Shown here one piece after another: positions 1 through 64,000 of a stretch of 64,000 nt of DNA. The notes below the pieces were generated by a model, which saw only the letters and a program-made list of their open reading frames with translations, made no database searches and was not told the origin of the DNA. The position numbers and the translations under genes are program-made. This DNA comes from Planctomycetota bacterium (lineage in GTDB: Bacteria; Planctomycetota; JAJSAM01; JAJVHW01). Every line of letters begins with the position of its first letter. Positions within the stretch are counted from its first letter, which is position 1. The DNA is taken from the NCBI GenBank assembly GCA_965248445.1, contig CBDFJG010000003.1, forward strand, positions 785,081 to 849,080. The letters are read 5' to 3'.

Positions 1-471
1 TCCTGCGGCCTGCGCGCGTCCGAGGTCGCGGCGCTCCGGCTCGACCGTGTGCGACGGGACGAGAGTGTCGTGCGGATCCGTGGCAAGGGCGGCAAGGACC
101 GCATCGTGCCGTTCGGTGAGCGGGCCCGCGAGGCGCTGGACAGGTGGACCGACGAAGGCCGCCCTCACGTGGTTCCCACGTCCGGCGACGCGCCTCGGGA
201 AGTGCTGCTCTCGCTGCGCGGCCGCCCCATCTCGCGCCAGGACGTCTGGCGGATCGTACGCGAACGGGCCGAGGCGCGCGGTCTCGACGGGAAGCTGTCT
301 CCGCACACGCTGCGGCACTCGTTCGCCACACATCTGCTCACCGGCGGCGCCGATCTGCGCGTCGTGCAAGCGCTCCTCGGGCACGCATCCGTCAGCACGA
401 CGCAGATCTACACGCGCGTCGAAGCCGACCGCATGCAGGCGATGCACCGCAAGTTCCACCCGCGGAGCTGA
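1..471 (+). CDS. Tyrosine site-specific recombinase XerC/XerD family, C-terminal catalytic part (5' end outside window)
   Basis: The translation (RHSFATHLL...GADLRVVQALLGHASVSTTQIYT) contains the conserved R..H..R..Y catalytic tail of phage-integrase-family recombinases. The open frame runs to the window edge. Confidence 0.8.
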   Translation, partial: SCGLRASEVAALRLDRVRRDESVVRIRGKGGKDRIVPFGERAREALDRWTDEGRPHVVPTSGDAPREVLLSLRGRPISRQDVWRIVRERAEARGLDGKLSPHTLRHSFATHLLTGGADLRVVQALLGHASVSTTQIYTRVEADRMQAMHRKFHPRS

Positions 472-490
472 GCGTCACTCGCTCTGCGAC

Positions 491-979
491 TCACTTCGGC
501 TCGCCACGCGACGCCGGACCGCCCTGTGCGCGGACGACGCTCTCGATGCGGCCCAGCCCCGTCTTGAGCACCGTCGTCATGCACGCGACGCAGACCACGA
601 CGAGAACCCAGAGTGCCAAGCCCATGCGAATCGTCTCGAGCGGAGTCGTGTTCTCCGTGCGGGCACGCAGTGAACGGCGGGCGACGAAGCCTGCGATCAG
701 GAACACGAAGAGCGGCGCGAACCCCAGCAGAGCTGTCGGCCGGATGTCTCCGGCGCTGTCGTGGCGGAACATGTCGATGGTGAACCACGCGATGGCCCCC
801 GCGACCATCACGAAGGTCGCCGAGAAGATGTCGACCGCCGAGATCCACGTCGGCTCGATGAGCACGCGGCACTCCGGACACCGGACGCGAAGGGCCGCCC
901 GACCGATGTGCGCACCGCACGCCGGACAGCACCCCGGCTCCGGTGTCGAATCGGGCTTTCGCGGCGATGAGGTCTCCAT
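491..979 (-). CDS. Hypothetical zinc-ribbon membrane protein (DUF983-like)
   Basis: CPACG...CPEC zinc-ribbon motif followed by hydrophobic helices. The gene is convergent with the recombinase. Start is uncertain (M1 or M3). Confidence 0.4.
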   Translation of the reverse strand: METSSPRKPDSTPEPGCCPACGAHIGRAALRVRCPECRVLIEPTWISAVDIFSATFVMVAGAIAWFTIDMFRHDSAGDIRPTALLGFAPLFVFLIAGFVARRSLRARTENTTPLETIRMGLALWVLVVVCVACMTTVLKTGLGRIESVVRAQGGPASRGEPK

Positions 980-1010
980 CCGCACACTCTAGTCATGGCC
1001 GCAGGCGGCA

Positions 1011-2887
1011 TCACGCGTCGTCGGCGAGGTGCTCCTTGATGCGGAGTGCACGCTTCTTACCGATGCCGGGCACGGCGAGCAGATCGTCGAGGCTCGCTTC
1101 GCGGACCGCCTGGACGCTGCCGAAGCGGGTCAACAACTCACGGCGCCACTTGTCGCCGACACCCTCGATGCGGTCGAGCGCCGACTCGACGGCCATCTTC
1201 GAGCGCAGCTTGCGGTGGTACTGGATCGCGAACCGGTGGGCTTCGTCCCGGATCCGCGCGAGCAGATGCGTCGCGGCGGAGTCCGCGGGCGGGATGACCG
1301 CATCCGCCCGCCCCGGCACGAACACGCGCTCGAAAGCCCCCGCGCCGCCGCGGCCGGCACGCGCCTTGGCGAGGGCGACAACCGGCGGATCGCTCACACC
1401 CACTTCGTGCAGGGCCGCGCGCGCCGACGAGAGTTGCCCCTTCCCGCCGTCCACGACGATCAGGTCCGGGTGGTGGCCCGTGTCGTCGTCCTCATGGGTG
1501 CGGTAGCGGCGGTAGAGGATCTCGCGCATCGACGCGAAGTCGTCGTTCGCCTGCTTCTCCCGCACGCGGTAGTGCCGCCACGCGCCGCGCTCGGGACGGC
1601 CGTCGACGAAACGGACCATCGACGCGACGACCTCCCGCCCCTGCAGGTGGCTGACGTCGAAGCACTCGATGACCGCCGGCGGCCCGGGCAGGTGCAGCAG
1701 CTCCGCGAGTTGGGCCAGCGCGGCGAGCACGGCGGCCCGGTCCCGCCGGTGCGAACCGAGCGCGACGGTGGCGTTCTTCCGCGCCATCTCCATGAGTTCT
1801 CGTCCCCCACCCCGCTGCGGTACGCGCACGTCCACCTGGGCACCGCGCACTCCGGATAGATAGCCCTCGACGAGCTCCAGTTCCTCCGGCTCGTCGGAAA
1901 CAAGCACCTCAGGCGGGACGTACTTGGTCTCGTCGTAGAACTGCACCAGGAACGCCCGCATGAGGTCGCCGGAACCCCCCGCGGCGCCGGGCAGCGGGTA
2001 GCTGCGCGCGGAGACGACCGCGCCGTCCCGCACGAACAGCACCTGTGCAACGGCCATGCTGGGGCCTCCCTCCGCCGCTTCGTCCTGCGTGCTCGCCACC
2101 GCCACGAAGTCGCGGTCTACTCCGTCGGGCGCGGCAACCCGCTGGCTCTCCAGCGTCCGCTCGAGCGCGCGCAGCCGGTCGCGCACGCGTGCCGCGCTCT
2201 CGAAGCGCAGCGCCAGCGAGTCCTCGTCCATGCGCGCCCGCATGTCCCGCAGCACGTCCGGGCGGCGCCCGCGCAGGAGGTCGAGCGTTCCCTCGACCAT
2301 CGCAGCGTAGTCCTCCGACGACACGAGATCGTGGCACGGCGCCGCACACCGCTCGAGCTGGTAGTAGAGGCACGGTGCCGGAATCGTGTCCAGCGTGCGA
2401 TCCGAACAGGAGCGCAGAGGGAAAACCTCGCGCAGCGCCGTCAGCGTCGCACGCAAGGCACCGGCATCGGCGTACGGCCCGAAGTACAGGGCGCCGTCCT
2501 TGCGGAATCGCCGTACGAGCGTGATTCGCGGCCAGGCGTGCTGCAGATCCACCCGGAGGCACAGGTAGCGCTTGTCGTCGCGCAGCCGGACGTTGCCCGG
2601 CGGGCGCTCCTTCTTGATGAACGAGTTCTCGAGCACCAGGGCCTCGGCCGCGCTCGTCGTGGTAACGACTTGGACGTCGCGCCAGCGACGCAGGTACGGC
2701 ACGAGGTGCGGCCGCTCCTGCGCGCCCTTCGTCAGGTACGAACGCACACGGGAGCGCAAGCTCGTCGCCTTGCCGACGTAGAGGACGCGGCCGCTGCCAT
2801 CCTTCAGCAGGTAGATCCCCGGCGTGGTGGGCAGCTTCGCGACGCGCGTGCGCAGCGCCTCGGCGGCTTCGGCCGGGACCGGACTGC

Positions 2888-2891
<4 letters not shown>
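1011..2891 (-). CDS. uvrC: Excinuclease ABC subunit C (UvrC)
   Basis: GIY-YIG N-terminus ([18 protein letters not shown]), a UvrBC-interacting region, and a C-terminal RNaseH-like/HhH domain. 626 aa. Its ATG overlaps the uvrB stop codon (ATGA). Confidence 0.95.
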
Positions 2892-4930
<2,039 letters not shown>

Positions 4931-5050
4931 TCTCGCAGCCCCCCTCGGAAGCGCCGCCGGCCCGGGTGCGCGGCGTCGAAGCCTCGACACCGCGACACGG
5001 CGATGCCACGATGGGGCTTGGTCGAGTCCACGGTCGAGCCGTGACGGAAG

Positions 5051-6229
5051 GTGCTGCCGATGTCCGAAGAAATCGTCTCCTGTTCAGGCTGTGGAAAGAA
5101 GTTCCGCATACCCGACGGTGCACCGCCGGGGGCCTTCGACTGCACCGCGTGCGGCGCGTCGGTCGCGTACGGCGGCGCGGCCGCCGTCGCGACCGGGGGC
5201 GCGAGGCCCTCACGCTCCTCCGGCCGCAAGCGCGGCAAGTCCTCGCGCCGGTCGTCGCGGAGCGCCGCCGCGGCCAAGGGTTCGGCAACGGGTTCGGCCA
5301 AGGGCTCCTCGAAGAGCCGGCGCGGGAGGCGTTCGCGCGACGCCGAACCCGAGCCGGAGGAGACCGGCCGCCGCGGACGCCGCGGTGCGCGGGGCCGAGA
5401 GCGACCGGAGAAGCAGAGCAAGACCCTGCCGTTGATCATCGGGATCATGGGATGCGTCCTGCTCGCGGCGATCCTGATCATCGCGTTCACCGGCGGCGAC
5501 AAGAAGAAGGGCGGCGGTGACGACGTCGTCGTGCCGGAGGACAACGGTGGCGACGGCGGGCTCACGACCGGCGACGGCACGGGCACGACGTCGGGCGGCG
5601 GAGAGGACCCCGGCACGTCCGGAACCGAGACACCGAGCGGCGACACCACCGGTACTGGAACGGCCGGTGATGGCGTCGGCGACGAGTCGTCGGGCGGCGG
5701 CATCACCAGCACCCCGCCGGAGGACAACAGCGGCATCGGCGACTCGACCGGCGGTGAGTTCGAGCTGAAGGACTATCGCCACTACTTCCTCCTCCCCCTC
5801 GACGAGCTCTTCCAGCACGCCGAACCGATCGAGGGAACCACCGACGCGGAAATCGCCGCGATGACGCAGCAGGTGGTCGAGTTCGTCGACATGGACTCGG
5901 GCGCTGCCGGAATGCGTGCAGGCAACGCGCTCGAGAAGGTCGGCGCGAAGGCGATGCCGTTCCTCATCAACGCGATGTGTGACCAGTGGAACGGTGGCAA
6001 GTGGGCCGCGGAGAACGAGCAGTGGGCGTCTTGGCAGCTCCAGCAGACCTGCCGCCGCCTGATCCAGGCCACCAAGATGCCGTCCGAATTCGAGGCCCGC
6101 TTCAACCCTGGCACAGAGAATGAGCCGAAGATTTTCAAGCGCGCGTCTCGCATGTGGGTCGCCTGGTGGAAGGGCACGGGGCAGCACTTGAAGGAGTTCA
6201 CCCCTTATCCGGAGGATGAAGAGGAGTGA
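5051..6229 (+). CDS. Hypothetical protein with N-terminal zinc ribbon, basic region, one TM helix, a Gly/Thr/Ser-rich low-complexity linker and a C-terminal globular domain
   Basis: CSGCGKKF...CTACG motif, a K/R-rich stretch, the TM segment [21 protein letters not shown], a [35 protein letters not shown] linker, and a ~170-aa C-terminal domain. Third-position GC bias is consistent with coding. Confidence 0.5.
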
Positions 6230-6396
6230 GGGAGACCCCGCCTCGACAGGCAGCGCGTTCAAGGCCAGCGCACGACGAGCCGACGCACGACTGCCGCTGA
6301 GGCGCTTCCCCTCCGGCGGGGACGACTGAACGCCCGCGGCCCGAGTCCGCGCGCCAGCGGACGAGGGGTGAGTGACGGCGACGCGCAGCGGTGCGA

Positions 6397-6417
6397 GGAC
6401 TCTCCAGTGGAGAGTCC
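6397..6417. promoter_or_regulatory. Perfect 21-bp palindrome GGACTCTCCA-G-TGGAGAGTCC in an intergenic region
   Basis: Read directly from the sequence. The 10-bp arms with a 1-nt centre look like a dyad-symmetric protein-binding site rather than a hairpin. Confidence 0.3.
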
Positions 6418-6500
6418 GAGAGGAGCGAACGCGCAGCGAAGGCGAAACGCCGGAGCGGAGGGCGGAGCAGTGAACAACGGCGGCAGCTCGCAGCAGGCGG

Positions 6501-6520
6501 ACCCGCCGCCTGAGCGGCGG
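6501..6520 (-). terminator. GC-rich hairpin (cccgccgc-ctga-gcggcggg) immediately downstream of the NIL-domain gene stop
   Basis: An 8-bp perfect stem with a 4-nt loop, 5 nt beyond the stop at 6525. There is no clear U-tract. Confidence 0.25.
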
Positions 6521-6524
6521 GTAG

Positions 6525-6761
6525 CTAGCCGTCGCTGTCGCTCAGCCGCTCAACCTGCACGCCGAGACCGCCCAGGTGCGTGATCGTCTCTTCGATGGCG
6601 TCGGGCTCGCCGTCGATCTGAAGCGCCACCAGCGCGATCTCGGACGTGATGCTCGCCCCGCGGATGTTCGTGCGGACGCCGAAGCGCTGCGTGACGTCAT
6701 ACAGCACGGGCTCGCTGATCAGCCTCTGCGGGAAGGTCAGGAAGACTCGGGTGGTCGCCAT
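6525..6761 (-). CDS. Small NIL-domain protein (MetN C-terminal-like, ~78 aa)
   Basis: MATTRVFLTFPQRLISEPVLYDVTQRFGVRTNIRGASITSEIALVALQIDGEPDAIEETITHLGGLGVQVERL resembles stand-alone NIL/ACT-like regulatory domains. Only the 3' 237 nt of the long ORF 6525..7235 is used. Confidence 0.5.
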   Translation of the reverse strand: MATTRVFLTFPQRLISEPVLYDVTQRFGVRTNIRGASITSEIALVALQIDGEPDAIEETITHLGGLGVQVERLSDSDG

Positions 6762-7501
6762 GGACACAGCGTACCGGCCCACCGCCCGGGAAGCAGAAGC
6801 AGGATTCCACCGAGCCCGAGTAAGCACGCACTGAAGGCGAACGGCGACGGTGGCGGGCTGGGGTAGTACTGCCCGATCACGGAGAGCCCCTCCCCGCCCC
6901 GCTCCGGTCCGTCGTACATCATCTTGGAGGCGAGCCAGTCCACCCCCGCCCCGCCGCGCACGGACGTGACCGCGGCCAGGGGACTGGCGAGAAGGACGCG
7001 CCGCGCGCGAACGGGACTCGCGGGCGTCGAGCCGTGCCACTCGATCCACGGATCTGCCACGAAGAGCGCGCCGATCAGGACAAGCGGGAGCGCCGCCGCA
7101 GGCAGCACGGCCTCTGCACTGTCGAGACCGAACAGTCGCGCGGTGCGCGCGACAAGGACTGCCAGAACGCCGCACGCGCAGGGAACCAGGGCCGCCCCCA
7201 ATCCGGCGGCGCCGGCACGCGCGATGAGCGAACACAGTGCCGCCCCCACGAGCGTGCCCGCGGCGAGGAGTCCCATGGTCCGAAGCGTGGGGCGACGCGA
7301 CACGTGCCGCGCTCCCATGGCACCGCCCGCAACGCTCGCCACGACAAGCCAGATCGTGAGCACCGCGGCGGCACGCTCGGCCGGCAGCGCCTCGGCCACC
7401 AGGCCGCGCACTCCCAATCCGACGGCGCTGCCGACGAGAGCACCGCCGACGAGAACACGGGAGACGACGGCCACGAGAGCGGCGCGCGCGTCGCGACTCA
7501 C
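6737..7501 (-). CDS. Hypothetical polytopic membrane protein
   Basis: Four or more hydrophobic helices rich in Ala/Leu/Gly/Val. The start is uncertain (a GTG near 7501 would avoid overlap with the upstream gene). Confidence 0.3.
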   Translation of the reverse strand: MSRDARAALVAVVSRVLVGGALVGSAVGLGVRGLVAEALPAERAAAVLTIWLVVASVAGGAMGARHVSRRPTLRTMGLLAAGTLVGAALCSLIARAGAAGLGAALVPCACGVLAVLVARTARLFGLDSAEAVLPAAALPLVLIGALFVADPWIEWHGSTPASPVRARRVLLASPLAAVTSVRGGAGVDWLASKMMYDGPERGGEGLSVIGQYYPSPPPSPFAFSACLLGLGGILLLLPGRWAGTLCPWRPPESS

Positions 7502-8715
7502 TCGACGCAGGACGCCAGCGCGGTCAGGGCGTAGCTCGTCGCGAGGATGGGGTTGCCCTCCATCCAGCGCTCCGAGTTCTCGTTCAGCCACGAGCCGTCG
7601 TCCCGCTGGCGCGCGAGCAGTGCACGGGAGAGCGCAGCGCGCCATTTCACCTTACCCGTCGGCGCGTCGACCTCGTCGACTCCGGCGAGTGGCAGCGTCT
7701 TGCCCATCGTTGCGTAGTAGTAGTACAGGCCCTCGAAGCGCTGTTTCTCGGCCATCCCCGGGTTGTGCTCGAGTGTCCAGTTGTCCGTCACCCAGTCGAG
7801 GGCCGACTTCACGCGCGGGTCCGAAGCATCGAGGCCCGCGAAGTGGTAGCACCGCAGGAGCGCGTACGTCATCGATCCGTACGAGCGCAGACGACCGCTG
7901 CCGTCGGGTAGTTCGTCGACGCCACCCTTGCTGTTCCCGGGGAAGTAGTTGGCCCCGCCGTCGTTGCCCCGCACGACTGTCTTGCCGGTCTTCGGGTCCT
8001 CCCACTTGGTGGGCTCGCCCGGGCCTTCGTTCTCCTTGCGGTTGTGCGTGCGCTGCAAGAACGTGATGGCGCGCTGGAACACCGGGTCGTCCTCGGTGAT
8101 CCCGGCCGCGCGAAGACTTGCAAGTGCGTACTGCGTGTTGGAGAGGTCGGAGCGCGTGTTGTCCGAGCCGTACCCGATGCCGCCGTACGTCGGGTTCGTC
8201 TCGTCGAGGCGCTGCAGCGACTTGATGAACTTCGTCGCCTGCTCGACTTCGTCCTTGTACTCGGCCTTGCCGGACGCGGCGAGCGCCATGATCACGACGG
8301 CCGTCTCGTAGTTGGGGCGGTACGACTCGTCCACGCTGCCGGTCGTGTTGATCGACTTGGCGATGAACGCGAGCCCCAGGTCGATCGCCTCGCGGTCGGC
8401 GTCGTTCGGACCGCCAGGCCGCTCGAGCATGTTCGCGAGCGCGAGGGCGGTCAGGCCGACCTGCGGACCCTGGCCCTCGATCGAGATCACCCCGTCCTGC
8501 ATGACGTTCCGCAGGAATGCGGTGCCGCGGTCGTAGGAGGCCAGGATCGCGTCCGGAGCGGGCGCCTCGACGACCTCTACCTCGGCGCTTCCGGCATCCG
8601 GAGCGGTCTGGGCATCCTCGCCGCAGCCGCCGACGACCAAAGCGGCCAGTGCCAGGCTCGTCAGACAGGCGGCCCGGAGGCCGTTCTCAAGCGTCGTCAG
8701 CGTCTTCATCGTCAT
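7498..8715 (-). CDS. Lipoprotein with prenyltransferase/squalene-oxidase (terpenoid cyclase beta-domain-like) repeats
   Basis: Lipobox at MTMKTLTTLENGLRAACLTSLALAALVVGGC. There are repeated Q/W-rich alpha-alpha toroid repeats (SLQRL...GGIGYGS, FLQRTHN, RQRDDGSW). Confidence 0.65.
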   Translation of the reverse strand: MTMKTLTTLENGLRAACLTSLALAALVVGGCGEDAQTAPDAGSAEVEVVEAPAPDAILASYDRGTAFLRNVMQDGVISIEGQGPQVGLTALALANMLERPGGPNDADREAIDLGLAFIAKSINTTGSVDESYRPNYETAVVIMALAASGKAEYKDEVEQATKFIKSLQRLDETNPTYGGIGYGSDNTRSDLSNTQYALASLRAAGITEDDPVFQRAITFLQRTHNRKENEGPGEPTKWEDPKTGKTVVRGNDGGANYFPGNSKGGVDELPDGSGRLRSYGSMTYALLRCYHFAGLDASDPRVKSALDWVTDNWTLEHNPGMAEKQRFEGLYYYYATMGKTLPLAGVDEVDAPTGKVKWRAALSRALLARQRDDGSWLNENSERWMEGNPILATSYALTALASCVE

Positions 8716-8807
8716 CTGGCTCCTGCTCGTCGCAAGCCGGCCCATGGTAGGGCGTCCTCCATTCCAACGGAGAGCCGTCGGCGTGGTTCGGGGCGTTCGC
8801 GCCCGGT

Positions 8808-9686
8808 TCACCTCTCCCGCCGCACCGCCTCCAGAGCATCGAGGAACTTCTGGTTCTCTTCCAGTGCTTCGGTCGCGGCGTGGGTGGACCTGCTCGCCGC
8901 GATCATCAACTCCTGGAACAGCGGAGCCCGCTCGTCGAACAGGCGGAAGTACTCGGCCCACGCGTCGAACTCAGCGCTCAGGCGCCGGCCCTGCGCACCC
9001 TCGGGCAGCCGCGACGCGCGCAACTCCTCGATCTTGGGGAGCAGGTGACGCCGCATCGTTGCCTGGATCCGGTCGACGGGCACTGTGCCCTTCTCGAAAT
9101 CGGAGAGCTGGTGGTTCTGGAAGTCCCCCACGAGCTGCGCCAACTGGCTGTGTCGATAGTCCGGGACATCGCCGGCCACACCGGCCATGTACTCGTTTGT
9201 TGCCGCCTCGGCCCGCGCCTGCGCCTCCAGCAAGTCGAGCAGCCCGCCATCGGCATCCCGCGCCCGCTCGTTCACGCTGCGCGCCTGCAACTCGAGCGAC
9301 GCGAACTCGTAGCGAGCGGACGCGAATGCGATCAGATGCTCGTGGGCGGCGGTGATGCGGGGATCGTCCGTCTCGAGTGCGCCCACCTCGTTCACCAACT
9401 CTGCGTAGAACGGCACCGCATCGTCCTGCAGGAGCGCGTAGTACGACGGGTGCGCGGGGTCGTCCTGACGCAGTTTGATGACCTTGCTCCACCGCGTGTA
9501 GACGGCGGACTCGCTCTCGAGCAGCTTCTCGACCGCGGCGCTGTAGGTCGCGTACTCGACGGCCAGGTCGGATGCACCGCACGCGGTGACGCCGCTCAGC
9601 GCAGCGCCGGCGATAGCGAGCAGCCGCACCGCAACGCGAGCGCTGCTGTGCCAGATTCTGTGCCGGTCGAGATACGCAACGTGCAT
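8808..9686 (-). CDS. Hypothetical lipoprotein (alpha-helical)
   Basis: Internal start MHVAYLDRHRIWHSSARVAVRLLAIAGAALSGVTACG gives a signal peptide plus lipobox. The remainder is helical and acidic. The long N-terminal extension of the ORF was rejected. Confidence 0.45.
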   Translation of the reverse strand: MHVAYLDRHRIWHSSARVAVRLLAIAGAALSGVTACGASDLAVEYATYSAAVEKLLESESAVYTRWSKVIKLRQDDPAHPSYYALLQDDAVPFYAELVNEVGALETDDPRITAAHEHLIAFASARYEFASLELQARSVNERARDADGGLLDLLEAQARAEAATNEYMAGVAGDVPDYRHSQLAQLVGDFQNHQLSDFEKGTVPVDRIQATMRRHLLPKIEELRASRLPEGAQGRRLSAEFDAWAEYFRLFDERAPLFQELMIAASRSTHAATEALEENQKFLDALEAVRRER

Positions 9687-9810
9687 CGATGGTGTTGGAC
9701 GAGCGGGAGACCCGCAGGACGAAACACGACCGCGCGGGAACCGCGCCTTGTAGCCGGACCCGCCGTCTGTTCCGGTGGTATACTGCCCCTGCGAGCGAGG
9801 AAGGAGAACG

Positions 9811-11529
9811 ATGGGCAGGCGCGTCCTTCTCGCTGCGGTCTTCGCACTCCTCCTGCTCACGGTCCTGCCCGTCGGCCGCGCCCTGTTCTCCGCGTTCGTC
9901 GTGGACGACGCCCCGGGCCGCCCGACCGAGTTCACCCTGGACCATGTCGCCGAGGTGTTCGCCCCGGGGTCGGCCGCGGACGAGGTCCCGAGCGAGGCGG
10001 CGCCCGCCGCTCGGTCTGGCTGGTCGCGCTTCCGGATGCTGGGCAACAGCGCCGCCATCGGCGCGCTCGCGGCCCTCCTCGCAGTGCTCGTCGGCGTGCC
10101 CATGGCCGTGCTCGTCGCGCGCACGGACCTGCCGTTCCGGCGAACGCTCGGGCTGATCTGCTACGCGCCTCTCGTGCTGCCCCCCCTGCTCGTGGCCCTC
10201 GCCTGGAACATGATCCCAGCGCTCGAGCCGCCGCCGATCACCTCCGCGCCGGAGCCGGGGGCACTCGCTGGAGTGATCGGAATCGTCCGCGCCGCCGCGC
10301 TCTTCGCGCTCTGCTACTACCCGATCGTGGTGCTGTTCGCGCGACGGGCGCTGTCCGAGGTGCCCGGGGCGGTAGAGGAGTCCGCGCGGCTGACCCTCGG
10401 CCGCGGACGGGCGCTCCGGCGCGTCACGCTGCCACTGGTCTGGCCCGGTGTTGTGGCAGGAGCGCTGTTCGTATTCCTGTTCGCGCTGAACGACTTCGCC
10501 GTCGTCGACTTCCTCAACTGGGTCCGTCCCACGGGCGCGCGCGTGGCGGTCTACCCCTTCGAGTCGTTCTCCGCGTGGAACAAGTCCAACGGCCAGGGGC
10601 CGGCGACCGCACTCGGCCTGCCGCTCCTCGTCCTCGGTCTGGCGACCCTCTTCGCCGTCCACCGACTGATCGGACGGCGTTCGCGTGCGTCCGTCGGTGG
10701 AGCGCATCGCCCCGCGGCACGCATGCGCCTGGGCGTCGCACGCTGGCCGGCATTCGCCGCCGCCGTGGCGCTGATCGGCGTCTCCGCCGTCGCGCCGGTC
10801 GCGACACTGGTCTGGCGCGCGGGCGGCGGCGACGCGTACCGCCGGGTCTGGCAACTCGTGGCCGGCGCCACCTCCTCGACCGACGAGGTGGCGTGGACTC
10901 TCTGGTTCGCCGCCGCGGCCGCGGCGCTCGCGCTGCCGCTCGCGTTCGTGCTGGCACACCGCGCCGCGCGCAGCGGCAGCACCTGGCTACCGGCACTCGC
11001 ACTTCTGCCGCTGGCGTTGCCGCCGATCTTCCTCGGGGCCGGCTACCTCCGCCTGCTGAACCACCCGGCGCTCTCCGAACTGGTCGGGGGGCGCAACCCG
11101 TTCCTGGACCCGGACACGCCGCGATACGGTCCGATCCTGCTGCTGGTCGCCAAGTACCTGCCGTTCGCGATCGCGGCGCTGTGGGCGGCGTTCCTCGAGA
11201 TCGACCCGCGGCTGGAGGAAGCCGCGCGTACCGCAGGAGTGCGCCCGCTCGCCCGCGTGCTCGGCGTGCTCGAACCGCTCGTGCGGCCCGCGTCGGCCCT
11301 CGCGTTCGTGCTGGTCTTCGTGTTCGCGCTACGCGAGATCGACACGATCGTGCTGCTGACCGGCGAGACGGTCATGCGGAAGATCTACTCGATGGTGCAC
11401 TTCAGCCGCGACGAGCAGGTAGCGGCGTTATCCGTGATCTTGATCGCGATGCAGGCGATTCCGTTCGTCGTCCTGGCGATCCTCACCTCCGGGCGCTCGA
11501 ACGTCGCGGCCGAGGCCCGTACGCACTAG
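9811..11529 (+). CDS. ABC transporter permease with duplicated transmembrane domains (FbpB/ThiP iron(III)/thiamine-type)
   Basis: Two copies of the binding-protein-dependent inner-membrane component fold with EAA-like loops. About 12 TM segments. No cognate ATPase or SBP lies in the window. Confidence 0.7.
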   Translation: MGRRVLLAAVFALLLLTVLPVGRALFSAFVVDDAPGRPTEFTLDHVAEVFAPGSAADEVPSEAAPAARSGWSRFRMLGNSAAIGALAALLAVLVGVPMAVLVARTDLPFRRTLGLICYAPLVLPPLLVALAWNMIPALEPPPITSAPEPGALAGVIGIVRAAALFALCYYPIVVLFARRALSEVPGAVEESARLTLGRGRALRRVTLPLVWPGVVAGALFVFLFALNDFAVVDFLNWVRPTGARVAVYPFESFSAWNKSNGQGPATALGLPLLVLGLATLFAVHRLIGRRSRASVGGAHRPAARMRLGVARWPAFAAAVALIGVSAVAPVATLVWRAGGGDAYRRVWQLVAGATSSTDEVAWTLWFAAAAAALALPLAFVLAHRAARSGSTWLPALALLPLALPPIFLGAGYLRLLNHPALSELVGGRNPFLDPDTPRYGPILLLVAKYLPFAIAALWAAFLEIDPRLEEAARTAGVRPLARVLGVLEPLVRPASALAFVLVFVFALREIDTIVLLTGETVMRKIYSMVHFSRDEQVAALSVILIAMQAIPFVVLAILTSGRSNVAAEARTH

Positions 11530-11534
11530 GAGCT

Positions 11535-12692
11535 TCAGGAGACTTCGAGGTAGCGCCGCACGACGCCCTCGATGAACGCTGCTCCGATCGCGAGCGCATC
11601 CTCGTGCACGTCGAACTGCGGATGGTGATGCGGGAACGACGTCCGCGGCGTCCCGTCGGAGCCGCCGATGAACCCGAAGACACCGGGCACCTCGCGCAGG
11701 AGCAGGCTCATGTCCTCGCTGCCCATCGTGGGCCGGCAGTGCACGACGTTCTTCTTCCCCACGATCCCGACGGCGACCTCGCGCGCCAACTCGACCATGC
11801 CGGGGTCGTTCAGCAGCGACGGTAGGAAGCGGGTCCACTCGATCTCCGCCCGGGCGCCCAGACCGCGGCTGACATCCGTGACCAGGCGCTTGAACCGGCG
11901 CCCGACGCGCTTGCGCACCGCATCGTCGAACGTGCGCACCGTCCCGCGGAGCACGGCGTGCGGCGGGATGACGTTGAACGCGGTGCCGGCCTGCAGCGAG
12001 CCGACCGTGACCACCGCCGAGTCGCGCGGGTCGACGGATCGGGAGACGATCGTCTGCAGCGCCGTCACGACGTGGGCGGCAACGACGATCGGGTCCACTG
12101 AGTCGTGCGGATACGCCGCGTGACCGCCGCGCCCGTGCACGTGCACCTCGAACGTGTCGATGGCCGCCATCGTCGGCCCCTCGCGCAGCGCGATGCGGCC
12201 GACCTTCTCGGGCGACCAGACATGGACACCGACCGCCGCGTGCACGACCGGCCTCTTCAGCAGGCCCGCGTCGATGCACTGCCCCATTCCGTTCGCGCCT
12301 TCCTCGCCGGGCTGGAACAGCAGCTTCACGGCCCCGCGCTCGGGAGGCTCTGCCGCGAAACGGCGCGCCACCTCGACGAGGCCGGCGGCATGCACGTCGT
12401 GACCGCACGCGTGCATGACTCCGTCGTTCTGCGACGCGAACGGGAGGCCCGTCTGCTCGGTGACCGGCAACCCGTCGATGTCAGCTCGCGCGACGATCGT
12501 CTTGCCACGCTTCTTCCCGGAGACCGTCGCTGTGACGCCGGTGCCGGCGATCCGCTTCGGGCTGAGGCCGAGCAGACCAAGCCAGCCCTCGATCGCCGAG
12601 GCCGTCTCGGTCTCCTGCATCGAGAGTTCCGCGTGCGCGTGGAGGTGCCGGCGCAGTTCGACGAGCCCCGGGACCACCTGGCGCGGGCTCAC
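11535..12692 (-). CDS. M20D family amidohydrolase (aminoacylase/hippurate hydrolase-like)
   Basis: HACGHD and HAAG metal-binding motifs, PGEEG, and an M20 dimerisation domain. Its ATG overlaps the queD stop (ATGA). Confidence 0.85.
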   Translation of the reverse strand: MSPRQVVPGLVELRRHLHAHAELSMQETETASAIEGWLGLLGLSPKRIAGTGVTATVSGKKRGKTIVARADIDGLPVTEQTGLPFASQNDGVMHACGHDVHAAGLVEVARRFAAEPPERGAVKLLFQPGEEGANGMGQCIDAGLLKRPVVHAAVGVHVWSPEKVGRIALREGPTMAAIDTFEVHVHGRGGHAAYPHDSVDPIVVAAHVVTALQTIVSRSVDPRDSAVVTVGSLQAGTAFNVIPPHAVLRGTVRTFDDAVRKRVGRRFKRLVTDVSRGLGARAEIEWTRFLPSLLNDPGMVELAREVAVGIVGKKNVVHCRPTMGSEDMSLLLREVPGVFGFIGGSDGTPRTSFPHHHPQFDVHEDALAIGAAFIEGVVRRYLEVS

Positions 12693-13033
12693 AGATCACC
12701 CTTCCGGAGCGTCACCCACGAGTCCTCGGTCTCGAACAGCCGGACCTCGTTCAGCGGGAGATCCTCGAGCTGCCGCCAGATCCAGACGGCGACGTTCTCG
12801 GCGGACGGCATATCGAGGAGGCCGTTCAGGTCGCGATGATCGAGCCGGTCGATGACCCGCTCCTCAACCGTTGCCTTGAGGTCGTAGAAGTCCATCACCA
12901 GGCCGTCCTGGCGAATCGGACCCTCGACCGTGACCTCGAGCCGGTAACCGTGGCCGTGCGGCCGTTCGCACTTGCCCGGATACCCCGGCAGGTGGTGTGC
13001 AGCCTCGAATCGAAAGCGTTTGGTGACGCGCAT
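12689..13033 (-). CDS. queD: 6-carboxy-5,6,7,8-tetrahydropterin synthase (QueD / 6-pyruvoyl-tetrahydropterin synthase family)
   Basis: MRVTKRFRFEAAHHLPGYPGKCERPHGHGYRLEV contains the Cys plus His-x-His zinc and catalytic motifs typical of QueD. About 114 aa. Confidence 0.85.
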   Translation of the reverse strand: MRVTKRFRFEAAHHLPGYPGKCERPHGHGYRLEVTVEGPIRQDGLVMDFYDLKATVEERVIDRLDHRDLNGLLDMPSAENVAVWIWRQLEDLPLNEVRLFETEDSWVTLRKGDL

Positions 13034-13140
13034 GGCGGCGCAGAGTACCGAGACCGGCGCCCTTTTGCTCCGGGAACAGATCGGCGTCTCCAGTGCGTCA
13101 GCCGCAGCACCAACGGTCTCCACAGCGTCAGCTGTGGAAC

Positions 13141-13174
13141 CAGAAAAGAAGGCCCCGGCGTCTCCGCCGGGGCC
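13141..13174 (-). terminator. Rho-independent terminator downstream of the ferritin-like gene
   Basis: On the minus strand the element reads GGCCCCGGCG-GAGA-CGCCGGGGCC (10-bp perfect stem) followed by TTCTTTTCTG. It lies 26 nt past the stop at 13200. Confidence 0.55.
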
Positions 13175-13199
13175 CCCTCCCTTCCTGAGTCCGCCTTCG

Positions 13200-13688
13200 C
13201 TAGGCGGCCTCGGCCTCGGCCGCAGTGGCCTCGGCCTCCACCTTCCGGAGAGCGGTGAGGAGCTCGTCGCGGTGCGCGCGGCTCTCCTCGACCAGGATCT
13301 TCAGGAAGATCCGGCAAGAGCGGTCCGGCACCATGTCCGATGCGCGATCGCAGAACGTCCGCGCCTCCTCGGCCGTGCGTACCGCCATCCGCAGCACGGT
13401 CACGTAGTCGAGGTCGACGTCGCGGCCCATGTCCGCCAGAGCGGCGTGCATGGGAGAGACGTCGATCTGTATGTCGCCCAGCAGCGGTGTCGGGCACAGC
13501 TCCTTGCGGTGCTTGATCAGGATCTTCCGCTGGTCCTTCTCGTCCTGCCCCATCCGACGGAACCAGCGCCGCTGGTCCACGTCTTCCAGACGGTCTGCGA
13601 CTCGGGTGTAGAACCCGAACGCGATCTCCTTCTCGCGCGCCATCCGATCCAGGATCGCGCGTACCCGTGCAGCCTCGACCGAGCCCAT
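13200..13688 (-). CDS. Hypothetical ferritin-like/rubrerythrin-like four-helix-bundle protein
   Basis: 162 aa with helical, paired E/H/D-rich segments (EEARTFCDRASD, EESRAHRDEL). It carries its own terminator. Confidence 0.45.
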   Translation of the reverse strand: MGSVEAARVRAILDRMAREKEIAFGFYTRVADRLEDVDQRRWFRRMGQDEKDQRKILIKHRKELCPTPLLGDIQIDVSPMHAALADMGRDVDLDYVTVLRMAVRTAEEARTFCDRASDMVPDRSCRIFLKILVEESRAHRDELLTALRKVEAEATAAEAEAA

Positions 13689-13800
13689 ACCCCATGCCCT
13701 CCTTGGTGAGTCGCCGATCAGCCATGTCCCAACAACATGCCCGGTGCCAATCAGCGTGCCCCGAGGATGCTACGAAGTGTCAGTTGACTGTCAAGGGGGG

Positions 13801-13818
13801 TGTCACGATTTGGTGACA
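13801..13818. promoter_or_regulatory. Inverted repeat TGTCAC-N6-GTGACA in the promoter region of the ferritin-like gene
   Basis: Seen in the sequence between the nuoN stop and the ferritin-like gene start. It is a candidate operator. Confidence 0.25.
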
Positions 13819-13886
13819 TCGTCAGCGCCGCATGACAGACCGGCAGCGGCTTGTTGCTGCAGGTTCACGGCCCGGCGGTGAGACGG

Positions 13887-15401
13887 CTAGCGCGGCAGCT
13901 GAGACGGGAAACCGAGGCCGCGGGCGATCTCGGCCGTGCCATCGGCCAGCATCCCCGGCGCGAGACCGGCCAGGATGAGCAGGGCCACTGAGACCGCCAG
14001 GGCGATCTTCATCCGGCCGGCGGCGGCAGGCGTCGCGGGACTGCGCGCGTCTCGCATGTAGATACGCTTCACGACCGCGAGGTAGTAGTAGAGCGCGATC
14101 ACGACGTTGATCAGGCCGGCCACGGCGAGCCAGCGCAGGCTCGGCCGGCCGAACGCCGACCCCACCAGCATGAACTTGCCGAAGAAGCCGAGGAACGGCG
14201 GCACACCGGCGAGGGACAGCAGCGCCACGGTCAGAGAGGCGCCGAGGAGCGGGCTCTTGCGGGCCAGTCCCGAGTAGTCCTCGATCTCGTGGCTCCCGGT
14301 CGCCCGCGAGACGGCGATGATCACGCCGAACGCAAGCAGGTTCGTGATCACGTACGCGGCCATGTAGACGAGCGCCCCGGAGATGCCCGTCTCCCAGGAG
14401 GCCGCGATGCCGAGCAGGATGTACCCGCACTGGCCGATCGACGAGTAGCCCATCAGCCGCTTGATGTTCGACTGCGGCAGCGCTCCGAGGTTTCCGTAGA
14501 AGAGCGTCAGCGCCGCCACGAGCGCGAGGAACGGCGTCAGGGACGCCATCAACGCGCTCGCGTGATTCGAGACCTCGAGGATGCGGATCATCAGCACGAA
14601 GCCCGCGAGCTTCGAACCGACTGACAGGTAGGCGGTGACGGGCGTGGGCGCGCCCTGATAGACGTCCGGCACCCAGACGTGGAGCGGCACCGCCGACGTC
14701 TTGAACCCGAGGCCGATGAACACCAGCATCACGCCGATCAGCAGCTCGTTCGAGACAACGAGGTCGCCGCTCGCCAACAGCTGGCGCAGGCCGGTGTGGA
14801 TCACCTCGCCCGTCTCGGAGTCCGTCAGCGTGTCGAAGAATACCGTGCCGGTCGCGCCGTATACGAACGCGATGCCGTAGAGCAGAACCGCGGCCGAGAG
14901 CGATCCGATCACGAGCAGCTTGAGTCCCGCCTCCACGGAGATCGAGCTCTCGCGCTTGAATGCGGCGAGCACGAAAAACGAGACGGTGACGACCTCGAGC
15001 GCGACGAACAACGACATGAAGTCGTTCACGCTCGCGCAGAACATCATGCCGACCATCGCGAGGAGGCCGAGCGTGTAGAACTCGCCCTGCCCGCGCGGCA
15101 GATCCCGCACGTACTCGCGTGACATCAGGAACACGAGGAACGCAGCGACCGCGAACGCGCGCTTGAACCAGAGCGCGAGCGGGTCGAGCACGAACGAGCC
15201 GCCCAGCGCCGACATCCCCTCTCCGGAGGCTGCGTCGGCGATTGCCGGGATGAACGTCGAGAGGAACACGATGACAGTCGCGGCGACCGCGGCGCCCCAG
15301 AGCACCGTCTTGCGCTCCCGCGGCAGCCAGAGGTCCCAGAGCATGACCCCGAGCGCCAGGGCGCACGCGAGGATCTCGGGGAGGAGCAGCTGGAGATTCA
15401 C
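13887..15401 (-). CDS. nuoN: NADH-quinone oxidoreductase subunit N
   Basis: Polytopic antiporter-like subunit at the last position of the operon. A GTG start (VNLQLLLPEIL) was chosen over the upstream in-frame ATG. Confidence 0.9.
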   Translation of the reverse strand: MNLQLLLPEILACALALGVMLWDLWLPRERKTVLWGAAVAATVIVFLSTFIPAIADAASGEGMSALGGSFVLDPLALWFKRAFAVAAFLVFLMSREYVRDLPRGQGEFYTLGLLAMVGMMFCASVNDFMSLFVALEVVTVSFFVLAAFKRESSISVEAGLKLLVIGSLSAAVLLYGIAFVYGATGTVFFDTLTDSETGEVIHTGLRQLLASGDLVVSNELLIGVMLVFIGLGFKTSAVPLHVWVPDVYQGAPTPVTAYLSVGSKLAGFVLMIRILEVSNHASALMASLTPFLALVAALTLFYGNLGALPQSNIKRLMGYSSIGQCGYILLGIAASWETGISGALVYMAAYVITNLLAFGVIIAVSRATGSHEIEDYSGLARKSPLLGASLTVALLSLAGVPPFLGFFGKFMLVGSAFGRPSLRWLAVAGLINVVIALYYYLAVVKRIYMRDARSPATPAAAGRMKIALAVSVALLILAGLAPGMLADGTAEIARGLGFPSQLPR

Positions 15402-15402
15402 G

Positions 15403-16982
15403 TCAGCGCTCCCTCTCCGCGCGCCCCGACTCCCGTTCGGCACGCGCCTGCTGCGCCTTGGCGATCTTCTCCACGATCGGCGTGATGGCCGGCTCGATCA
15501 TTCGCGTGATCGGCCGCGGCCAGAAGCCGAAGAAGAGCAGCACCACCAGAAGGATGACGAACGGCGCGCGCTGGAAGATGCCGCGAGCGTCCTCGAGCTT
15601 GTCCCACTTCTCGTTGCGCGGGCCGAAGAACACGTCGCGCAGCGCCCGCAGGAGGTACACGGCCGTGATCACGACCCCGAACACGGCGATCACCGCGTGC
15701 CACTCGTACCCGGCCTGCCAGGCACCGACCATGACCATGAACTCGCTCACGAAGTTGGCGAAGCCGGGCACGCCGGCGCTCGCCATCGTCGCGAGCGCGA
15801 AGCACGTGGCCACCCACGGCATCTGGTGTGCCAGCCCGCCGAGGTCCGAGATCTTGCGCGTGTGCGTCTGGTCGTAGAAGAAGCCAATCAGCCCGAAGCA
15901 AAGGGCCGTCATGACACCGTGCGCGAACATCAGGAACACCGCGCCGGAGACGCCAATCACCGTCACGGAGGCGATGCCGAGCAGCGTGTATCCCATGTGC
16001 GACGACGACGAGAAGCCGATGACGTACTTGATGTCCTTCTGCGCCATCGCCACGTAGCCGCCGTACACGATGTTCGCGAGGGCGATCAGCGCGACCCAGG
16101 GGAGCCAGGTCACGGCGCCGTCGGGCAGCGTCGGGAACGCCACGCGGAGGATCGCGAACGAGCCCAGCTTCATGAGCACGCCGGCGTGCATCATCGAACC
16201 GGCGGCCGGCGCGGCGGCGTGGCCGATGGGACTCCACGTGTGCAGCGGCCACATCGGGATGATGGCCGCGAACCCGACGAACAGGAATGCGAACGCCGTG
16301 TTCTGGAAGCCGAGCGTGAAGAAACCGGCGTCCGACGCCGCGATGACGTGATCCAGGTTGAACGACGGAAGCGCGGCCGGGTCGAGTGACTGCCGGTACT
16401 CCCACGTCTTGAAGTACAGGAGCAGCAGGCCGATGAGCGCGACCAGCGCGCCAGCCGTCAGGTAGAGCGTCAGCTTCATCGCCGCGTACTCGCGGTCCTT
16501 CGGGCTGCCCCACACGCCGATCAGCAGGTACATCGGCACGACGGCCAGCTCGAACGCGAAGTACATGAAGAATAGATCGCGCACGATGAACACGCCGAAC
16601 ACGCCGGTGCCGAGCGCCAGGAACAGGATGAAGAACTCCTTCACGCGATCGCGGATGGCGTGGCTGCTCACCAGCACGCCCGTGAACATCACGATCGAGT
16701 TGAGGAGCACCATCGCGACGCCGATGCCGTCGATGCCGACCGCCCACGTGATCCCGATGCTCTCGACCCACGGCCGCACCGCGACTCCGGCGGTGTACTC
16801 CGCGAGCGCCGCCTCGCCGTTCGTCCCGAGGGCCATGTTGAAGAAGTACGCGGCGATGCCGAGACAGGCGGCGCCGGCGAGCGCCGCGACCGCCTTGATG
16901 GCCTTGTCCTGCTCGGCGGGGAGGAGCACCACGACGACCGTGGCGACCATTGGGATGACGACCAGCAGTGTGAGCAGGTCCA

Positions 16983-16983
<1 letters not shown>
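15403..16983 (-). CDS. nuoM: NADH-quinone oxidoreductase subunit M
   Basis: 526-aa antiporter-like subunit. Its start overlaps the nuoL stop (TGATG). Confidence 0.95.
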
Positions 16984-18985
<2,002 letters not shown>

Positions 18986-18986
<1 letters not shown>

Positions 18987-19306
18987 CAGCCCCGCAACTC
19001 CGTCGCGTCATCGAGGGACACGCCGCCCTTGACGCGGTTCAGCGCGATGATGATCGCCAGCGCGACAGCGGCCTCGGCGGCCGCCACGGCGATGATGAAG
19101 AACACGAACACCTGGCCCTGCAGGTTGCCGTGGTGCCGGCTGAACGCGACGAACGCGAGGTTCGCGCCGTTCAGCATCAGCTCGAGGCTCATCAGGATGA
19201 TGACCGTGTTCCGCCGCGTGACGACGCCGAACAGTCCCGTCGCGAAGATGAGCGCCGAGAGAACGATGTAGTGCGCGGTGGTGATCTCGGCGAGGAGGAG
19301 GCTCAT
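18986..19306 (-). CDS. nuoK: NADH-quinone oxidoreductase subunit K
   Basis: 106 aa with 3 TM helices; the conserved nuoK sequence is MSLLLAEITTAHYIVLSALIFATGLFGV. Confidence 0.95.
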
Positions 19307-19869
19307 ACCAGCTTCCTCTTGGTCAGGACCACGGCGCCGAGGATCGCCACGAGCAGCAGTACCGACGCCAGCTCGAACGGCAGGAGGTGCGCGTTGAAGA
19401 GCTGGTCCGCGATCGGGAGGACGGCGCCCTCGAGCAGCTTCTCGCCGCCGGTGCGCGCAAGGATCGACGCCTCGTCACCGCCTTCGGTCCAGAGCACCCC
19501 GCCCGTGACGGTGGCCACGATGAGCGCGACGAAGAGAACGCCGGCCGCCATGCCAAGAGACACCTGCGTGAGCTTGTCGATCCGCATCAGCCCGCTCGGA
19601 GTCAGGTTCAGCAGCATGATCACGAACAGGAACAGGATCATGATCGCGCCGGCGTAGACGAGGATCTGGATGATGCCGATGAAGCCGGCGTCCATGCCCA
19701 GGAAGAGCACGGACATGCCGCCGAACGCGGCGACGAGCCAGAGCACGCTCGCCACCGCATTGCGGCGCGAGACGGCCATCATCCCGCCCGTCAGCGCAAG
19801 CGCTCCCCCCAACCAGAACGTCCAAGGATCCAACTCTTCGTCTTCCTTCGCGGTCTCCCGCTTCACCCG
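19303..19869 (-). CDS. nuoJ: NADH-quinone oxidoreductase subunit J
   Basis: IQILVYAGAIMILFLFVIMLLNL matches the NuoJ core. The start is uncertain (GTG at 19869, or TTG/ATG further downstream). The upstream part of ORF 19303..20310 overlaps nuoI and was rejected. Confidence 0.85.
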   Translation of the reverse strand, partial: RVKRETAKEDEELDPWTFWLGGALALTGGMMAVSRRNAVASVLWLVAAFGGMSVLFLGMDAGFIGIIQILVYAGAIMILFLFVIMLLNLTPSGLMRIDKLTQVSLGMAAGVLFVALIVATVTGGVLWTEGGDEASILARTGGEKLLEGAVLPIADQLFNAHLLPFELASVLLLVAILGAVVLTKRKLV

Positions 19870-19904
19870 CGCCCCGATGCCCTCGGGGGCTGCCTCTTCG
19901 CGGC

Positions 19905-20459
19905 CTAGGTCAGGCCCTGTTCCTCTTGCTCGCGCTCGAGCTTCTCCCACTTGCGTGTGGCGTTGCGCACCCCTCCGTCCGGACCGAGCGTCTTGCCGAT
20001 CTCGTAGAGCTTCTCCATGTCGAAGATCATCTCCTCGCGGGTCTGGCCGCAGATCTCGTACTCCTTCGACATGAAGATCGCTTCCTCGGGGCACACCTCT
20101 TCGCAGTAGCCGCAGAAGATGCACCGGAGCATGTCGATGTCGAACACCTCGGCAGCCTTCTCGACGACGCCGTCGATCTGCTTCGGGATGATCGAGATCG
20201 CGCGCGGCGGGCAGACGTACTCGCAGAGCGAGCAGGCGACGCACTTCTCGCGGTCGGCGTGGTCCTTCACGAGGACCGGCACGCCGCGATAGAACGACGG
20301 CAGCGTCCACTTCTCCTCCGGGTACTGCATGGTGGTCTTCTCGTGATGACCCGTGCCGAGCAGGTGGGCCATCGTGTGCTTCATGCCCATCAGGATCGCG
20401 GGCAGATAGAGCCGCTCCGAGAGCGTCAATTCGCGACGTTCGACCTTCACGTACGCCAT
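19905..20459 (-). CDS. nuoI: NADH-quinone oxidoreductase subunit I (2x[4Fe-4S] ferredoxin)
   Basis: Two CxxCxxCxxxCP motifs (CVACSLCEYVCP and CIFCGYCEEVCP). Internal start MAYVKVERREL. It shares 1 nt with the nuoH stop (TAATG). Confidence 0.95.
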   Translation of the reverse strand: MAYVKVERRELTLSERLYLPAILMGMKHTMAHLLGTGHHEKTTMQYPEEKWTLPSFYRGVPVLVKDHADREKCVACSLCEYVCPPRAISIIPKQIDGVVEKAAEVFDIDMLRCIFCGYCEEVCPEEAIFMSKEYEICGQTREEMIFDMEKLYEIGKTLGPDGGVRNATRKWEKLEREQEEQGLT

Positions 20460-21628
20460 TACGCCATCCCCCGAACGAGCGCCACGCCGATCACAGTGAG
20501 CAACACCCACGCCAGCGTCAGCGGGAACAGCCGCTTCCATCCCAGCGTCATCAGCTGGTCGTAGCGGAAGCGCGGCAGCGTCCACCTCACCCAGATGAAG
20601 AAGAAGAGGAGGGCGAACAACTTCGCGCCGAAGATCGCGGCGTGGAGGTGCATCTCCACGAGCGATGCCCAGTTGTACCAAGTGGGGTGCTCGGCGCCGT
20701 ACGAGACGACCCAGTCGCTCATCAGGTTCTCGAGGCCGAACAGCGTCCAGCCGCCCAGGTACATGACGATGAACAGCGACGAGATCGCGACCATCGCCGC
20801 GTACTCACCGAGGAAGAACAGCGCGAACTTCATCGAGGAGTACTCGGCGTGATACCCGGCAGCGAGTTCGGACTCGGCCTCCGGCATGTCGAACGGGTGA
20901 CGGTTGGTCTCTGCGAACCCGGCGATCATGAAGACCAGCGCGCCGATCGGCTGCTTGAAGATGTTCCAGTCGAAGAACGTCGTCCACTCGCCGACCATTC
21001 GCGCGTTCTCACCGCTCCCGACGAACCAGCCGTCGGTTTGCATGGCCACTACGTCGGTCAGACGCAGCGTGCCGGCGATGATGAACACACCGAGCGCCGA
21101 CAGACCGAGCGCGATCTCGTACGAGATCATCTGTGCGGTCGCGCGCACGGCGCCCAGCAACGGGAACTTGCTGTTGCTCGCCCAGCCGCCGAGCGAGATG
21201 GAGTACACGTGCAGTGAGCTGAACGCGAAGCACGCGAGAAACGCGGTGTCCACGTTGGAGATCCACAGGTTCTTCCCGAACGGGATGAACGCGAGCACCA
21301 CCATCGGCGGGATGACCGCGAGGGCCGGCGCCAGCAGGAAGATCGGCTTGTTGACGTGCCCCGGCAGCACGTCCTCCTTGAAGATGAACTTCGCGAGGTC
21401 GGCGAACGATTGGAGGATTCCGAACGGACCCACTCGGTTGGGTCCCAGCCGATCCTGAATGAACGCGGCGCCACGGCGCTCGAGCCAGACGAGGCCCGAG
21501 ACCATCAGCGGCACCACGTTGCCGATCGTCAGGACGAGGATCAGCGACCGCACGACGGGGTTCTCGGCGAGCCACTCGGAGAGCGACGCGAACATGCCCG
21601 CGGACTCGGCGGCGAACAGCGCGTTCAC
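20459..21628 (-). CDS. nuoH: NADH-quinone oxidoreductase subunit H
   Basis: ND1-like polytopic protein. The GTG start forms a GTGA overlap with the nuoG stop; an alternative ATG lies at 21595. The ~300-codon Arg-rich 5' extension of the ORF was rejected. Confidence 0.9.
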   Translation of the reverse strand: MNALFAAESAGMFASLSEWLAENPVVRSLILVLTIGNVVPLMVSGLVWLERRGAAFIQDRLGPNRVGPFGILQSFADLAKFIFKEDVLPGHVNKPIFLLAPALAVIPPMVVLAFIPFGKNLWISNVDTAFLACFAFSSLHVYSISLGGWASNSKFPLLGAVRATAQMISYEIALGLSALGVFIIAGTLRLTDVVAMQTDGWFVGSGENARMVGEWTTFFDWNIFKQPIGALVFMIAGFAETNRHPFDMPEAESELAAGYHAEYSSMKFALFFLGEYAAMVAISSLFIVMYLGGWTLFGLENLMSDWVVSYGAEHPTWYNWASLVEMHLHAAIFGAKLFALLFFFIWVRWTLPRFRYDQLMTLGWKRLFPLTLAWVLLTVIGVALVRGMA

Positions 21629-23226
21629 GCGATGCCCCCGTCGGTGGAGACCGGCGCGGGAACAGGTGCGGGGAGCTGCTTGCCCAGTGGTCCCAGGCGG
21701 CCGAGCGTCATGCCGGCGAACGCGGGAACGTCGTCCCCCATCGCTTGCAGGACGGCGTCGGCCGACCGTGGCGGATCTTCGCCCGTCAGCCGCGCGAGCA
21801 GCGAGCCGAGGATGCGCCAGTCCGGGCGCGCGTCGCCCGGCGGCGTCACGACGGGCTGGATGCGCTGCGCACGGCCGTCCACGTTGGTGAACGAGCCGTC
21901 CTTCTCGAACGCGGTCAGACCCGGCAGCACGACGGTCGCCGCCTTCTGGATCGTCTCCGTCTCGTGGAAGTCGGTCACCAGCACGAAGTCCATCGCCGCG
22001 AGCGCCTGCACCGCGGCGGGATCGTCGTCCATGTCCTCGCCGCAGAGGAACACCGCCTTGAAGCCGCCGCCGGCCAGCGCGCCGAGACCGCGGCCGCCGT
22101 CCTGCGGCGCGATCCCCATCAGCTTCGCACCCGCTGTGTTCGGGTTGCCGTCGCCGGTGCGCAGGATGTCGTCGGAGGGCCACGCGCGCGGCTTCGTGTC
22201 GCGATGCGGCGTCCCGAGTTCGTCGAGGATCCGGCGGCTGAGCCACAACTCCTCGTTCGTGAGGCGCGCCGACACGATCGCGAGCAGGTCGGCACCCGCC
22301 GCTCGCAGGCCGTCGGCGGCCGCGGCGAACGCCTCGTCCCACGTCGTCTCGACGAGTTCGCCGTCCTTGCGCACCATCGGCGCACCAAGACGATCGTCCG
22401 CCTCGACGTACTTGAAGTTCAGGCGTCCCGCGTCGCACATCCACCACTGGTTGACGTCCGCGTTCTCCGCAGGCACGAGACGCAGGATGCGGTTCCAGCG
22501 CGTCCCGGCGGTGACGTTGCAGCCACGCGAGCACGACGGGCACACGGTGCGCTTCTGGTCGATGAACCAGACGCGGCTCTTGAAGCGGAAGTCCGTCGAC
22601 GTGAGAGCCCCGACCGGGCAGATGTCGATGGTGTTCATCTGGTAGGGGTTCTTCATCTCGTCACCGCGGGCCACGGCGATCTCGTTGCGGTCGCCACGAT
22701 TCACGACGTCAAGCTCGTCCTCGCCCGCGATCTCCTCGCAGAACCGGACGCAGCGCGTGCAGAGGATGCAGCGCTCCGCGTCGAACATCACCTTGTCGGA
22801 GAACTCCACGTTCTTGGGCTTGTGGACCTTCGGGAAGTCGAAGCGCGAGCCGTCGGTTCCGAACTCGAAGCTGTACTCCTGCAGCTTGCACTCGCCGGCC
22901 TGGTCGCAGATCGGGCAGTCGAGCGGGTGGTTGATGAGCAGGAGTTCCATCACGTCCTGGCGTGCCTGCTTCGCCGGGTCGGACTGCGTCCACACCTGCA
23001 TGCCCTCGCTGACGGGCAGGTTGCACGAGATCACGGTTTGGCGACCGCGGCCCGTGTCGACCTCGACCATGCAGATGCGGCAATTGCCGGCGACGGTCAG
23101 GCCCGGGTGCCAGCAGTAGTGCGGCACGTCGCCGCCCATCTCGCGCACGGCCTCGATGACGAGCGTACCCTTCGCGACCTCGACCTCGCGGCCGTCGACG
23201 ATCAGCTTGACGGTGCCGTCGGACAT
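21625..23226 (-). CDS. nuoG: NADH-quinone oxidoreductase subunit G (short form, 533 aa)
   Basis: N-terminal 2Fe-2S region (CWHPGLTVAGNCRIC), a 4Fe-4S region (CPICDQAGEC, CILCTRCVRFC) and a molybdopterin-like domain. It lacks the long C-terminal extension seen in the E. coli type. Confidence 0.95.
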   Translation of the reverse strand: MSDGTVKLIVDGREVEVAKGTLVIEAVREMGGDVPHYCWHPGLTVAGNCRICMVEVDTGRGRQTVISCNLPVSEGMQVWTQSDPAKQARQDVMELLLINHPLDCPICDQAGECKLQEYSFEFGTDGSRFDFPKVHKPKNVEFSDKVMFDAERCILCTRCVRFCEEIAGEDELDVVNRGDRNEIAVARGDEMKNPYQMNTIDICPVGALTSTDFRFKSRVWFIDQKRTVCPSCSRGCNVTAGTRWNRILRLVPAENADVNQWWMCDAGRLNFKYVEADDRLGAPMVRKDGELVETTWDEAFAAAADGLRAAGADLLAIVSARLTNEELWLSRRILDELGTPHRDTKPRAWPSDDILRTGDGNPNTAGAKLMGIAPQDGGRGLGALAGGGFKAVFLCGEDMDDDPAAVQALAAMDFVLVTDFHETETIQKAATVVLPGLTAFEKDGSFTNVDGRAQRIQPVVTPPGDARPDWRILGSLLARLTGEDPPRSADAVLQAMGDDVPAFAGMTLGRLGPLGKQLPAPVPAPVSTDGGIA

Positions 23227-24542
23227 CAGACCTCCACCGCCTCACGCCGTTCGCGCTGCGCCTTCCACACCGGTGAACCGCCGTTCGCGACCGCCTGCAC
23301 GAAGTCATCGCGAAAGTGCTCCAGAAACGACTTGGTCGGCATGACGGCGGAGTCGGCCAGGAAACAGATCGTCTTGCCGGCTTGCGCGCCGCCGATCGTG
23401 TCGGCGACGCGGTCGAGCAGATCGATGTCGCTGTCCTTGCCCTCACCCTTCCAGATGCGCTCCACGAGTTTCTCCAGCCAGCCCGTGCCCTCCCGGCACG
23501 GCGTGCACTGGCCGCAACTCTCGTGGTGGTAGAACTGCATCAGGTTGAGCAGCGCGTCCACCATGCAAGTGGTGTCGTCCATCACGATGACCCCCGCGGC
23601 GCCCGCGAGACTCCCCGCGTCCTTGACCGCGCCGTACGTGAACGGCACGTCGATGGCCGACGCCGGCATCACGGGGACCGACGAACCGCCGGGGATGACG
23701 GCCTTGAGCGCGCGGCCCTTCCACACGCCACCAGCGTGTTCGTCGATCAAGTCGCGGATGGTCGTCTTCGCCGGGTCGATCTCGACGTGGCACGGGTTCT
23801 CGACGTGTCCGCTGATGCCGACAAGACGGGTGCCGGTCGTGTCCTCGTCGCCGATCGCCTTGAAGCCCTCGACGCCGAGTTCGATGATCGGCGGCACGCA
23901 GGCGAGCGTCTCGACGTTGTTGATGATCGTCGGACAGCGCCAGAGGCCCTCGACCGCCGGGAACGGCGGCTTGATCTTCGGATACCCGCGTCCGCCTTCG
24001 AGCGATGAGAGGAGTCCCGTCTCCTCTCCGCAGATGTACGCGCCCGCGCCCGGGTGGACCCAGACGTCGCACCGCCAGCCGGAACCCATGACGTTCGCAC
24101 CGACGTGGCCGCTCTCGCGCGCCTCGACGAGCGCCGCCTCGAGCGCCTCGATCGAATGCGGGTACTCGCCGCGCACGTAGATGAACGCGGCCTCTGCACC
24201 GATCGCCTTGCAGGCGATCAGGCAGCCCTCGATCAGCAGGTGCGGCACGCGTTCCATGATCTGCCGGTCCTTGAAGCACCCCGGCTCGGACTCGTCGGCG
24301 TTGCACGCGAGGTAGGCCGGCTTGCCAGTGCCCTTCGGGACGAAGCTCCACTTGCGCCCTGCCGGGAAGCCCGCGCCGCCGCGGCCGCGCACGCCGGCCT
24401 GCAGGACCTGCTGCGTGATCGCGTCCGGCTCCATGCCGAGCGCCCGGCGCAGCGCGCCGTACCCGCCGTGCGACGCGTACTGCTCGAGGGTCTCGCGTGA
24501 CCCGATCGGCGGCGCGTGCTGCATGAGGAGCGAGTGAATCAC
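23226..24542 (-). CDS. nuoF: NADH-quinone oxidoreductase subunit F
   Basis: FMN/NADH-binding motifs (GRGGAGFPAG), a 4Fe-4S motif (CGQCTPCREG). 438 aa. Confidence 0.95.
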   Translation of the reverse strand: MIHSLLMQHAPPIGSRETLEQYASHGGYGALRRALGMEPDAITQQVLQAGVRGRGGAGFPAGRKWSFVPKGTGKPAYLACNADESEPGCFKDRQIMERVPHLLIEGCLIACKAIGAEAAFIYVRGEYPHSIEALEAALVEARESGHVGANVMGSGWRCDVWVHPGAGAYICGEETGLLSSLEGGRGYPKIKPPFPAVEGLWRCPTIINNVETLACVPPIIELGVEGFKAIGDEDTTGTRLVGISGHVENPCHVEIDPAKTTIRDLIDEHAGGVWKGRALKAVIPGGSSVPVMPASAIDVPFTYGAVKDAGSLAGAAGVIVMDDTTCMVDALLNLMQFYHHESCGQCTPCREGTGWLEKLVERIWKGEGKDSDIDLLDRVADTIGGAQAGKTICFLADSAVMPTKSFLEHFRDDFVQAVANGGSPVWKAQRERREAVEV

Positions 24543-25102
24543 TTGGCCCCTCCCACCCCGACACGATGCCCCTCGAGCGCCTCGATCGCTTGCGCCGAGT
24601 CAACGGGGCCGTGACGCGCGAACTGCTCGCCGGAGAGAACGAGAATGCACGGAGCCATGTCGCAGAGGCCGAGGCACTCCGCCGGCTCGATCGTGAACTC
24701 GCCGTCCTCCGTCGTGCCGCCCAACTCGATGCCGTAGCGGTCCTCGAGCGCGTCGATCACCTCCTGCGCGCCGCGCAGCCGGCACGAGAGTGTCTTGCAC
24801 ACCATGACCACCGACCGGCCGATCGGCCCGTCGCGGAACATGGTGTAGAAGGTGATCACGCCCTCGACGTGCGCTCGTGGGACACGCAGGTACTCCGCGA
24901 CGTCCTCGATCGAGCTCGGCGTCAGCCATCCCCGCGCGTTCTGCACGACCCAGAGGACCGGAAGCATCGCCGCCGCGCGCTCCGGGTAACGCCTCACGAT
25001 CGGATCGAGGCGTGCACGCAGACTCTCGAACGACGCCTTCGCGTCGGCGGCGGCACACTCCTCGGCGGAGGGCGGGGCGGCGTGGATGCCGGCGCCGCTC
25101 AC
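24539..25102 (-). CDS. nuoE: NADH-quinone oxidoreductase subunit E
   Basis: Thioredoxin-like 2Fe-2S ferredoxin (CKTLSC...CLGLCDMAPC). The GTG start forms a GTGA overlap with the nuoD stop. The 172-codon 5' extension was rejected. Confidence 0.9.
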   Translation of the reverse strand: MSGAGIHAAPPSAEECAAADAKASFESLRARLDPIVRRYPERAAAMLPVLWVVQNARGWLTPSSIEDVAEYLRVPRAHVEGVITFYTMFRDGPIGRSVVMVCKTLSCRLRGAQEVIDALEDRYGIELGGTTEDGEFTIEPAECLGLCDMAPCILVLSGEQFARHGPVDSAQAIEALEGHRVGVGGAK

Positions 25103-26361
25103 CGGTCGCACTCCCCCATCACGAAGTCGAGGCTGCCGAGGATCGCAACGGTGTCGGCCACCATCGCGTTCTTGAACACGTGCGGAATCACCGAGAGGTT
25201 CACGAACGACGGCGCCCGCATGCGCAGGCGGAACGGGCGCCCGGTTCCGTCGGTCTTCACGTAGAAGCCGAGCTCGCCCTTCGGGTTCTCGAAGCCGAAG
25301 TACCGCTCGCCCGGCGGAAGCGCCGGCCCCTCCGTCACGACCATGAACTGGTGGATCAGTTCCTCCATGCTCGTGAGGACCTTCGTCTTGTCGGGCAGCG
25401 TGATCTTGAAGTTCTCGACGGAAATCGGCCCGCCGGGCAGCCCCTCGATCGCCTGTTCGAGGATGCGCGCGCTCTCCTTGATCTCGCCGATCCGGCAGAG
25501 GTACCGGTCGTAGGCGTCGCCGTGTTCGCCGACCGGCACGTCGAACTCGTAGTTCTCGTAGCCGAGGTACGGCTGCTCCTTGCGCAGGTCCCACTCGACG
25601 CCCGACGCGCGGAGACACGGCCCGGTCAGGCCGTACGACATGGCGATGTCCTTCGGGAGGACGCCCACGCCGACGAGCCGGTCCACCCAGATGCGGTTCC
25701 TTGTGAGGAGGTTCTCGACGTCCTCCTTCACGCGCTTCGGAATCTCGCGTGCGAAGCGCAGCACCGCGTCGGCCCAGCCTTCCGGTAAATTGCGCGCCAG
25801 TCCGCCGACTCGCGTGTAGCTCACGGTGAAGCGGGCGCCGGTGAGCGACTCCATGAAGTCGTAGATGCGCTCGCGTTCGCGGAAGCAGTACAGGAAGACG
25901 GTCATGGCCCCGACGTCCATGGCGAATGCGCCGAGTCCGAGCAGGTGCGCGCTGATGCGGCCTAGTTCGCAGCAGATCACGCGGATGGCCTGGCCGCGCG
26001 GCGGGAGCACGATCCCGTTCACCGACTCGATCCCCATCGCCACCGCGATGTTGTTGGAGATGGGCGCGAGATAGTCCATCCGGTCCGTGTAGGGGATGAA
26101 CTTGTTGTAGCCGTACGTCTCCGCAATCTTCTCCATGCCGCGGTGCAGGTAGCCGAGGTCCGGTTCGGCCCTCACGATGCGCTCGCCGTCGAGGTCGAGG
26201 ACGATGCGCAGCACGCCGTGCGTCGAGGGGTGTGACGGCCCCATGTTCAGCGTCATGTACTCGCCGTCGGGATCGTGGCGCAGCGCCGTCGAGCCGGCAT
26301 CCGCAGGAGTCAGCGTGTGCGCCAGCGGATTGTCGTCCACCGTCGGGCGTGAGGTCGCCAC
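25099..26361 (-). CDS. nuoD: NADH-quinone oxidoreductase subunit D
   Basis: MTLNMGPSHPSTHGVLRIVLDLDGE resembles the [NiFe]-hydrogenase large subunit. The GTG start lies 2 nt after the nuoC stop. It is a separate gene, not fused to nuoC. Confidence 0.9.
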   Translation of the reverse strand: MATSRPTVDDNPLAHTLTPADAGSTALRHDPDGEYMTLNMGPSHPSTHGVLRIVLDLDGERIVRAEPDLGYLHRGMEKIAETYGYNKFIPYTDRMDYLAPISNNIAVAMGIESVNGIVLPPRGQAIRVICCELGRISAHLLGLGAFAMDVGAMTVFLYCFRERERIYDFMESLTGARFTVSYTRVGGLARNLPEGWADAVLRFAREIPKRVKEDVENLLTRNRIWVDRLVGVGVLPKDIAMSYGLTGPCLRASGVEWDLRKEQPYLGYENYEFDVPVGEHGDAYDRYLCRIGEIKESARILEQAIEGLPGGPISVENFKITLPDKTKVLTSMEELIHQFMVVTEGPALPPGERYFGFENPKGELGFYVKTDGTGRPFRLRMRAPSFVNLSVIPHVFKNAMVADTVAILGSLDFVMGECDR

Positions 26362-26363
26362 GG

Positions 26364-26921
26364 TTACTCCTCCACTCTCTGCGCGCGGGCGATGCACCAC
26401 TCGGCCCACTCGCGGTCGCTCATGCGGCCTTCCATCGGGAAGTCCTTGCGCAGGGGGAAGTCCTGGAAGATCTCCGGCATCATGATTCGCGTGAGGTTCG
26501 GGTGACCGCGGAACTCGATGCCGAACATGTCGTAGCACTCGCGCTCGAGCCAGTTGGCCGTTGCGTAGACGCCGGCGAGGCTCGGCGCCCAGATGTCCTC
26601 CTCGGGCACCTTGACCTTGAGCACCAGTTCCTGCCGCAGGCTCATGCTGCGCAGCACGTAGATCGCGCGGAAGCGCGGCTCCTCGCCGTAGTGGTCCAGC
26701 CCGGTCACGTCGATGAGGAAGTCGAAGCGGAGCGAAGGCTCGTCACGGAGGAACGCGATCATGTCGAGCAGCGGCTCACGGGACGATAGTTCGACGCGCC
26801 ATTGGCCGGCGTTCTCAACCGCCTCGTCAACGGCGTCCGGCCACCGCTTCCGCAGTGCGCGAACGGCAGCCGATTCCGTGGACGCGTCGGAAACAGCGGG
26901 AGAAGAAACGCCGTCGGTCAC
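26364..26921 (-). CDS. nuoC: NADH-quinone oxidoreductase subunit C
   Basis: 185 aa carrying the 30-kDa subunit signature ...YDMFGIEFRGHPNLTRI. Confidence 0.9.
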   Translation of the reverse strand: MTDGVSSPAVSDASTESAAVRALRKRWPDAVDEAVENAGQWRVELSSREPLLDMIAFLRDEPSLRFDFLIDVTGLDHYGEEPRFRAIYVLRSMSLRQELVLKVKVPEEDIWAPSLAGVYATANWLERECYDMFGIEFRGHPNLTRIMMPEIFQDFPLRKDFPMEGRMSDREWAEWCIARAQRVEE

Positions 26922-26929
26922 GTGGTGCT

Positions 26930-27472
26930 CTAGTCCTTCTTCTCACCGCCGACGATGGCGGTGACACCGAGGCCCTTGTGGGCGCGCTCTTCGCTGATCG
27001 TCTTCTGCAGCTGGATGATCGCGTTCAGCACCATCTCCGGACGCGGCGGGCACCCGGGGATGTAGTAGTCCACCGGCACGACGTGGTCGATCCCCTGCAT
27101 CACCGGGTAGCTGCGGAACATGCCGCCGGTGGAGGCGCAGGCACCCATGGCCATGACCCACTTCGGCTCGGCCATCTGGTCGTACAAGCGACGGCACGCC
27201 TCGCCCATCTTGTAGGTCAGCGTCCCGGCCACGAGCATCAGGTCGGCCTGTTTCGGGGAGAAGCGCGCCACCTCGGCGCCGAAGCGCGCCATGTCGAAGC
27301 GCGACGCCGCGGTGGCCATGAACTCGATCGCGCAGCACGACAGCCCGAGGGGCAGCGGCCAGATCGAGTTGCGGCGGGCCCAGTTGATCACCGAATCGAC
27401 GCGGGTGAGGAGGGCCCCGCCCTCTTCCTGGGACTCGCCTACGTGGAGCGCGGTCAGTTTTCTTTGTGCCAT
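26930..27472 (-). CDS. nuoB: NADH-quinone oxidoreductase subunit B
   Basis: LSCCAIEFMA...GACASTGGMF...GCPPRPE (N2 cluster ligands). Internal start MAQRKLTAL, overlapping the nuoA stop by 17 nt. Confidence 0.9.
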   Translation of the reverse strand: MAQRKLTALHVGESQEEGGALLTRVDSVINWARRNSIWPLPLGLSCCAIEFMATAASRFDMARFGAEVARFSPKQADLMLVAGTLTYKMGEACRRLYDQMAEPKWVMAMGACASTGGMFRSYPVMQGIDHVVPVDYYIPGCPPRPEMVLNAIIQLQKTISEERAHKGLGVTAIVGGEKKD

Positions 27473-27858
27473 TCCAGCACCCCTTTCTTCACGACATACA
27501 CCCAGCCGAGGAAGAGCACGAGCACGAACGCCGCAGCCTCGGCCATCAGGAGCCCGCTGCCCGGGAAGCTCGCCCGGTCGGTGCCGACGTTGCCGAACGA
27601 GACCGCCCACGGGTACATGAACACGACCTCGACGTCGAACAGGATGAAGAGCATCGCGACGATGTAGAACTTCACGCTGAATCGTGCGTGCGCCTCGGTC
27701 TTGATGGGCATGCCGCACTCGTACGGCGTGTTTTTCACCCGGTTCTGCCGGCCGCGCTGCCCCAGGATCGCCGAGACGCCGAGCGAGCCCACGGCGAAGA
27801 GGACGCCGAAGAGCGCCATCAGGAGCACCGGCAGGTAGGGGTGAGTCTGCGCTGGCAT
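27454..27858 (-). CDS. nuoA: NADH-quinone oxidoreductase subunit A
   Basis: 134 aa with 3 TM helices; conserved ND3 motif PYECG; first gene of the operon. Confidence 0.9.
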   Translation of the reverse strand: MPAQTHPYLPVLLMALFGVLFAVGSLGVSAILGQRGRQNRVKNTPYECGMPIKTEAHARFSVKFYIVAMLFILFDVEVVFMYPWAVSFGNVGTDRASFPGSGLLMAEAAAFVLVLFLGWVYVVKKGVLEWHKEN

Positions 27859-28461
27859 GAGGCTGGACCCGGCCGGCCCGATCGCTGACGGTCAGGAGCC
27901 GCGGCCTTCGCCGCGCAGAGGGCCGTCGCCGCCCGCGCGCGCGAAGGGTGTGGGCGAACCGTAAGTAGGAAGCGGCAGGCGGCCAAGCACATTTCGCCGG
28001 GTCGCGGAGCCTCCGGGGGAGCAGCTCCGAGGGGCGAGCTAGCCGACGCTCGGAGAGCGCTCTACAGGCACGTTGTCGGCTTCGGCGAGTGGGACCCGCG
28101 GCGGCGCCTCGGCTGCTTCGCGGGCGTCGTCGATGAGCTGACCGGCGCGGTCGAATCGAGCGCCGGGTCGAGGCGAGCGTCGCCCGCCGTGTCGGTGGAC
28201 GGGAGCCGCTGCGCGAGTCGCATTCGCGGCGGCCCGGACGCCGCCCGGGGCCCCGACCACACATGGCTCCCGGGGGCGCCGGCTGCACCACAGTCTTCGG
28301 GTCTCCACGAAGGCCGCCTTAGGCTCGCCTCGGGAGGATTCGACGTTTCTCGACGTGAGAGTGCGTCCGCGGCTCGCCGCGTCTCAATCCGGGAATCCGG
28401 AGGACAGATTTCTTCTCCCGGTAGCGCGTGTGACCGCGGTCGTCGCGTCGCGACGGGGAGG
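27859..28461 (-). promoter_or_regulatory. ~600-bp non-coding leader/promoter region upstream of nuoA
   Basis: No credible ORF is present (only Arg/Pro-rich frames). The region sits between the stop of the M1 peptidase gene and the nuoA start. Confidence 0.3.
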
Positions 28462-31296
28462 TCAGGCAGCCTTTTTGGCGGCCGGTTTCTTCGGCTTCGG
28501 CACGTTGACACCGATCGCTCGGAGCTCGTTCTCGATGCGCTTGACCTCGGCCACCGCCGCCTTCCGCTCCCGCTCGACTCGTTGTCGGTCTTCGGGCCGG
28601 GCGAAGCGGGCCGTCTCGAGAGTCCGCTTCAGCCCGTCGGCGCGAGCGCGCGCGGTCTCTAGCCGCCCGATGATCAAGAGGCCCTGCACGGCGAGGACGG
28701 TCACGGGACGTCGGTCGGTCACGGCCTTGTTCCGGACGGCCCGGAGGGCGCGTGAGATCGCGCCGCGCGTGCCCCGCCAGGGCTCGCGGGCGTGGGCGGC
28801 GACCAGCACGGGAACCGTCGAGGGGTCCGCCAGCGTGGCCAGCGAGCGCGCCGCCTGCGTGCGGAGTCCCCGCCTGGCATCCGCGAGGAACGGCAGCACG
28901 ACGTCAACCGCGCCCTCACGGTCCTTCCCGAGCCTGCCGAGAGCAGCCACGGCGGCAGCGCGCGCGTCCGGCGGCGCGCCCGGGGCCGCGTAGCCGGCGG
29001 CGATGTCGAACCCGCGGGGGTCGCCGAGGGTCGCGAGGCCGCGGAGTGCTGCGCTCCTCACGAACCCGCGCCATCCCGGGCGATCGAGCGCCGCGACCAT
29101 CACGTCGAACACGCCGTCGCCCTTGAGCCGAGACAGCGACGTGAGCGCTGCGGCCCTCACGAGGTCGTTCGGGTCCGCCGCACGGCGGACGAGTTCCTGC
29201 CGGACGTCATCCGACTCCTTGAACGCGCGCAGCCGCTCCAGCACGCGGAGCCGGACACGCAGGTCCGGGTCGTCGCGCAGCACGGACAACAGCAGAGCGG
29301 CATTCTCGGCGCTCGCGGGTCGCCACAACGAGTTCACCGCAGCCAGGCGCAGGTGATGCGACGCGTCCTCGCGCACGATGCGCACAAGAGTGTCTCGAGC
29401 GGCGCGCTTCACGTCCTCGGTCGCCTTCTTGTCGTTCAGCCGGGACGATATCTTGCGGATGGCGTCGAGGCGTTCCGCGGTCGAAGGCGCGGTGCGCAGC
29501 AACCGGTCCCACTCGTCCGGCCGGCGCTCGACGTCCACTTTCGCGAGCAGGCCACGAGCCGGGTCGAAGCGCACGGTGTCGGGCGGACCGGCGAGCGAGA
29601 TGCGGAACTCGTGACTCCGCTCCGTGAGCGCGAACCGGCGGCGAACGGTGGGCGCGCCGGCGCGGTCCACCTCGACGTCGAGTGGCAGCCGGTACGCGGC
29701 CGGCGTGCCGTCCTTCGCATCGTGCGCCTGCTCCGCGCGCACGACGACCTGGCGCGTTCCCGCATCCCATGACCAAGAGAGCTTCAGGTGAGGCCGGCCG
29801 GGCACGCGGAACCACTGGTCGAAGAACCATGACAGGTCCGCTCCATACGCAGCTGAAGCGGACCTCTCGAAGTCCTCGGTCGTCACCGGGCCGCCCGCGT
29901 GGTCGGCGACGTAGCGGCGCACGATCGCCTTGAACTTCTCGGTCCCCACCTCGACGCGCAGTGCGTGCAGACGTGCGGCCCCGCCGCCGTACGCATGGCC
30001 ATCGAAGAAGAGGTCGAACGGCTTGGCGTAGACGTCGGAGACGACCGGGCGGCGCGACCTGACCGCGGCACCGGCCGCGCCCGCCATCGTGCCGCGCATC
30101 CCCACGAGGAAGTCGTCGGTGCCGCCGTCGTGCTCGCGCCAGAGATGGGTGAAGTACGTGGCAAAGCCCTCGTTCAGCCAAACGTGAGACCAGTGCTTGC
30201 AGGTCATCAGGTCGCCGAACCACTGGTGCGCGCCCTCGTGAGCAACCAGGCTGTGGCTCGTCCTGGACGGCTCCCACTCCGGTGGGTGAATGGTCCCGCT
30301 CGTCAGCGTCGTAGCGCTGATGTTCTCCATGCCGCCGAACATGAACTCGCGGACGCAGCACTGCGCGTACTTGGCGTACGGGTACGGCCGTCCCGTGTAG
30401 TCGCCGAAGAACTCGAGAATGCGCTGAGTGTTGCGCAGCGAGTACGCGACGTGCTCCGTGTCGCGCGCCGAGACCCAGTACTCGAGAGGGACGGCCCCGT
30501 CCTCAGCCGTGATCTCGTACTCCCCCGCCACGAACGTGGTCAGGTAGGTCACGTGGGCGTTGTCCATCCTGTAGTGCCACGTGCGGCGTGCGCCGGGCAG
30601 GTCCTCGACGTCGGTGCGCACTCCCGCCGCGGACACGGACATGTGGTCGGGCACCGTCACGTGGATCGCGTGCGTCGCGACGTCGTCGGGGAAGTCGTGG
30701 CACGGCATCCAGTGACGCGTGTCCTCGCACTCGCCTTGTGTGAACGCCTGAAGAGGAGCGTCGGGGTGCGCAGCCGTGGACGAGTTGAAGTACACACCCG
30801 CCGTGGGCCGCGCCGCGTACCTGATCGAGTAGCGCCGTTCCGTCCCCGCTCTCGATCCGCCGGGCAGCGGGATGGCCAGCACGCGCCCGTCGTAGTCGAA
30901 CGGCACGGCCGCACCTTGTCCGTTCGTGACGGTACGCACGTCGAGTTCGACCGCGTCGAGCAAGAGCGCGTGGTGTCCGTCGGCCGCATCGGTGATGTCG
31001 ATGGTGACCCTGCCGCCAAGCGCCTCGAGGTCGAAGTCGAGTTCGACGGCGATGTCGTCGTTCGTCACGTCGAAGCCCCAGACGGGCTGCGGATGGGCGA
31101 CCTTCTTCGGCGCGACGGGGTCCTCGGGCAGACGGTCGTCGAACGGGCGCGCAGGGTCCGGCTGGACTCGTTGCAGCAACAGCGGCTCCGGCATGGGACC
31201 GCGGAACACGGGAAGTGCCTCCGGGGCGGCCGCCGCGCAGGCGCCCGTGACCGCGAGGCAGACGGCGAGACTCAGGATCGGCGGAGTGGGTCTCAC
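28462..31296 (-). CDS. Secreted M1-family aminopeptidase (aminopeptidase N-like) with C-terminal HEAT repeats and a Lys-rich tail
   Basis: A signal peptide plus Cys follows the GTG start (VRPTPPILSLAVCLAVTGAC). Gluzincin motifs are HEGAHQWFG...WLNEGFATY. The C-terminus has PBS-lyase-type HEAT repeats and ends KPKKPAAKKAA. The GTG start overlaps the kinase stop (GTGA). The 190-codon Arg-rich extension was rejected. Confidence 0.8.
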   Translation of the reverse strand: MRPTPPILSLAVCLAVTGACAAAAPEALPVFRGPMPEPLLLQRVQPDPARPFDDRLPEDPVAPKKVAHPQPVWGFDVTNDDIAVELDFDLEALGGRVTIDITDAADGHHALLLDAVELDVRTVTNGQGAAVPFDYDGRVLAIPLPGGSRAGTERRYSIRYAARPTAGVYFNSSTAAHPDAPLQAFTQGECEDTRHWMPCHDFPDDVATHAIHVTVPDHMSVSAAGVRTDVEDLPGARRTWHYRMDNAHVTYLTTFVAGEYEITAEDGAVPLEYWVSARDTEHVAYSLRNTQRILEFFGDYTGRPYPYAKYAQCCVREFMFGGMENISATTLTSGTIHPPEWEPSRTSHSLVAHEGAHQWFGDLMTCKHWSHVWLNEGFATYFTHLWREHDGGTDDFLVGMRGTMAGAAGAAVRSRRPVVSDVYAKPFDLFFDGHAYGGGAARLHALRVEVGTEKFKAIVRRYVADHAGGPVTTEDFERSASAAYGADLSWFFDQWFRVPGRPHLKLSWSWDAGTRQVVVRAEQAHDAKDGTPAAYRLPLDVEVDRAGAPTVRRRFALTERSHEFRISLAGPPDTVRFDPARGLLAKVDVERRPDEWDRLLRTAPSTAERLDAIRKISSRLNDKKATEDVKRAARDTLVRIVREDASHHLRLAAVNSLWRPASAENAALLLSVLRDDPDLRVRLRVLERLRAFKESDDVRQELVRRAADPNDLVRAAALTSLSRLKGDGVFDVMVAALDRPGWRGFVRSAALRGLATLGDPRGFDIAAGYAAPGAPPDARAAAVAALGRLGKDREGAVDVVLPFLADARRGLRTQAARSLATLADPSTVPVLVAAHAREPWRGTRGAISRALRAVRNKAVTDRRPVTVLAVQGLLIIGRLETARARADGLKRTLETARFARPEDRQRVERERKAAVAEVKRIENELRAIGVNVPKPKKPAAKKAA

Positions 31297-32147
31297 CCGA
31301 AGGTCTCGTCGCTCGTGAGCCGTGCGGACACGTCGGCGGCCAACGGCCGCGCCTCGGGCTCCTTGGCCAGCGTGTCGCGAAGCAGCCGCGCGACGCCTCT
31401 CGGGCAGCGCGGATCCACCGCACGCGCGTCGGGGACGCTCTTCTCCAGATGTCCGACGAGCACGTCGAGGAGCGTCGCCCCGACAAAGGGGGCCCGTCCG
31501 GTCAGCGTCCTGAACAGCACGCAGCCGAACGAGTAGATGTCCGCAGGCGTTCCGGGGGTCTGTCCACGCACCTGTTCCGGCGCGATGCTGTGCGCGGTGC
31601 CGAGCACGGTCCCGGTGCGGGTCAGACGGTCGGAATCGGAGAGACGCGCCAAGCCGAAGTCGAACAGACGCGCGCGCGCCGGCGTCCCGGAGGCGATCAA
31701 GATGTTCTGTCCGGAGAGGTCGCGATGGACGACGCCCGCCTCGTGCGCCGCCGCCAGTGCGTCCGCGACTCCGGCCAGCAGACGGCACGCATCCCGGGCG
31801 TATTCGTCGTAGCCCGGCGCGCCCTTGTCCGGGCGGGTCGCGAGCGCCCACTCGGTCAGCAGCCTCCCGTCGAGCAACTCCATCGCGATCCAGGGCGTGG
31901 ACTCTCCGTCCGCCTCGCGCACGCCATGCCCCAGCACCTGCACGATGGCCGGATGCTGCGCGGCGCGGAGAGCGGCCACCTCACGGGCGAACCGTCCATC
32001 CGCGTTGTCCGACGGCGTTTTGCCGTCCAGCAGCTTGATCGCACACGCTTGGCCGGTCTCTCGGTCGCGCGCGCGGAACACGCGGGCGAACGATCCGGCA
32101 CCGAGCGGCGCCAGGAGTTCGAAGCGTCCGCCCACGACCCCACCCAT
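31293..32147 (-). CDS. Serine/threonine protein kinase (catalytic domain only, 284 aa)
   Basis: Hanks-type motifs: GAGSFARVF, AIK, HRDLSGQNIL, DFG, APE. Confidence 0.85.
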   Translation of the reverse strand: MGGVVGGRFELLAPLGAGSFARVFRARDRETGQACAIKLLDGKTPSDNADGRFAREVAALRAAQHPAIVQVLGHGVREADGESTPWIAMELLDGRLLTEWALATRPDKGAPGYDEYARDACRLLAGVADALAAAHEAGVVHRDLSGQNILIASGTPARARLFDFGLARLSDSDRLTRTGTVLGTAHSIAPEQVRGQTPGTPADIYSFGCVLFRTLTGRAPFVGATLLDVLVGHLEKSVPDARAVDPRCPRGVARLLRDTLAKEPEARPLAADVSARLTSDETFG

Positions 32148-32184
32148 AGGCCGCGGAGTCTAGCTTGCCGGCGCTGCGAGTCCG

Positions 32185-33465
32185 CTATCGGCGCAGGAAC
32201 GGTCCGGGGAACTCTCCGGGCGGGTGCGTCGCTTCGCGCGCAGCCTTGCGCAGGCGGGCGGCCTCCGCCTCGCGTCCGGCGTCGCCGGCCGCGAGGGCGT
32301 CCACGAAAAGAACGTCGTTCGTCCGCCCGGCCAGAGTCGCGTAGGCCACGCCCCAGTCGGCCCCGCCGCGCCCCAACAGGCGCGCAGCCATGGCGCGGAC
32401 GAACGATGGCGCCTCTGCGTCTGCCAGCGCCGTCAGTTCCTTCCGCGCCTTCTCCGCATCCCCGGACTCGCGGTGGAGCAGGGCACGCGCGAACGCCATC
32501 TGCCGCGAGACGGCGGGCGGAAGGCTCGCAGCTTCCGTGCGGTCAAGGGCCGTCAGCGCCGCGCTCGCGTTCCGGGTCCCCGCGTGCGCCATCGCCAGGG
32601 CAAACGCCGCGCGCGCGGACGTCCGGCCCTTCCCGGCCCAGCGCGTGGCCGCGGTGACAGCGCGCTCGTAGTCGCCGCAACGCAACAAGGACTCGGTGGC
32701 TTCTCGGACGATGTTGCGGCCGATGGGATCGAGCGGTGCGCCCTGCGCCGCCAGCAACAGGTCAGCGCCGGCCTCATCGAACTTCCCGAGTCGCTCCTTC
32801 GCCAGGCCGCGCACGAGCGCTACATCCGGGTACTGCTGCTCCACGGGGGCAACGAGCTCGAGCGCCTCGCGCGGATCGCGGGCGACGATGGTCGCCGCCA
32901 GTCCCGTGCGCGCGTCGATGGAGTTGGGATCGACCAGGACCGCGTGACGAAGTGTCGTCTCGGCGTCCGCCGTTCGGCCGAGGGCGCGCAGCGCGGCGCC
33001 GTGACCCAGGAGCGTGTCCAGTTCGTCCGGCCAGTGGCGCCGCGCGCGCATGTAGAGCACTTCGGCTTCCTTCGCGCGCCCGGCGGCGAGCAGTTCACCG
33101 GCCGCGTCACGCGCGATGACGGGAGTCTCCTGGTCGAGCATCGCCGCGCGCAACAGGCTGTCGAGCGCTTCGACGTGGCGACCCGACTGCCGGTGCAGGA
33201 TGCCCAGCGCGTGGTGCACAGCGGCCGCCTCCGGCTCCTCGGCGATCAGCTCCCGGAAGATCGTCTCCGCCGCCGCGTCGTCGCCCCGGTCGAACAGCCG
33301 CTGCGCCTCGCGGAATCGCTTCACGTAGCGATCGATGCGGAGCAGCTCGACGGGCGACGGAGGGGCGTCGTCAGTCCCGTCGCCGGGCACCGCGAGCAGC
33401 ACAAGACACGCCGCCAGGGCAGCCGCGATGGGCAGGACGACGTACAGGCGTGCGCGTTTGGCCAC
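32185..33465 (-). CDS. TPR-repeat protein with N-terminal signal/anchor
   Basis: The MAKRARLYVVLPIAAALAACLVLLAV N-terminus is followed by multiple 34-residue TPR-like helical repeats. Confidence 0.7.
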   Translation of the reverse strand: MAKRARLYVVLPIAAALAACLVLLAVPGDGTDDAPPSPVELLRIDRYVKRFREAQRLFDRGDDAAAETIFRELIAEEPEAAAVHHALGILHRQSGRHVEALDSLLRAAMLDQETPVIARDAAGELLAAGRAKEAEVLYMRARRHWPDELDTLLGHGAALRALGRTADAETTLRHAVLVDPNSIDARTGLAATIVARDPREALELVAPVEQQYPDVALVRGLAKERLGKFDEAGADLLLAAQGAPLDPIGRNIVREATESLLRCGDYERAVTAATRWAGKGRTSARAAFALAMAHAGTRNASAALTALDRTEAASLPPAVSRQMAFARALLHRESGDAEKARKELTALADAEAPSFVRAMAARLLGRGGADWGVAYATLAGRTNDVLFVDALAAGDAGREAEAARLRKAAREATHPPGEFPGPFLRR

Positions 33466-33551
33466 GGATTGGGTCCCGGCGGCCTCCTCGGGGAACTACG
33501 CTCCCACCCTCGGCGCCGCCACTCTCGGGATCGGCTGCCCGCGAGGGACAC

Positions 33552-36500
33552 ATGAACCTGAACGCTCTAATTCCGGGCACGGCCGTCGTCCTGGCGCTCC
33601 TCGCAGCGACCGCACGGGCAGGCCCGGAGATCCGCTCCCACGACCTCCAGCTGACCCTGGATCCGTCCTCGGGCAGGCTCGACGGCACGGACACGGTCGC
33701 TGTCGCGAGGGATGGCGGGGGCAAACTCCGCTTCTCGCTGAACGCGGCCCTCACCATCTCGGAGGCGCTCGTCGACGGCCGCAAGGCCCTCGGGCTCGAG
33801 AAGGTCGAGGACGACGGCTGGCGGGCGGAGTGGCAGATCGACGTGCCGGCCGGTCCGGGTGCGATGGGAGCGATGCGACTGCGTTACTCCGGCCGGATCC
33901 AGGACGACGTCGAGAAGAGCGAGACGCTTGGATTCGTGGTCGGCGACAGCTGCCGCGGTGTCGTGTTCGACCAGGGGGTCTACCTCTCGGGCGGCTCGTA
34001 TTACTACCCCGACGACGGCGGCGTCGCGCGCTTCGACGTTCGTGTCAGCATCCCCGCCCCCTACCTCGCGATCTCGCAGGGCACATTGGTCGAGCGAACG
34101 TCCGTCGGGACGAGCGACGTGTCACGCTGGCGCGGCAAGGTCACCGCGGATTCACTGGCCGTCGTCGCGGGACGGCTGAAGTACTTCGAGCGCAAGGGGA
34201 AGCGCGTCACCGTCGGCGCCTATCTCTCGGACGCCAACGCCGCGGGTGCCGAGATCCTGCTGGACGCGGCGGAGCGCGAGATCGCCACGTACTCCGAGCT
34301 TCTCGGTGCTTACGCCTTCGACCGGTTCGACGTCGTGGAGAACTTCTTCTCCTCCGGCTACGGCTTCCCCGAATTCACGCTTCTGGGCCAGCACGTGGTC
34401 GCGCGCATGGTCATGGAGTCGCAACGGTCCGGGCGCATCCCCCCGGGCTACCTAGACCACGAGATCGTGCACTGCTGGTGGGGCAACCTCGTGTACCCCG
34501 ACTACGACGCGGGCAACTGGTGCGAGGGGCTGACGAGCTACTGCTCGAACTACCTCGCAAAGGAGCGCGAGAGCCCGGCGGCGGCGCGCACGCACCGCGA
34601 ACGCAGTTCCGTGCGGTTCTCAACCCGGGTGACCGCGGACCGCGACTACCCCGTGCGTTCGTTCACGGGCAAGGTCGAGGACTTCGACAACGAGATCGGC
34701 TACACGAAGTGCTCGATGACCTTCCACATGCTGCGTCGCGAGATCGGCGACAAGGCGTTCTGGAGCACCCTACGACGGGTAACGAAGGACCACGCAGGCA
34801 AGCGCGTCTCGTGGGCGGTCTGGCAAGCGGAGTTCGAGAAGACCAGCGGCCGCAACCTGGGCGAGTTCTTCGCACAGTGGCTGGACCGCACCGGGGCGCC
34901 GCTGCTGGGCCTCGGTGATACGCGCGTCGAGTCGAAGGACGGACGAACGCGCGTGATCGGGACTATCCAGCAACACCTCGCGCCGGACGAGAAGCCATGG
35001 AAGCTCACCGTCCCCCTCGTCGTGGAACTGCTCGACGGTCAGGAGGAGTTCGAGGTCGTCCTGAACGGCGCGTCGGCGGACTTCTCCGTGCTCGTGCCGT
35101 CGCTCCCGCTAGCCGTGCACGTGGACCCGGAGCACCACGTATTCCGACGTCTGGCGCCCGCCGAGATCCCGGCCTGCCTCTCCGCCACGTTGGAGCGTCC
35201 GCACACGATGGTCGTGTATCCCGACGACGACTCCGCGCTGCGCGCGGTAGCCGAGCGCGCGCGGTCCAAGGGCGCAACCGTCATTTCCGCGTCGGAGGCG
35301 CCGAAGACGGTCCCGAAGGGAGTCAGCCTCCTGATCCTCGGAGACACCGAGCGCGTGCCCCTGCTGGCGGCGTTGCGGGCGCCGCTGAAGTCTCACTTCC
35401 CCGGGCGCGGTGACGGCGAAGACGTGACCATCCTCGCGACGTCGCGCAGCCCCGCTGACCGCAACGAGTTCGTGACGACGTTCGTCGGGACACCCGAGGC
35501 ACTCGCCGGACGCGCGCGCGCGATCTTCTACTACCAGTTCGACGGACGCATCGTGTTCGCCGGACGCCGGCCCCGTGAGCGCGAGACGGTACCCGGCGTC
35601 AGTCTCACGCGCAAGCGCGTGCTCCCCGACGTGCGCGCCGATCCGCTGCGGGTCGAGCGCCACTTGAAGGCGCTTACAGCGAAGGACATCGAGGGGCGCC
35701 TCGCGGGCACCGCCGCTGAGAAGGCGGCGCGGCGGATCGTGGCGACGGCCTTGCGCGAAGCGGGACTCGCAGTGTCGGAACAGAAGTTCTCGTTCAAGGT
35801 GCGTCGCACACACGCAGAGAGTGAACTCCTGGTCGGCGGCGAACGGGTCGCCGACGCACACCCGCTCGTTGCGTCTCCAACGACCGAGCCGGACGGCGTG
35901 ACGGCAGCCGGGTTCGCCAGTGATCCGTCCGACGACCTGACCGGGCTCGCCCTCGTGGTAGACGTCCCGGCGCAGAGCGATGACCCGCTCGGGTTCGTGC
36001 GCGGTGTCGCCGAACTCGCCAAGGCCGGAGGGGCCGTGGCGGTGTTGGTGCGTGTGCCCGAAGAGGGCGCCGCGCGGGTGGCCGAGCTGTACGAGACGCC
36101 GGAGGCACTGCACCCGGCCGTGCGCGCGCGGTTGGACGCGACGAAAGCGCGCGGCGGATCCGGGGACCACCTCATGCGCGCGGCCGGTACGGCGGCCCGA
36201 AACGGGTACCGGGTCGACCTGCCGCTCCCCGCGTTCGCCGTGCCGGCCGATACCGCGCTGGACGGGACGCTGACCCTCATCGTCAAGTGGAACGAAGTCG
36301 TCATCGAGAGCGCGAACGTCGTCGGGCGCTTGCAGGGCGGCGGAGGCCGCGGCCGGGCGATCCTCCTTGGCGCGCACGTCGATCACCTCGGTACCGGCTT
36401 CCCCGGTGCGGACGACGATGCGTCCGGACTGGCCGCGCTCATCGAGGCAGCGAACGTCCTCGCCGCACATCAGGACCGGCTGTCGCGGGACGTGCTGTTC

Positions 36501-36929
36501 GTCGCGTTCGGGGCCGAGGAGTGGGGCCTGCGCGGCAGTCGTCACTACATGAACAGCTTGAACGCCGACTATCCGGTGGAGCCACGCGTGTCGGTCGCGC
36601 TGACGGCGGACACGATCGGGCACGCGGCGGTCACCGACGTCTCGATCGTCGGCATCTCCAAGCACCCGCGACTCGCGCGCGTCGTCGCCGCCGCACTCGA
36701 GCAGTCGTCGTTCACGGTCGGCAAGGACATCGACCGCTTCGCGTTCGCGCACGGCAGCGACCACTACTCATTCCACGAACAAGGTGTGCCGGCGGTCGAT
36801 CTCTGGTCGGGCGACTACCAGGTCATGCACACGAAACGGGACACGCTCGACATCGTGGACCCGAAGAAGATCGCCCGCATCGGCCGGGCCATGGCGCTGG
36901 CCGCGCTCGCGCTGTCGAACTCGTACTGA
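33552..36929 (+). CDS. Secreted bifunctional-looking peptidase: N-terminal M1-like gluzincin domain fused to a C-terminal M28 (aminopeptidase/PA-less) zinc peptidase domain
   Basis: The N-terminus is a signal peptide (MNLNALIPGTAVVLALLAATARA). The M1-like motifs are HEIVHCWWGN...EGLTSY. The C-terminal ~300 aa carries the M28 metal ligands (GAHVDHLG, DDDASG, EEWGLRGS, HGSDHYSF). Start is at the internal ATG; the 34-codon extension was rejected. Confidence 0.8.
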   Translation: MNLNALIPGTAVVLALLAATARAGPEIRSHDLQLTLDPSSGRLDGTDTVAVARDGGGKLRFSLNAALTISEALVDGRKALGLEKVEDDGWRAEWQIDVPAGPGAMGAMRLRYSGRIQDDVEKSETLGFVVGDSCRGVVFDQGVYLSGGSYYYPDDGGVARFDVRVSIPAPYLAISQGTLVERTSVGTSDVSRWRGKVTADSLAVVAGRLKYFERKGKRVTVGAYLSDANAAGAEILLDAAEREIATYSELLGAYAFDRFDVVENFFSSGYGFPEFTLLGQHVVARMVMESQRSGRIPPGYLDHEIVHCWWGNLVYPDYDAGNWCEGLTSYCSNYLAKERESPAAARTHRERSSVRFSTRVTADRDYPVRSFTGKVEDFDNEIGYTKCSMTFHMLRREIGDKAFWSTLRRVTKDHAGKRVSWAVWQAEFEKTSGRNLGEFFAQWLDRTGAPLLGLGDTRVESKDGRTRVIGTIQQHLAPDEKPWKLTVPLVVELLDGQEEFEVVLNGASADFSVLVPSLPLAVHVDPEHHVFRRLAPAEIPACLSATLERPHTMVVYPDDDSALRAVAERARSKGATVISASEAPKTVPKGVSLLILGDTERVPLLAALRAPLKSHFPGRGDGEDVTILATSRSPADRNEFVTTFVGTPEALAGRARAIFYYQFDGRIVFAGRRPRERETVPGVSLTRKRVLPDVRADPLRVERHLKALTAKDIEGRLAGTAAEKAARRIVATALREAGLAVSEQKFSFKVRRTHAESELLVGGERVADAHPLVASPTTEPDGVTAAGFASDPSDDLTGLALVVDVPAQSDDPLGFVRGVAELAKAGGAVAVLVRVPEEGAARVAELYETPEALHPAVRARLDATKARGGSGDHLMRAAGTAARNGYRVDLPLPAFAVPADTALDGTLTLIVKWNEVVIESANVVGRLQGGGGRGRAILLGAHVDHLGTGFPGADDDASGLAALIEAANVLAAHQDRLSRDVLFVAFGAEEWGLRGSRHYMNSLNADYPVEPRVSVALTADTIGHAAVTDVSIVGISKHPRLARVVAAALEQSSFTVGKDIDRFAFAHGSDHYSFHEQGVPAVDLWSGDYQVMHTKRDTLDIVDPKKIARIGRAMALAALALSNSY

Positions 36930-36943
36930 CTGGCGTCGGGCAC

Positions 36944-36965
36944 GCGGATCGCAAACGCGATCCGC
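36944..36965. terminator. Hairpin GCGGATCGC-aaac-GCGATCCGC between convergent genes
   Basis: A 9-bp perfect stem 15 nt after the stop of the M1-M28 gene. It sits in the 227-bp convergent intergenic region. Confidence 0.35.
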
Positions 36966-37156
36966 GCGCCGTCCTGGTCAGTTTGTATCCCTCCTACGCG
37001 ACCTCCGGTCGCTACGGACGGCTGCGGTCACGCCGGTTGGTCCGGGGGGGCCACCGAAGCGACGAGTCGACATGCGTCGATGCGCCGACGGCGCCGCACG
37101 GGGTCGTTCTGCGCGGTCCCCGCCGGCACCAGGGTCCGAGGCGTCCGCGTCGCGCG

Positions 37157-38113
37157 TCAGTCGTCGGCGTCGTTGCCGCCGGTCATCAGGTCGAGCTGCT
37201 GTTGCAGGGTCTCGGCGTCGGGGTGGTGCGCGATGCCGTCCTGGAGGACCGCCTTCGCCTTCTCCACGTTGCCCTTCGCTCGGTACAGCTCGGCGAGTTC
37301 GAGGTACGTGCCCGCGTGCTTCGCGTCCGGCGTGACGCTCTGCTGCATCTCGCGCAGCTTCTCGTAGCGCTCGATCGCCTCCTGGCCCTTCTTGGGGAAC
37401 ATCGGGGGCCACTGGCTCAGCGAGAACGCGAGCGAGCGCTGCGCGTCCCAGTTCGTGGGATGTCGTTCGATGATGTCGCGGTAGACCTGCTCACCCTTCG
37501 CCGCCCAGGCCCCGCGCTCCGGGCCGAACGGGACACTCAGCAGCTTGGCGGTGTAGGCCTCGGCCAGCCGGAACGCAGACTCCGGGTCGTCGGGGTTCTC
37601 CTCGGCGGCCTTCTCGAACTCCGGGATGAGGTCATCGACCACTTCCGTCTCGCGGGCGAGCCGCCAGAACTCCACCCGATCGTCGTCGTCGCCCTCGCCG
37701 CTCACGATCTTGTCGCGCAGCGCATCGAACTTCGCGCGCAGCTCTTCCTTCGTCGGCGCGCCGATGTTCACGCCTCGGCCACCGCCATCGCCCCTGCGGA
37801 CGCCCCGGCCCTCGAGAGCCGCCTTCTCGGCCGCTTCCACGCGCTCGATCAGCTCGCGCACCTTGTCGCGTAGCTGCCGCTCCTCTTCGCGCACGCGACC
37901 GATCTGCTTGTTGGCGTGCTGCACACCGTCCTGCAGACCGCGCACCTGCTCGCCCAAGGAGCCGATGCTCTCGTTGTCCAGGCCGGCCGTGTCCTCGAGG
38001 CCGTTGAGCGCATCGGTCGCGTCGGAGCGCGCCCACATGGAGAAGACGAGCGCGGCCCCCCCGAGCAGCAAGCCCGCGAGTCCGAACACGACCCCGACAG
38101 TGCCTTCCTTCAT
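37157..38113 (-). CDS. Hypothetical membrane-anchored coiled-coil protein with C-terminal TPR-like helical domain
   Basis: Start at MKEGTVGVVFGLAGLLLGGAALVF (TM helix). A coiled-coil segment follows (LQDGVQHANKQIGRVREEERQLRDKVRELIERVEAAEKAA), then a helical-repeat C-terminus. The ATG overlaps the apbC stop (ATGA). The 170-codon 5' extension was rejected. Confidence 0.5.
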   Translation of the reverse strand: MKEGTVGVVFGLAGLLLGGAALVFSMWARSDATDALNGLEDTAGLDNESIGSLGEQVRGLQDGVQHANKQIGRVREEERQLRDKVRELIERVEAAEKAALEGRGVRRGDGGGRGVNIGAPTKEELRAKFDALRDKIVSGEGDDDDRVEFWRLARETEVVDDLIPEFEKAAEENPDDPESAFRLAEAYTAKLLSVPFGPERGAWAAKGEQVYRDIIERHPTNWDAQRSLAFSLSQWPPMFPKKGQEAIERYEKLREMQQSVTPDAKHAGTYLELAELYRAKGNVEKAKAVLQDGIAHHPDAETLQQQLDLMTGGNDADD

Positions 38114-39171
38114 ACCTCCACCTTTCCGAGGCGCCCGACCTGGCTGACCTTGCCCGCTAGGAGACGCGCCGTCTTGCAGAACGCCTCGGCCACCGCGCTG
38201 TCCGGATGACTGACGACGACCGGTGTGCCGGCGTCGCCGCCCGCTCGCACCGTCGTGTCGATGGGGATCGCCCCCAAGAAGGGCCAACCGTGTTCTTCCG
38301 CCGCGGTTCGACCGCCGCCCTCGTCGAAGATCGCCGTGGCCGTGCTGCAGCAAGGGCAGATGAACGTGCTCATGTTCTCGATCACGCCCAGGATCGGGAC
38401 GTTGACCCTGTCGAACATGTTCGCACCCTTTACCACGTCGGCCAGGGCCACTGCCTGCGGGGTCGTGACCATGACCGCGCCGGTGAGGGGGAAGATCTGC
38501 GTCAGGGACAGTTGCACGTCCCCCGTCCCGGGCGGCAGGTCCACGACCAGGTAGTCGAGCTCGCCCCAGTCCACGTCCTCGAAGAACTGTGTCAGCGCCT
38601 TGTGCAGCATCGGTCCGCGCCACACGACCGCCTGGCCCTCCGGAACGAGGTAGCCCATCGAGAGCAGCTTCAGCCCCTGCGCTTCGACGGGATGAATGCG
38701 CCCCTCCACTACCTCGGGCTTGCGTCCGACGGTTCCGGTCATCATCGGGCCGCTCGGTCCGTAGATATCCACGTCCATCAGCCCGACCGAGGCACCGTCC
38801 TGCGCCAGCGCGACGGCGAGGTTCACCGCGACCGTCGACTTGCCGACGCCGCCCTTGCCGGATGCGATCGCGAGCACGTTCTTGATGCCTGGAGCCCGCG
38901 CCGCATCCGGACCGCGGGACGAAGCGACCTGCGCGCTCCAGTTGATCTCGACGGGCTCGACGATCCCGAGTGGCGCGACGGCGGCTTGCACGTCGGCCGC
39001 GATCGTCTCCTTCATCGGGCAGGCCGGAGTCGTGAGCTCGATGTCGAGGAACAGCTTGGGTCCCCCGAACTCAACTCCCTTGACCATCCCCAGAGAGACG
39101 ATGTCGCGGTGCAGTTCCGGGTCCTGCACCTGCTTCAGTGCCTCGAGGATCGATTCCTTGGTCGCGGGCAT
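38110..39171 (-). CDS. apbC: Iron-sulfur cluster carrier ATPase Mrp/ApbC/NBP35 family
   Basis: An N-terminal DUF59/MIP18-like domain, Walker A GKGGVGKST, and a CPCC-containing motif (FICPCCS). Confidence 0.9.
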   Translation of the reverse strand: MPATKESILEALKQVQDPELHRDIVSLGMVKGVEFGGPKLFLDIELTTPACPMKETIAADVQAAVAPLGIVEPVEINWSAQVASSRGPDAARAPGIKNVLAIASGKGGVGKSTVAVNLAVALAQDGASVGLMDVDIYGPSGPMMTGTVGRKPEVVEGRIHPVEAQGLKLLSMGYLVPEGQAVVWRGPMLHKALTQFFEDVDWGELDYLVVDLPPGTGDVQLSLTQIFPLTGAVMVTTPQAVALADVVKGANMFDRVNVPILGVIENMSTFICPCCSTATAIFDEGGGRTAAEEHGWPFLGAIPIDTTVRAGGDAGTPVVVSHPDSAVAEAFCKTARLLAGKVSQVGRLGKVEV

Positions 39172-39266
39172 GGCGTTACCTCCGGCGGGGAGCATACGCA
39201 GCCGCGTGGTTTTCCCTCACGAGACAGGGCGCGCCGTCACGAGACAGGACAGAAAAGTCGCAGCAG

Positions 39267-42200
39267 CTAGAGGCCGAGCGACAAGACGAACCAGTCTGCC
39301 ACGTCGCCCTCGGGCAGCCTGCCGGCAGCCTTCACCGCCTTCTTGACGGTCTTGGCGATCTTCTTCGAAGAGGCTTCGGTGCGCTGGGCGAAGCGCAGCG
39401 CCAGGAGCGCCTTGCCGAGCTTCTTCCGCGTCTTCGCATCGGACACCGCCGACGGCAGAGCCGCCAGCATCTCGGCGGTGCTGCCCGGCTCCTCCGGCAC
39501 CACGAACGGATCCGGATCCTGAGGAATGACGCCCGCCGCGAGGTCGCTGACCAAAGCGGTCATCTTCCATACCAGCGGGCCGTCGCTGATCCCCGCGTCT
39601 CGGAACGCCGCCTGCACCTTGCGCAGACGCTTGACGGCCTTGTTGCGCTTCTTCGTCTTGCCGCTCTGCACGTCCTCCCACGCCTTCAGGATCCCGCGGA
39701 TCGCCTTCTTCTCGACCTTCGGTGCGAGATCCGCGTCGCCCAGCGCGTCCGGCAGGACGTCGTCCATCGACGGCGTCACCGCGGTCAGCAGCGCCGTGCG
39801 CACGGTCGCGTCATCGTCATCGCTGACGGTCACTTCCAGCACGCCGTCGAGGCGTCGATCCGCCGGCCAACTGACGGCCGTTCCGCTACCGGATGCGACG
39901 GCCGTCGTGCCGTCCAGCACACGCCAGTCAAGCGTGAGCGCCGCCTGGTCGACAGGCGATGGGTCCGTCGCCGACACATCGAGCGAGAGGACGTGCCCGA
40001 CGTCCACCGTCAGCGCGCCCGGGAGCGTGAACTCCGGCGGTGCGTTCAGCACGCCGATGATGCGGCTGGCGAGATCGGATCCTCCGTCGCCGTCGTCAAC
40101 GGTCAGCGTGGCGAAGTACGCGCCGTCTTGTTGATACGTGTGCGTGACGTCGATCGCGTCGGAGGACATGCCGTCGCCGAAGTCCCACTCGATCGTGAGC
40201 ACGTCGTCGCCCGGATCGAACGCGGTTCCGTCGAACGAAACGGCATCACCCTCGGTCGCTGTCGCGTCCCCACCAGCGTCCACCGTCGGGGCGACGTTGG
40301 CGACGGTCACGACCAGCGTGTCGGCGGCGGTCTGCTCCGCCGCGTCGGTGACCGTCAACGTGACCGTGTACTGGCCCTCGTCTCCAAAGACGTGGGAAGG
40401 CGTGCTCCCGCCCGCGAACTGCCCGTCTCCGAAGCTCCACACGTGGGTGATCCCGGCGTCGAGATCGCTGCTGCTGGTTCCGTCGAATTGAACCGTGTCG
40501 CCCTCGTTCACGGAGCGGTCCTGCCCCGCCGCGGCGACAGGCGGGGCATCGAGGACGGTTACCTGGGTCGAGTTCGATCCGGTGTTGCCGACGTGATCCG
40601 TCACGCGAAGCGTCACGGTGTGCACGCCCACCGCGAAGTCGACCGACGGTGTGGCTCCGCTCGCGTCGTCGAACCCGCCGTCGTCGTCGGCGTCCCATGC
40701 GTACTCGGTCAGCGGCTGCCCCGACGAGTCACTGCTGCCCGAGCCGTCGAGGTCGACGGACGTGCCGTCGACCGTGGTCTGGGTCGTGACGATCGGAGCG
40801 CCGGGCACGGCGAACGGCGCCGTAGCGTCGACGTCCACGTCGATCTGCAACTCGACGGCGGCGAACGACTCGCCGAACGAACTGCTGGTCGCGTTCACCT
40901 TGAGCGTGTCCGTGCGCGTGTCGCTGACCGGGATCACGTCCCAGGACGCCGTGCGCGCTGCGCCGCCGCCGCTGGTCGGCTCGGTGTCGCCGACGGTCTG
41001 CGCCGCCGTCTCACCGGGCGCGAGAGTCCAGCCGGTGGGCAGCCCCAACACGAGCGACGGTGCGAACGCCGTCAATCCGCCGTCGTTCTCGAGCGACACG
41101 GACACGGTCACCTGTCCGCCACCCTGTGCGACGGACGGCGTGCTCGCGTCCGCGAGCTGCAGATCCGGGCCTGTGACCGCCGTCAGCGTCCCGGCCGACG
41201 CCACGGCGTAGTCGAGCGTCGTCTGACCCGAGGGGAAACTTCCGGCGCGCTTGACCTTCACGACTCCGGTCGAAAGGGCGGACGTCGCCTTCACCTGTTC
41301 AACGTTGTTCACGGTGCTCGCGCTGCTGCTGTCCTGCGTGCCGTCGCCGCCGTCGTACAGGCGCAGATCAACGTCGATGAGAGACTTGGCCGATCCCGTC
41401 AGCGAGGTCCGCGACGACGCGAATGCGGCGCTGCGGTTCCACACCACGGTCGAGCGGTCTCCCGCGGTCACTCCGGACAGCGTGAAGAAGACGTAGTCGT
41501 CACCGCTGCTCGTGAGCGTCCCGGTCTCGATGTAGTCGCGATCGGTGTAGGCCTGCGCAAGATCCATGGCACCGAAGCCCCACGTCGACCCCGGTGTCGT
41601 GGGACCGGTGACGAGTTCCGCACCGAGTTGATCAGAAGCGCCTTCACGGCCTCCGGCTGCCACGCCGCGTTGTAGTCGAGAAGCAGCGCCATCGCGCCCG
41701 CGACGTGCGGCGTCGCCATGGAGGTGCCGTTCGAGGACCGGAAGTCGTTGGCGGTCTCCCAGATCCAGCTGGCGGACTGGATGCTCACGCCGGGAGCCGA
41801 GAGATCGGGCTTCCGGCGGCCGTCTGACGTGTTGCCGCGGCTGGAGAAGCTCGCGATCGCGTCGTCGCTGCCCGACGTCGTGTTGCGGTCGTTGAACGCG
41901 CCCACCGTCACGATGTTGAACGCGTCCCCGGGCAGGCCGATGGTCCCGGAGTTCGGGCCGGAGTTGCCGGCCGCGATCGCCACGGACATGCCCGACACCT
42001 CGACGGCCGCGTCGAAGTAGACGCTGAATCCGGAGTTGCCGTTCGACGTGCCGCCACCGCCGAAGCTCCCGTTGAAGACGGTCGCACCGTTCGTGATGGC
42101 CCAGTCAGTGGCCGCCGCAATGTCGGGCCCAGTGCCCGATCCCTGGTTGCTGGTCGTCCGATAGAAGCACTTGGCGTTCAGGACACCCGTGCCCGGCGCC

Positions 42201-43141
42201 ACGCCGCCGTATGTCGAGTCCTGGCTCGCAACAGTGCCGCAGAGGTGCGTGCCGTGTCCGTGGAGGTCGTCGGTGCTGGACGCGTTGTCGTTGAAGTTGC
42301 TCTGCACCGCGGCGATGGCGAGCTGGACGGTGCTCGCGGTGACGACGTTGCCGCCACCCCCGAGCGAGAACGCCGGATGCGAGGTGTCTATCCCGGTGTC
42401 CCCGATCGCCACGCTCTGACCGGATCCGTTGTAGCCGGGAGAGGTGAAGCTGCTGGCGCCGATCGCGCCGACCGACTTGTCCATCGAGACCGTGAGAGTC
42501 GGTGATGCGTCCACGCGTCCGATCGTGGGGAACGCCGCGACGAGCGCCGGGAGATCGGCGGGACGCACGCGGGCGAAGACCGAGTTCAACACGTTGGACG
42601 AGCCGAGGACGCTTCCGGACGGCAACGACTCCACGTAACGGCGGAGCGGGTCCTGGAGCCGCTCGCAGCGCGGCGCCGCCGCCTCGAGAATCTCAGATCG
42701 CATCTCGCGCACCAGGCGCACCGTCTCGTCGCGCGAACTGCGAAGAACCGCCCGTTCCTCCGGATAGAGCAGCGCGACCTCGCGCTCCATGAGTCCGGCG
42801 ACGCCGAGTTCGATCCGGTCTTCGCGCGACGGGAGCAACGTGCGGATGCGCGCCAGGGCGGCGCGGGCGGGCGCCCGTACTTCGTCGATGCGAGCCGTGT
42901 AGTCGGCTCGCAACGCCGGTGCGGCCGCGACGGCGGGCTGCTCCGAGAAGATGATCCAGACGTCCACCGCCTCGGCCGGCGATTCCGTGATGCTCGCCAC
43001 GAGTTCGGGCGCCAGTCGCTCATCGAACGGTCCGAGTTCCTCGGCAGTGCCAATGGAAGACGCGGTGGAGGACGCGAGGCAGCACGCTGCGAGAACCGCG
43101 GCCAGGAGCGAGATCCGGATTGTGCGTCGCGTACGGCGCAT
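39267..43141 (-). pseudogene. Secreted subtilisin-like S8 peptidase with C-terminal PKD-domain repeats, interrupted by a frameshift near 41622 (two ORFs: 41468..43141 and 39267..41663)
   Basis: The upstream ORF has a signal peptide, an N-terminal propeptide-like region and the S8 catalytic triad motifs (DTGID, HGTHLCGT, GTSMATPHVAG). Its sequence ...EAVKALLINS continues in another frame as AELVTGPTTPGSTWGFGAMDLAQAY... (the rest of the S8 fold), followed by three or more PKD domains. A 2-nt (or +1) frame discontinuity separates the two parts. Confidence 0.7.
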
Positions 43142-43271
43142 GGCCGACCTCCCCCCTGGTCCTCTCTCGACGCCGCGTTCTCAGCCGCGGGGCGCCGGCG
43201 GGGCCCTGGTCAGTCAGGATACCCCGCAATCGGACGCACGGCCACCCACCCAGCCGCGGCGCTGGTTCAGG

Positions 43272-44489
43272 CTAGAGAACCCGAGCCAGGACGATCACGT
43301 TGACGTTCTTCGTTTTGCCGTTCTCCGCGACCACCTTGCCCGTGGCGCGCAGCCGGATGGTCTCTCCGCGCACGGTCGTGAACGCGAGAACCTCGATCGT
43401 GACTGCCGCGGGTATTCGCGTCGTGTCGTAGACCTTGCCCTTGTTCGTCACGACGGAGAACAGCTTGCCGTCCGCTCCGCCGTTCGTGAGGGGATCGGCA
43501 ACCGTGAACCCCGTGCCGACCGAGTCCGGGAACTCGATCGTCATGTCGACCTTGGCTCCGAAGAACCGTTTCGAGACGCCGCCGCGGAAGATCTCGACGC
43601 GGCCGTTCTGGATGAAGGCCGTCGCGAGATCAATCTGGTTCTTCGGCGGCGGAGGCGGCTTCGGCGGCGGCTTGTCGGGAGTCGGGATGACGGGGATCGT
43701 CACGGCCACGTCGTCGATGTCGATGAGCGGCGTGTGCACGTCGGCGACCGCGTGGAACCCATCCTGATCGACGGGCCCCGTCATCTCGACCGACCAGCCC
43801 TTGCCCTTGACGCGGAGCGTGCCCGTGGTGACGCCGCTCGCGTCGGTGCGCATCTTCCCCTTCACCTTGCCCTTGCCGAGGGCATCGCCTCCCCAGATCT
43901 GGAGCGTCGCTTCGGACGGGCGGGCGCGGCCGGCCTCCTGCACCTTGGCCGCCTTGATCCGTCCCCGCTTGTTCTGCGCGAGTCGCATGAACAGCACGAA
44001 CGTGTCCGGTGCCGACGACGGAGGCGTGCGCCCCAGCGTGAGCGGGCCGCTGCTCGACTCCGTCCCGCCACCGAAGCCGATCTCGCGCGTGTGCGTCCCG
44101 TCGATCCCGAGCCCGTTCTCGGCGACGACGCCGTCGAACGTGAAGCCGGGGGTCGCGATGGAGACGCGCGTGCGGCCGGTCGCCTCGTCGATGCCCCACG
44201 TGCCCGTCGCCGTGTAGATGAAGTTGCCGACCTGGCCGGCGGTGCCGCCCCCGGAGAGCTTCCCGGGACCGTCGAACGCCAGGAGGAGGTTGGCGTTGAA
44301 CTCGCCGACGTCGTAGCCGTAGCGGCCTTCGATCGTCGCGACCCCCACCTCCATGTCGAGCAGGTACTCACCGTCCACGGACCAGTCGGGCACGCGCCTC
44401 GCGCCGAGTCCGTCGGCGGCAGGGAGCACGAGGACACCCGCCACGAGCAGCAGCTGGGCGGCGAGGGCAGGGAGTGGGCGTCGAGGCAT
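43272..44489 (-). CDS. Hypothetical secreted protein (beta-rich, with a Pro/Lys-rich linker PDKPPPKPPPPPK)
   Basis: An internal start at MPRRPLPALAAQLLLVAGVLVLPAADG gives a signal peptide. 405 aa. Confidence 0.5.
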   Translation of the reverse strand: MPRRPLPALAAQLLLVAGVLVLPAADGLGARRVPDWSVDGEYLLDMEVGVATIEGRYGYDVGEFNANLLLAFDGPGKLSGGGTAGQVGNFIYTATGTWGIDEATGRTRVSIATPGFTFDGVVAENGLGIDGTHTREIGFGGGTESSSGPLTLGRTPPSSAPDTFVLFMRLAQNKRGRIKAAKVQEAGRARPSEATLQIWGGDALGKGKVKGKMRTDASGVTTGTLRVKGKGWSVEMTGPVDQDGFHAVADVHTPLIDIDDVAVTIPVIPTPDKPPPKPPPPPKNQIDLATAFIQNGRVEIFRGGVSKRFFGAKVDMTIEFPDSVGTGFTVADPLTNGGADGKLFSVVTNKGKVYDTTRIPAAVTIEVLAFTTVRGETIRLRATGKVVAENGKTKNVNVIVLARVL

Positions 44490-44575
44490 CCACCCGAGTC
44501 TACGAGCCGATGCAGCCTGCGTTACGGAAGCCTCCCGCTCCCGCCTCTGACAGGCTGCTCGGGTAGAGTGCTCGG

Positions 44576-44995
44576 GTGAGCGGCCCACAGGACTCCGAGC
44601 CCCCGATCGCCGAAGGCAGCAGGCGGCGTGCGGAGCGCGCTCTCCGCCGAATCTGGAAGGACATGGTCGGGCAGCTCGTCGACGAGTGCGTCGAGAACGA
44701 GCCGAGCCTCTCGGGCCAGGGCTTCTCGTACGCCTACCAGGCCATCGAGGACCGCTTCGCGCAGCGGATCTTCCTCGCGGGCCAGATGATCGGAGCCGTG
44801 CAGAACGCAGCGCCCCGCGCGCCGCAGCCGCCCCCGGACTTCCGCGTGGTGCGCGTCGAGGGCGCGCTCGACGAGCTCGACGAGCGCATCAATGAGAAGC
44901 TCCGCGACCTGCCGGGACACGCGGTCCACGGGCTTCAGATCGCCTCGGACGACGACGAGACGTGGCACGCGTTCCTGACCGTCTCGACGGATTGA
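44576..44995 (+). CDS. Hypothetical protein (139 aa)
   Basis: An open frame with a GTG start and good third-position GC bias. No recognisable motif. Confidence 0.3.
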   Translation: MSGPQDSEPPIAEGSRRRAERALRRIWKDMVGQLVDECVENEPSLSGQGFSYAYQAIEDRFAQRIFLAGQMIGAVQNAAPRAPQPPPDFRVVRVEGALDELDERINEKLRDLPGHAVHGLQIASDDDETWHAFLTVSTD

Positions 44996-46917
44996 CCGCA
45001 GCGCCGCAGCGCAGCGGCCGCCGGGATCTCGCCGTCCTCGGCGTCGCGTTCGGGGTTCCTCTGCTCGTGCTCTCGGTCGAGCGTGCGCTACTCCATGGAG
45101 CGCACGGGCCGGAGACGGAACTCGGCCCGCTGCTCGGCGCGTTCGTGCACGGCCTCCGCTTCGACGCCGCGGGCGTCGCCTACCCGTTCGCCATCGCGCT
45201 GATCGTAGCCACCGTTGCCGCGCTCCGCGGCCGCCGGCGCATCGAGCGCGCCGCACTCGCCGCAGTCACGCTCTGGACAGGTGTCGTCGTCAGCTTCGAG
45301 CTGCCGTTCTTCGCGGAGTTCCGCTCGCGCCTCGACGGGACAGCCCTCGAGTATCTGGACGACCTCGGCACCGTGATCGGGACGACCGACTGGCGCATGC
45401 GGCTGTCATTCGCCGTTGCGCTGCTGGCCACCGGACTGGTGACGCGCTTCGCGGCGCGCCGGCTGCGCCGCACGATCGAGAAGACAAGTCTCCCGACACG
45501 CGCGCTGTGGGCACGCGGGATCGCGGTGATCCTCGTCGCGGTCTTCATCCGCGGCGGCATCGATCGCCCGCTGCGTCCCGCGGACGCGGCCGCCTCCACC
45601 CATCACCTGACGCAGCTCACGCTCTCCGGACCGTGGACGATCCTGCGCAGCGCGTACGAACGCAGCAAGGACGGCGGCGACCTCGACTACGGCGTGGGCG
45701 ACGAGGACGCCGCACTCGCGTTGATCCGTACCGCGCTGTTCCCGGGCAGCCCGTTCGTGCGGGACGACCGCCCCATGCTGCGGCAGGTCGGCATCCCGGG
45801 CAAGCAGAGGCGCAGCGCGATCGTCGTCGTCCTCGAGTCGTTCGCCGCCCAGCACGTGGGGGCGCTGGGTGCGGCCAAGTCGTGGACGCCCCAGCTCGAC
45901 GCGCTGATCGCGGAGCGCGGAGACCTCTACACACGCTGCCTGGCCAACGGACCGACCACCAACCGCGCGCTGCCGGCGCTGCTGGCCGGCATTCCGAGCA
46001 CCCTGCGGCACGGCGCGCTGACCAAGTCGCTCGACGGACAGCGTGAGTTGCTGACCATCGGCCGCGTGCTCGGCGAGCAGGGCTGGCGCACCGCGTTCCT
46101 GACCGGCGGTGCGGCGTCCTGGGAGAACCTCGGCGGCTGGTGCAAGGGCCAGGGATTCGCGGAAGTCGTGGACCGCGACGCGTTCCCCGTGTCGGAGCGG
46201 CTGTCGGTGTGGGGCGTGGCGGACGGTCCCCTCTTCCGCAAGGCGCTCGCGCTCTGCGACGGGAGCGCTGCCGGCGGCACGCCGTTCTGCGTCGTCGTGC
46301 TGACCGGCAGCAATCACCCGCCGTATGCAGTCCCAGAGGCCTACCGACCGGACGTGCGAGTCGCCCGCGAGCGCGCGATGCGGTACGCCGACGACGCTGC
46401 CGCGGAGTTCGTCCGCACGGTACTCGCGCGCAACTGGGCGGCCACGACCGACGTCTACCTCGTCGGAGATCACGGAGTCACCTCCGCGCCTCGCGCGGTG
46501 ATCGACCCCGAACGGCACCACGTCCTGCTGTGGACCACGCGGGGCGGCGACGAGGCCGCCACGACTCACGATGCCGTCGTCTCCCACGTCGACGTGCCGG
46601 CGACGCTCCTGCGCATGTGCGGGTACCAGGGCGAGTTCGCCGGCTGGGGAGCAGGACTCGGCAGCGAGCACGGCGCACCCGCGGTCCTCGGGTCACGGGG
46701 CGGCGCGCGCGTGCTGGCGACGGTGCGGGGCGACATCTGGCTCGTGGACCACCTGGACGGACCGACCGAGGCCTTCCGGTGGGACGCGCGCAGCGGGCTG
46801 GTCACGCCGCTCCTGCGGGCGGATCCGGTCCCCTCCGTGCGTCGGACAACGCAGCACGGCCGCGCACTCCTGCACCTCGCCGACCGCGCCCTCCGCGAGG
46901 GCCGGGCCGGCCGCTGA
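44962..46917 (+). CDS. Membrane-anchored sulfatase-family protein (LTA synthase/phosphoglycerol-transferase-like, alkaline phosphatase superfamily)
   Basis: Five N-terminal TM helices are followed by a periplasmic sulfatase-like domain (VVVLESFAAQH, LTGSNHPPY, DHG). The start is uncertain (34-nt overlap with the upstream ORF). Confidence 0.65.
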   Translation: MARVPDRLDGLTAAPQRSGRRDLAVLGVAFGVPLLVLSVERALLHGAHGPETELGPLLGAFVHGLRFDAAGVAYPFAIALIVATVAALRGRRRIERAALAAVTLWTGVVVSFELPFFAEFRSRLDGTALEYLDDLGTVIGTTDWRMRLSFAVALLATGLVTRFAARRLRRTIEKTSLPTRALWARGIAVILVAVFIRGGIDRPLRPADAAASTHHLTQLTLSGPWTILRSAYERSKDGGDLDYGVGDEDAALALIRTALFPGSPFVRDDRPMLRQVGIPGKQRRSAIVVVLESFAAQHVGALGAAKSWTPQLDALIAERGDLYTRCLANGPTTNRALPALLAGIPSTLRHGALTKSLDGQRELLTIGRVLGEQGWRTAFLTGGAASWENLGGWCKGQGFAEVVDRDAFPVSERLSVWGVADGPLFRKALALCDGSAAGGTPFCVVVLTGSNHPPYAVPEAYRPDVRVARERAMRYADDAAAEFVRTVLARNWAATTDVYLVGDHGVTSAPRAVIDPERHHVLLWTTRGGDEAATTHDAVVSHVDVPATLLRMCGYQGEFAGWGAGLGSEHGAPAVLGSRGGARVLATVRGDIWLVDHLDGPTEAFRWDARSGLVTPLLRADPVPSVRRTTQHGRALLHLADRALREGRAGR

Positions 46918-46967
46918 CGCCCCATTGGTCGTCACCCGACGGCCTGACCCAGGTGCGCGCGCCCGGA

Positions 46968-47864
46968 TCAGGTGCCGTCGCCGACGGGCGCCAGTTCGCG
47001 GAGCGTTCCGAGGATGGACGGGACGTCGCGGTGGGTTCGGTCGAACTCGAGCACCTTCACGGTGAGGAGTCCGAACGGCGCTTCCGGGCAGCACTTCTCG
47101 AGGACGTGGGACAATCGGTGGCCCACGGCCCAAGCAGCGCCGGGATGCGTGCGCGGCATCACCAGCGCGATGTGGCTCGGTCCGATGGAGAAGACGGCGT
47201 CGGTCGCGCGCACGACCTGCGGAGCGATGTTCGCCACGCACTCGGCCAAGAGACCCGCCGACGTGCCCTCCCCGCCCGAGCTGAACAGTGAGACGACGCT
47301 GAGATGACTCGCGTCCCGGCCGGCGAGATTCAGCTCGGTCCGTAGGGCTGACTCGAACGCGTTCAGTCCACGCACGCGTACTCGTTCCGCCGGCGGGCGC
47401 GCCGAACCGGTACCGAGCGGCCGCAACTCCTGAGAGCGAAAGTGCTCCTCGATCCGGGCCAGCAACGACCCGACGTCGGGGACGCCGACGTCAACCGGGA
47501 TCACGTCGATCTTGCACGGTCCGATCTCCGCGACCGGGCGGTGGTTCGCGCGCTGCTCGAGCCGGTGGCGCACCACGTGGCCGACCTCTGTACCAGTGGC
47601 GGGGAGAACCGCGATGTAGCAGCCGCGCAGGCCGTAGTGGTACACGCCGTCCGAGATCCGCACCGACCTCGCGAAGTGGTCCGACACCTGTCGATCGAGC
47701 CGCTGCTGCGCGCCCTCCGCCTCGCCGTCCCAGACGATGAAGTGCAGCGCGATCACGCAGAGCGGCAGCCCGTGCCGCGCCCCGCGCTCGTACTCGTAGC
47801 GCAGCCGCTCGCTCAGCTCATCCGGTGAGAGGATCTCCCGCCGGGGTCGTTCCGTGTCCGTCAT
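46968..47864 (-). CDS. Hypothetical protein composed of two tandem degenerate GGDEF/palm-like domains
   Basis: Two ~140-aa halves each resemble the GGDEF core but with degenerate signature motifs (LCVIALHFIVWDG...YHYGLRGCYIAVLP and SVVSLFSSGGEG...HIALVMP). It is the last gene of the flotillin/AAA operon. Confidence 0.45.
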   Translation of the reverse strand: MTDTERPRREILSPDELSERLRYEYERGARHGLPLCVIALHFIVWDGEAEGAQQRLDRQVSDHFARSVRISDGVYHYGLRGCYIAVLPATGTEVGHVVRHRLEQRANHRPVAEIGPCKIDVIPVDVGVPDVGSLLARIEEHFRSQELRPLGTGSARPPAERVRVRGLNAFESALRTELNLAGRDASHLSVVSLFSSGGEGTSAGLLAECVANIAPQVVRATDAVFSIGPSHIALVMPRTHPGAAWAVGHRLSHVLEKCCPEAPFGLLTVKVLEFDRTHRDVPSILGTLRELAPVGDGT

Positions 47865-47947
47865 CCGTCGCCCGCTCCAGGGGGCCAGCGGTTCGAATAT
47901 CGACGGTCAGCGGCGTTTCTGAACCCCCCTGAGCCGCACAGGCTCGC

Positions 47948-50900
47948 CTAGGCGTCGTCCTCGGGCTTCTTCTTCCGCGGGCGGCGGAAGCGTTCGAGGG
48001 CCTGGCTGATCGCGCCGACGCGCTCCCACACCGCCTTGCTGACGGTCAGGTTGTGGTTCAGGGAGCGGAGCACCGGGAGAAGGCCGACCTCGATGACCTC
48101 GGCCTGGCGGGCGGCGAGGTACTTGAAGTCGGGATCAGCGCCTGCCGGAGCAGCGGCGTCGCTCTGTGCACGCGCTGGCGAGGCTGACTCGGCGGCGCGG
48201 GACTCGGCGAGCGCGGCGAGGTTGTCCTCGAGGCGCGTCAGGTACGGCGCGAGTGCCTGGGCGAGGCCGGCGCCCGCGTCCCCGTTGCTGTCGGCTGCGA
48301 CGAGCGCCTCGCGCAGCGCCTCGCGCTCGCGATCCTGATGATCGTCGCGGGCGGCTTGCGCCTCGATCACATGCGTCTCGTGCTCGGCGGTGAGCGTGGT
48401 CGCCGTGCGCAACGCGTCGCCGATCCCCCCCATCCGCTCGGAGATGTCCATGAGCTGCGCGGTGACGCGCATGACCGGATCGTCCTCGTCGCCGCCCATC
48501 ATCTGGCGGCGGCGGAACGCGTCCCGGATCTCGGTCCAACGGGCGGACTGCTCGTCCGTCATTCGCTCCCGCAGCTCTGCGAACTTGAGGAGGTTGTGCT
48601 CGGCGCCGCTGGTCAGCGTCTGCGACTCGCCCAGGTAGTGGTCCTCGATCAGCACCTCGAGTTCGTCGTCGTTCATGACGGCGACGATCTTCTCGGCCAG
48701 CTTGTTCATGTTGCGGTAGCTGCCCTGCAGCTGGAACCGGGGCTCCGTGCGGAACGCGTCGTCGGTGGACGCGGATCGGATGTACTCGCGGTTCACCGCG
48801 AGTAGGACCTCCTGCACGCGCAGGACCTTGCCGAGCACGCTCACGATCTCGTCCAGCTCGACCTGCGAGAAGTCGGCCGAGAGCTCCGAGGTCTGGACCT
48901 GCTCCCCGCGCGCCATCCGCACGAGAGGGTGGATGTCCTTGTGGCCGCGGTTCGCAACCGTCTGCAAGACGGCGTTCGACGTGAGCGCGTTCTCGATGTA
49001 CGACATCGCGAACAGCTCGTCCTTGCCGGAGAGCACGTCGCCCAGGTTGTAGACGTCGGCGCGGTTCGCCAGCATGTCCGGCACCTGGAACCGCTCGCCG
49101 GACTCCGTGTAGGGATTGCCGGCCATGCAAACGACGAACTTCTTGCCGCGCAGATCGTACGTCCGCGTGCGTCCGTTCCACACGCCCTCGACCCTGCGCG
49201 TGGCGTCGCAGAGCGAGATGAACTTCTGCAGGAACTCCGAGTGCGTGTGCTGGATGTCGTCGATGTAGAGCAGCACGTTGTTGCCCATCTCGAACGCGAG
49301 GTTGACCTTGTCGATCTCCTGGCGCGCGGTGGCGTTCGGCGCCTCGTCCGGATCGAGCGAGCGCACGTCGTGACCGAGTGCCGGGCCGTTGATCTTCATG
49401 AAGACGAGACCCAGGCGGTTGGCGATGTACTCCATGAGAGTCGTCTTGCCATAGCCCGGAGGTGATATCAGCATCAGCAGGCCCATCAGGTCCGTGCGCT
49501 TCGCGGCGCCGCGTGCGCCCAGCTGCTTCGCCAGGTTGTCGCCGATCACCGGCAGGTAGACCTCGTCGATGAGCCGGTTGCGTACGAACGCGCTCATCAC
49601 ACGCGGCAGGTACTCCTCGATGCGCAGCCTGTTCCGCTCTCGCTCGAGCAGGTCGTGCCGCATCTGCTGGTACGTCCTGAACCCCGGCACCCGCTCGTGC
49701 GCGAAGCGCGCGAGGCGCGCCAGGTACTCGTCGAGCCGCAGTTCCATCTTGCGGCCGGAGATCCGCCCGTGCTGGCCCAGCAGTCCGTCGATCTCGACGG
49801 TGGCCGCCGCGCTTGTGATGTCGCGACGCAGTTGCTCCGCGGTCAGGAGCAAGACAACGGCCTCGGGAACGAGGTGCGCGATCGCTGCGCCGTCGTCGCG
49901 GGTCGCAAGCCAGGCGGTCAGCCATGCGTCGGCGACGGCGTACTGCTCGCCCACGGCGCCGCCCAGCGCGCCGAGGTCCTGCTCCAGAGCGCGCAGCTGC
50001 TTGCGGCGCTTCAGGTCCTTCTTGAATGCGTCGGAGAGCGCGACTGACTCGCTGCTCGCGATGAAGCGGCCCGGGTCTCCGCCGAGCTCCTCGAAGAGGT
50101 AGCGCCCCGCGAGTCGCGCGTCACCGTCGGTGAGCGGCAAGCCGTGCACGTCATGGAAGGTGCGAATGCGATTCGTCAGATCCTCCTCGAGAGCGTCCAC
50201 GGCGCCCGCGCGGTGCAGAGCCTCGCTCAGGCGGAACAGGCTGCTCGCCCGGCGGGTCAGCCGATCTCGGGCGTCGACATCGTCGAAGCGCGCCCAGAAG
50301 AGGCAGGCCGCGGCGCGCGCCGCCGGCGCAAAGCGCAGCATTCCCGCAGTCTGGTAGACACCGAAGACCGCCTTGAGAACGAGCGTCGCATCGGCGTCGT
50401 GTACCCCGCGTTCGTAGCCCTCGTCGTAGCGCTCGGCGGAGAACTCACGCACGAGTGCGAGCAGCGCATCGGCATCCAGCGCCGCCTCGGCCAGCCGCGA
50501 TGCGGAGAGGCCGCCTTCGTTCCGCTCCGCGGCCCGCAGCATGCAGTACGCCAGATACTCGCCGCGGTAGACGTCGGAGGTCTCGGAGACGACGGCCTGC
50601 TCCCAGTACTCGCGCGTGGCATCGAACGCCTCGTCGCGCACCGCCTCGCGGAAGTCCGTACCGCTGAGGTGCACTGCGAGCCCTTCGTCGTGCGGGACCA
50701 GCGTGAGATCCAGCGGCTGTGTGTTCACGCTGAAGCGGTGCTTGCCGAGGCGGATGACCGTCGCGCCGTCCTCGAAGATGTCGATGCGGTCGCGCATCGC
50801 CCGGACGGCGTCCTCGCGCGTCGACTTCAGCCGCGACTCGACTTCGTCGGCGCGGACGGAGTCGTCGAGGCCGCTCAGCTGCTCGGCCAGGTCACGCACC

Positions 50901-53341
50901 TTGAGGACCATCGCGTCGGACGCGAAGTACGCGTGCAGCTCATCGAGGGTCTGCATCCCGGCGGCGCGGCGCGTCACGCCGGAGAGGATGCGATCGACTG
51001 CGCGCATCATCCCGATCGCCCGCCGCTGGCGCTGGTCGAGCAGGCGCTGCTTCTTGCCCTCGAGGGCCTCGTAGATCTCCTCGCGCTTCGTGGTGAGCTG
51101 TTCCACGAAGTCCTCGAGCTCACCGAAGCGGCCCTCGAGCTCTTCGACGTGGAGCATCAGCTTGGAGAGTTGCTCGTCACACCGCTCGGGGGTGTCCGCG
51201 AGCGCGACGGCCCCGGAAACGGACTGCGAGAGGAGTGCATACTGCGCGGCGAACTCAGCGACGCCCTCCTTCGACATCAGCTCCTTGCGACGGGCTGCGA
51301 CGAGCGCGCGGGTCCGGTTGAGCCCCCCCATCACCTCGCTGATCCGTTCGAGGATCCCCGTGCGGATCGTGGCGTCGTCGATCTTCAAGCTGCCCACGAC
51401 GTCGGTGAGGAGCTCGAGCCCGTCGCCAATCGCCGTCAGATTCTCCGAGAGCGGCTTGGCGTCCGCGGTCTTCGCGACCGCCTGGATCGACGACTCCACC
51501 GCGGCGACGCGGTCGTGGTACGGCGCCAGCGCGCCGGCTCCCTGCAGGAACTCGACCGTGCGCTCAGAAACGCGATCGCGGTGCCCGACGACCGTCTCTT
51601 CTAGCGCGGTGATCCGCTCGCCGTCCGCGTAACGCATCTCACGGAGCGACACGAGGCGCCCCCGCTCGGTACGGAGGCCCGCCAGCGCGCCCACGAAGTC
51701 GTCGACGCTCTTCCAGTGGTCCGGGCGCAGTGTGGCTACCAGTTGCCTGACCCCGGCATCCGCTTCGGCGACCGCTCTCCGCGCCTGTGCGCGCAGCTCC
51801 TGCACCTTCTCGAACTCGTCGATGATCAGCTCGGATGCCGCTAGCACTTCCTGCAGCGTGCTCAGCAGGTCGCCGACCTCTGCGTCGCCGAGCCAGTGGT
51901 ACGTGTCGATGACCTTCGACGTGACACCGATCAGCTCCTCGTACATCTCGCGGCTCGGCGTCTGCTCGTCAGTCATGCGCCGGATCGAAAGCGCATCGCT
52001 GATGCCGCGCACGAGGTCTGCGTTCCCGAGGCGCTCGAGGTGCGAGTCGCCGGCCGGCGCGGCGGCGTGGAAGACATCGCTGGTGAACGGCGTCTGCCAG
52101 ATCTGCATTGCGTGCACGCGTGTCGGTTCGTCGCCGGCGCTACGGAAGACGATCATCTTGCCGTCGTCGAACACGCTCTGCCCGTGGCCGCGGATCGGGG
52201 TCTCGACCTCTTTGCGGATCAGGTTGTAGGGCAGCAGCACGTACTCGCCCTCGACCTGGCGGTGGAAGATGTACAGGACGTCCTCGCCGTTCGGTGAGCG
52301 GATGGCGCGCTCGAACTGCATGCTCTGCACGTCGGCGGCGAACGTGCGTGTCTCGCCGCGGCGCAGGTAGTAACCGCCGGGGTAGATGATCCCGTGATCC
52401 TCGGGCAACTGCACGCAGGCGTGCCCGATCTGGTCGATCCGCTCGACCTTCTTCGTGATCGTGTTGAAGACGAGATACCGCCACGTCTCTTCACGGAACG
52501 GCAGGACCTTGATCAGGATCAGGGAGCCGAGCTTCGCGTAGTGGACCGACGCGTCGTCGAGCGCCTGAGTCCCGTCCAGCACCGGCTCGCGGTACACGCC
52601 CAGTCCGTCGAGCGTGTTGTCCTCGACCTTCACGGTCAGGTCGCCGCCGACCGTCTCGACGAAGACCTCATCCAGGATCGAGACGTGCGGGTGCTCTCCG
52701 GACACGTGGTCGTCGCGCGTCGTCTCGATCCACTCGAAGTCGTGCGTCGCCGGGAAGACGTGGTCGCGGTCGCCCTGGTTGTCGAGGTATGTGAGAGTGC
52801 CGTCGGCGTCGATGGACCAGCGGAACGCCTTGAGATCGACCAGTGTCCGTCCGACCTGGAACACGGCCAGCAGCCTGCCGTTCACTCGGCGCAGCGAGAG
52901 CAGCCGCGTGTCCTTGTAGTAGTCGTAGAGCTCGCGGAAGTCCTTGCGGAATCTCGGGTCCGCCAGGAAGTCGGCGGGATCACCCGCGGGCACCTCGACC
53001 AGGCCGAGGCGATCGCCGTCGCGGGAGAGGCGGCGCAGTGTGAACACGTCCTCGAGGCGCGTCTCGCGGCGCAGCCCGATGAACACGTTGTATCCGAAGA
53101 CCAGCAGGTCCCCGACTGCGACGATGTCGCGCGCGATGCAGTTGTTCTCGGTCCGGATTCGTTCGCTGCCGACGACCTCGAGGCGCGCCCCGCCGAACAG
53201 CGCGACGCGCGCGGCGTTCAGCGCCTCGGCCTTCCGCGACAGCTCCCGGCCGTGGCCGAGGAGCCGGTCGCGGATGACCTCGTACGCACCCTGTTCGATC
53301 CCGGCAGGTTCCGGTTCAGAGGGCGAGGCGGCGTCCGCCAT
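47948..53341 (-). CDS. Giant (1797 aa) protein with a single AAA_5 (MoxR/dynein/midasin-like) ATPase domain near residues ~1290-1470, a beta-rich N-terminal domain and long helical regions
   Basis: Walker A LISPPGYGKTTL, Walker B-like VLLYIDDIQH, and sensor/Arg-finger region VCMAGNPYTESGERFQVPDMLANRADVYNL. A ~400-aa beta-rich N-terminus is followed by ~800 aa of predicted helix/coiled coil, and the C-terminus ends RPRKKKPEDDA. It lies 19 nt downstream of the flotillin gene. Confidence 0.8.
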   Translation of the reverse strand: MADAASPSEPEPAGIEQGAYEVIRDRLLGHGRELSRKAEALNAARVALFGGARLEVVGSERIRTENNCIARDIVAVGDLLVFGYNVFIGLRRETRLEDVFTLRRLSRDGDRLGLVEVPAGDPADFLADPRFRKDFRELYDYYKDTRLLSLRRVNGRLLAVFQVGRTLVDLKAFRWSIDADGTLTYLDNQGDRDHVFPATHDFEWIETTRDDHVSGEHPHVSILDEVFVETVGGDLTVKVEDNTLDGLGVYREPVLDGTQALDDASVHYAKLGSLILIKVLPFREETWRYLVFNTITKKVERIDQIGHACVQLPEDHGIIYPGGYYLRRGETRTFAADVQSMQFERAIRSPNGEDVLYIFHRQVEGEYVLLPYNLIRKEVETPIRGHGQSVFDDGKMIVFRSAGDEPTRVHAMQIWQTPFTSDVFHAAAPAGDSHLERLGNADLVRGISDALSIRRMTDEQTPSREMYEELIGVTSKVIDTYHWLGDAEVGDLLSTLQEVLAASELIIDEFEKVQELRAQARRAVAEADAGVRQLVATLRPDHWKSVDDFVGALAGLRTERGRLVSLREMRYADGERITALEETVVGHRDRVSERTVEFLQGAGALAPYHDRVAAVESSIQAVAKTADAKPLSENLTAIGDGLELLTDVVGSLKIDDATIRTGILERISEVMGGLNRTRALVAARRKELMSKEGVAEFAAQYALLSQSVSGAVALADTPERCDEQLSKLMLHVEELEGRFGELEDFVEQLTTKREEIYEALEGKKQRLLDQRQRRAIGMMRAVDRILSGVTRRAAGMQTLDELHAYFASDAMVLKVRDLAEQLSGLDDSVRADEVESRLKSTREDAVRAMRDRIDIFEDGATVIRLGKHRFSVNTQPLDLTLVPHDEGLAVHLSGTDFREAVRDEAFDATREYWEQAVVSETSDVYRGEYLAYCMLRAAERNEGGLSASRLAEAALDADALLALVREFSAERYDEGYERGVHDADATLVLKAVFGVYQTAGMLRFAPAARAAACLFWARFDDVDARDRLTRRASSLFRLSEALHRAGAVDALEEDLTNRIRTFHDVHGLPLTDGDARLAGRYLFEELGGDPGRFIASSESVALSDAFKKDLKRRKQLRALEQDLGALGGAVGEQYAVADAWLTAWLATRDDGAAIAHLVPEAVVLLLTAEQLRRDITSAAATVEIDGLLGQHGRISGRKMELRLDEYLARLARFAHERVPGFRTYQQMRHDLLERERNRLRIEEYLPRVMSAFVRNRLIDEVYLPVIGDNLAKQLGARGAAKRTDLMGLLMLISPPGYGKTTLMEYIANRLGLVFMKINGPALGHDVRSLDPDEAPNATARQEIDKVNLAFEMGNNVLLYIDDIQHTHSEFLQKFISLCDATRRVEGVWNGRTRTYDLRGKKFVVCMAGNPYTESGERFQVPDMLANRADVYNLGDVLSGKDELFAMSYIENALTSNAVLQTVANRGHKDIHPLVRMARGEQVQTSELSADFSQVELDEIVSVLGKVLRVQEVLLAVNREYIRSASTDDAFRTEPRFQLQGSYRNMNKLAEKIVAVMNDDELEVLIEDHYLGESQTLTSGAEHNLLKFAELRERMTDEQSARWTEIRDAFRRRQMMGGDEDDPVMRVTAQLMDISERMGGIGDALRTATTLTAEHETHVIEAQAARDDHQDREREALREALVAADSNGDAGAGLAQALAPYLTRLEDNLAALAESRAAESASPARAQSDAAAPAGADPDFKYLAARQAEVIEVGLLPVLRSLNHNLTVSKAVWERVGAISQALERFRRPRKKKPEDDA

Positions 53342-53362
53342 CGGCGTTCTCCCGCTCCCCGC

Positions 53363-55351
53363 CTAGGACCCGCGTCCGTCGGTCAGTCCGAGCTCCTTCG
53401 CGCGTTCGACGAGCGCCCCGAGCTTCTCCCGTGTCCCCTTGTCCGCGCCGGCCATCATCTTGGTGATGAGCGCGGCGATGGACAGGTTGCGCAGGTCGCC
53501 CGAGGAGATCCCCGAGATCAGCCGCTGCGCGTCGTCGGGGAGGCTGCGCTTGCCGTCGATGTAGTCGCCGAGCAACGCACGCCCCGTGTCGCTGTTCTGC
53601 GCCATCTCGTCGAGCGCCTTGCCGCCGGACACGGCGCCGAGGATGCGGTCGAAAAACTGGCCCTCGCCGCCGATGATGTCGATGTCCGCGCTCTCGAACG
53701 CCTTGCCGAGCGTCTCGGCCTGCGCCTCGGCGATCTTGCGGTTCGCATCGATCGCGGCGATCTCGACGTCCTTCTCCTTCTCGAGCTGGATGCGGAACTC
53801 CTCGTGCTCGCGGCCCACGCCGTCGAGCTTCTTCATCGCGTCGGCCTTCTCGGTGAGACCCGCCGCTTCTGCGGTGAGCTTCGCCTCGATGGCGATGGCT
53901 TCTGCGCGACCGGTCTTCTCGGTGGCGACGGCGTCCGCCTCGCGCACCTCGACGATCGCCAGTCCGGACGCGGCCTCTTCGGCCCGCACGCCCTCGGCGA
54001 GGCGGATCTTCGCCTGCGCCTCCTTCTCGGAGGCCTGCAGTTCGGCGTCAGCCAGCACGATGCGCTTCGTCGCATCGTGCCGGGCGGCCTGCTCGCTGGC
54101 GTCGGCGGCCCGGACCTCCTGGACGAGTTTCTCCTGCGCCGCGGCCTGGGCGCCGATCACGACCGCTTCCTTCAGCCGCTTCGCCTCTTCGACGACCCGC
54201 ACTTCCTTGATCGCCTCCTCCTCCACGGCGACGGCCCGTTCGACCTCGACGCGCTGGCGGATGACGTCCTGGATCTCCTTGCGCTCCACCTCGAGCGCCT
54301 TCTCCTTGAAGATCCGCTCGAGTTCAACCGCCTTCTCGCGGGAGATCGCCTCGAGGTCGCGGTCACGCTGCACCCGCTCGATCTCGATGCCGATCACGCG
54401 CTCGCGGTTCTTCTCGGCGACCTCGATCTGCCGGTGCTTGTTCTGGTCCTGAACGCCGAGATCCTCGGCGGTCTTGATCTGCGCCGTCTCGGCCTTCAGA
54501 TGCTCCTCGGCCTCCACGCGGGAGGTCTCCGCGGCCTCACGCGCCTGGACGGTCTTGATCTCGCGCTGCTGCTTGGCGAGCGCCTCCGCCTGGTTGCGTT
54601 CGAGCTCGTACACGGCTTCCGCGCGCTCGACGTCCTGCTTCTTGATCTGCTTGATCTCGTTGTTCGTGAACAGGTTCGTCGAGATGTGCTCGCGCGTGGT
54701 GAGGTCGGTGATCTTCCGGATGCCCTCGGCATCGAGGATGTTGTCACGGTCGAGCATCTCCAGCGGGGTCTGCTCGAGGTAGTCGATCGCGGCGTCGTCG
54801 AGCACGTACCCGTTCAGGTCGCGTCCGATGATCTCGATGATCTGGTCGCGGAACTCGTCGCGCCGGGTGTAGAGATCCACGAACTGCAGTTGCTTGCCGA
54901 CGGTCTTCAGTGCCTCGGAGAACTTCGCGATGAAGAGGTCTTCGAGAGTCTTCTGGTCCGAAGCACGCTTGCAACCGATCGACTGCGCGACCTTGAGGAC
55001 GTCCTCGGTGGTCTTGTTGACCCGCACGAAGAATGTGACCTTGATGTCAGCGCGGATGTTGTCCTCGCAGATCAGGCCTTCCTTGCCGCGACGGTCGAGT
55101 TCCATCGTCTTGACCGAGATGTCCATGACCTCGGCACGGTGGAAGACGGGCAGCACGTAGCGCCCGGTGAACGTCACGTCCGGCTCTTGCTTCATCGTGT
55201 TCACGATGAGCGCCTTGCCCTGGTCCACCTTCCGGTAGATGCGGGTGAAGAACACCATGAAGGCGAGCAACAGGAAGAAGAAGCCGACGACGACCGCGCC
55301 GATCGTCATCAGAGTTCCCATGTCAGCAGCCAGCAGGTTCAGGGTTTCCAT
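53363..55351 (-). CDS. Flotillin-family SPFH (band 7) protein, YqiK/FloT-like, 662 aa
   Basis: An N-terminal TM hairpin (MGTLMTIGAVVVGFFFLLLAFMVFF), an SPFH/PHB domain, and a long EA/EK-rich coiled-coil flotillin domain (repeated AE.A..A motifs). Confidence 0.85.
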   Translation of the reverse strand: METLNLLAADMGTLMTIGAVVVGFFFLLLAFMVFFTRIYRKVDQGKALIVNTMKQEPDVTFTGRYVLPVFHRAEVMDISVKTMELDRRGKEGLICEDNIRADIKVTFFVRVNKTTEDVLKVAQSIGCKRASDQKTLEDLFIAKFSEALKTVGKQLQFVDLYTRRDEFRDQIIEIIGRDLNGYVLDDAAIDYLEQTPLEMLDRDNILDAEGIRKITDLTTREHISTNLFTNNEIKQIKKQDVERAEAVYELERNQAEALAKQQREIKTVQAREAAETSRVEAEEHLKAETAQIKTAEDLGVQDQNKHRQIEVAEKNRERVIGIEIERVQRDRDLEAISREKAVELERIFKEKALEVERKEIQDVIRQRVEVERAVAVEEEAIKEVRVVEEAKRLKEAVVIGAQAAAQEKLVQEVRAADASEQAARHDATKRIVLADAELQASEKEAQAKIRLAEGVRAEEAASGLAIVEVREADAVATEKTGRAEAIAIEAKLTAEAAGLTEKADAMKKLDGVGREHEEFRIQLEKEKDVEIAAIDANRKIAEAQAETLGKAFESADIDIIGGEGQFFDRILGAVSGGKALDEMAQNSDTGRALLGDYIDGKRSLPDDAQRLISGISSGDLRNLSIAALITKMMAGADKGTREKLGALVERAKELGLTDGRGS

Positions 55352-55383
55352 GTTCCTCTTTCTCCTCGGGACCGGTCAGGTCC

Positions 55384-56097
55384 CTAGACGTCCTCTCCGA
55401 GCTCTTCAGCCGGCGCGATGTGAAATACCTCGTCGTCCGCGTCGTAGTCGCTGACGACGGCAGTCGATCCCCGTGCCAGATCGTTCTTCCGGGAACAGCG
55501 CACCTGCACGAGGTGAGGTGCGCCACCCGTGCCGACTTCGGCCTGGCCGAAGGTGGCGGTGACTCGTTGTGTGGTGATCGTGCACATGCGCCCGATCAGC
55601 TCCCGGCGGCGTTCCGCCAGGTGCGGTGTGAACAGCTTGCGCAGGGGGCGCACACACACGGCCGCCGGAGGGACGGCGAGCGCAAGCGCGCCGACGCCGA
55701 CCGCGATGGCGACCGGGATCTGCAGGCCCGTGCCGACTCGCGGCAGGATCCAGCCGCTGCTGAGCGCCGAGAACCCCCAGCTGAACAGCACCAGCAGACT
55801 GAACGCAATCGAGACCGGCACTCCCGCGAGGCCGAGCGCGCTGAGCATCCCGCCGTGATGGCCGCCGCCGTCGTGATCGTGGTCCAAGTCTGCGTCGGCG
55901 TCGATGTCCACGTCGATGTGGCCGTGGCCGTGCGGGATGTGCGCGCCGTCCACGTCCAAGTCCAGGTCCACGTCGTGGTGGCTGAAGATGTCGACGGCGC
56001 CCAGGAAGCCAAGGCACCAGTACAGGATCACGATGCCGAGCAGGACCGTGTAGACCACCGTCGGGATGGTCGTGATCGTGTCGAGAAAGGTGCCCAT
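55384..56097 (-). CDS. NfeD/YqiJ-like membrane protein with C-terminal OB-fold and a His/Asp-rich low-complexity insert
   Basis: The N-terminus has TM helices. An insert reads HHDVDLDLDVDGAHIPHGHGHIDVDIDADADLDHDHDGGGHHGG. The C-terminal beta-barrel (CTITTQRVTATFGQAEVGTGGAPHLVQVRCS...AVVSDYDADDEVFHIAP) is typical of NfeD partners of SPFH proteins. It lies immediately upstream of the flotillin gene. Confidence 0.7.
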   Translation of the reverse strand: MGTFLDTITTIPTVVYTVLLGIVILYWCLGFLGAVDIFSHHDVDLDLDVDGAHIPHGHGHIDVDIDADADLDHDHDGGGHHGGMLSALGLAGVPVSIAFSLLVLFSWGFSALSSGWILPRVGTGLQIPVAIAVGVGALALAVPPAAVCVRPLRKLFTPHLAERRRELIGRMCTITTQRVTATFGQAEVGTGGAPHLVQVRCSRKNDLARGSTAVVSDYDADDEVFHIAPAEELGEDV

Positions 56098-56408
56098 CTT
56101 CCCGCCGCTTCGTAGCCGAACGGATCGCCCCGAGCACTGCGTCTGCAGCGTGAGAACGACCCCACCTCATCGGGCAGGCGCACGTGTGTCGCGCAACCTC
56201 CCGTCCCGGTGTTCAGCCTACCAAGCAGCCTCCTCCCAGGTCGCGCCCCGTCTCCTGCACACTGCAGGTGCGTCGCAACCTCTCTACTCGCTGTAACCGC
56301 GCCCATATGCCCGGGTTCGGCGCGCTGCCGGCGAATCCGGGCCCGCCGCCGGGAGGAGCCTGGGCGGCGCGTGGCGTGTCGACGAATGCGACGGTTGCGC
56401 CCGCGCCG

Positions 56409-57341
56409 CTAGAAGCGGTGCACGACGACGAAGCTCCAGAAGAACTTCTCGTCACCGTCGCGTGTCTCGCCGAACGAGACGGCGATCAGGGTCAGCCCGG
56501 CGTTCGTGGAGCCCGCGACGGCGAACCCGCCGTTGAACTTGAACGCGCCCTTGAAGCTGCTGTTCTCAATCCGCATCTCGTCGTACATCGGACCGGTGTG
56601 CACCCGCAGGCCCTTCTCGAAGTGCGACGTCATGACGTCGATGTCGTCCTCGCCGTCCACGGTCGTCACCCGCACCGCGGCCTGGAAGGTGCATCCCCGC
56701 ACGGCCACCTCGTCCGCTCCGTCGCCGGTGTTCAGACTGATGGAAGCGAGGTGCGTGGCACCGTTCTGGGCCAACTCGACCCGGTCGTCGCCGGAACCCG
56801 TGCGGATCCGCGTGCGCGCATCGAGCGTGGAGGCCGCGATGCGCACGCTGTCGCTGCCGTCGCGCGCGAGGATCGTGAGTCGGCTCCTGAAGCGGGTGGC
56901 AGCGTCCACGTCGATCTCGTCGTCGCCCACGCCGGCGTCGATGCGCACCCGCGAGCGGAACACGCAGGTGTACAGGGTCAACCGGTCGTCACCGGTACCG
57001 AGGTCGATCGTGACGCCACGCCGCACCCGGACCGCGCCGAGGGCGACCACGTCGTCTCCGTGGCCCGCATCGATCTGCAGCTTGCGCACGCGGGGGAGTT
57101 CGACCACCAGCTGGCCGTTCACGGTCGTCTCGTTGCGGCCCGTGATGATCAGGGTTCCGCCGTCGCCACGCTCGAGCGCGACGTCGTTTGCGGAGTCGTC
57201 GCCGAGGATTCGCACGAGCCCGCGGTCGCCGGCCTCGACCTGCACGTCGCCTCCGGCGAACGCGGGCGCAGCGAGGGCTAGAACGGTGGCGGGCAGAAGG
57301 GCGGCGAGCAGGTGGCGGCCGAAGAGTCTGACGGGGCGCAT
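56409..57341 (-). CDS. Secreted tandem-repeat protein (beta-helix/beta-roll-like G-x-G-D-D repeats)
   Basis: A signal peptide (MRPVRLFGRHLLAALLPATVLALAAPAFAGG) is followed by ~9 repeats of ~22-25 aa containing [DN]xGxGDD[RE]ψ (DAGHGDDVV, DLGTGDDRL, DAGVGDDEI, RTGSGDDRV, NTGDGADEV, VDGEDDIDV). Confidence 0.5.
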   Translation of the reverse strand: MRPVRLFGRHLLAALLPATVLALAAPAFAGGDVQVEAGDRGLVRILGDDSANDVALERGDGGTLIITGRNETTVNGQLVVELPRVRKLQIDAGHGDDVVALGAVRVRRGVTIDLGTGDDRLTLYTCVFRSRVRIDAGVGDDEIDVDAATRFRSRLTILARDGSDSVRIAASTLDARTRIRTGSGDDRVELAQNGATHLASISLNTGDGADEVAVRGCTFQAAVRVTTVDGEDDIDVMTSHFEKGLRVHTGPMYDEMRIENSSFKGAFKFNGGFAVAGSTNAGLTLIAVSFGETRDGDEKFFWSFVVVHRF

Positions 57342-57464
57342 CTCGCCCCGATCCTAACAGGAACCGCTCGAGGGTCCGGGAGCGGCGCCTGACTACGGAG
57401 CCGTAGCGGTCATGCCGCAGTACTGCGCCGTCGGCGTGACCGATTGCCTCCCTCGATCGAGAGT

Positions 57465-57731
57465 CTACGCGTCCGTGCGGCGGCCCTTGCGGAACAGGCC
57501 CGCCACGAGGAACACGACTGCGGTGACGGCGGCGATCATCCCGTACTCCGTCAAGAGCGCCGCTACGTCATGATTCGCGACCGCGTAGGTGCGCGTGAAT
57601 GGAAGCCCGCGATCCAGGAACTCGGCGTAGCGGCAGACGTCATTCGTGTACTGGGCGACCGGCGGCACCATCGACGTGTGGAGGACGCCAACCGCGCCCG
57701 CGATGAGCACAACACGCTGCGGCTTGGTCAT
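57465..57731 (-). CDS. Small hypothetical membrane protein (~88 aa)
   Basis: An internal start at MTKPQRVVLIAGAVGVLH, with a C-terminal TM helix (MIAAVTAVVFLVAGLF). Weak call. Confidence 0.25.
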   Translation of the reverse strand: MTKPQRVVLIAGAVGVLHTSMVPPVAQYTNDVCRYAEFLDRGLPFTRTYAVANHDVAALLTEYGMIAAVTAVVFLVAGLFRKGRRTDA

Positions 57732-57750
57732 GTGCGACCCCTCCCCCATC

Positions 57751-58911
57751 TCACTCACCTTCCAGGAACCAGGAGACATCCGTTCGCAGCCACGCCGCGA
57801 CGCGCTCAGCCGCGATCCCGTGCGCGCGTCCGTTGGGGTGGTGATCCACCTCGTGCACGCGCAGTTCCCGCCAGTCGATTCCCTTGAACGCATCCGCCAG
57901 GTCCAGCACCGGCAGCCCGGCCTCTCGCGCCAGGCGCGACCACGTGTCGTGTGAACTCTGCAACGGATACACGCCGCCGGCTCGGGGCATCATCAGCGGG
58001 AAGAGCACGATCGCCACGTCGTCCGTGCCGCTCTCCGCGAGCTCTTCGAACGCCGACCGCGCGGCGGCGATCCCCTCGGGATTGACTCCCGGATCGTGCG
58101 CGTCCCGGTACGCCGCGAGCGTCTCGTCGGTGACCCGGCGCATCCGCCGCGCCGACACCGCCGCAGACGCCAGCGCCGAGGCGCGCGCCCACCAGGGGCG
58201 TGCGTCCTTTCCGTGGACGTACTCGGGGACGACCACGATCAGGTCGTACACCTTGTCCATGCGCGCCTCGAGCGAGGGGCCGAGCGGCATGTCGTTCACG
58301 ATCACCACCACCAGCGTCTTCGACGAATGGAACCGGTCGCGGATGAGGTCCGCGTTCTCGACGTGTCCGTCGATGTTCGCTCCCGGGCGGCCGCAGTTGA
58401 CGACCTCGTGACCGTCGCCGAGGAGAGCCTGCAGATGGGCGCTGAGCGTGCCGCCCCGCTGCACCCCGTTCCCGAACACGAACGAGTCCCCCACGACGGC
58501 GATGCGCTGCACACCGGCGGCCGGATAGGCCGAGGGCGCCTCTCCGCGGAGACCCTCCATCGGCACGGCGTAGTCCACGCACCAGGGCGTCTCGTCGAGT
58601 CTGTCGAGCGGGATCTCCTCGGGTTTGTCGAGCCAGCGGAACAGCCGGTGCTGCCCGGCGACGACCGGCGGAACCGGGCCGAACGCGCCGTCCGGATTGG
58701 TCGGGAAGCACTGATAGCGGACCGTGGGATCCGTCGTATCCAGGAGCATCCGTGAGCCAATCGCCGGAGCGCCGAGACCCCGCCCCACGCGGAACACGAC
58801 CTCCGCGACGAGGAGCGCCGCGATCAGCCCCCCCAGGACGGCGGCCACGCGGAACCCGCGCCTCGGTTTCGGCGTGTCCGCGTCGTCCGTCCGGCCGGGG
58901 TCGCTGCTCAC
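57751..58911 (-). CDS. SGNH/GDSL-family hydrolase with N-terminal membrane anchor
   Basis: GDS block IAVVGDSFVFGNG and a C-terminal DHHPN catalytic His block. The start is uncertain (a GTG near 58911 avoids overlap with the upstream gene). Confidence 0.6.
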   Translation of the reverse strand: MSSDPGRTDDADTPKPRRGFRVAAVLGGLIAALLVAEVVFRVGRGLGAPAIGSRMLLDTTDPTVRYQCFPTNPDGAFGPVPPVVAGQHRLFRWLDKPEEIPLDRLDETPWCVDYAVPMEGLRGEAPSAYPAAGVQRIAVVGDSFVFGNGVQRGGTLSAHLQALLGDGHEVVNCGRPGANIDGHVENADLIRDRFHSSKTLVVVIVNDMPLGPSLEARMDKVYDLIVVVPEYVHGKDARPWWARASALASAAVSARRMRRVTDETLAAYRDAHDPGVNPEGIAAARSAFEELAESGTDDVAIVLFPLMMPRAGGVYPLQSSHDTWSRLAREAGLPVLDLADAFKGIDWRELRVHEVDHHPNGRAHGIAAERVAAWLRTDVSWFLEGE

Positions 58912-58927
58912 GACGGCACAGGGTAGG

Positions 58928-61900
58928 TCAGCGCCGCGGCACGTCGAGCTGGAAGGACGCGAACTTCGGGTCGGGACCCCACGTCGCAATCCCGATGCGC
59001 GTCTGGCCCGCGATGGGCCGCACGGGGACGCGATCCAGCACGAGCGCCGTGCCGAGCCACACCGTCAAGCGGCGGTCGTGGTAGGTCAGCACCAGCTTCC
59101 GCGTCTCGGCCTCCGCGAGGTCCACCGGCGGGCACTGGTGGAACAGGCGCTGGTAGCGCTCGAGTTCGGCGCGCAGCACCTTCTTGCCGCCGGAGTGCAG
59201 GATCAGGTTCCAGCCGGAGAGGCCGTCGGTGCCGCCGTCGCCCTGGAACGTCACGAGCATCTTGGGCGCCTTGTCGATCGGCAGGACGAGGTCCATCGTC
59301 AGCCGGAACTCGTCGACGTCCTTGGTGAACTTGTCCTTGAGCCACATCAGGTTCGAGGGGTTGTCCTTCGTCACGCCCGGACGGACCGTGTACTTGCGCC
59401 ACGCGACCCTCTTGTCCGTGGCGGCGCCGGAGAGCAGCTTGTTCATCACGACGAAGCGGCCGGCCGCGACGTCGAGCTTCGAGGTGAACGACTTCTGCCG
59501 AAAGTCGTGCTTCGTGACCGGTTTCCACCGCTTCGGCGGATCCGGATGGAGCGGCACGGCCGGCGCCGCGTCGTCACTTGCGAGGGCGGGCAGCGGGCTG
59601 CCGTCCGGCTTGCACACCGCGACGCTGAATCCCGCGACACCGCCACCGTTCCTGACCCTGACGAGGATGCGGTTACGCCCTGCACGCAGCGTCCACGGCA
59701 GCCGCAGTCCGTCGGCGACCATCTTGTGCGGTCCCCGCCACCCGGCGCCGCGGCTCGAGTTGGTCCCCGGCCAGCGCAAGCCCTCGACCAGGTCGCCGTT
59801 CACGTAGAGCGTGACGTCGTCGTCCCCGCGCACGTGGAACGCAACGGGTGTCTCTTCTGGCACCGTCACGTGCGTCAGACCGTAGCTCGCCGTGTGATCC
59901 ATGTACGCGTACTTGACGTCGACCCACCCGGTCGAGCGGACGGACACTGGACCCGGGTCGGTCACCTTGCGCCACTTGCAGATGTTGCCCTTGCCGGGGT
60001 ACTCCGCCGCGAAGTCGATCTCGTCCTGCGGCGGGAAGATGCACGCGCCTGGATCGGTACCCTTCGTCGCGAACGGCCCGATCACGCGCCAATCGAAAAG
60101 GACGCCGAGCTCATCGCGGGCGATCGTGCGCGCCGCCTCGTGCTCCTCGCGCTCCGCTGCCTCGATCACCCGCCGCATGACAAGGTCGCGCTTCAGCGGC
60201 GAGTTCTCGAAGCCCTGCACGTCCTCCTCGGCCCACCTCACTGCCCGGTCACCGTCCGCGAACGCACTCATCTCGAGCCGGACAGCCTCCCGGTCGCTCT
60301 CGACCAGGGGCAGGCGGAACCTCACCAGGTCGTCGAAGGCGGCCTCGCCGAAGTGCCGCATCAGGTAGAAGGCCACCGCCCGCGCCACGTACGTCGTGCG
60401 GCCGTCGCGAACCGGAGCGTCCCGGTAGTCGCGGAAGAACCCGCGCAGCGGCTTCCAGTCGTGCCCGCTCTTCCGCTTTGCGTAGGTCCGGACGAAGTGC
60501 AGGAAGAAGCCGGCGCTCGGGCCGTAGTTCGGGATGCGCCAATACGCCAGATCTCGCGCGACGTAGTCCTTCTCGAAGTCGGACAGGTTCTTGTCGAAGC
60601 CGTGCAGGCTGTCCGAGGTCTGCCCAAGCGCCTCGAACGCGAAGACGGCCCCGACGTTGGCGAGTCCCTCGCGCCATCCGCCGAGAACCGGTTTGGTGTC
60701 GTCGATGCAGTGCGTCAGTTCGTGGTAGAGCAGGCCGGTGTCGAGACGGGAGCCGCGCCGCTCGGGATCCGCGTTCCCGATGTTGATCTGCTTCCCGCCG
60801 CCGGTCCCGCCGCTGAACTCCCACAGCTCCTTGAAGTACACGGTCACGCGGTCTCCGGCCGGGTTCGGGACGCGTCCGAACAGGTCGGTCAGGAACACGT
60901 ACGCGACGTCGAAGCGGCGCTTCGAGACGGCGGAGATGCTCTCGATCAGCGCGCGCGGCCCGATCAGAATGAACTCCTGCATGGGCAGCGTCGCCGTGCG
61001 GCCCCACGCCGGGTTGTCGACGACACCGCTCACGAGCGCCGCCTGATCCGGCGGCACGTCGGCGACCCACGTCTTGTCCAGGGTGGTCAGCAACTCCTCG
61101 GACTCGTCCCGCAGGTCCTTCTTCTCGCAGAAGCGGAGTTCCTGGAGCGCGCGGCGGGCGGGGGCGTAGCGCTTCTTCGTCAACCAGCCGCGCGCCGTGT
61201 CGAGGAGCTTCCGCGACTGGCCGCGCTTCTCGACGGCCGCATCCGCCTCGCTGATCTCCTCCTCGGTGATCTGCAACAGAAGCGTCTCACGGACGTCCCA
61301 CTTGTCCTTCTCGGCTCGCGCCGCCGCGTTCACAGCGCCGAGCACGGCCTTGTCGGCCTCCTCCTGCAACGAGCCGCCGATCGCGTCGATGATCGCGAGC
61401 GACGCGTGGTACTGCTTGCGGTCGAAGAACCGGCCGGACATCTGGCGCATGTAGCGGCGCTTCTCGTCGGCGATGCGTGCGTCCACGATGCGTTGCTCGA
61501 CCACCGAGACCGGTGGCGGCGCGAAGTCCCCCAGCGCAAGCATCGCGTCGCGGAAGAGGTACTTCTCCCCGTCCTCGACCGCGCGGCGGACACCCGCAGT
61601 GAGCGCGCGCCAGGCCATGCCCTTCTGCCCCGCCGTGGCAAGTCGCGATGCGGCGTCCAGAACCTCTTGCGCGCCTCCCTTCGACACAGCGTCGAGCGGA
61701 GGCAGGTCGATCAGCGCGACTGCCGCGAACCCCGACCTGTCCGGGAAGCCGTTCTGCGGCGGCTGCACCTTGCGCGTCTCCGGGTCCTGGAACCCGAGGT
61801 GCACCGTCAACTGTCGCGGCGGCTCGATCGCATCGCCGAGCGGCAGCGGCACCGGCACGGTGTAGGTGACCTTGGTCCCCTTCTTCCATGTGCGGGTCGG

Positions 61901-62224
61901 CGGCTCCGGTCCGTGGTCGAGAGTCAGCAGCCGCTTGCCGCGATGCCGCGCCCGCAGCGCGACTGTGTACGCCGCCGCGACGTCCTCGAGGGGCGTGAAC
62001 TCGAGAGTCAGCGTCGCCTGCGCCGTCGTCGCCGCGTCGCCGTCGTCCACCAGCACCCGCACGTCGATGGGCGCGGCCTCGTCCTGCGCCGAGGCGGCCA
62101 GGGGGCAACCGGCCGCAGCGACCAAGAAGAGCGCGAGTCCGAGTCTGCAGCGGAACACAGCCGGACGGTAACACCCGGGCGCGTCCCGAAGCGACCGTGC
62201 GCCGGGACGCACCCGACCCTTCAA
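58928..62224 (-). CDS. Large (1098 aa) secreted protein with a gluzincin-like HEXXH...E motif (putative MA-clan metallopeptidase) and C-terminal beta-rich domains
   Basis: Signal peptide (RPAVFRCRLGLALFLVAAAGCPLAASAQ). The sequence LLYHELTHCIDDTKPVLGGWREGLANVGAVFAFEALG fits HExxH followed by a downstream Glu. No match to a classic family is evident by eye. Confidence 0.55.
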   Translation of the reverse strand: MKGRVRPGARSLRDAPGCYRPAVFRCRLGLALFLVAAAGCPLAASAQDEAAPIDVRVLVDDGDAATTAQATLTLEFTPLEDVAAAYTVALRARHRGKRLLTLDHGPEPPTRTWKKGTKVTYTVPVPLPLGDAIEPPRQLTVHLGFQDPETRKVQPPQNGFPDRSGFAAVALIDLPPLDAVSKGGAQEVLDAASRLATAGQKGMAWRALTAGVRRAVEDGEKYLFRDAMLALGDFAPPPVSVVEQRIVDARIADEKRRYMRQMSGRFFDRKQYHASLAIIDAIGGSLQEEADKAVLGAVNAAARAEKDKWDVRETLLLQITEEEISEADAAVEKRGQSRKLLDTARGWLTKKRYAPARRALQELRFCEKKDLRDESEELLTTLDKTWVADVPPDQAALVSGVVDNPAWGRTATLPMQEFILIGPRALIESISAVSKRRFDVAYVFLTDLFGRVPNPAGDRVTVYFKELWEFSGGTGGGKQINIGNADPERRGSRLDTGLLYHELTHCIDDTKPVLGGWREGLANVGAVFAFEALGQTSDSLHGFDKNLSDFEKDYVARDLAYWRIPNYGPSAGFFLHFVRTYAKRKSGHDWKPLRGFFRDYRDAPVRDGRTTYVARAVAFYLMRHFGEAAFDDLVRFRLPLVESDREAVRLEMSAFADGDRAVRWAEEDVQGFENSPLKRDLVMRRVIEAAEREEHEAARTIARDELGVLFDWRVIGPFATKGTDPGACIFPPQDEIDFAAEYPGKGNICKWRKVTDPGPVSVRSTGWVDVKYAYMDHTASYGLTHVTVPEETPVAFHVRGDDDVTLYVNGDLVEGLRWPGTNSSRGAGWRGPHKMVADGLRLPWTLRAGRNRILVRVRNGGGVAGFSVAVCKPDGSPLPALASDDAAPAVPLHPDPPKRWKPVTKHDFRQKSFTSKLDVAAGRFVVMNKLLSGAATDKRVAWRKYTVRPGVTKDNPSNLMWLKDKFTKDVDEFRLTMDLVLPIDKAPKMLVTFQGDGGTDGLSGWNLILHSGGKKVLRAELERYQRLFHQCPPVDLAEAETRKLVLTYHDRRLTVWLGTALVLDRVPVRPIAGQTRIGIATWGPDPKFASFQLDVPRR

Positions 62225-62287
62225 ATTGAGGACGGTTCCCGCTATCTATGAGGCGGGGCTGCTGGTCGCACCTGGCGAGGAGGGAGC

Positions 62288-64000
62288 ATGCGGGGAACGA
62301 CGAAGTTCGCGGCACTGGCCGCACTGATTCTGGTTGCGACGTCTGCGCCGACGGGCACGGCGGCGACGACACAAACGTACGAGGACGGCGACTTCGCCCC
62401 GGCCGACTGGGATTCCGTGCCCGTCGGCCCAGCGGGGGGCGCCACGTCCCTGGCGCGCCAGCCGAACGGCGGGGTTCCCGGAGCGTACGCGGAAGTGACG
62501 ACGACAGCCGCTGCCGGTGCAGCCGCGCTGTGGGGCTTTCACATCAACACCACCGCCGTGTACGACACCAGCACACTCGGCGGGATCGACACGGTGAACT
62601 ACTCCGAGAGTTCGCGTTCCTCAGGCGGAGTCATTCAGGGAATCCACCCGGCGTTGCGTCAGGCCGGGAAGCTCTACGCCCACATCACCGCCCTGATCAC
62701 GACGGCCAATCCAGCGGCCTGGGAGCGGAACGACGTGTTCGGCATGAGCGAGGCCAGCTTCCGAACGCAGGCATCGAGCTCGGACCACCCCGATTTTTCC
62801 CCCACCGGCGGCCCGATCGAATTCGGGTTCATGCGGGCGGTGTCCGCAGAACTCGATCGCAAGGGCCACATCGACAACTGGAAGGTCACCGTCAACCCGC
62901 CGCCCGGCGTCAATCTCCCCCCCGAGATCCGCGCCGAGTCACACACGACGATTCAGTTCTCGGCGGCAGGCGGTGGCGGCACGGATGTCACAGATCAGGT
63001 CGTGAGCCATGCGCCGGCCGACGTGACGGATCTGTCCGAAGCCTCCGGCTCGGCGGGCGACAACTCCAACGTCGTGAACGGCGGATCCCAGGCGCGCGCC
63101 GGGCTTGCAGGCGGACTGGGCGCGCGCAGCGGGGCATCCACCGGCATCGGCGCCGGGTTCGTCGAGTCGATTCGATCGACGTCCCTCGCGAGCCACCGCC
63201 GCGTGTTCTACGCCGAGTGGAACGGCAGCGGTCCGCCTCCCACCAACTTGCAACTGAGCCTCACCGTCGGTGCGCACGGCACACTGGGACTTCGCGACCT
63301 GGGGTTCGACAATCCCTCGCCTCCTGCGGCGGACGACGTCTTCGCGAAGGGACGGGCGCGCGTCAGGCTCATCACCACCTCGAACGGCACGAGCACCCCG
63401 TTCGACGAGAGTGTCACGCTGTTGTTCGGCTCGACCAGCGCCACGCCCCTCTGGACCGCCCATGTGTCGCCGGGGGCCGACGCCCAAGGTCGTCCGATCA
63501 CGACCCTCTCGTACAACAACACCTTCCCCGGACTCCTCTCCGTGCCCCACTCCGAGGAGTTCGCGATCGAGTACCTGCTCGAGACCGAGGCGTTCGTCGC
63601 CGCGCGTGCGCCACAGTGGGGAGCGTTCGCTGATTTTTCCGACACGCTGACGCTTGTCGTCGCCACGGACACCGCCGACATGGAACTCGTGGAGGTGTTC
63701 CCCGACCTGGACCCGACCGAGCCCACCGCCGTGACGGGCAAGCGATTGACGAAGCTCGCCAAGTTCTTCAAGGAGAAGAAGAAGGACGAGACGGCGGAGC
63801 TGCTGCTCGGCGACGGCACGTGGGCGCTCCTGGTCGACCGCAGGCGGCGACTGGCCGGCACATTCACGGTGAAGGACAAGCGCGGCAACAAGCTCTTGCT
63901 GACGCTCGACGACGCGTCGCTGGAGACGCTGCTGGGCGGCCTTGGGTTCATCACCCCGGGAGAATCCGAGAACCTCGGATTCCTCGCGGTCGCGCTGAAA
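62288..64000 (+). CDS. Hypothetical secreted protein (3' end outside window)
   Basis: The translation was done manually: MRGTTKFAALAALILVATSAPTGTAATTQTYEDG... continues without a stop to the window edge, with strong GC3 bias and a signal peptide. It is not in the supplied ORF track because it runs off the edge. Confidence 0.55.
   Translation, partial: MRGTTKFAALAALILVATSAPTGTAATTQTYEDGDFAPADWDSVPVGPAGGATSLARQPNGGVPGAYAEVTTTAAAGAAALWGFHINTTAVYDTSTLGGIDTVNYSESSRSSGGVIQGIHPALRQAGKLYAHITALITTANPAAWERNDVFGMSEASFRTQASSSDHPDFSPTGGPIEFGFMRAVSAELDRKGHIDNWKVTVNPPPGVNLPPEIRAESHTTIQFSAAGGGGTDVTDQVVSHAPADVTDLSEASGSAGDNSNVVNGGSQARAGLAGGLGARSGASTGIGAGFVESIRSTSLASHRRVFYAEWNGSGPPPTNLQLSLTVGAHGTLGLRDLGFDNPSPPAADDVFAKGRARVRLITTSNGTSTPFDESVTLLFGSTSATPLWTAHVSPGADAQGRPITTLSYNNTFPGLLSVPHSEEFAIEYLLETEAFVAARAPQWGAFADFSDTLTLVVATDTADMELVEVFPDLDPTEPTAVTGKRLTKLAKFFKEKKKDETAELLLGDGTWALLVDRRRRLAGTFTVKDKRGNKLLLTLDDASLETLLGGLGFITPGESENLGFLAVALK

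Follow-up and report, generated by a model that had tools for sequence, protein, structure and literature searches.

A conserved neighbourhood of genes for predicted exported aminopeptidases, a TPR protein and a Ser/Thr kinase in one clade of Planctomycetota

The locus described here lies in a 64,000-nucleotide stretch of planctomycete DNA (the window, whose first letter is position 1) and comprises four protein-coding genes, listed below together with the regulatory DNA between them and the neighbours that give the locus its context.

28462-31296, minus strand: M1 aminopeptidase gene of the PepN/ERAP1 type, 944 aa (Pfam)
31293-32147, minus strand: Hanks-type Ser/Thr kinase gene, kinase domain only, 284 aa (Pfam)
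32157-32162, minus strand: -10-like box TAGACT (TAnnnT), 9 nt before the kinase ATG
32185-33465, minus strand: TPR gene, 426 aa (several TPR Pfam families)
33466-33551, no strand: divergent intergenic region between the TPR and fusion genes, 86 bp (read directly)
33552-36929, plus strand: M1-like/M28 fusion gene, 1125 aa (Pfam)
27454-27858, minus strand (context): nuoA (Pfam Oxidored_q4), which lies downstream of the M1 gene and opens the NADH dehydrogenase operon
About 37157-38100 (context): second TPR gene, beyond the fusion gene and near the Mrp gene
38110-39195, minus strand (context): Mrp/NUBPL-type Fe-S cluster carrier ATPase gene (Pfam ParA/NUBPL, 336 bits, and FeS_assembly_P)

The coding status of the reading frames of the locus is supported by their G+C content at the third codon position (0.81-0.86), and nuoA is followed by nuoC, D, E and F (Pfam). 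In the initial annotation the kinase and TPR genes flanked a divergent pair of peptidase genes, whereas both actually sit between the two peptidases; the 86-bp divergent spacer is real, but it parts the fusion gene from the TPR gene and not from the M1 gene. The remainder of the proposed layout holds: the TPR gene is upstream of the kinase gene, and the M1 GTG start (31296-31294) overlaps the kinase TGA in the sequence GGGTGAGA, read directly (GTGA) and matched by a public gene call (P0001, 944 aa) with the identical M1 start. Since 4-nt overlaps of the GTGA/ATGA kind are the commonest between same-strand genes in bacteria, this one is not in itself unusual.

The M1 protein matches Pfam Peptidase_M1_N, Peptidase_M1 (142 bits) and HEAT_2 (87 bits). 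The zinc motif that marks MEROPS M1 and PF01433, here HEGAH-X18-E (H353, E354, H357 and E376), is invariant among 69 homologues, as are the exopeptidase motif GGMEN (321-325) and the catalytic Tyr Y436, and the 60-residue spacing from E376 to Y436 matches that between E320 and Y381 of Escherichia coli PepN. Its AF2 model (pLDDT 93) shows four domains, then a helical hairpin at the C-terminus and a tail rich in Pro and Lys, and is aligned by Foldseek with ERAP1, IRAP and PepN over its full length (870-940 columns, TM 0.6-0.73); the HEAT region is therefore domain IV. The HEAT repeats pointed out earlier thus correspond to a real HEAT_2 match, but to nothing other than the helical domain IV that PepN/ERAP1-type enzymes normally have. 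Nor is the Lys-rich tail (the protein ends in ...PKPKKPAAKKAA) a special feature, because cytoplasmic proteins of the wider M1-HEAT family likewise have a coiled-coil hairpin and basic tails. With PepN, ERAP1, IRAP and tricorn-interacting factor F3, all of MEROPS M1, the protein has in common GXMEN, HEXXH-X18-E, the catalytic Tyr and, in the model, the four-domain fold with an alpha-solenoid domain IV. It differs from them in the addition of a lipoprotein signal with a disordered tether of ~40 residues, in the C-terminal two-helix hairpin with its Pro/Lys-rich tail and in a domain IV that scores as PBS-lyase-type HEAT repeats, and it shares only 16-21% sequence identity with solved structures. 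The lipobox Cys20 is kept in at least 90% of orthologues, and the enzyme is accordingly predicted to be a lipoprotein.

That the divergent gene encodes an M1-like peptidase fused to an M28 zinc peptidase is borne out by Pfam (Peptidase_M1, 38.5 bits, above the curated cut-off of 27.7; Peptidase_M28, 127 bits). In the M1-like half, the zinc site HEIVH-X17-E (H303, E304, H307 and E325) is invariant among 61 homologues; GXMEN is absent throughout the family, which has GYG[FM]P instead, and in the model domains I-III are followed by an alpha/beta domain, the helical lid domain IV and its solenoid being absent. This N-terminal half is therefore best called M1-like, its aminopeptidase specificity not being assured, and it departs from the usual M1 enzyme in these two respects as well as in the X17 spacing. 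The C-terminal ~430 residues, by contrast, resemble the M28 leucyl aminopeptidases (the Aeromonas/Vibrio proteolytica enzyme AAP, 1AMP; Aneurinibacillus aminopeptidase, 2EK8; Bacillus subtilis YwaD, 6HC6): the motifs AHVDH, GADDDASG, GAEEWGLRGS, TADTIG and GSDH align with the metal ligands of 1AMP and 2EK8, and the five ligands that define M28 (PF04389; H, D, E, D, H), like the catalytic Glu, show little or no variation among the 61 homologues. In the AF2 model (pLDDT 92.7) the N-terminal half matches M1 enzymes and the C-terminal half, an M28 domain with an extra inserted domain, matches 2ek8. What sets the protein apart from bacterial M28 leucyl aminopeptidases is that this domain follows M1-like domains I-III and an alpha/beta linker within a secreted protein of 1125 aa. 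No description of an M1/M28 fusion was found in the literature; the same architecture is present in many Planctomycetota proteins. Complete zinc sites, as anticipated, are thus found in both the M1 enzyme and the window fusion. Catalytic residues of the fusion have been lost in four lineages (dead in L001, L002 and L009, largely dead in L119), which argues against a purely degradative role shared by the locus.

Signal peptides of the fusion are conserved, and the TPR orthologues share an Arg-rich N-terminus followed by a hydrophobic segment, together with a C-terminal PPGEFPG motif. The export signals of the three proteins, namely the M1 lipobox Cys, the fusion signal peptide and the TPR N-terminal anchor, are all conserved, and the TPR protein is predicted to be held by an N-terminal signal anchor with its TPR domain in the periplasm.

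The kinase is as minimal as first described, with a Pkinase domain (PF00069, 133 bits) at residues 10-273 of 284 aa and no other domain. GxGxxG, the VAIK Lys, the alpha-C Glu, the HRD Asp, the Asn, DFG and APE are present and invariant in eight orthologues; the Gly-rich loop, VAIK Lys, alpha-C Glu, HRD, DFG and APE are common to PknB-type Hanks kinases, the kinase domain matches the PknB model at 206 bits, and the activation loop of the orthologues, LTxTGTVLGT, is PknB-like. Unlike the PknB type, the window kinase is a kinase domain alone, without membrane segment or sensor domain, and its catalytic loop reads HRDLSGQN in place of HRDxKPxN. It thereby lacks the catalytic-loop Lys of HRDxKxxN, and its activity may be reduced; the same loop occurs in P0293 (80% identical), and HRD[LIV]KPxN in 54 of 56 orthologue clusters. 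No signal peptide and no membrane or hydrophobic segment was found in the kinase, which to judge from its sequence is a soluble, cytoplasmic protein and so belongs to another compartment than the exported proteins. Given this separation and the HRDLSGQN loop of the window copy, the suggestion that phosphorylation controls the peptidases finds no support, and the exported enzymes are unlikely to be phosphorylated directly. A profile protein search recovered ~55 clusters of orthologues, nearly all of 276-284 aa and sharply delimited (359-509 bits, versus at most 245 for other kinases). The 80 kinases returned by a metagenome scan with the kinase alignment were generic (at most 197 bits, where orthologues score 280-485 among themselves), and none of them adjoins an M1, TPR or fusion gene.

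Shared operator motifs had been expected in the divergent spacer (33466-33551). Comparison by k-mer sharing and by aligning six spacers, together with searches for repeats and promoters, revealed no sigma-70-like site, conserved operator or significant repeat there, and the spacer is unconserved, whereas the kinase gene has a conserved -10-like box of its own. A purine-rich stretch before the TPR start is the sole part of the spacer that is convincingly conserved. Upstream of the kinase, TA[GC]ACTC stands 8-10 nt before the start in eight of ten lineages, and the remaining two have a TAnnnT hexamer. The motif has a background frequency of ~3e-5 per position, and the remainder of the TPR-kinase spacer is unconserved. 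The box probably acts as a promoter. An Rfam scan of 27000-38000 gave nothing above noise, and terminator scans 3' of the M1 and fusion genes gave nothing useful.

How far does the arrangement extend beyond the window? The order fusion, divergent from TPR - kinase - M1, recurs in ~9 lineages of a single clade of Planctomycetota metagenome-assembled genomes, so that the conservation foreseen for the kinase-M1 coupling and for the divergent pair is indeed found. Among loci having both a subfamily M1 gene and its upstream DNA, the kinase gene directly precedes the M1 gene in 9 of 10, with junctions of -4 to +11 nt, and the fusion gene is divergent to the TPR gene in 8/8. With kinase orthologues as the starting point of look-ups, the M1 gene was seen downstream of them in one species group (L116-L118) and not in L119, where nuoA directly follows the kinase; conversely, in L114 the M1 gene is present and the kinase absent. 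In L003 and L008 insertions separate the TPR gene from the kinase gene, which still adjoins M1. Outside the clade, no kinase, TPR or fusion gene lies within 10 kb of 22 distant M1-HEAT homologues, and the TPR-kinase-M1 trio is absent around fusion homologues of 37-38% identity. The situation that was to speak against the initial proposal, scattered homologues and a cytoplasmic kinase, therefore applies in part: the kinase is predicted to be cytoplasmic and the distant homologues are scattered, but synteny prevails in the close clade. No description of this gene arrangement was found in the literature.

The flanks call for some caution. nuoA is downstream of the M1 gene in all eight related loci that reach that far, across a gap that varies from 175 nt to more than 2 kb and that holds extra genes in L004 and L116, and the Mrp neighbour is also seen in L001, L005, L009, L119 and the outgroup L112. 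Because NuoD is 69-85% identical across the loci, the clade has little depth, and inheritance alone may account for the gene order; and because housekeeping flanks (nuoA-N, Mrp) are equally collinear, synteny alone is no proof of joint function.

What, then, holds these genes together? One answer, possible though on the doubtful side, is descent alone: unrelated genes would have stayed on a collinear backbone, and the kinase-M1 overlap would reflect compact packing. The equal synteny of Mrp, the second TPR gene and nuoA-N fits this answer, as do the independent loss of one partner in L114 and L119, the insertions in L003 and L008 that part the TPR gene from the kinase gene, and the scatter of distant homologues. 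It accounts poorly for a kinase-M1 junction that stays at -4 to +11 nt despite protein divergence to 40-50% identity, for the adherence of the kinase to M1 even where the TPR gene has moved away, and for a sharply delimited group of kinase orthologues that, wherever their surroundings were seen (~10 loci), all lie in this neighbourhood. The conserved gene order and the tight kinase-M1 junction, with the short divergent spacer and the PknB-like activation loop, might instead suggest that the four genes form one co-regulated peptide-degradation system with a shared divergent promoter, whose peptidases the kinase phosphorylates. Such a system is improbable, given a soluble kinase without export signal set against exported targets, the missing Lys-Pro in the catalytic loop of the window copy, a spacer without conserved operator next to a kinase with its own -10-like box, and the partner missing in each of L114 and L119. 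Of the broader proposal of a co-regulated extracellular or periplasmic degradation system, the exported proteins, intact zinc sites and recurring order stand; a shared operator finds no support in the unconserved spacer, nor does an obligate system, since the parts can separate (L114, L119) and the fusion is dead or largely so in four lineages. More speculative still, and rather far-fetched, would be signalling across the envelope, in which the periplasmic TPR protein and the fusion, catalytically dead in several lineages, bind peptides made by M1 and relay this to the sensor-less cytoplasmic kinase, the receptor residing on separate polypeptides.

Two further readings carry very little probability. 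The constant presence of nuoA downstream, directly after the kinase in L119, and of an Mrp/NUBPL-type gene nearby could mean that the TPR protein, kinase and M1 enzyme serve the adjacent complex I in assembly, quality control or regulation alongside that carrier; the variable gaps to nuoA, the genes added in L004 and L116, the export of peptidases of ordinary exopeptidase types and the failure to find any precedent make this highly improbable. It is just as hard to credit the kinase with PD-T4-6-like anti-phage defence, or the kinase and M1 enzyme with action on a ribosomal peptide (a LanKC kinase domain with an AplP/EryP-type M1 leader peptidase). PADLOC PD-T4-6 models do match the kinase at up to 219 bits, lanthionine-synthetase models match it weakly, and EryP (7v9n) is the best PDB sequence match of M1, but these similarities appear generic, PknB reaching 206 bits and F3 and PSA scoring about like EryP, and the locus belongs to a stable housekeeping backbone and not to a variable island. 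A class III/IV lanthipeptide pathway (LanKC/LanL with an AplP-type M1) is further contradicted by a kinase domain that stands alone, with neither a lyase or cyclase domain nor a precursor gene found and no conserved small ORF at the locus in the window, by neighbours of TPR, nuo and Mrp type, and by an M1 enzyme that appears to be an exported lipoprotein.

The explanation that we prefer, and to which, taken as a whole, we give an even chance, is a clade-specific conserved chromosomal neighbourhood of exported aminopeptidases, lying as a putative module between the gene for the Mrp Fe-S carrier and the nuo operon. The M1 protein would be a lipid-anchored, canonical four-domain enzyme and the fusion a secreted protein with two peptidase heads, one lidless and M1-like, the other M28; most likely both cut oligopeptides down to amino acids, whether in the periplasm or on the cell surface, in the service of nutrition or of envelope protein turnover. 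The TPR protein, by prediction anchored in the membrane, may be a periplasmic partner of theirs, and the kinase and M1 genes would form a tightly coupled two-gene unit under the -10-like promoter that closely precedes the kinase start, whatever part the kinase might play. The components themselves are ordinary members of the M1, M28, TPR and Hanks-kinase families.

As the evidence stands, the main value of the locus is accurate annotation. There are also modest leads, namely the repeated loss of catalytic residues from a fusion whose gene persists, and the conserved promoter-like box before the kinase start. If the four genes do cooperate, they would show how peptides are processed in the large periplasm of one uncultured group of Planctomycetota, and would exemplify a link between exported enzymes and a cytoplasmic kinase that has no further domain.

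The segment at 28462-36929 of the window (G+C about 69%) holds four genes, called from frames with high third-position G+C (0.81-0.86), and a short upstream box to which we return below:

33552-36929, plus strand: fusion peptidase, 1125 aa, N-terminal half M1-like, C-terminal half M28
32185-33465, minus strand: TPR protein, 426 aa, first in transcription order of the minus-strand genes
32157-32162, minus strand: TAGACT, a form of the TA[GC]ACTC box, just upstream of the kinase start
31293-32147, minus strand: kinase, 284 aa, a Hanks kinase domain alone
28462-31296, minus strand: M1 peptidase, 944 aa, GTG start

A gap of 37 nt separates the TPR and kinase genes, and the kinase stop is overlapped by the M1 GTG, read as GGGTGAGA. 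Because Pfam and NCBIfam bear out all domain calls of the four proteins, and the public gene call P0001 has the same M1 GTG start, the initial annotation described the genes correctly. Their arrangement needs amending, however: the kinase and TPR genes, placed there on the flanks, are enclosed by the two peptidase genes, and the 86-bp divergent spacer, which does exist, is common to the fusion and TPR genes rather than to the two M1-type peptidases.

Does this order extend to other genomes? The relatives compared were Planctomycetota MAGs throughout. Of ten loci containing both an M1 gene of the subfamily (40-52% identity) and its upstream DNA, nine have a kinase gene immediately upstream of the M1 gene, with junctions of -4 to +11 nt (the exception is locus L114). 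The divergent fusion/TPR pair was counted in 8/8 loci, and nuoA, the first gene of the NADH dehydrogenase operon, follows the M1 gene in 8/8. The TPR gene adjoins the kinase gene in most loci, the two standing apart in L003 (4.8-kb insertion) and L008. Look-ups from kinase orthologues returned one species group (L116-L118) in which the M1 gene follows downstream, and a locus lacking it, L119, where the fusion-like, TPR and kinase genes are kept and nuoA follows directly; conversely, the M1 and nuo genes persist in L114, with an unrelated Gly/Ser-rich repeat protein upstream instead of the kinase:

L119:5492-8470: TPR and kinase genes, then nuoA, no M1 gene
L114:1-4817: M1 and nuo genes without the kinase gene

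No kinase, TPR or fusion gene was found within 10 kb at 22 loci of distant M1-HEAT homologues (30-42% identity), nor was the TPR-kinase-M1 trio found beside fusion homologues at 37-38% identity. Since the adjacency recurs in relatives and is absent around these distant homologues, the arrangement is real and specific to one clade.

Two kinds of additional gene lie between the M1 gene and nuoA. One, found in four relatives and without a counterpart in the window, encodes a protein of 70 aa that is conserved and has a single hydrophobic segment; the product of the other, inserted in one lineage, is 646 aa long and matches CarboxypepD_reg faintly:

L001:12929-13141, L002:7432-7644, L005 ~13095-13265, L009 ~12922-13065: 70-aa protein
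L004:10923-12863, L116:10761-12701: 646-aa protein

A shared operator had been suggested for the 86-bp spacer (33466-33551), but none is conserved there. The TPR-kinase spacer is likewise unconserved apart from TA[GC]ACTC, found 8-10 nt ahead of the kinase start codon in eight of ten lineages (the window, L001-L005, L008 and L009), the remaining two having a TAnnnT hexamer before the kinase start; by background frequency the motif would be expected at ~3e-5 per position. The box would thus be the -10 element of a kinase-M1 transcript with little or no leader, in which case M1 transcription would not simply originate in the divergent spacer.

The M1 enzyme has GGMEN, HEGAH-X18-E and Tyr436, none of which varies in 69 homologues. 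Its AlphaFold model (pLDDT 93, pTM 0.91) runs from a signal helix and disordered tether through a beta N-domain, thermolysin-like catalytic domain and beta-sandwich to an alpha-solenoid (593-860), and closes with a hairpin of two helices (867-927) followed by a PKPKKPAAKKAA tail, which is disordered. The HEAT repeats singled out initially are present but not special: Foldseek aligns 870-940 columns of the model with ERAP1, IRAP and E. coli PepN (TM 0.6-0.73), so that they represent the usual domain IV of an M1 aminopeptidase, and domain IV of PepN is likewise classed as a HEAT solenoid (PMC3837014). Common to the orthologues are a lipoprotein signal, whose Cys is nearly invariant, and a tail reading GVPxKPKPKP. 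The wider M1-HEAT family is very large (>7000 matches in Planctomycetota, Chloroflexota, Polyangia and others), and hairpins and basic tails are also found among its cytoplasmic members.

The fusion peptidase (model pLDDT 92.7) comprises a signal peptide, M1 domains I-III, an alpha/beta domain (~540-690) and an M28 domain into which, as in 2ek8 from Aneurinibacillus, an additional domain is inserted; no helical lid was found in the model. HEIVH-X17-E is invariant and, throughout the family, GYG[FM]P stands in place of GXMEN, while the window's M28 domain has every metal ligand and the catalytic Glu, aligning with 1AMP and 2EK8. This architecture is common in Planctomycetota (815 matches), and its homologues have generic annotation only. 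Some of them (P0143, P0144, P0153, P0155, P0164; 1435-1480 aa) have an extra C-terminal TolB/tricorn-like beta-propeller and are predicted three-module secreted peptidases. The protein at the fusion position has no M28 ligand left in L001, L002 and L009, where HExxH, the third Glu and GYGMP are missing too; its L119 counterpart has lost two M28 ligands and the M1 site. All four retain a signal peptide and 870-998 residues, and would appear to be retained pseudo-peptidases:

L113:8001-12383: propeller-bearing fusion homologue (example)
L001:5044-7656, L002:2-1618, L009 ~4570-7413, L119:2399-5395, all minus strand: fusion-position proteins with ligands lost

A few kb past the fusion gene (39267-43141, minus strand) are genes for a protein with PKD repeats and for an S8 subtilase, and an S8 subtilase lies near the fusion gene also in L004 (1-381) and L116 (1-219).

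The window kinase has every core motif and an activation loop like that of PknB, and no hydrophobic segment was found in it. Its orthologues, nearly all of 276-284 aa, form a sharply bounded group in a profile search (~55 clusters at 359-509 bits, other kinases <=245), of which it is the most diverged member (42-46% identity to orthologues that are 53-86% identical among themselves). Residues 141-148 read HRDLSGQN only in the window and in its 80%-identical relative P0293, the remaining 54 of 56 orthologue clusters having HRD[LIV]KPxN. Because of its Arg-rich N-terminus and single hydrophobic segment, the TPR protein is predicted to place its TPR domain in the periplasm; its C-terminal PPGEFPG motif is conserved. 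The suggestion that phosphorylation controls the peptidases lacks support, since kinase and peptidases are predicted to occupy different compartments, the window kinase lacks the catalytic-loop Lys, and the kinase and M1 genes have each been lost independently.

Elsewhere in the window (47948-56166, minus strand), an 1804-aa protein matches DUF3686 (675 bits; 'ATPase involved in DNA repair') and also contains DUF7902 together with an AAA domain. Close behind it come two genes whose products, of 670 aa and 260 aa, match no Pfam family, and the three may be an uncharacterised ATPase system.

What, then, keeps these genes together? The pair formed by the Fe-S carrier ATPase gene Mrp and a second TPR gene, TPR2, beyond the fusion gene recurs in loci that extend to it, which makes the entire segment collinear. 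The clade is not very deep, given that NuoD proteins from the different loci share 69-85% identity; gene order kept by descent is a serious rival explanation. Every component belongs to a known family, and the interest of the locus is therefore low to moderate; it is best read as a clade-specific neighbourhood of predicted exported aminopeptidases, a predicted periplasmic TPR protein and a probably co-transcribed, predicted cytoplasmic kinase.

Follow-up and report, generated by a model that had tools for sequence, protein, structure and literature searches.

The bacABCDEF genes of Pseudomonas aeruginosa (PA3732-PA3727 / PA14_16140-16200; Mace 2008; Wallart 2024, PMC10948618) were shown by RT-PCR to form one transcript (Wallart et al. 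2024, PMC10948618). BacB-F were 6-13-fold upregulated in a bacA mutant, BacB was induced by osmotic shock, and mutants of bacA and bacB were defective in biofilm formation, rhamnolipid and virulence (PMC10948618). Deletion of paFlo3, which encodes the flotillin, in strain PA14 reduced biofilm by only ~20% and led to no stress phenotype (PMC13086221). An operon corresponding to bacCDE was reported by Ravi et al. (mSystems 2024; bioRxiv 2020; PMC11237479), with or without a CesT/Tir(YjfI)-PspA dyad; 'abbreviated operons' were described there as 'more widely distributed', and the operon was proposed to act in sub-membrane assembly and dynamics.

The window (the whole stretch of 64,000 nucleotides that was analyzed) harbors four genes on the minus strand. 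These encode a YqiJ-like membrane protein of 237 aa (55384-56097), a flotillin of 662 aa (53363-55351), a giant ATPase of 1797 aa (47948-53341) and a degenerate GGDEF-like protein of 298 aa (46968-47864). The tight packing described in the first-pass annotation was confirmed by the open reading frames, with gaps of 32 nt between the YqiJ-like and flotillin genes, 21 nt between the flotillin and ATPase genes and 83 nt between the ATPase gene and the 298-aa gene. GC3 was of the coding type in all four frames (0.86-0.92). The domain assignments of the four proteins were likewise borne out by hhalign, Pfam and GGDEF profile matches. The idea that the arrangement is undescribed has to be given up, as the operon was already reported by Ravi et al. 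(PMC11237479) and Wallart et al. (PMC10948618): the order YqiJ-like, flotillin, ATPase, which is present here on one strand with short gaps, belongs to a described and widespread membrane-stress module. With high confidence, the three genes can be assigned as a YqiJ-type 3TM/OB protein, a YqiK-type flotillin and a giant AAA+ protein, i.e. BacC-BacD-BacE.

A contig carrying the published PA14 bac primers encodes a 1746-aa ORF at the BacE position. The ATPase of the window is 50.3% identical to this ORF over 1,643 residues and shares its Pfam architecture. Gene order is the same for BacC, BacD/PaFlo3 and BacE. The YqiJ-like protein is 30% identical to the ORF at the BacC position of P. aeruginosa-type contigs, the flotillin 46% to that at the BacD position, and the value for BacE is 50%.

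The 237-aa protein is, as judged from its sequence, a YqiJ-like (short NfeD-type) inner-membrane protein and the predicted BacC orthologue. Its family profile matched E. coli YqiJ with an hhalign probability of 94.8% (E 5e-8). Three hydrophobic segments are followed by a beta-rich C-terminus: TM1 (55978-56085) is separated by an Asp/His-rich linker (55852-55977) from TM2 (55759-55851), and TM3 (55648-55737) precedes the C-terminal OB-like domain (~55408-55620; all on the minus strand). The protein itself did not directly match the Pfam NfeD or YqiJ models, and YqiJ_N was matched by one of its 24 orthologues (E 8e-5).

The 662-aa protein is a predicted YqiK-type flotillin and BacD/PaFlo3 orthologue. 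Its family profile matched E. coli YqiK with an hhalign probability of 99.9% (E 4e-32). An N-terminal TM segment (55232-55336) is followed by the SPFH domain (54707-55231), a Glu/Ala-rich coiled coil (53717-54706) and a C-terminal region with a GGEGQFF motif (53366-53716), all on the minus strand. No Pfam model, Band_7 included, matched the protein at E 0.1; Band_7 was matched by 5 of 24 orthologues (best E 5e-11), and the NCBIfam FloT model matched the window protein at E 1.7e-6, far below the FloT cut-off. Flotillins linked to the ATPase are 47-60% identical between phyla and ~27% identical to YqiK, and by this measure they are a distinct and much more conserved subfamily.

The 1797-aa protein is predicted to be a soluble giant AAA+ ATPase of the BacE/PA3728 family, and no TM segment was found in it. 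The first-pass annotation had seen AAA_5 as its sole recognizable module; Pfam adds DUF3686 (PF12458, E 4e-203) and DUF7902 (E 1.5e-29) to AAA/AAA_5. More than 5,556 homologues were detected at E <= 1e-10, and the named close matches came from Myxococcales and Myxococcota MAGs; the genome of the window, which is rich in GC, was likewise judged Myxococcota-like. The family forms 482 clusters (50% identity, E <= 1e-30), its full-length members are uniform in architecture, and identity between phyla is 45-60% over ~1,700 residues. The AlphaFold2 models reached a pLDDT of 84.6 and 86.2. The DUF3686 domain (residues 33-482, 51896-53245, minus strand) starts with an N-terminal helix and continues as a beta-propeller-like domain of ~27 strands, which were modeled at residues 55-416 with a pLDDT of about 85-90. 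Structure prediction and fold search of this beta-rich domain had been proposed in the first-pass annotation, and Foldseek returned propellers (Ski8, prolyl oligopeptidase, trilobed-protease, IFT-A and ROD; E 1e-4 to 3e-7). Since these matches have low TM-scores, the propeller assignment is tentative. An all-helical rod (residues 483-855, 50777-51895, minus strand), which contains DUF7902 (residues 604-687), is followed by a conserved middle domain (residues 860-1250, 49592-50764, minus strand) composed of a small beta unit and a helical domain, for which no recognizable relative was found.

The AAA+ module (residues 1279-1640, 48422-49507, minus strand) has dynein, CbbQ, NorQ and midasin as its nearest structures. 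On the same strand it carries a Walker A motif (SPPGYGKTTL, 49436-49465), a Walker B motif (VLLYIDDIQH, 49247-49276), sensor-1 (CMAGNPYT, 49106-49129), a putative Arg finger (PDMLANRADVY, 49049-49081) and a putative sensor-2 (LQGSYRNMNKL, 48698-48730), the last two assigned by their position in the model and the sequence. K1299, D1361-D1362, N1409, R1427 and R1543 were invariant in 77 sequences, and the predicted catalytic set is complete. Walker B reads DD, not DE, which may point to slow hydrolysis or switch-like behavior rather than to a motor.

In NCBI the family carries the product name 'DNA repair ATPase', and a role in DNA repair is also given in the Pfam description of DUF3686. Apart from these database names, a weak LmuB/SMC-like coiled-coil match (E 0.0015) would fit such a role. 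However, the ATPase is of the AAA+ and not of the ABC/SMC/Rad50 type, its obligatory partners are two membrane proteins, and by Pfam it has no DNA-binding or nuclease domain, nor a protease or other effector domain. The literature search found no mention of DUF3686, nor of 'DNA repair ATPase' together with flotillin. A function in DNA repair is thus very improbable.

The neighborhood of the ATPase gene was analyzed in related loci. In the 72 loci with enough upstream sequence, which span five phyla (Myxococcota, Actinomycetota, Gammaproteobacteria, Planctomycetota and Acidobacteriota), the ATPase gene was directly preceded by a flotillin gene in 69, and a YqiJ-like gene was present as well in 67. 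The three genes are linked far more often than chance would allow. The adjacency of ATPase and flotillin genes is kept across the five phyla, and this supports the earlier suggestion of a functional coupling between the giant AAA+ protein and the NfeD/flotillin pair.

Plasmid pQBR103 and 14 proteobacterial loci carry a same-strand YjfI-PspA/IM30 dyad directly 5' of these genes. A rhomboid gene was found directly 3' in six loci and elsewhere in two more, and in other loci a PLD-like gene follows. In the closest relative of the window a PspA_IM30 gene is located ~3 kb upstream. Iterated HMM searches detected no YjfI or PspA homologue in the 64-kb window, and a PspA gene is likewise missing from the vicinity of most non-proteobacterial loci; the link to PspA is therefore optional, and the window holds the 'abbreviated', PspA-less form of the known operon.

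If the locus were a four-gene machine coupled to signaling, the 298-aa protein would sense a nucleotide (c-di-GMP/GTP) and thereby regulate the complex of flotillin and AAA+ protein. The fourth gene follows the ATPase gene in the same orientation after 83 nt, a gap in which no terminator-like site was found. Its family profile matched only GGDEF structures (N half E 8e-4, C half E 0.06-1.3), and NCBIfam diguanylate-cyclase models matched the protein weakly; at the level of the fold, the resemblance to GGDEF is weak to moderate. Both degenerate GGDEF-like halves (N half ~47469-47813, C half ~47079-47363, minus strand) have lost the GG[DE]EF active-site motif; in its place stand GLRGC (47613-47639) and IGPSH (47166-47192). 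Degenerate GGDEF domains of the receptor type typically show this pattern. Nevertheless, a homologue was absent from all 83 related loci, a syntenic relative with 64% identity included, and no gene is universally kept 3' of the ATPase gene. Only four homologues were found among 5.8 billion proteins, and none of the three with inspected contigs was beside a giant ATPase gene; their neighbors were a sigma-54 activator or FUR. Because of its absence from the 83 loci and the unrelated contexts of its homologues, the 298-aa gene is regarded as a lineage-specific neighbor outside the conserved module. Its membership in the unit, as proposed in the first-pass annotation, is not sustained, and a four-gene machine is improbable.

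A defense role had also been raised; the operon would then be an anti-phage or abortive-infection system on a membrane scaffold. The combination of a large NTPase and a propeller sensor is reminiscent of some conflict systems, and the module shows a patchy, horizontal-transfer-like distribution and occurs on megaplasmids (also PMC13086221). Against this stands that neither the components nor the neighbors of the operon gave a significant match to PADLOC v2, except for a generic subtilase; the best matches (E at least 0.0015) were to the LmuB and IetA models, in their coiled-coil or P-loop parts. No copy was present in 50,697 phage records, and no nuclease or effector domain was found by Pfam. 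The genes near the window operon encode housekeeping-type or secreted enzymes, the conserved partners elsewhere are PspA, YjfI, rhomboid and PLD, and the identity of 45-60% between phyla is unlike that of fast-evolving defense genes. Taken together, these results speak against a defense system, which we consider a slim chance.

Structures of the QmcA-YbbJ and HflK/C assemblies have been solved. By analogy to these, the YqiJ-like protein would anchor and nucleate an oligomeric flotillin cage on the cytoplasmic side of the inner membrane. The soluble ~200-kDa ATPase would dock on this scaffold via its propeller and rod, and its MoxR/dynein-like AAA+ module would assemble, disassemble or remodel sub-membrane assemblies in envelope stress. 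Possible targets would be the flotillin lattice, PspA/ESCRT-III-like polymers whose genes lie elsewhere, or membrane proteins that are clients of the system. As an overall explanation, a known BacCDE-type operon with ATP-driven remodeling at a flotillin scaffold is probable; the specific function, ATP-driven membrane-stress remodeling at this scaffold under envelope stress, is proposed tentatively as the most likely one.

For S. aureus FloA-NfeD, corralling of damaged or unfolded membrane proteins was proposed. If the flotillin cage studied here corralled such clients, the AAA+ protein might extract them or hand them over, acting like FtsH inside HflK/C and leaving the scaffold and PspA polymers unremodeled. 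Such a function in client extraction and quality control is unlikely, although less so than a defense role: the giant ATPase is devoid of a protease domain, its best structural matches belong to the non-threading MoxR/dynein clade, and a rhomboid gene is found in a minority of loci only. Moreover, no canonical aromatic pore loop was seen in the strand-2/helix-2 region of the AAA+ module; the sequence, read by eye, has no aromatic-hydrophobic-Gly motif in this loop, which disfavors a threading unfoldase. Remodeling at the flotillin scaffold remains our preferred reading.

Compared with known systems, the E. coli yqiJ-yqiK and B. subtilis yuaF-floT operons encode an NfeD-type 3TM/OB protein followed by a flotillin, as does the window, but lack a giant ATPase. 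In HflK/C-FtsH, too, an SPFH scaffold and an AAA+ ATPase come together at the inner membrane; this likeness is a works-like analogy only. FtsH is a membrane-anchored AAA protease of the classic clade on the side of the cage that faces the periplasm, whereas the giant ATPase is a soluble protein that lacks a protease domain and falls into the MoxR/dynein-like group. MoxR proteins are ~300 aa long and act with VWA partners. No VWA gene was noticed next to the operon of the window, nor in the inspected locus tables. The giant ATPase differs from MoxR proteins (CbbQ, NorQ) and dynein/midasin in its single AAA+ module behind a 1,250-residue N-terminal extension and in the DD of its Walker B motif, and its resemblance to MoxR is confined to the fold of this module.

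The window differs from the bac operon of P. aeruginosa in that it lacks bacA (YjfI/CesT-like), bacB (PspA) and bacF (PLD-like), has the unrelated degenerate GGDEF gene in the downstream position, and is devoid of a sigma-54 promoter-like site, for which the region upstream of the operon was searched. The abbreviated class of Ravi et al. consists of a band-7/flotillin protein, a YqiJ/YuaF 3TM protein and a beta-propeller/coiled-coil AAA+ ATPase. The window matches this class without essential difference and represents a further member.

All four ORFs are on the minus strand and encode a YqiJ-like protein of 237 aa (55384-56097), a flotillin of 662 aa (53363-55351), a giant ATPase of 1797 aa (47948-53341) and a degenerate GGDEF-like protein of 298 aa (46968-47864), with gaps of 32, 21 and 83 nt between them; strand, coordinates and gaps were exactly those of the first-pass annotation. 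Their GC3 of 0.86-0.92 is at the level expected for real genes, the G+C content of the window being ~68%. No terminator-like or sigma-70-like sites were detected around the 83-nt gap. A sigma-54 promoter search of the 311-nt gap upstream of the operon returned no site, and counts over the whole window were below chance.

A Pfam search at E 0.1 gave no match for the 237-aa, 662-aa and 298-aa proteins, and their assignments were therefore tested by family profiles. The profile of the 662-aa protein family (24 orthologues) aligned to E. coli YqiK with an hhalign probability of 99.9% (E 4e-32), five of these orthologues individually matched Pfam Band_7, and the 662-aa protein itself matched NCBIfam FloT (E 1.7e-6). 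This flotillin has one hydrophobic segment, located at the N-terminus. As a single sequence it retrieved nothing from the PDB, and its profile retrieved one weak match, to the QmcA coiled coil. For the 237-aa protein family (24 orthologues) the match was to E. coli YqiJ (hhalign probability 94.8%, E 5e-8); a PDB search with this profile yielded nothing meaningful. The YqiJ-like protein has three hydrophobic segments and a beta-rich C-terminus, which is conserved; its Asp/His-rich linker is variable. The linker, which connects TM1 and TM2 (55852-55977, minus strand), is of low complexity, reads HDVDLDLDVDGAHIPHGHGHIDVDIDADADLDHDHDGGGHHG and is of very different length from orthologue to orthologue; it might bind metal ions.

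The conservation of this arrangement was analyzed starting from the giant ATPase, for which >5,556 homologues were detected at E <= 1e-10 among protein clusters at 90% identity, many of them 53-64% identical to it over the full length. An exhaustive scan returned 482 clusters (50% identity, E <= 1e-30), and the architecture was uniform in full-length members. Scanning one genome per species gave at least 600 matching stretches; the 80 loci retained from these belong to Myxococcota, Actinomycetota, Gammaproteobacteria, Planctomycetota and Acidobacteriota. The upstream sequence was long enough in 72 loci, and in 69 of them the flotillin gene lies directly 5' of the ATPase gene on the same strand, with the YqiJ-like gene also present in 67; loci breaking the order are explained by insertions or a frameshift. 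The coupling of the ATPase to NfeD and flotillin, intuited in the first-pass annotation, was thus borne out across five phyla: two inner-membrane scaffold proteins and a soluble, catalytically intact AAA+ protein are in obligate genetic linkage.

The same does not hold for the fourth gene. Calling its product a tandem degenerate GGDEF protein is reasonable, because a profile built from the 298-aa protein together with its four homologues matched only GGDEF-domain structures (N half E 8e-4, C half E 0.06-1.3), with GLRGC and IGPSH occupying the GG[DE]EF positions. These four homologues are the only ones in a collection of 5.8 billion proteins, and the three whose contigs were read adjoin a sigma-54 activator or FUR, not the ATPase. 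None of 83 loci contained a homologue, including a syntenic relative that is 64% identical. All-against-all clustering of ORFs downstream and upstream of the triad of YqiJ-like, flotillin and ATPase genes revealed no universal fourth gene, the partners (YjfI-PspA, rhomboid and PLD) being lineage-restricted. The conserved unit therefore comprises three genes, and the inclusion of the fourth in the first-pass annotation is not supported; a four-gene machine regulated by the GGDEF-like protein is contradicted by this lack of conservation.

In the giant ATPase Pfam detects DUF3686 (residues 33-482, E 4e-203) and DUF7902 (residues 604-687) besides AAA/AAA_5 (residues 1289-1413), so that the AAA domain is not its sole recognisable module, as had been assumed. 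AlphaFold2 models were made in two pieces, residues 1-900 (pLDDT 84.6) and 860-1700 (pLDDT 86.2). In these models an N-terminal helix is followed by ~27 strands that form a beta-domain (residues 55-416), then by a long rod made entirely of helices (residues 434-855), a well predicted middle domain (residues 860-1250) and the AAA+ module with its lid. A sequence search of the PDB gave matches at the Walker-A level only. The Walker B motif (49247-49276, minus strand) is hhhhDD (D1361-D1362) rather than DE and does not vary among 77 family members, pointing to hydrolysis that is chemically unusual or slow. Judged by reading of the sequence, an aromatic pore loop is absent. Because of the DD Walker B and the absent pore loop, a MoxR/dynein-like remodeller or switch is favoured over a threading unfoldase. 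Several homologues carry the NCBI product name 'DNA repair ATPase', and this database name is the sole support for a function of the giant in DNA repair.

The arrangement had been taken as undescribed; however, it has been published. Ravi, Anantharaman, Aravind, Gennaro and colleagues (mSystems 2024, PMC11237479; bioRxiv 2020) reported CesT/Tir(YjfI)-PspA operons which also encode three further components, a band-7/flotillin protein, a YqiJ/YuaF 3TM protein and an AAA+ ATPase, in some cases together with a PLD hydrolase, and abbreviated operons without the CesT/Tir-PspA dyad are more widely distributed (PMC11237479). The P. aeruginosa counterpart is the 'biofilm-associated cluster' of PA14, a six-gene transcript bacABCDEF for which a sigma-54 promoter was proposed (Wallart et al., 2024; PMC10948618). 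BacB-F were up 6-13-fold in a bacA mutant (PMC10948618), and in P. aeruginosa the triad is co-transcribed and co-regulated. When translated, the published bac RT-PCR primers gave family motifs. Metagenome contigs with exact primer copies carry, in order, genes for YjfI, PspA, a YqiJ-like protein, flotillin, a 1746-aa protein and a PLD-like protein of 230 codons. Compared with the window proteins, identity was 30% for the YqiJ-like protein, 46% for flotillin and 50.3% over 1,643 residues for the 1746-aa protein, which has the same Pfam architecture as the giant. None of the metagenome contigs exactly matched the printed 21-nt reverse primer PA14_16180/90_R (PMC10948618 supplement); P. aeruginosa-type contigs read ACCGAGAACAACTGCATCGC (TENNCIA) at this site, and the printed version appears to be a misprint. 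Deletion of the flotillin gene (paFlo3) alone lowered biofilm by only ~20% (PMC13086221), and PA3728, listed as 'ATPase', is one of the genes in which mutations recur among cystic-fibrosis isolates (PMC8190622). Literature searches on 'DUF3686', 'DNA repair ATPase' with flotillin and pQBR103 with flotillin found no papers. No PspA gene is present in the 64-kb window, and its triad is a new, PspA-less member, in a Myxococcota-like genome, of this known, widely distributed module.

The triad is recurrently associated with PspA/IM30, CesT-like chaperone, rhomboid and PLD genes. YjfI and PspA/IM30 genes lie immediately 5' of it in 14 proteobacterial loci and on pQBR103, a well-studied Pseudomonas megaplasmid, and a rhomboid gene lies directly 3' in six loci and elsewhere in the locus in two more. 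On pQBR103 (NC_009444.1, 84437-97641) a 10-gene membrane-stress cluster is annotated as YjfI, PspA, rhomboid, DUF2491, DUF350, DUF1190, glutathionylspermidine synthase-like, a hypothetical protein where the YqiJ-like one would stand, an SPFH protein and the giant ATPase; the two PspA contexts treated separately by Ravi et al. are fused in this cluster. In the window's closest relative (L081, GCA_021776825.1), genes for PspA_IM30 and a 569-aa AAA protein (1198-3681) lie on the same strand as the triad and ~3.3 kb upstream; they may form a second PspA-AAA+ pair like those described by Ravi et al. BacF of a P. aeruginosa-type contig (L093, 3271-3963, minus strand) is a 230-aa PLD-like (PLDc_2) protein. 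In other Gammaproteobacteria (L042, L043, L051 and L057), ORFs of 227-235 aa that fall into one cluster lie just 3' of the ATPase gene and may encode the same lipid-modifying partner.

A role of the triad in anti-phage defence, raised as a possibility in the first-pass annotation, was rejected. PADLOC gave no significant match for its components or, a generic subtilase apart, for its neighbours, the phage collection contained no copy, the neighbours in the window are ordinary and the triad sequences evolve very slowly. There were only 13 plasmid records, mostly megaplasmids or chromids.

Four sizeable ORFs of the window had no Pfam or PADLOC match. The most striking encodes 1098 aa (58928-62224, minus strand) and, like a 310-aa ORF (56409-57341, minus strand), has a coding-like GC3 (0.91 and 0.90, respectively); GC3 is lower in ORFs of 461 aa (62248-63633, plus strand; 0.84) and 438 aa (43272-44588, minus strand; 0.81). 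A 651-aa protein (44962-46917, plus strand) matches Pfam Sulfatase in its C-terminal part (residues 287-554). Its gene is convergent to the GGDEF-like gene, and no counterpart was noticed beside the triad in the other loci read.

Taken together, the triad is a widespread and unusually well conserved module, found also on megaplasmids such as pQBR103. Two leads proved misleading and are corrected here: naming the product a 'DNA repair ATPase', and counting the GGDEF-like gene as part of the system. The family of the 200-kDa giant may plausibly contribute ATP-driven activity to the dynamic remodelling of bacterial flotillin and PspA assemblies. How such remodelling proceeds had already been asked in the literature, and the window therefore provides one more example, in PspA-less form, not a discovery.

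Structures of the QmcA-YbbJ and HflK/C cages have been solved. In the most likely working model, drawn by analogy to these, a flotillin cage facing the cytoplasm would be anchored and nucleated by the YqiJ-like protein, and the giant ATPase would dock on it via its propeller and rod. Its ATP turnover would then remodel sub-membrane assemblies in envelope stress, acting on the flotillin lattice, on PspA polymers or on client proteins. A rival reading, in which the giant is a client-extraction or quality-control factor, is also plausible. The remodelling reading can be extended to a BacE-family membrane-coat-like mechanoenzyme, in which a beta-propeller and an alpha-helical rod, arranged as in IFT-A, ROD and nucleoporin-type proteins, would be fused to a dynein/MoxR-like AAA+ module. 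It would be the missing bacterial enzyme that remodels flotillin cages and PspA/ESCRT-III polymers at the expense of ATP, a functional analogue of Vps4, and in the window lineage the degenerate GGDEF protein next to it might serve as a nucleotide sensor that also regulates it; we regard this extension as quite unlikely.
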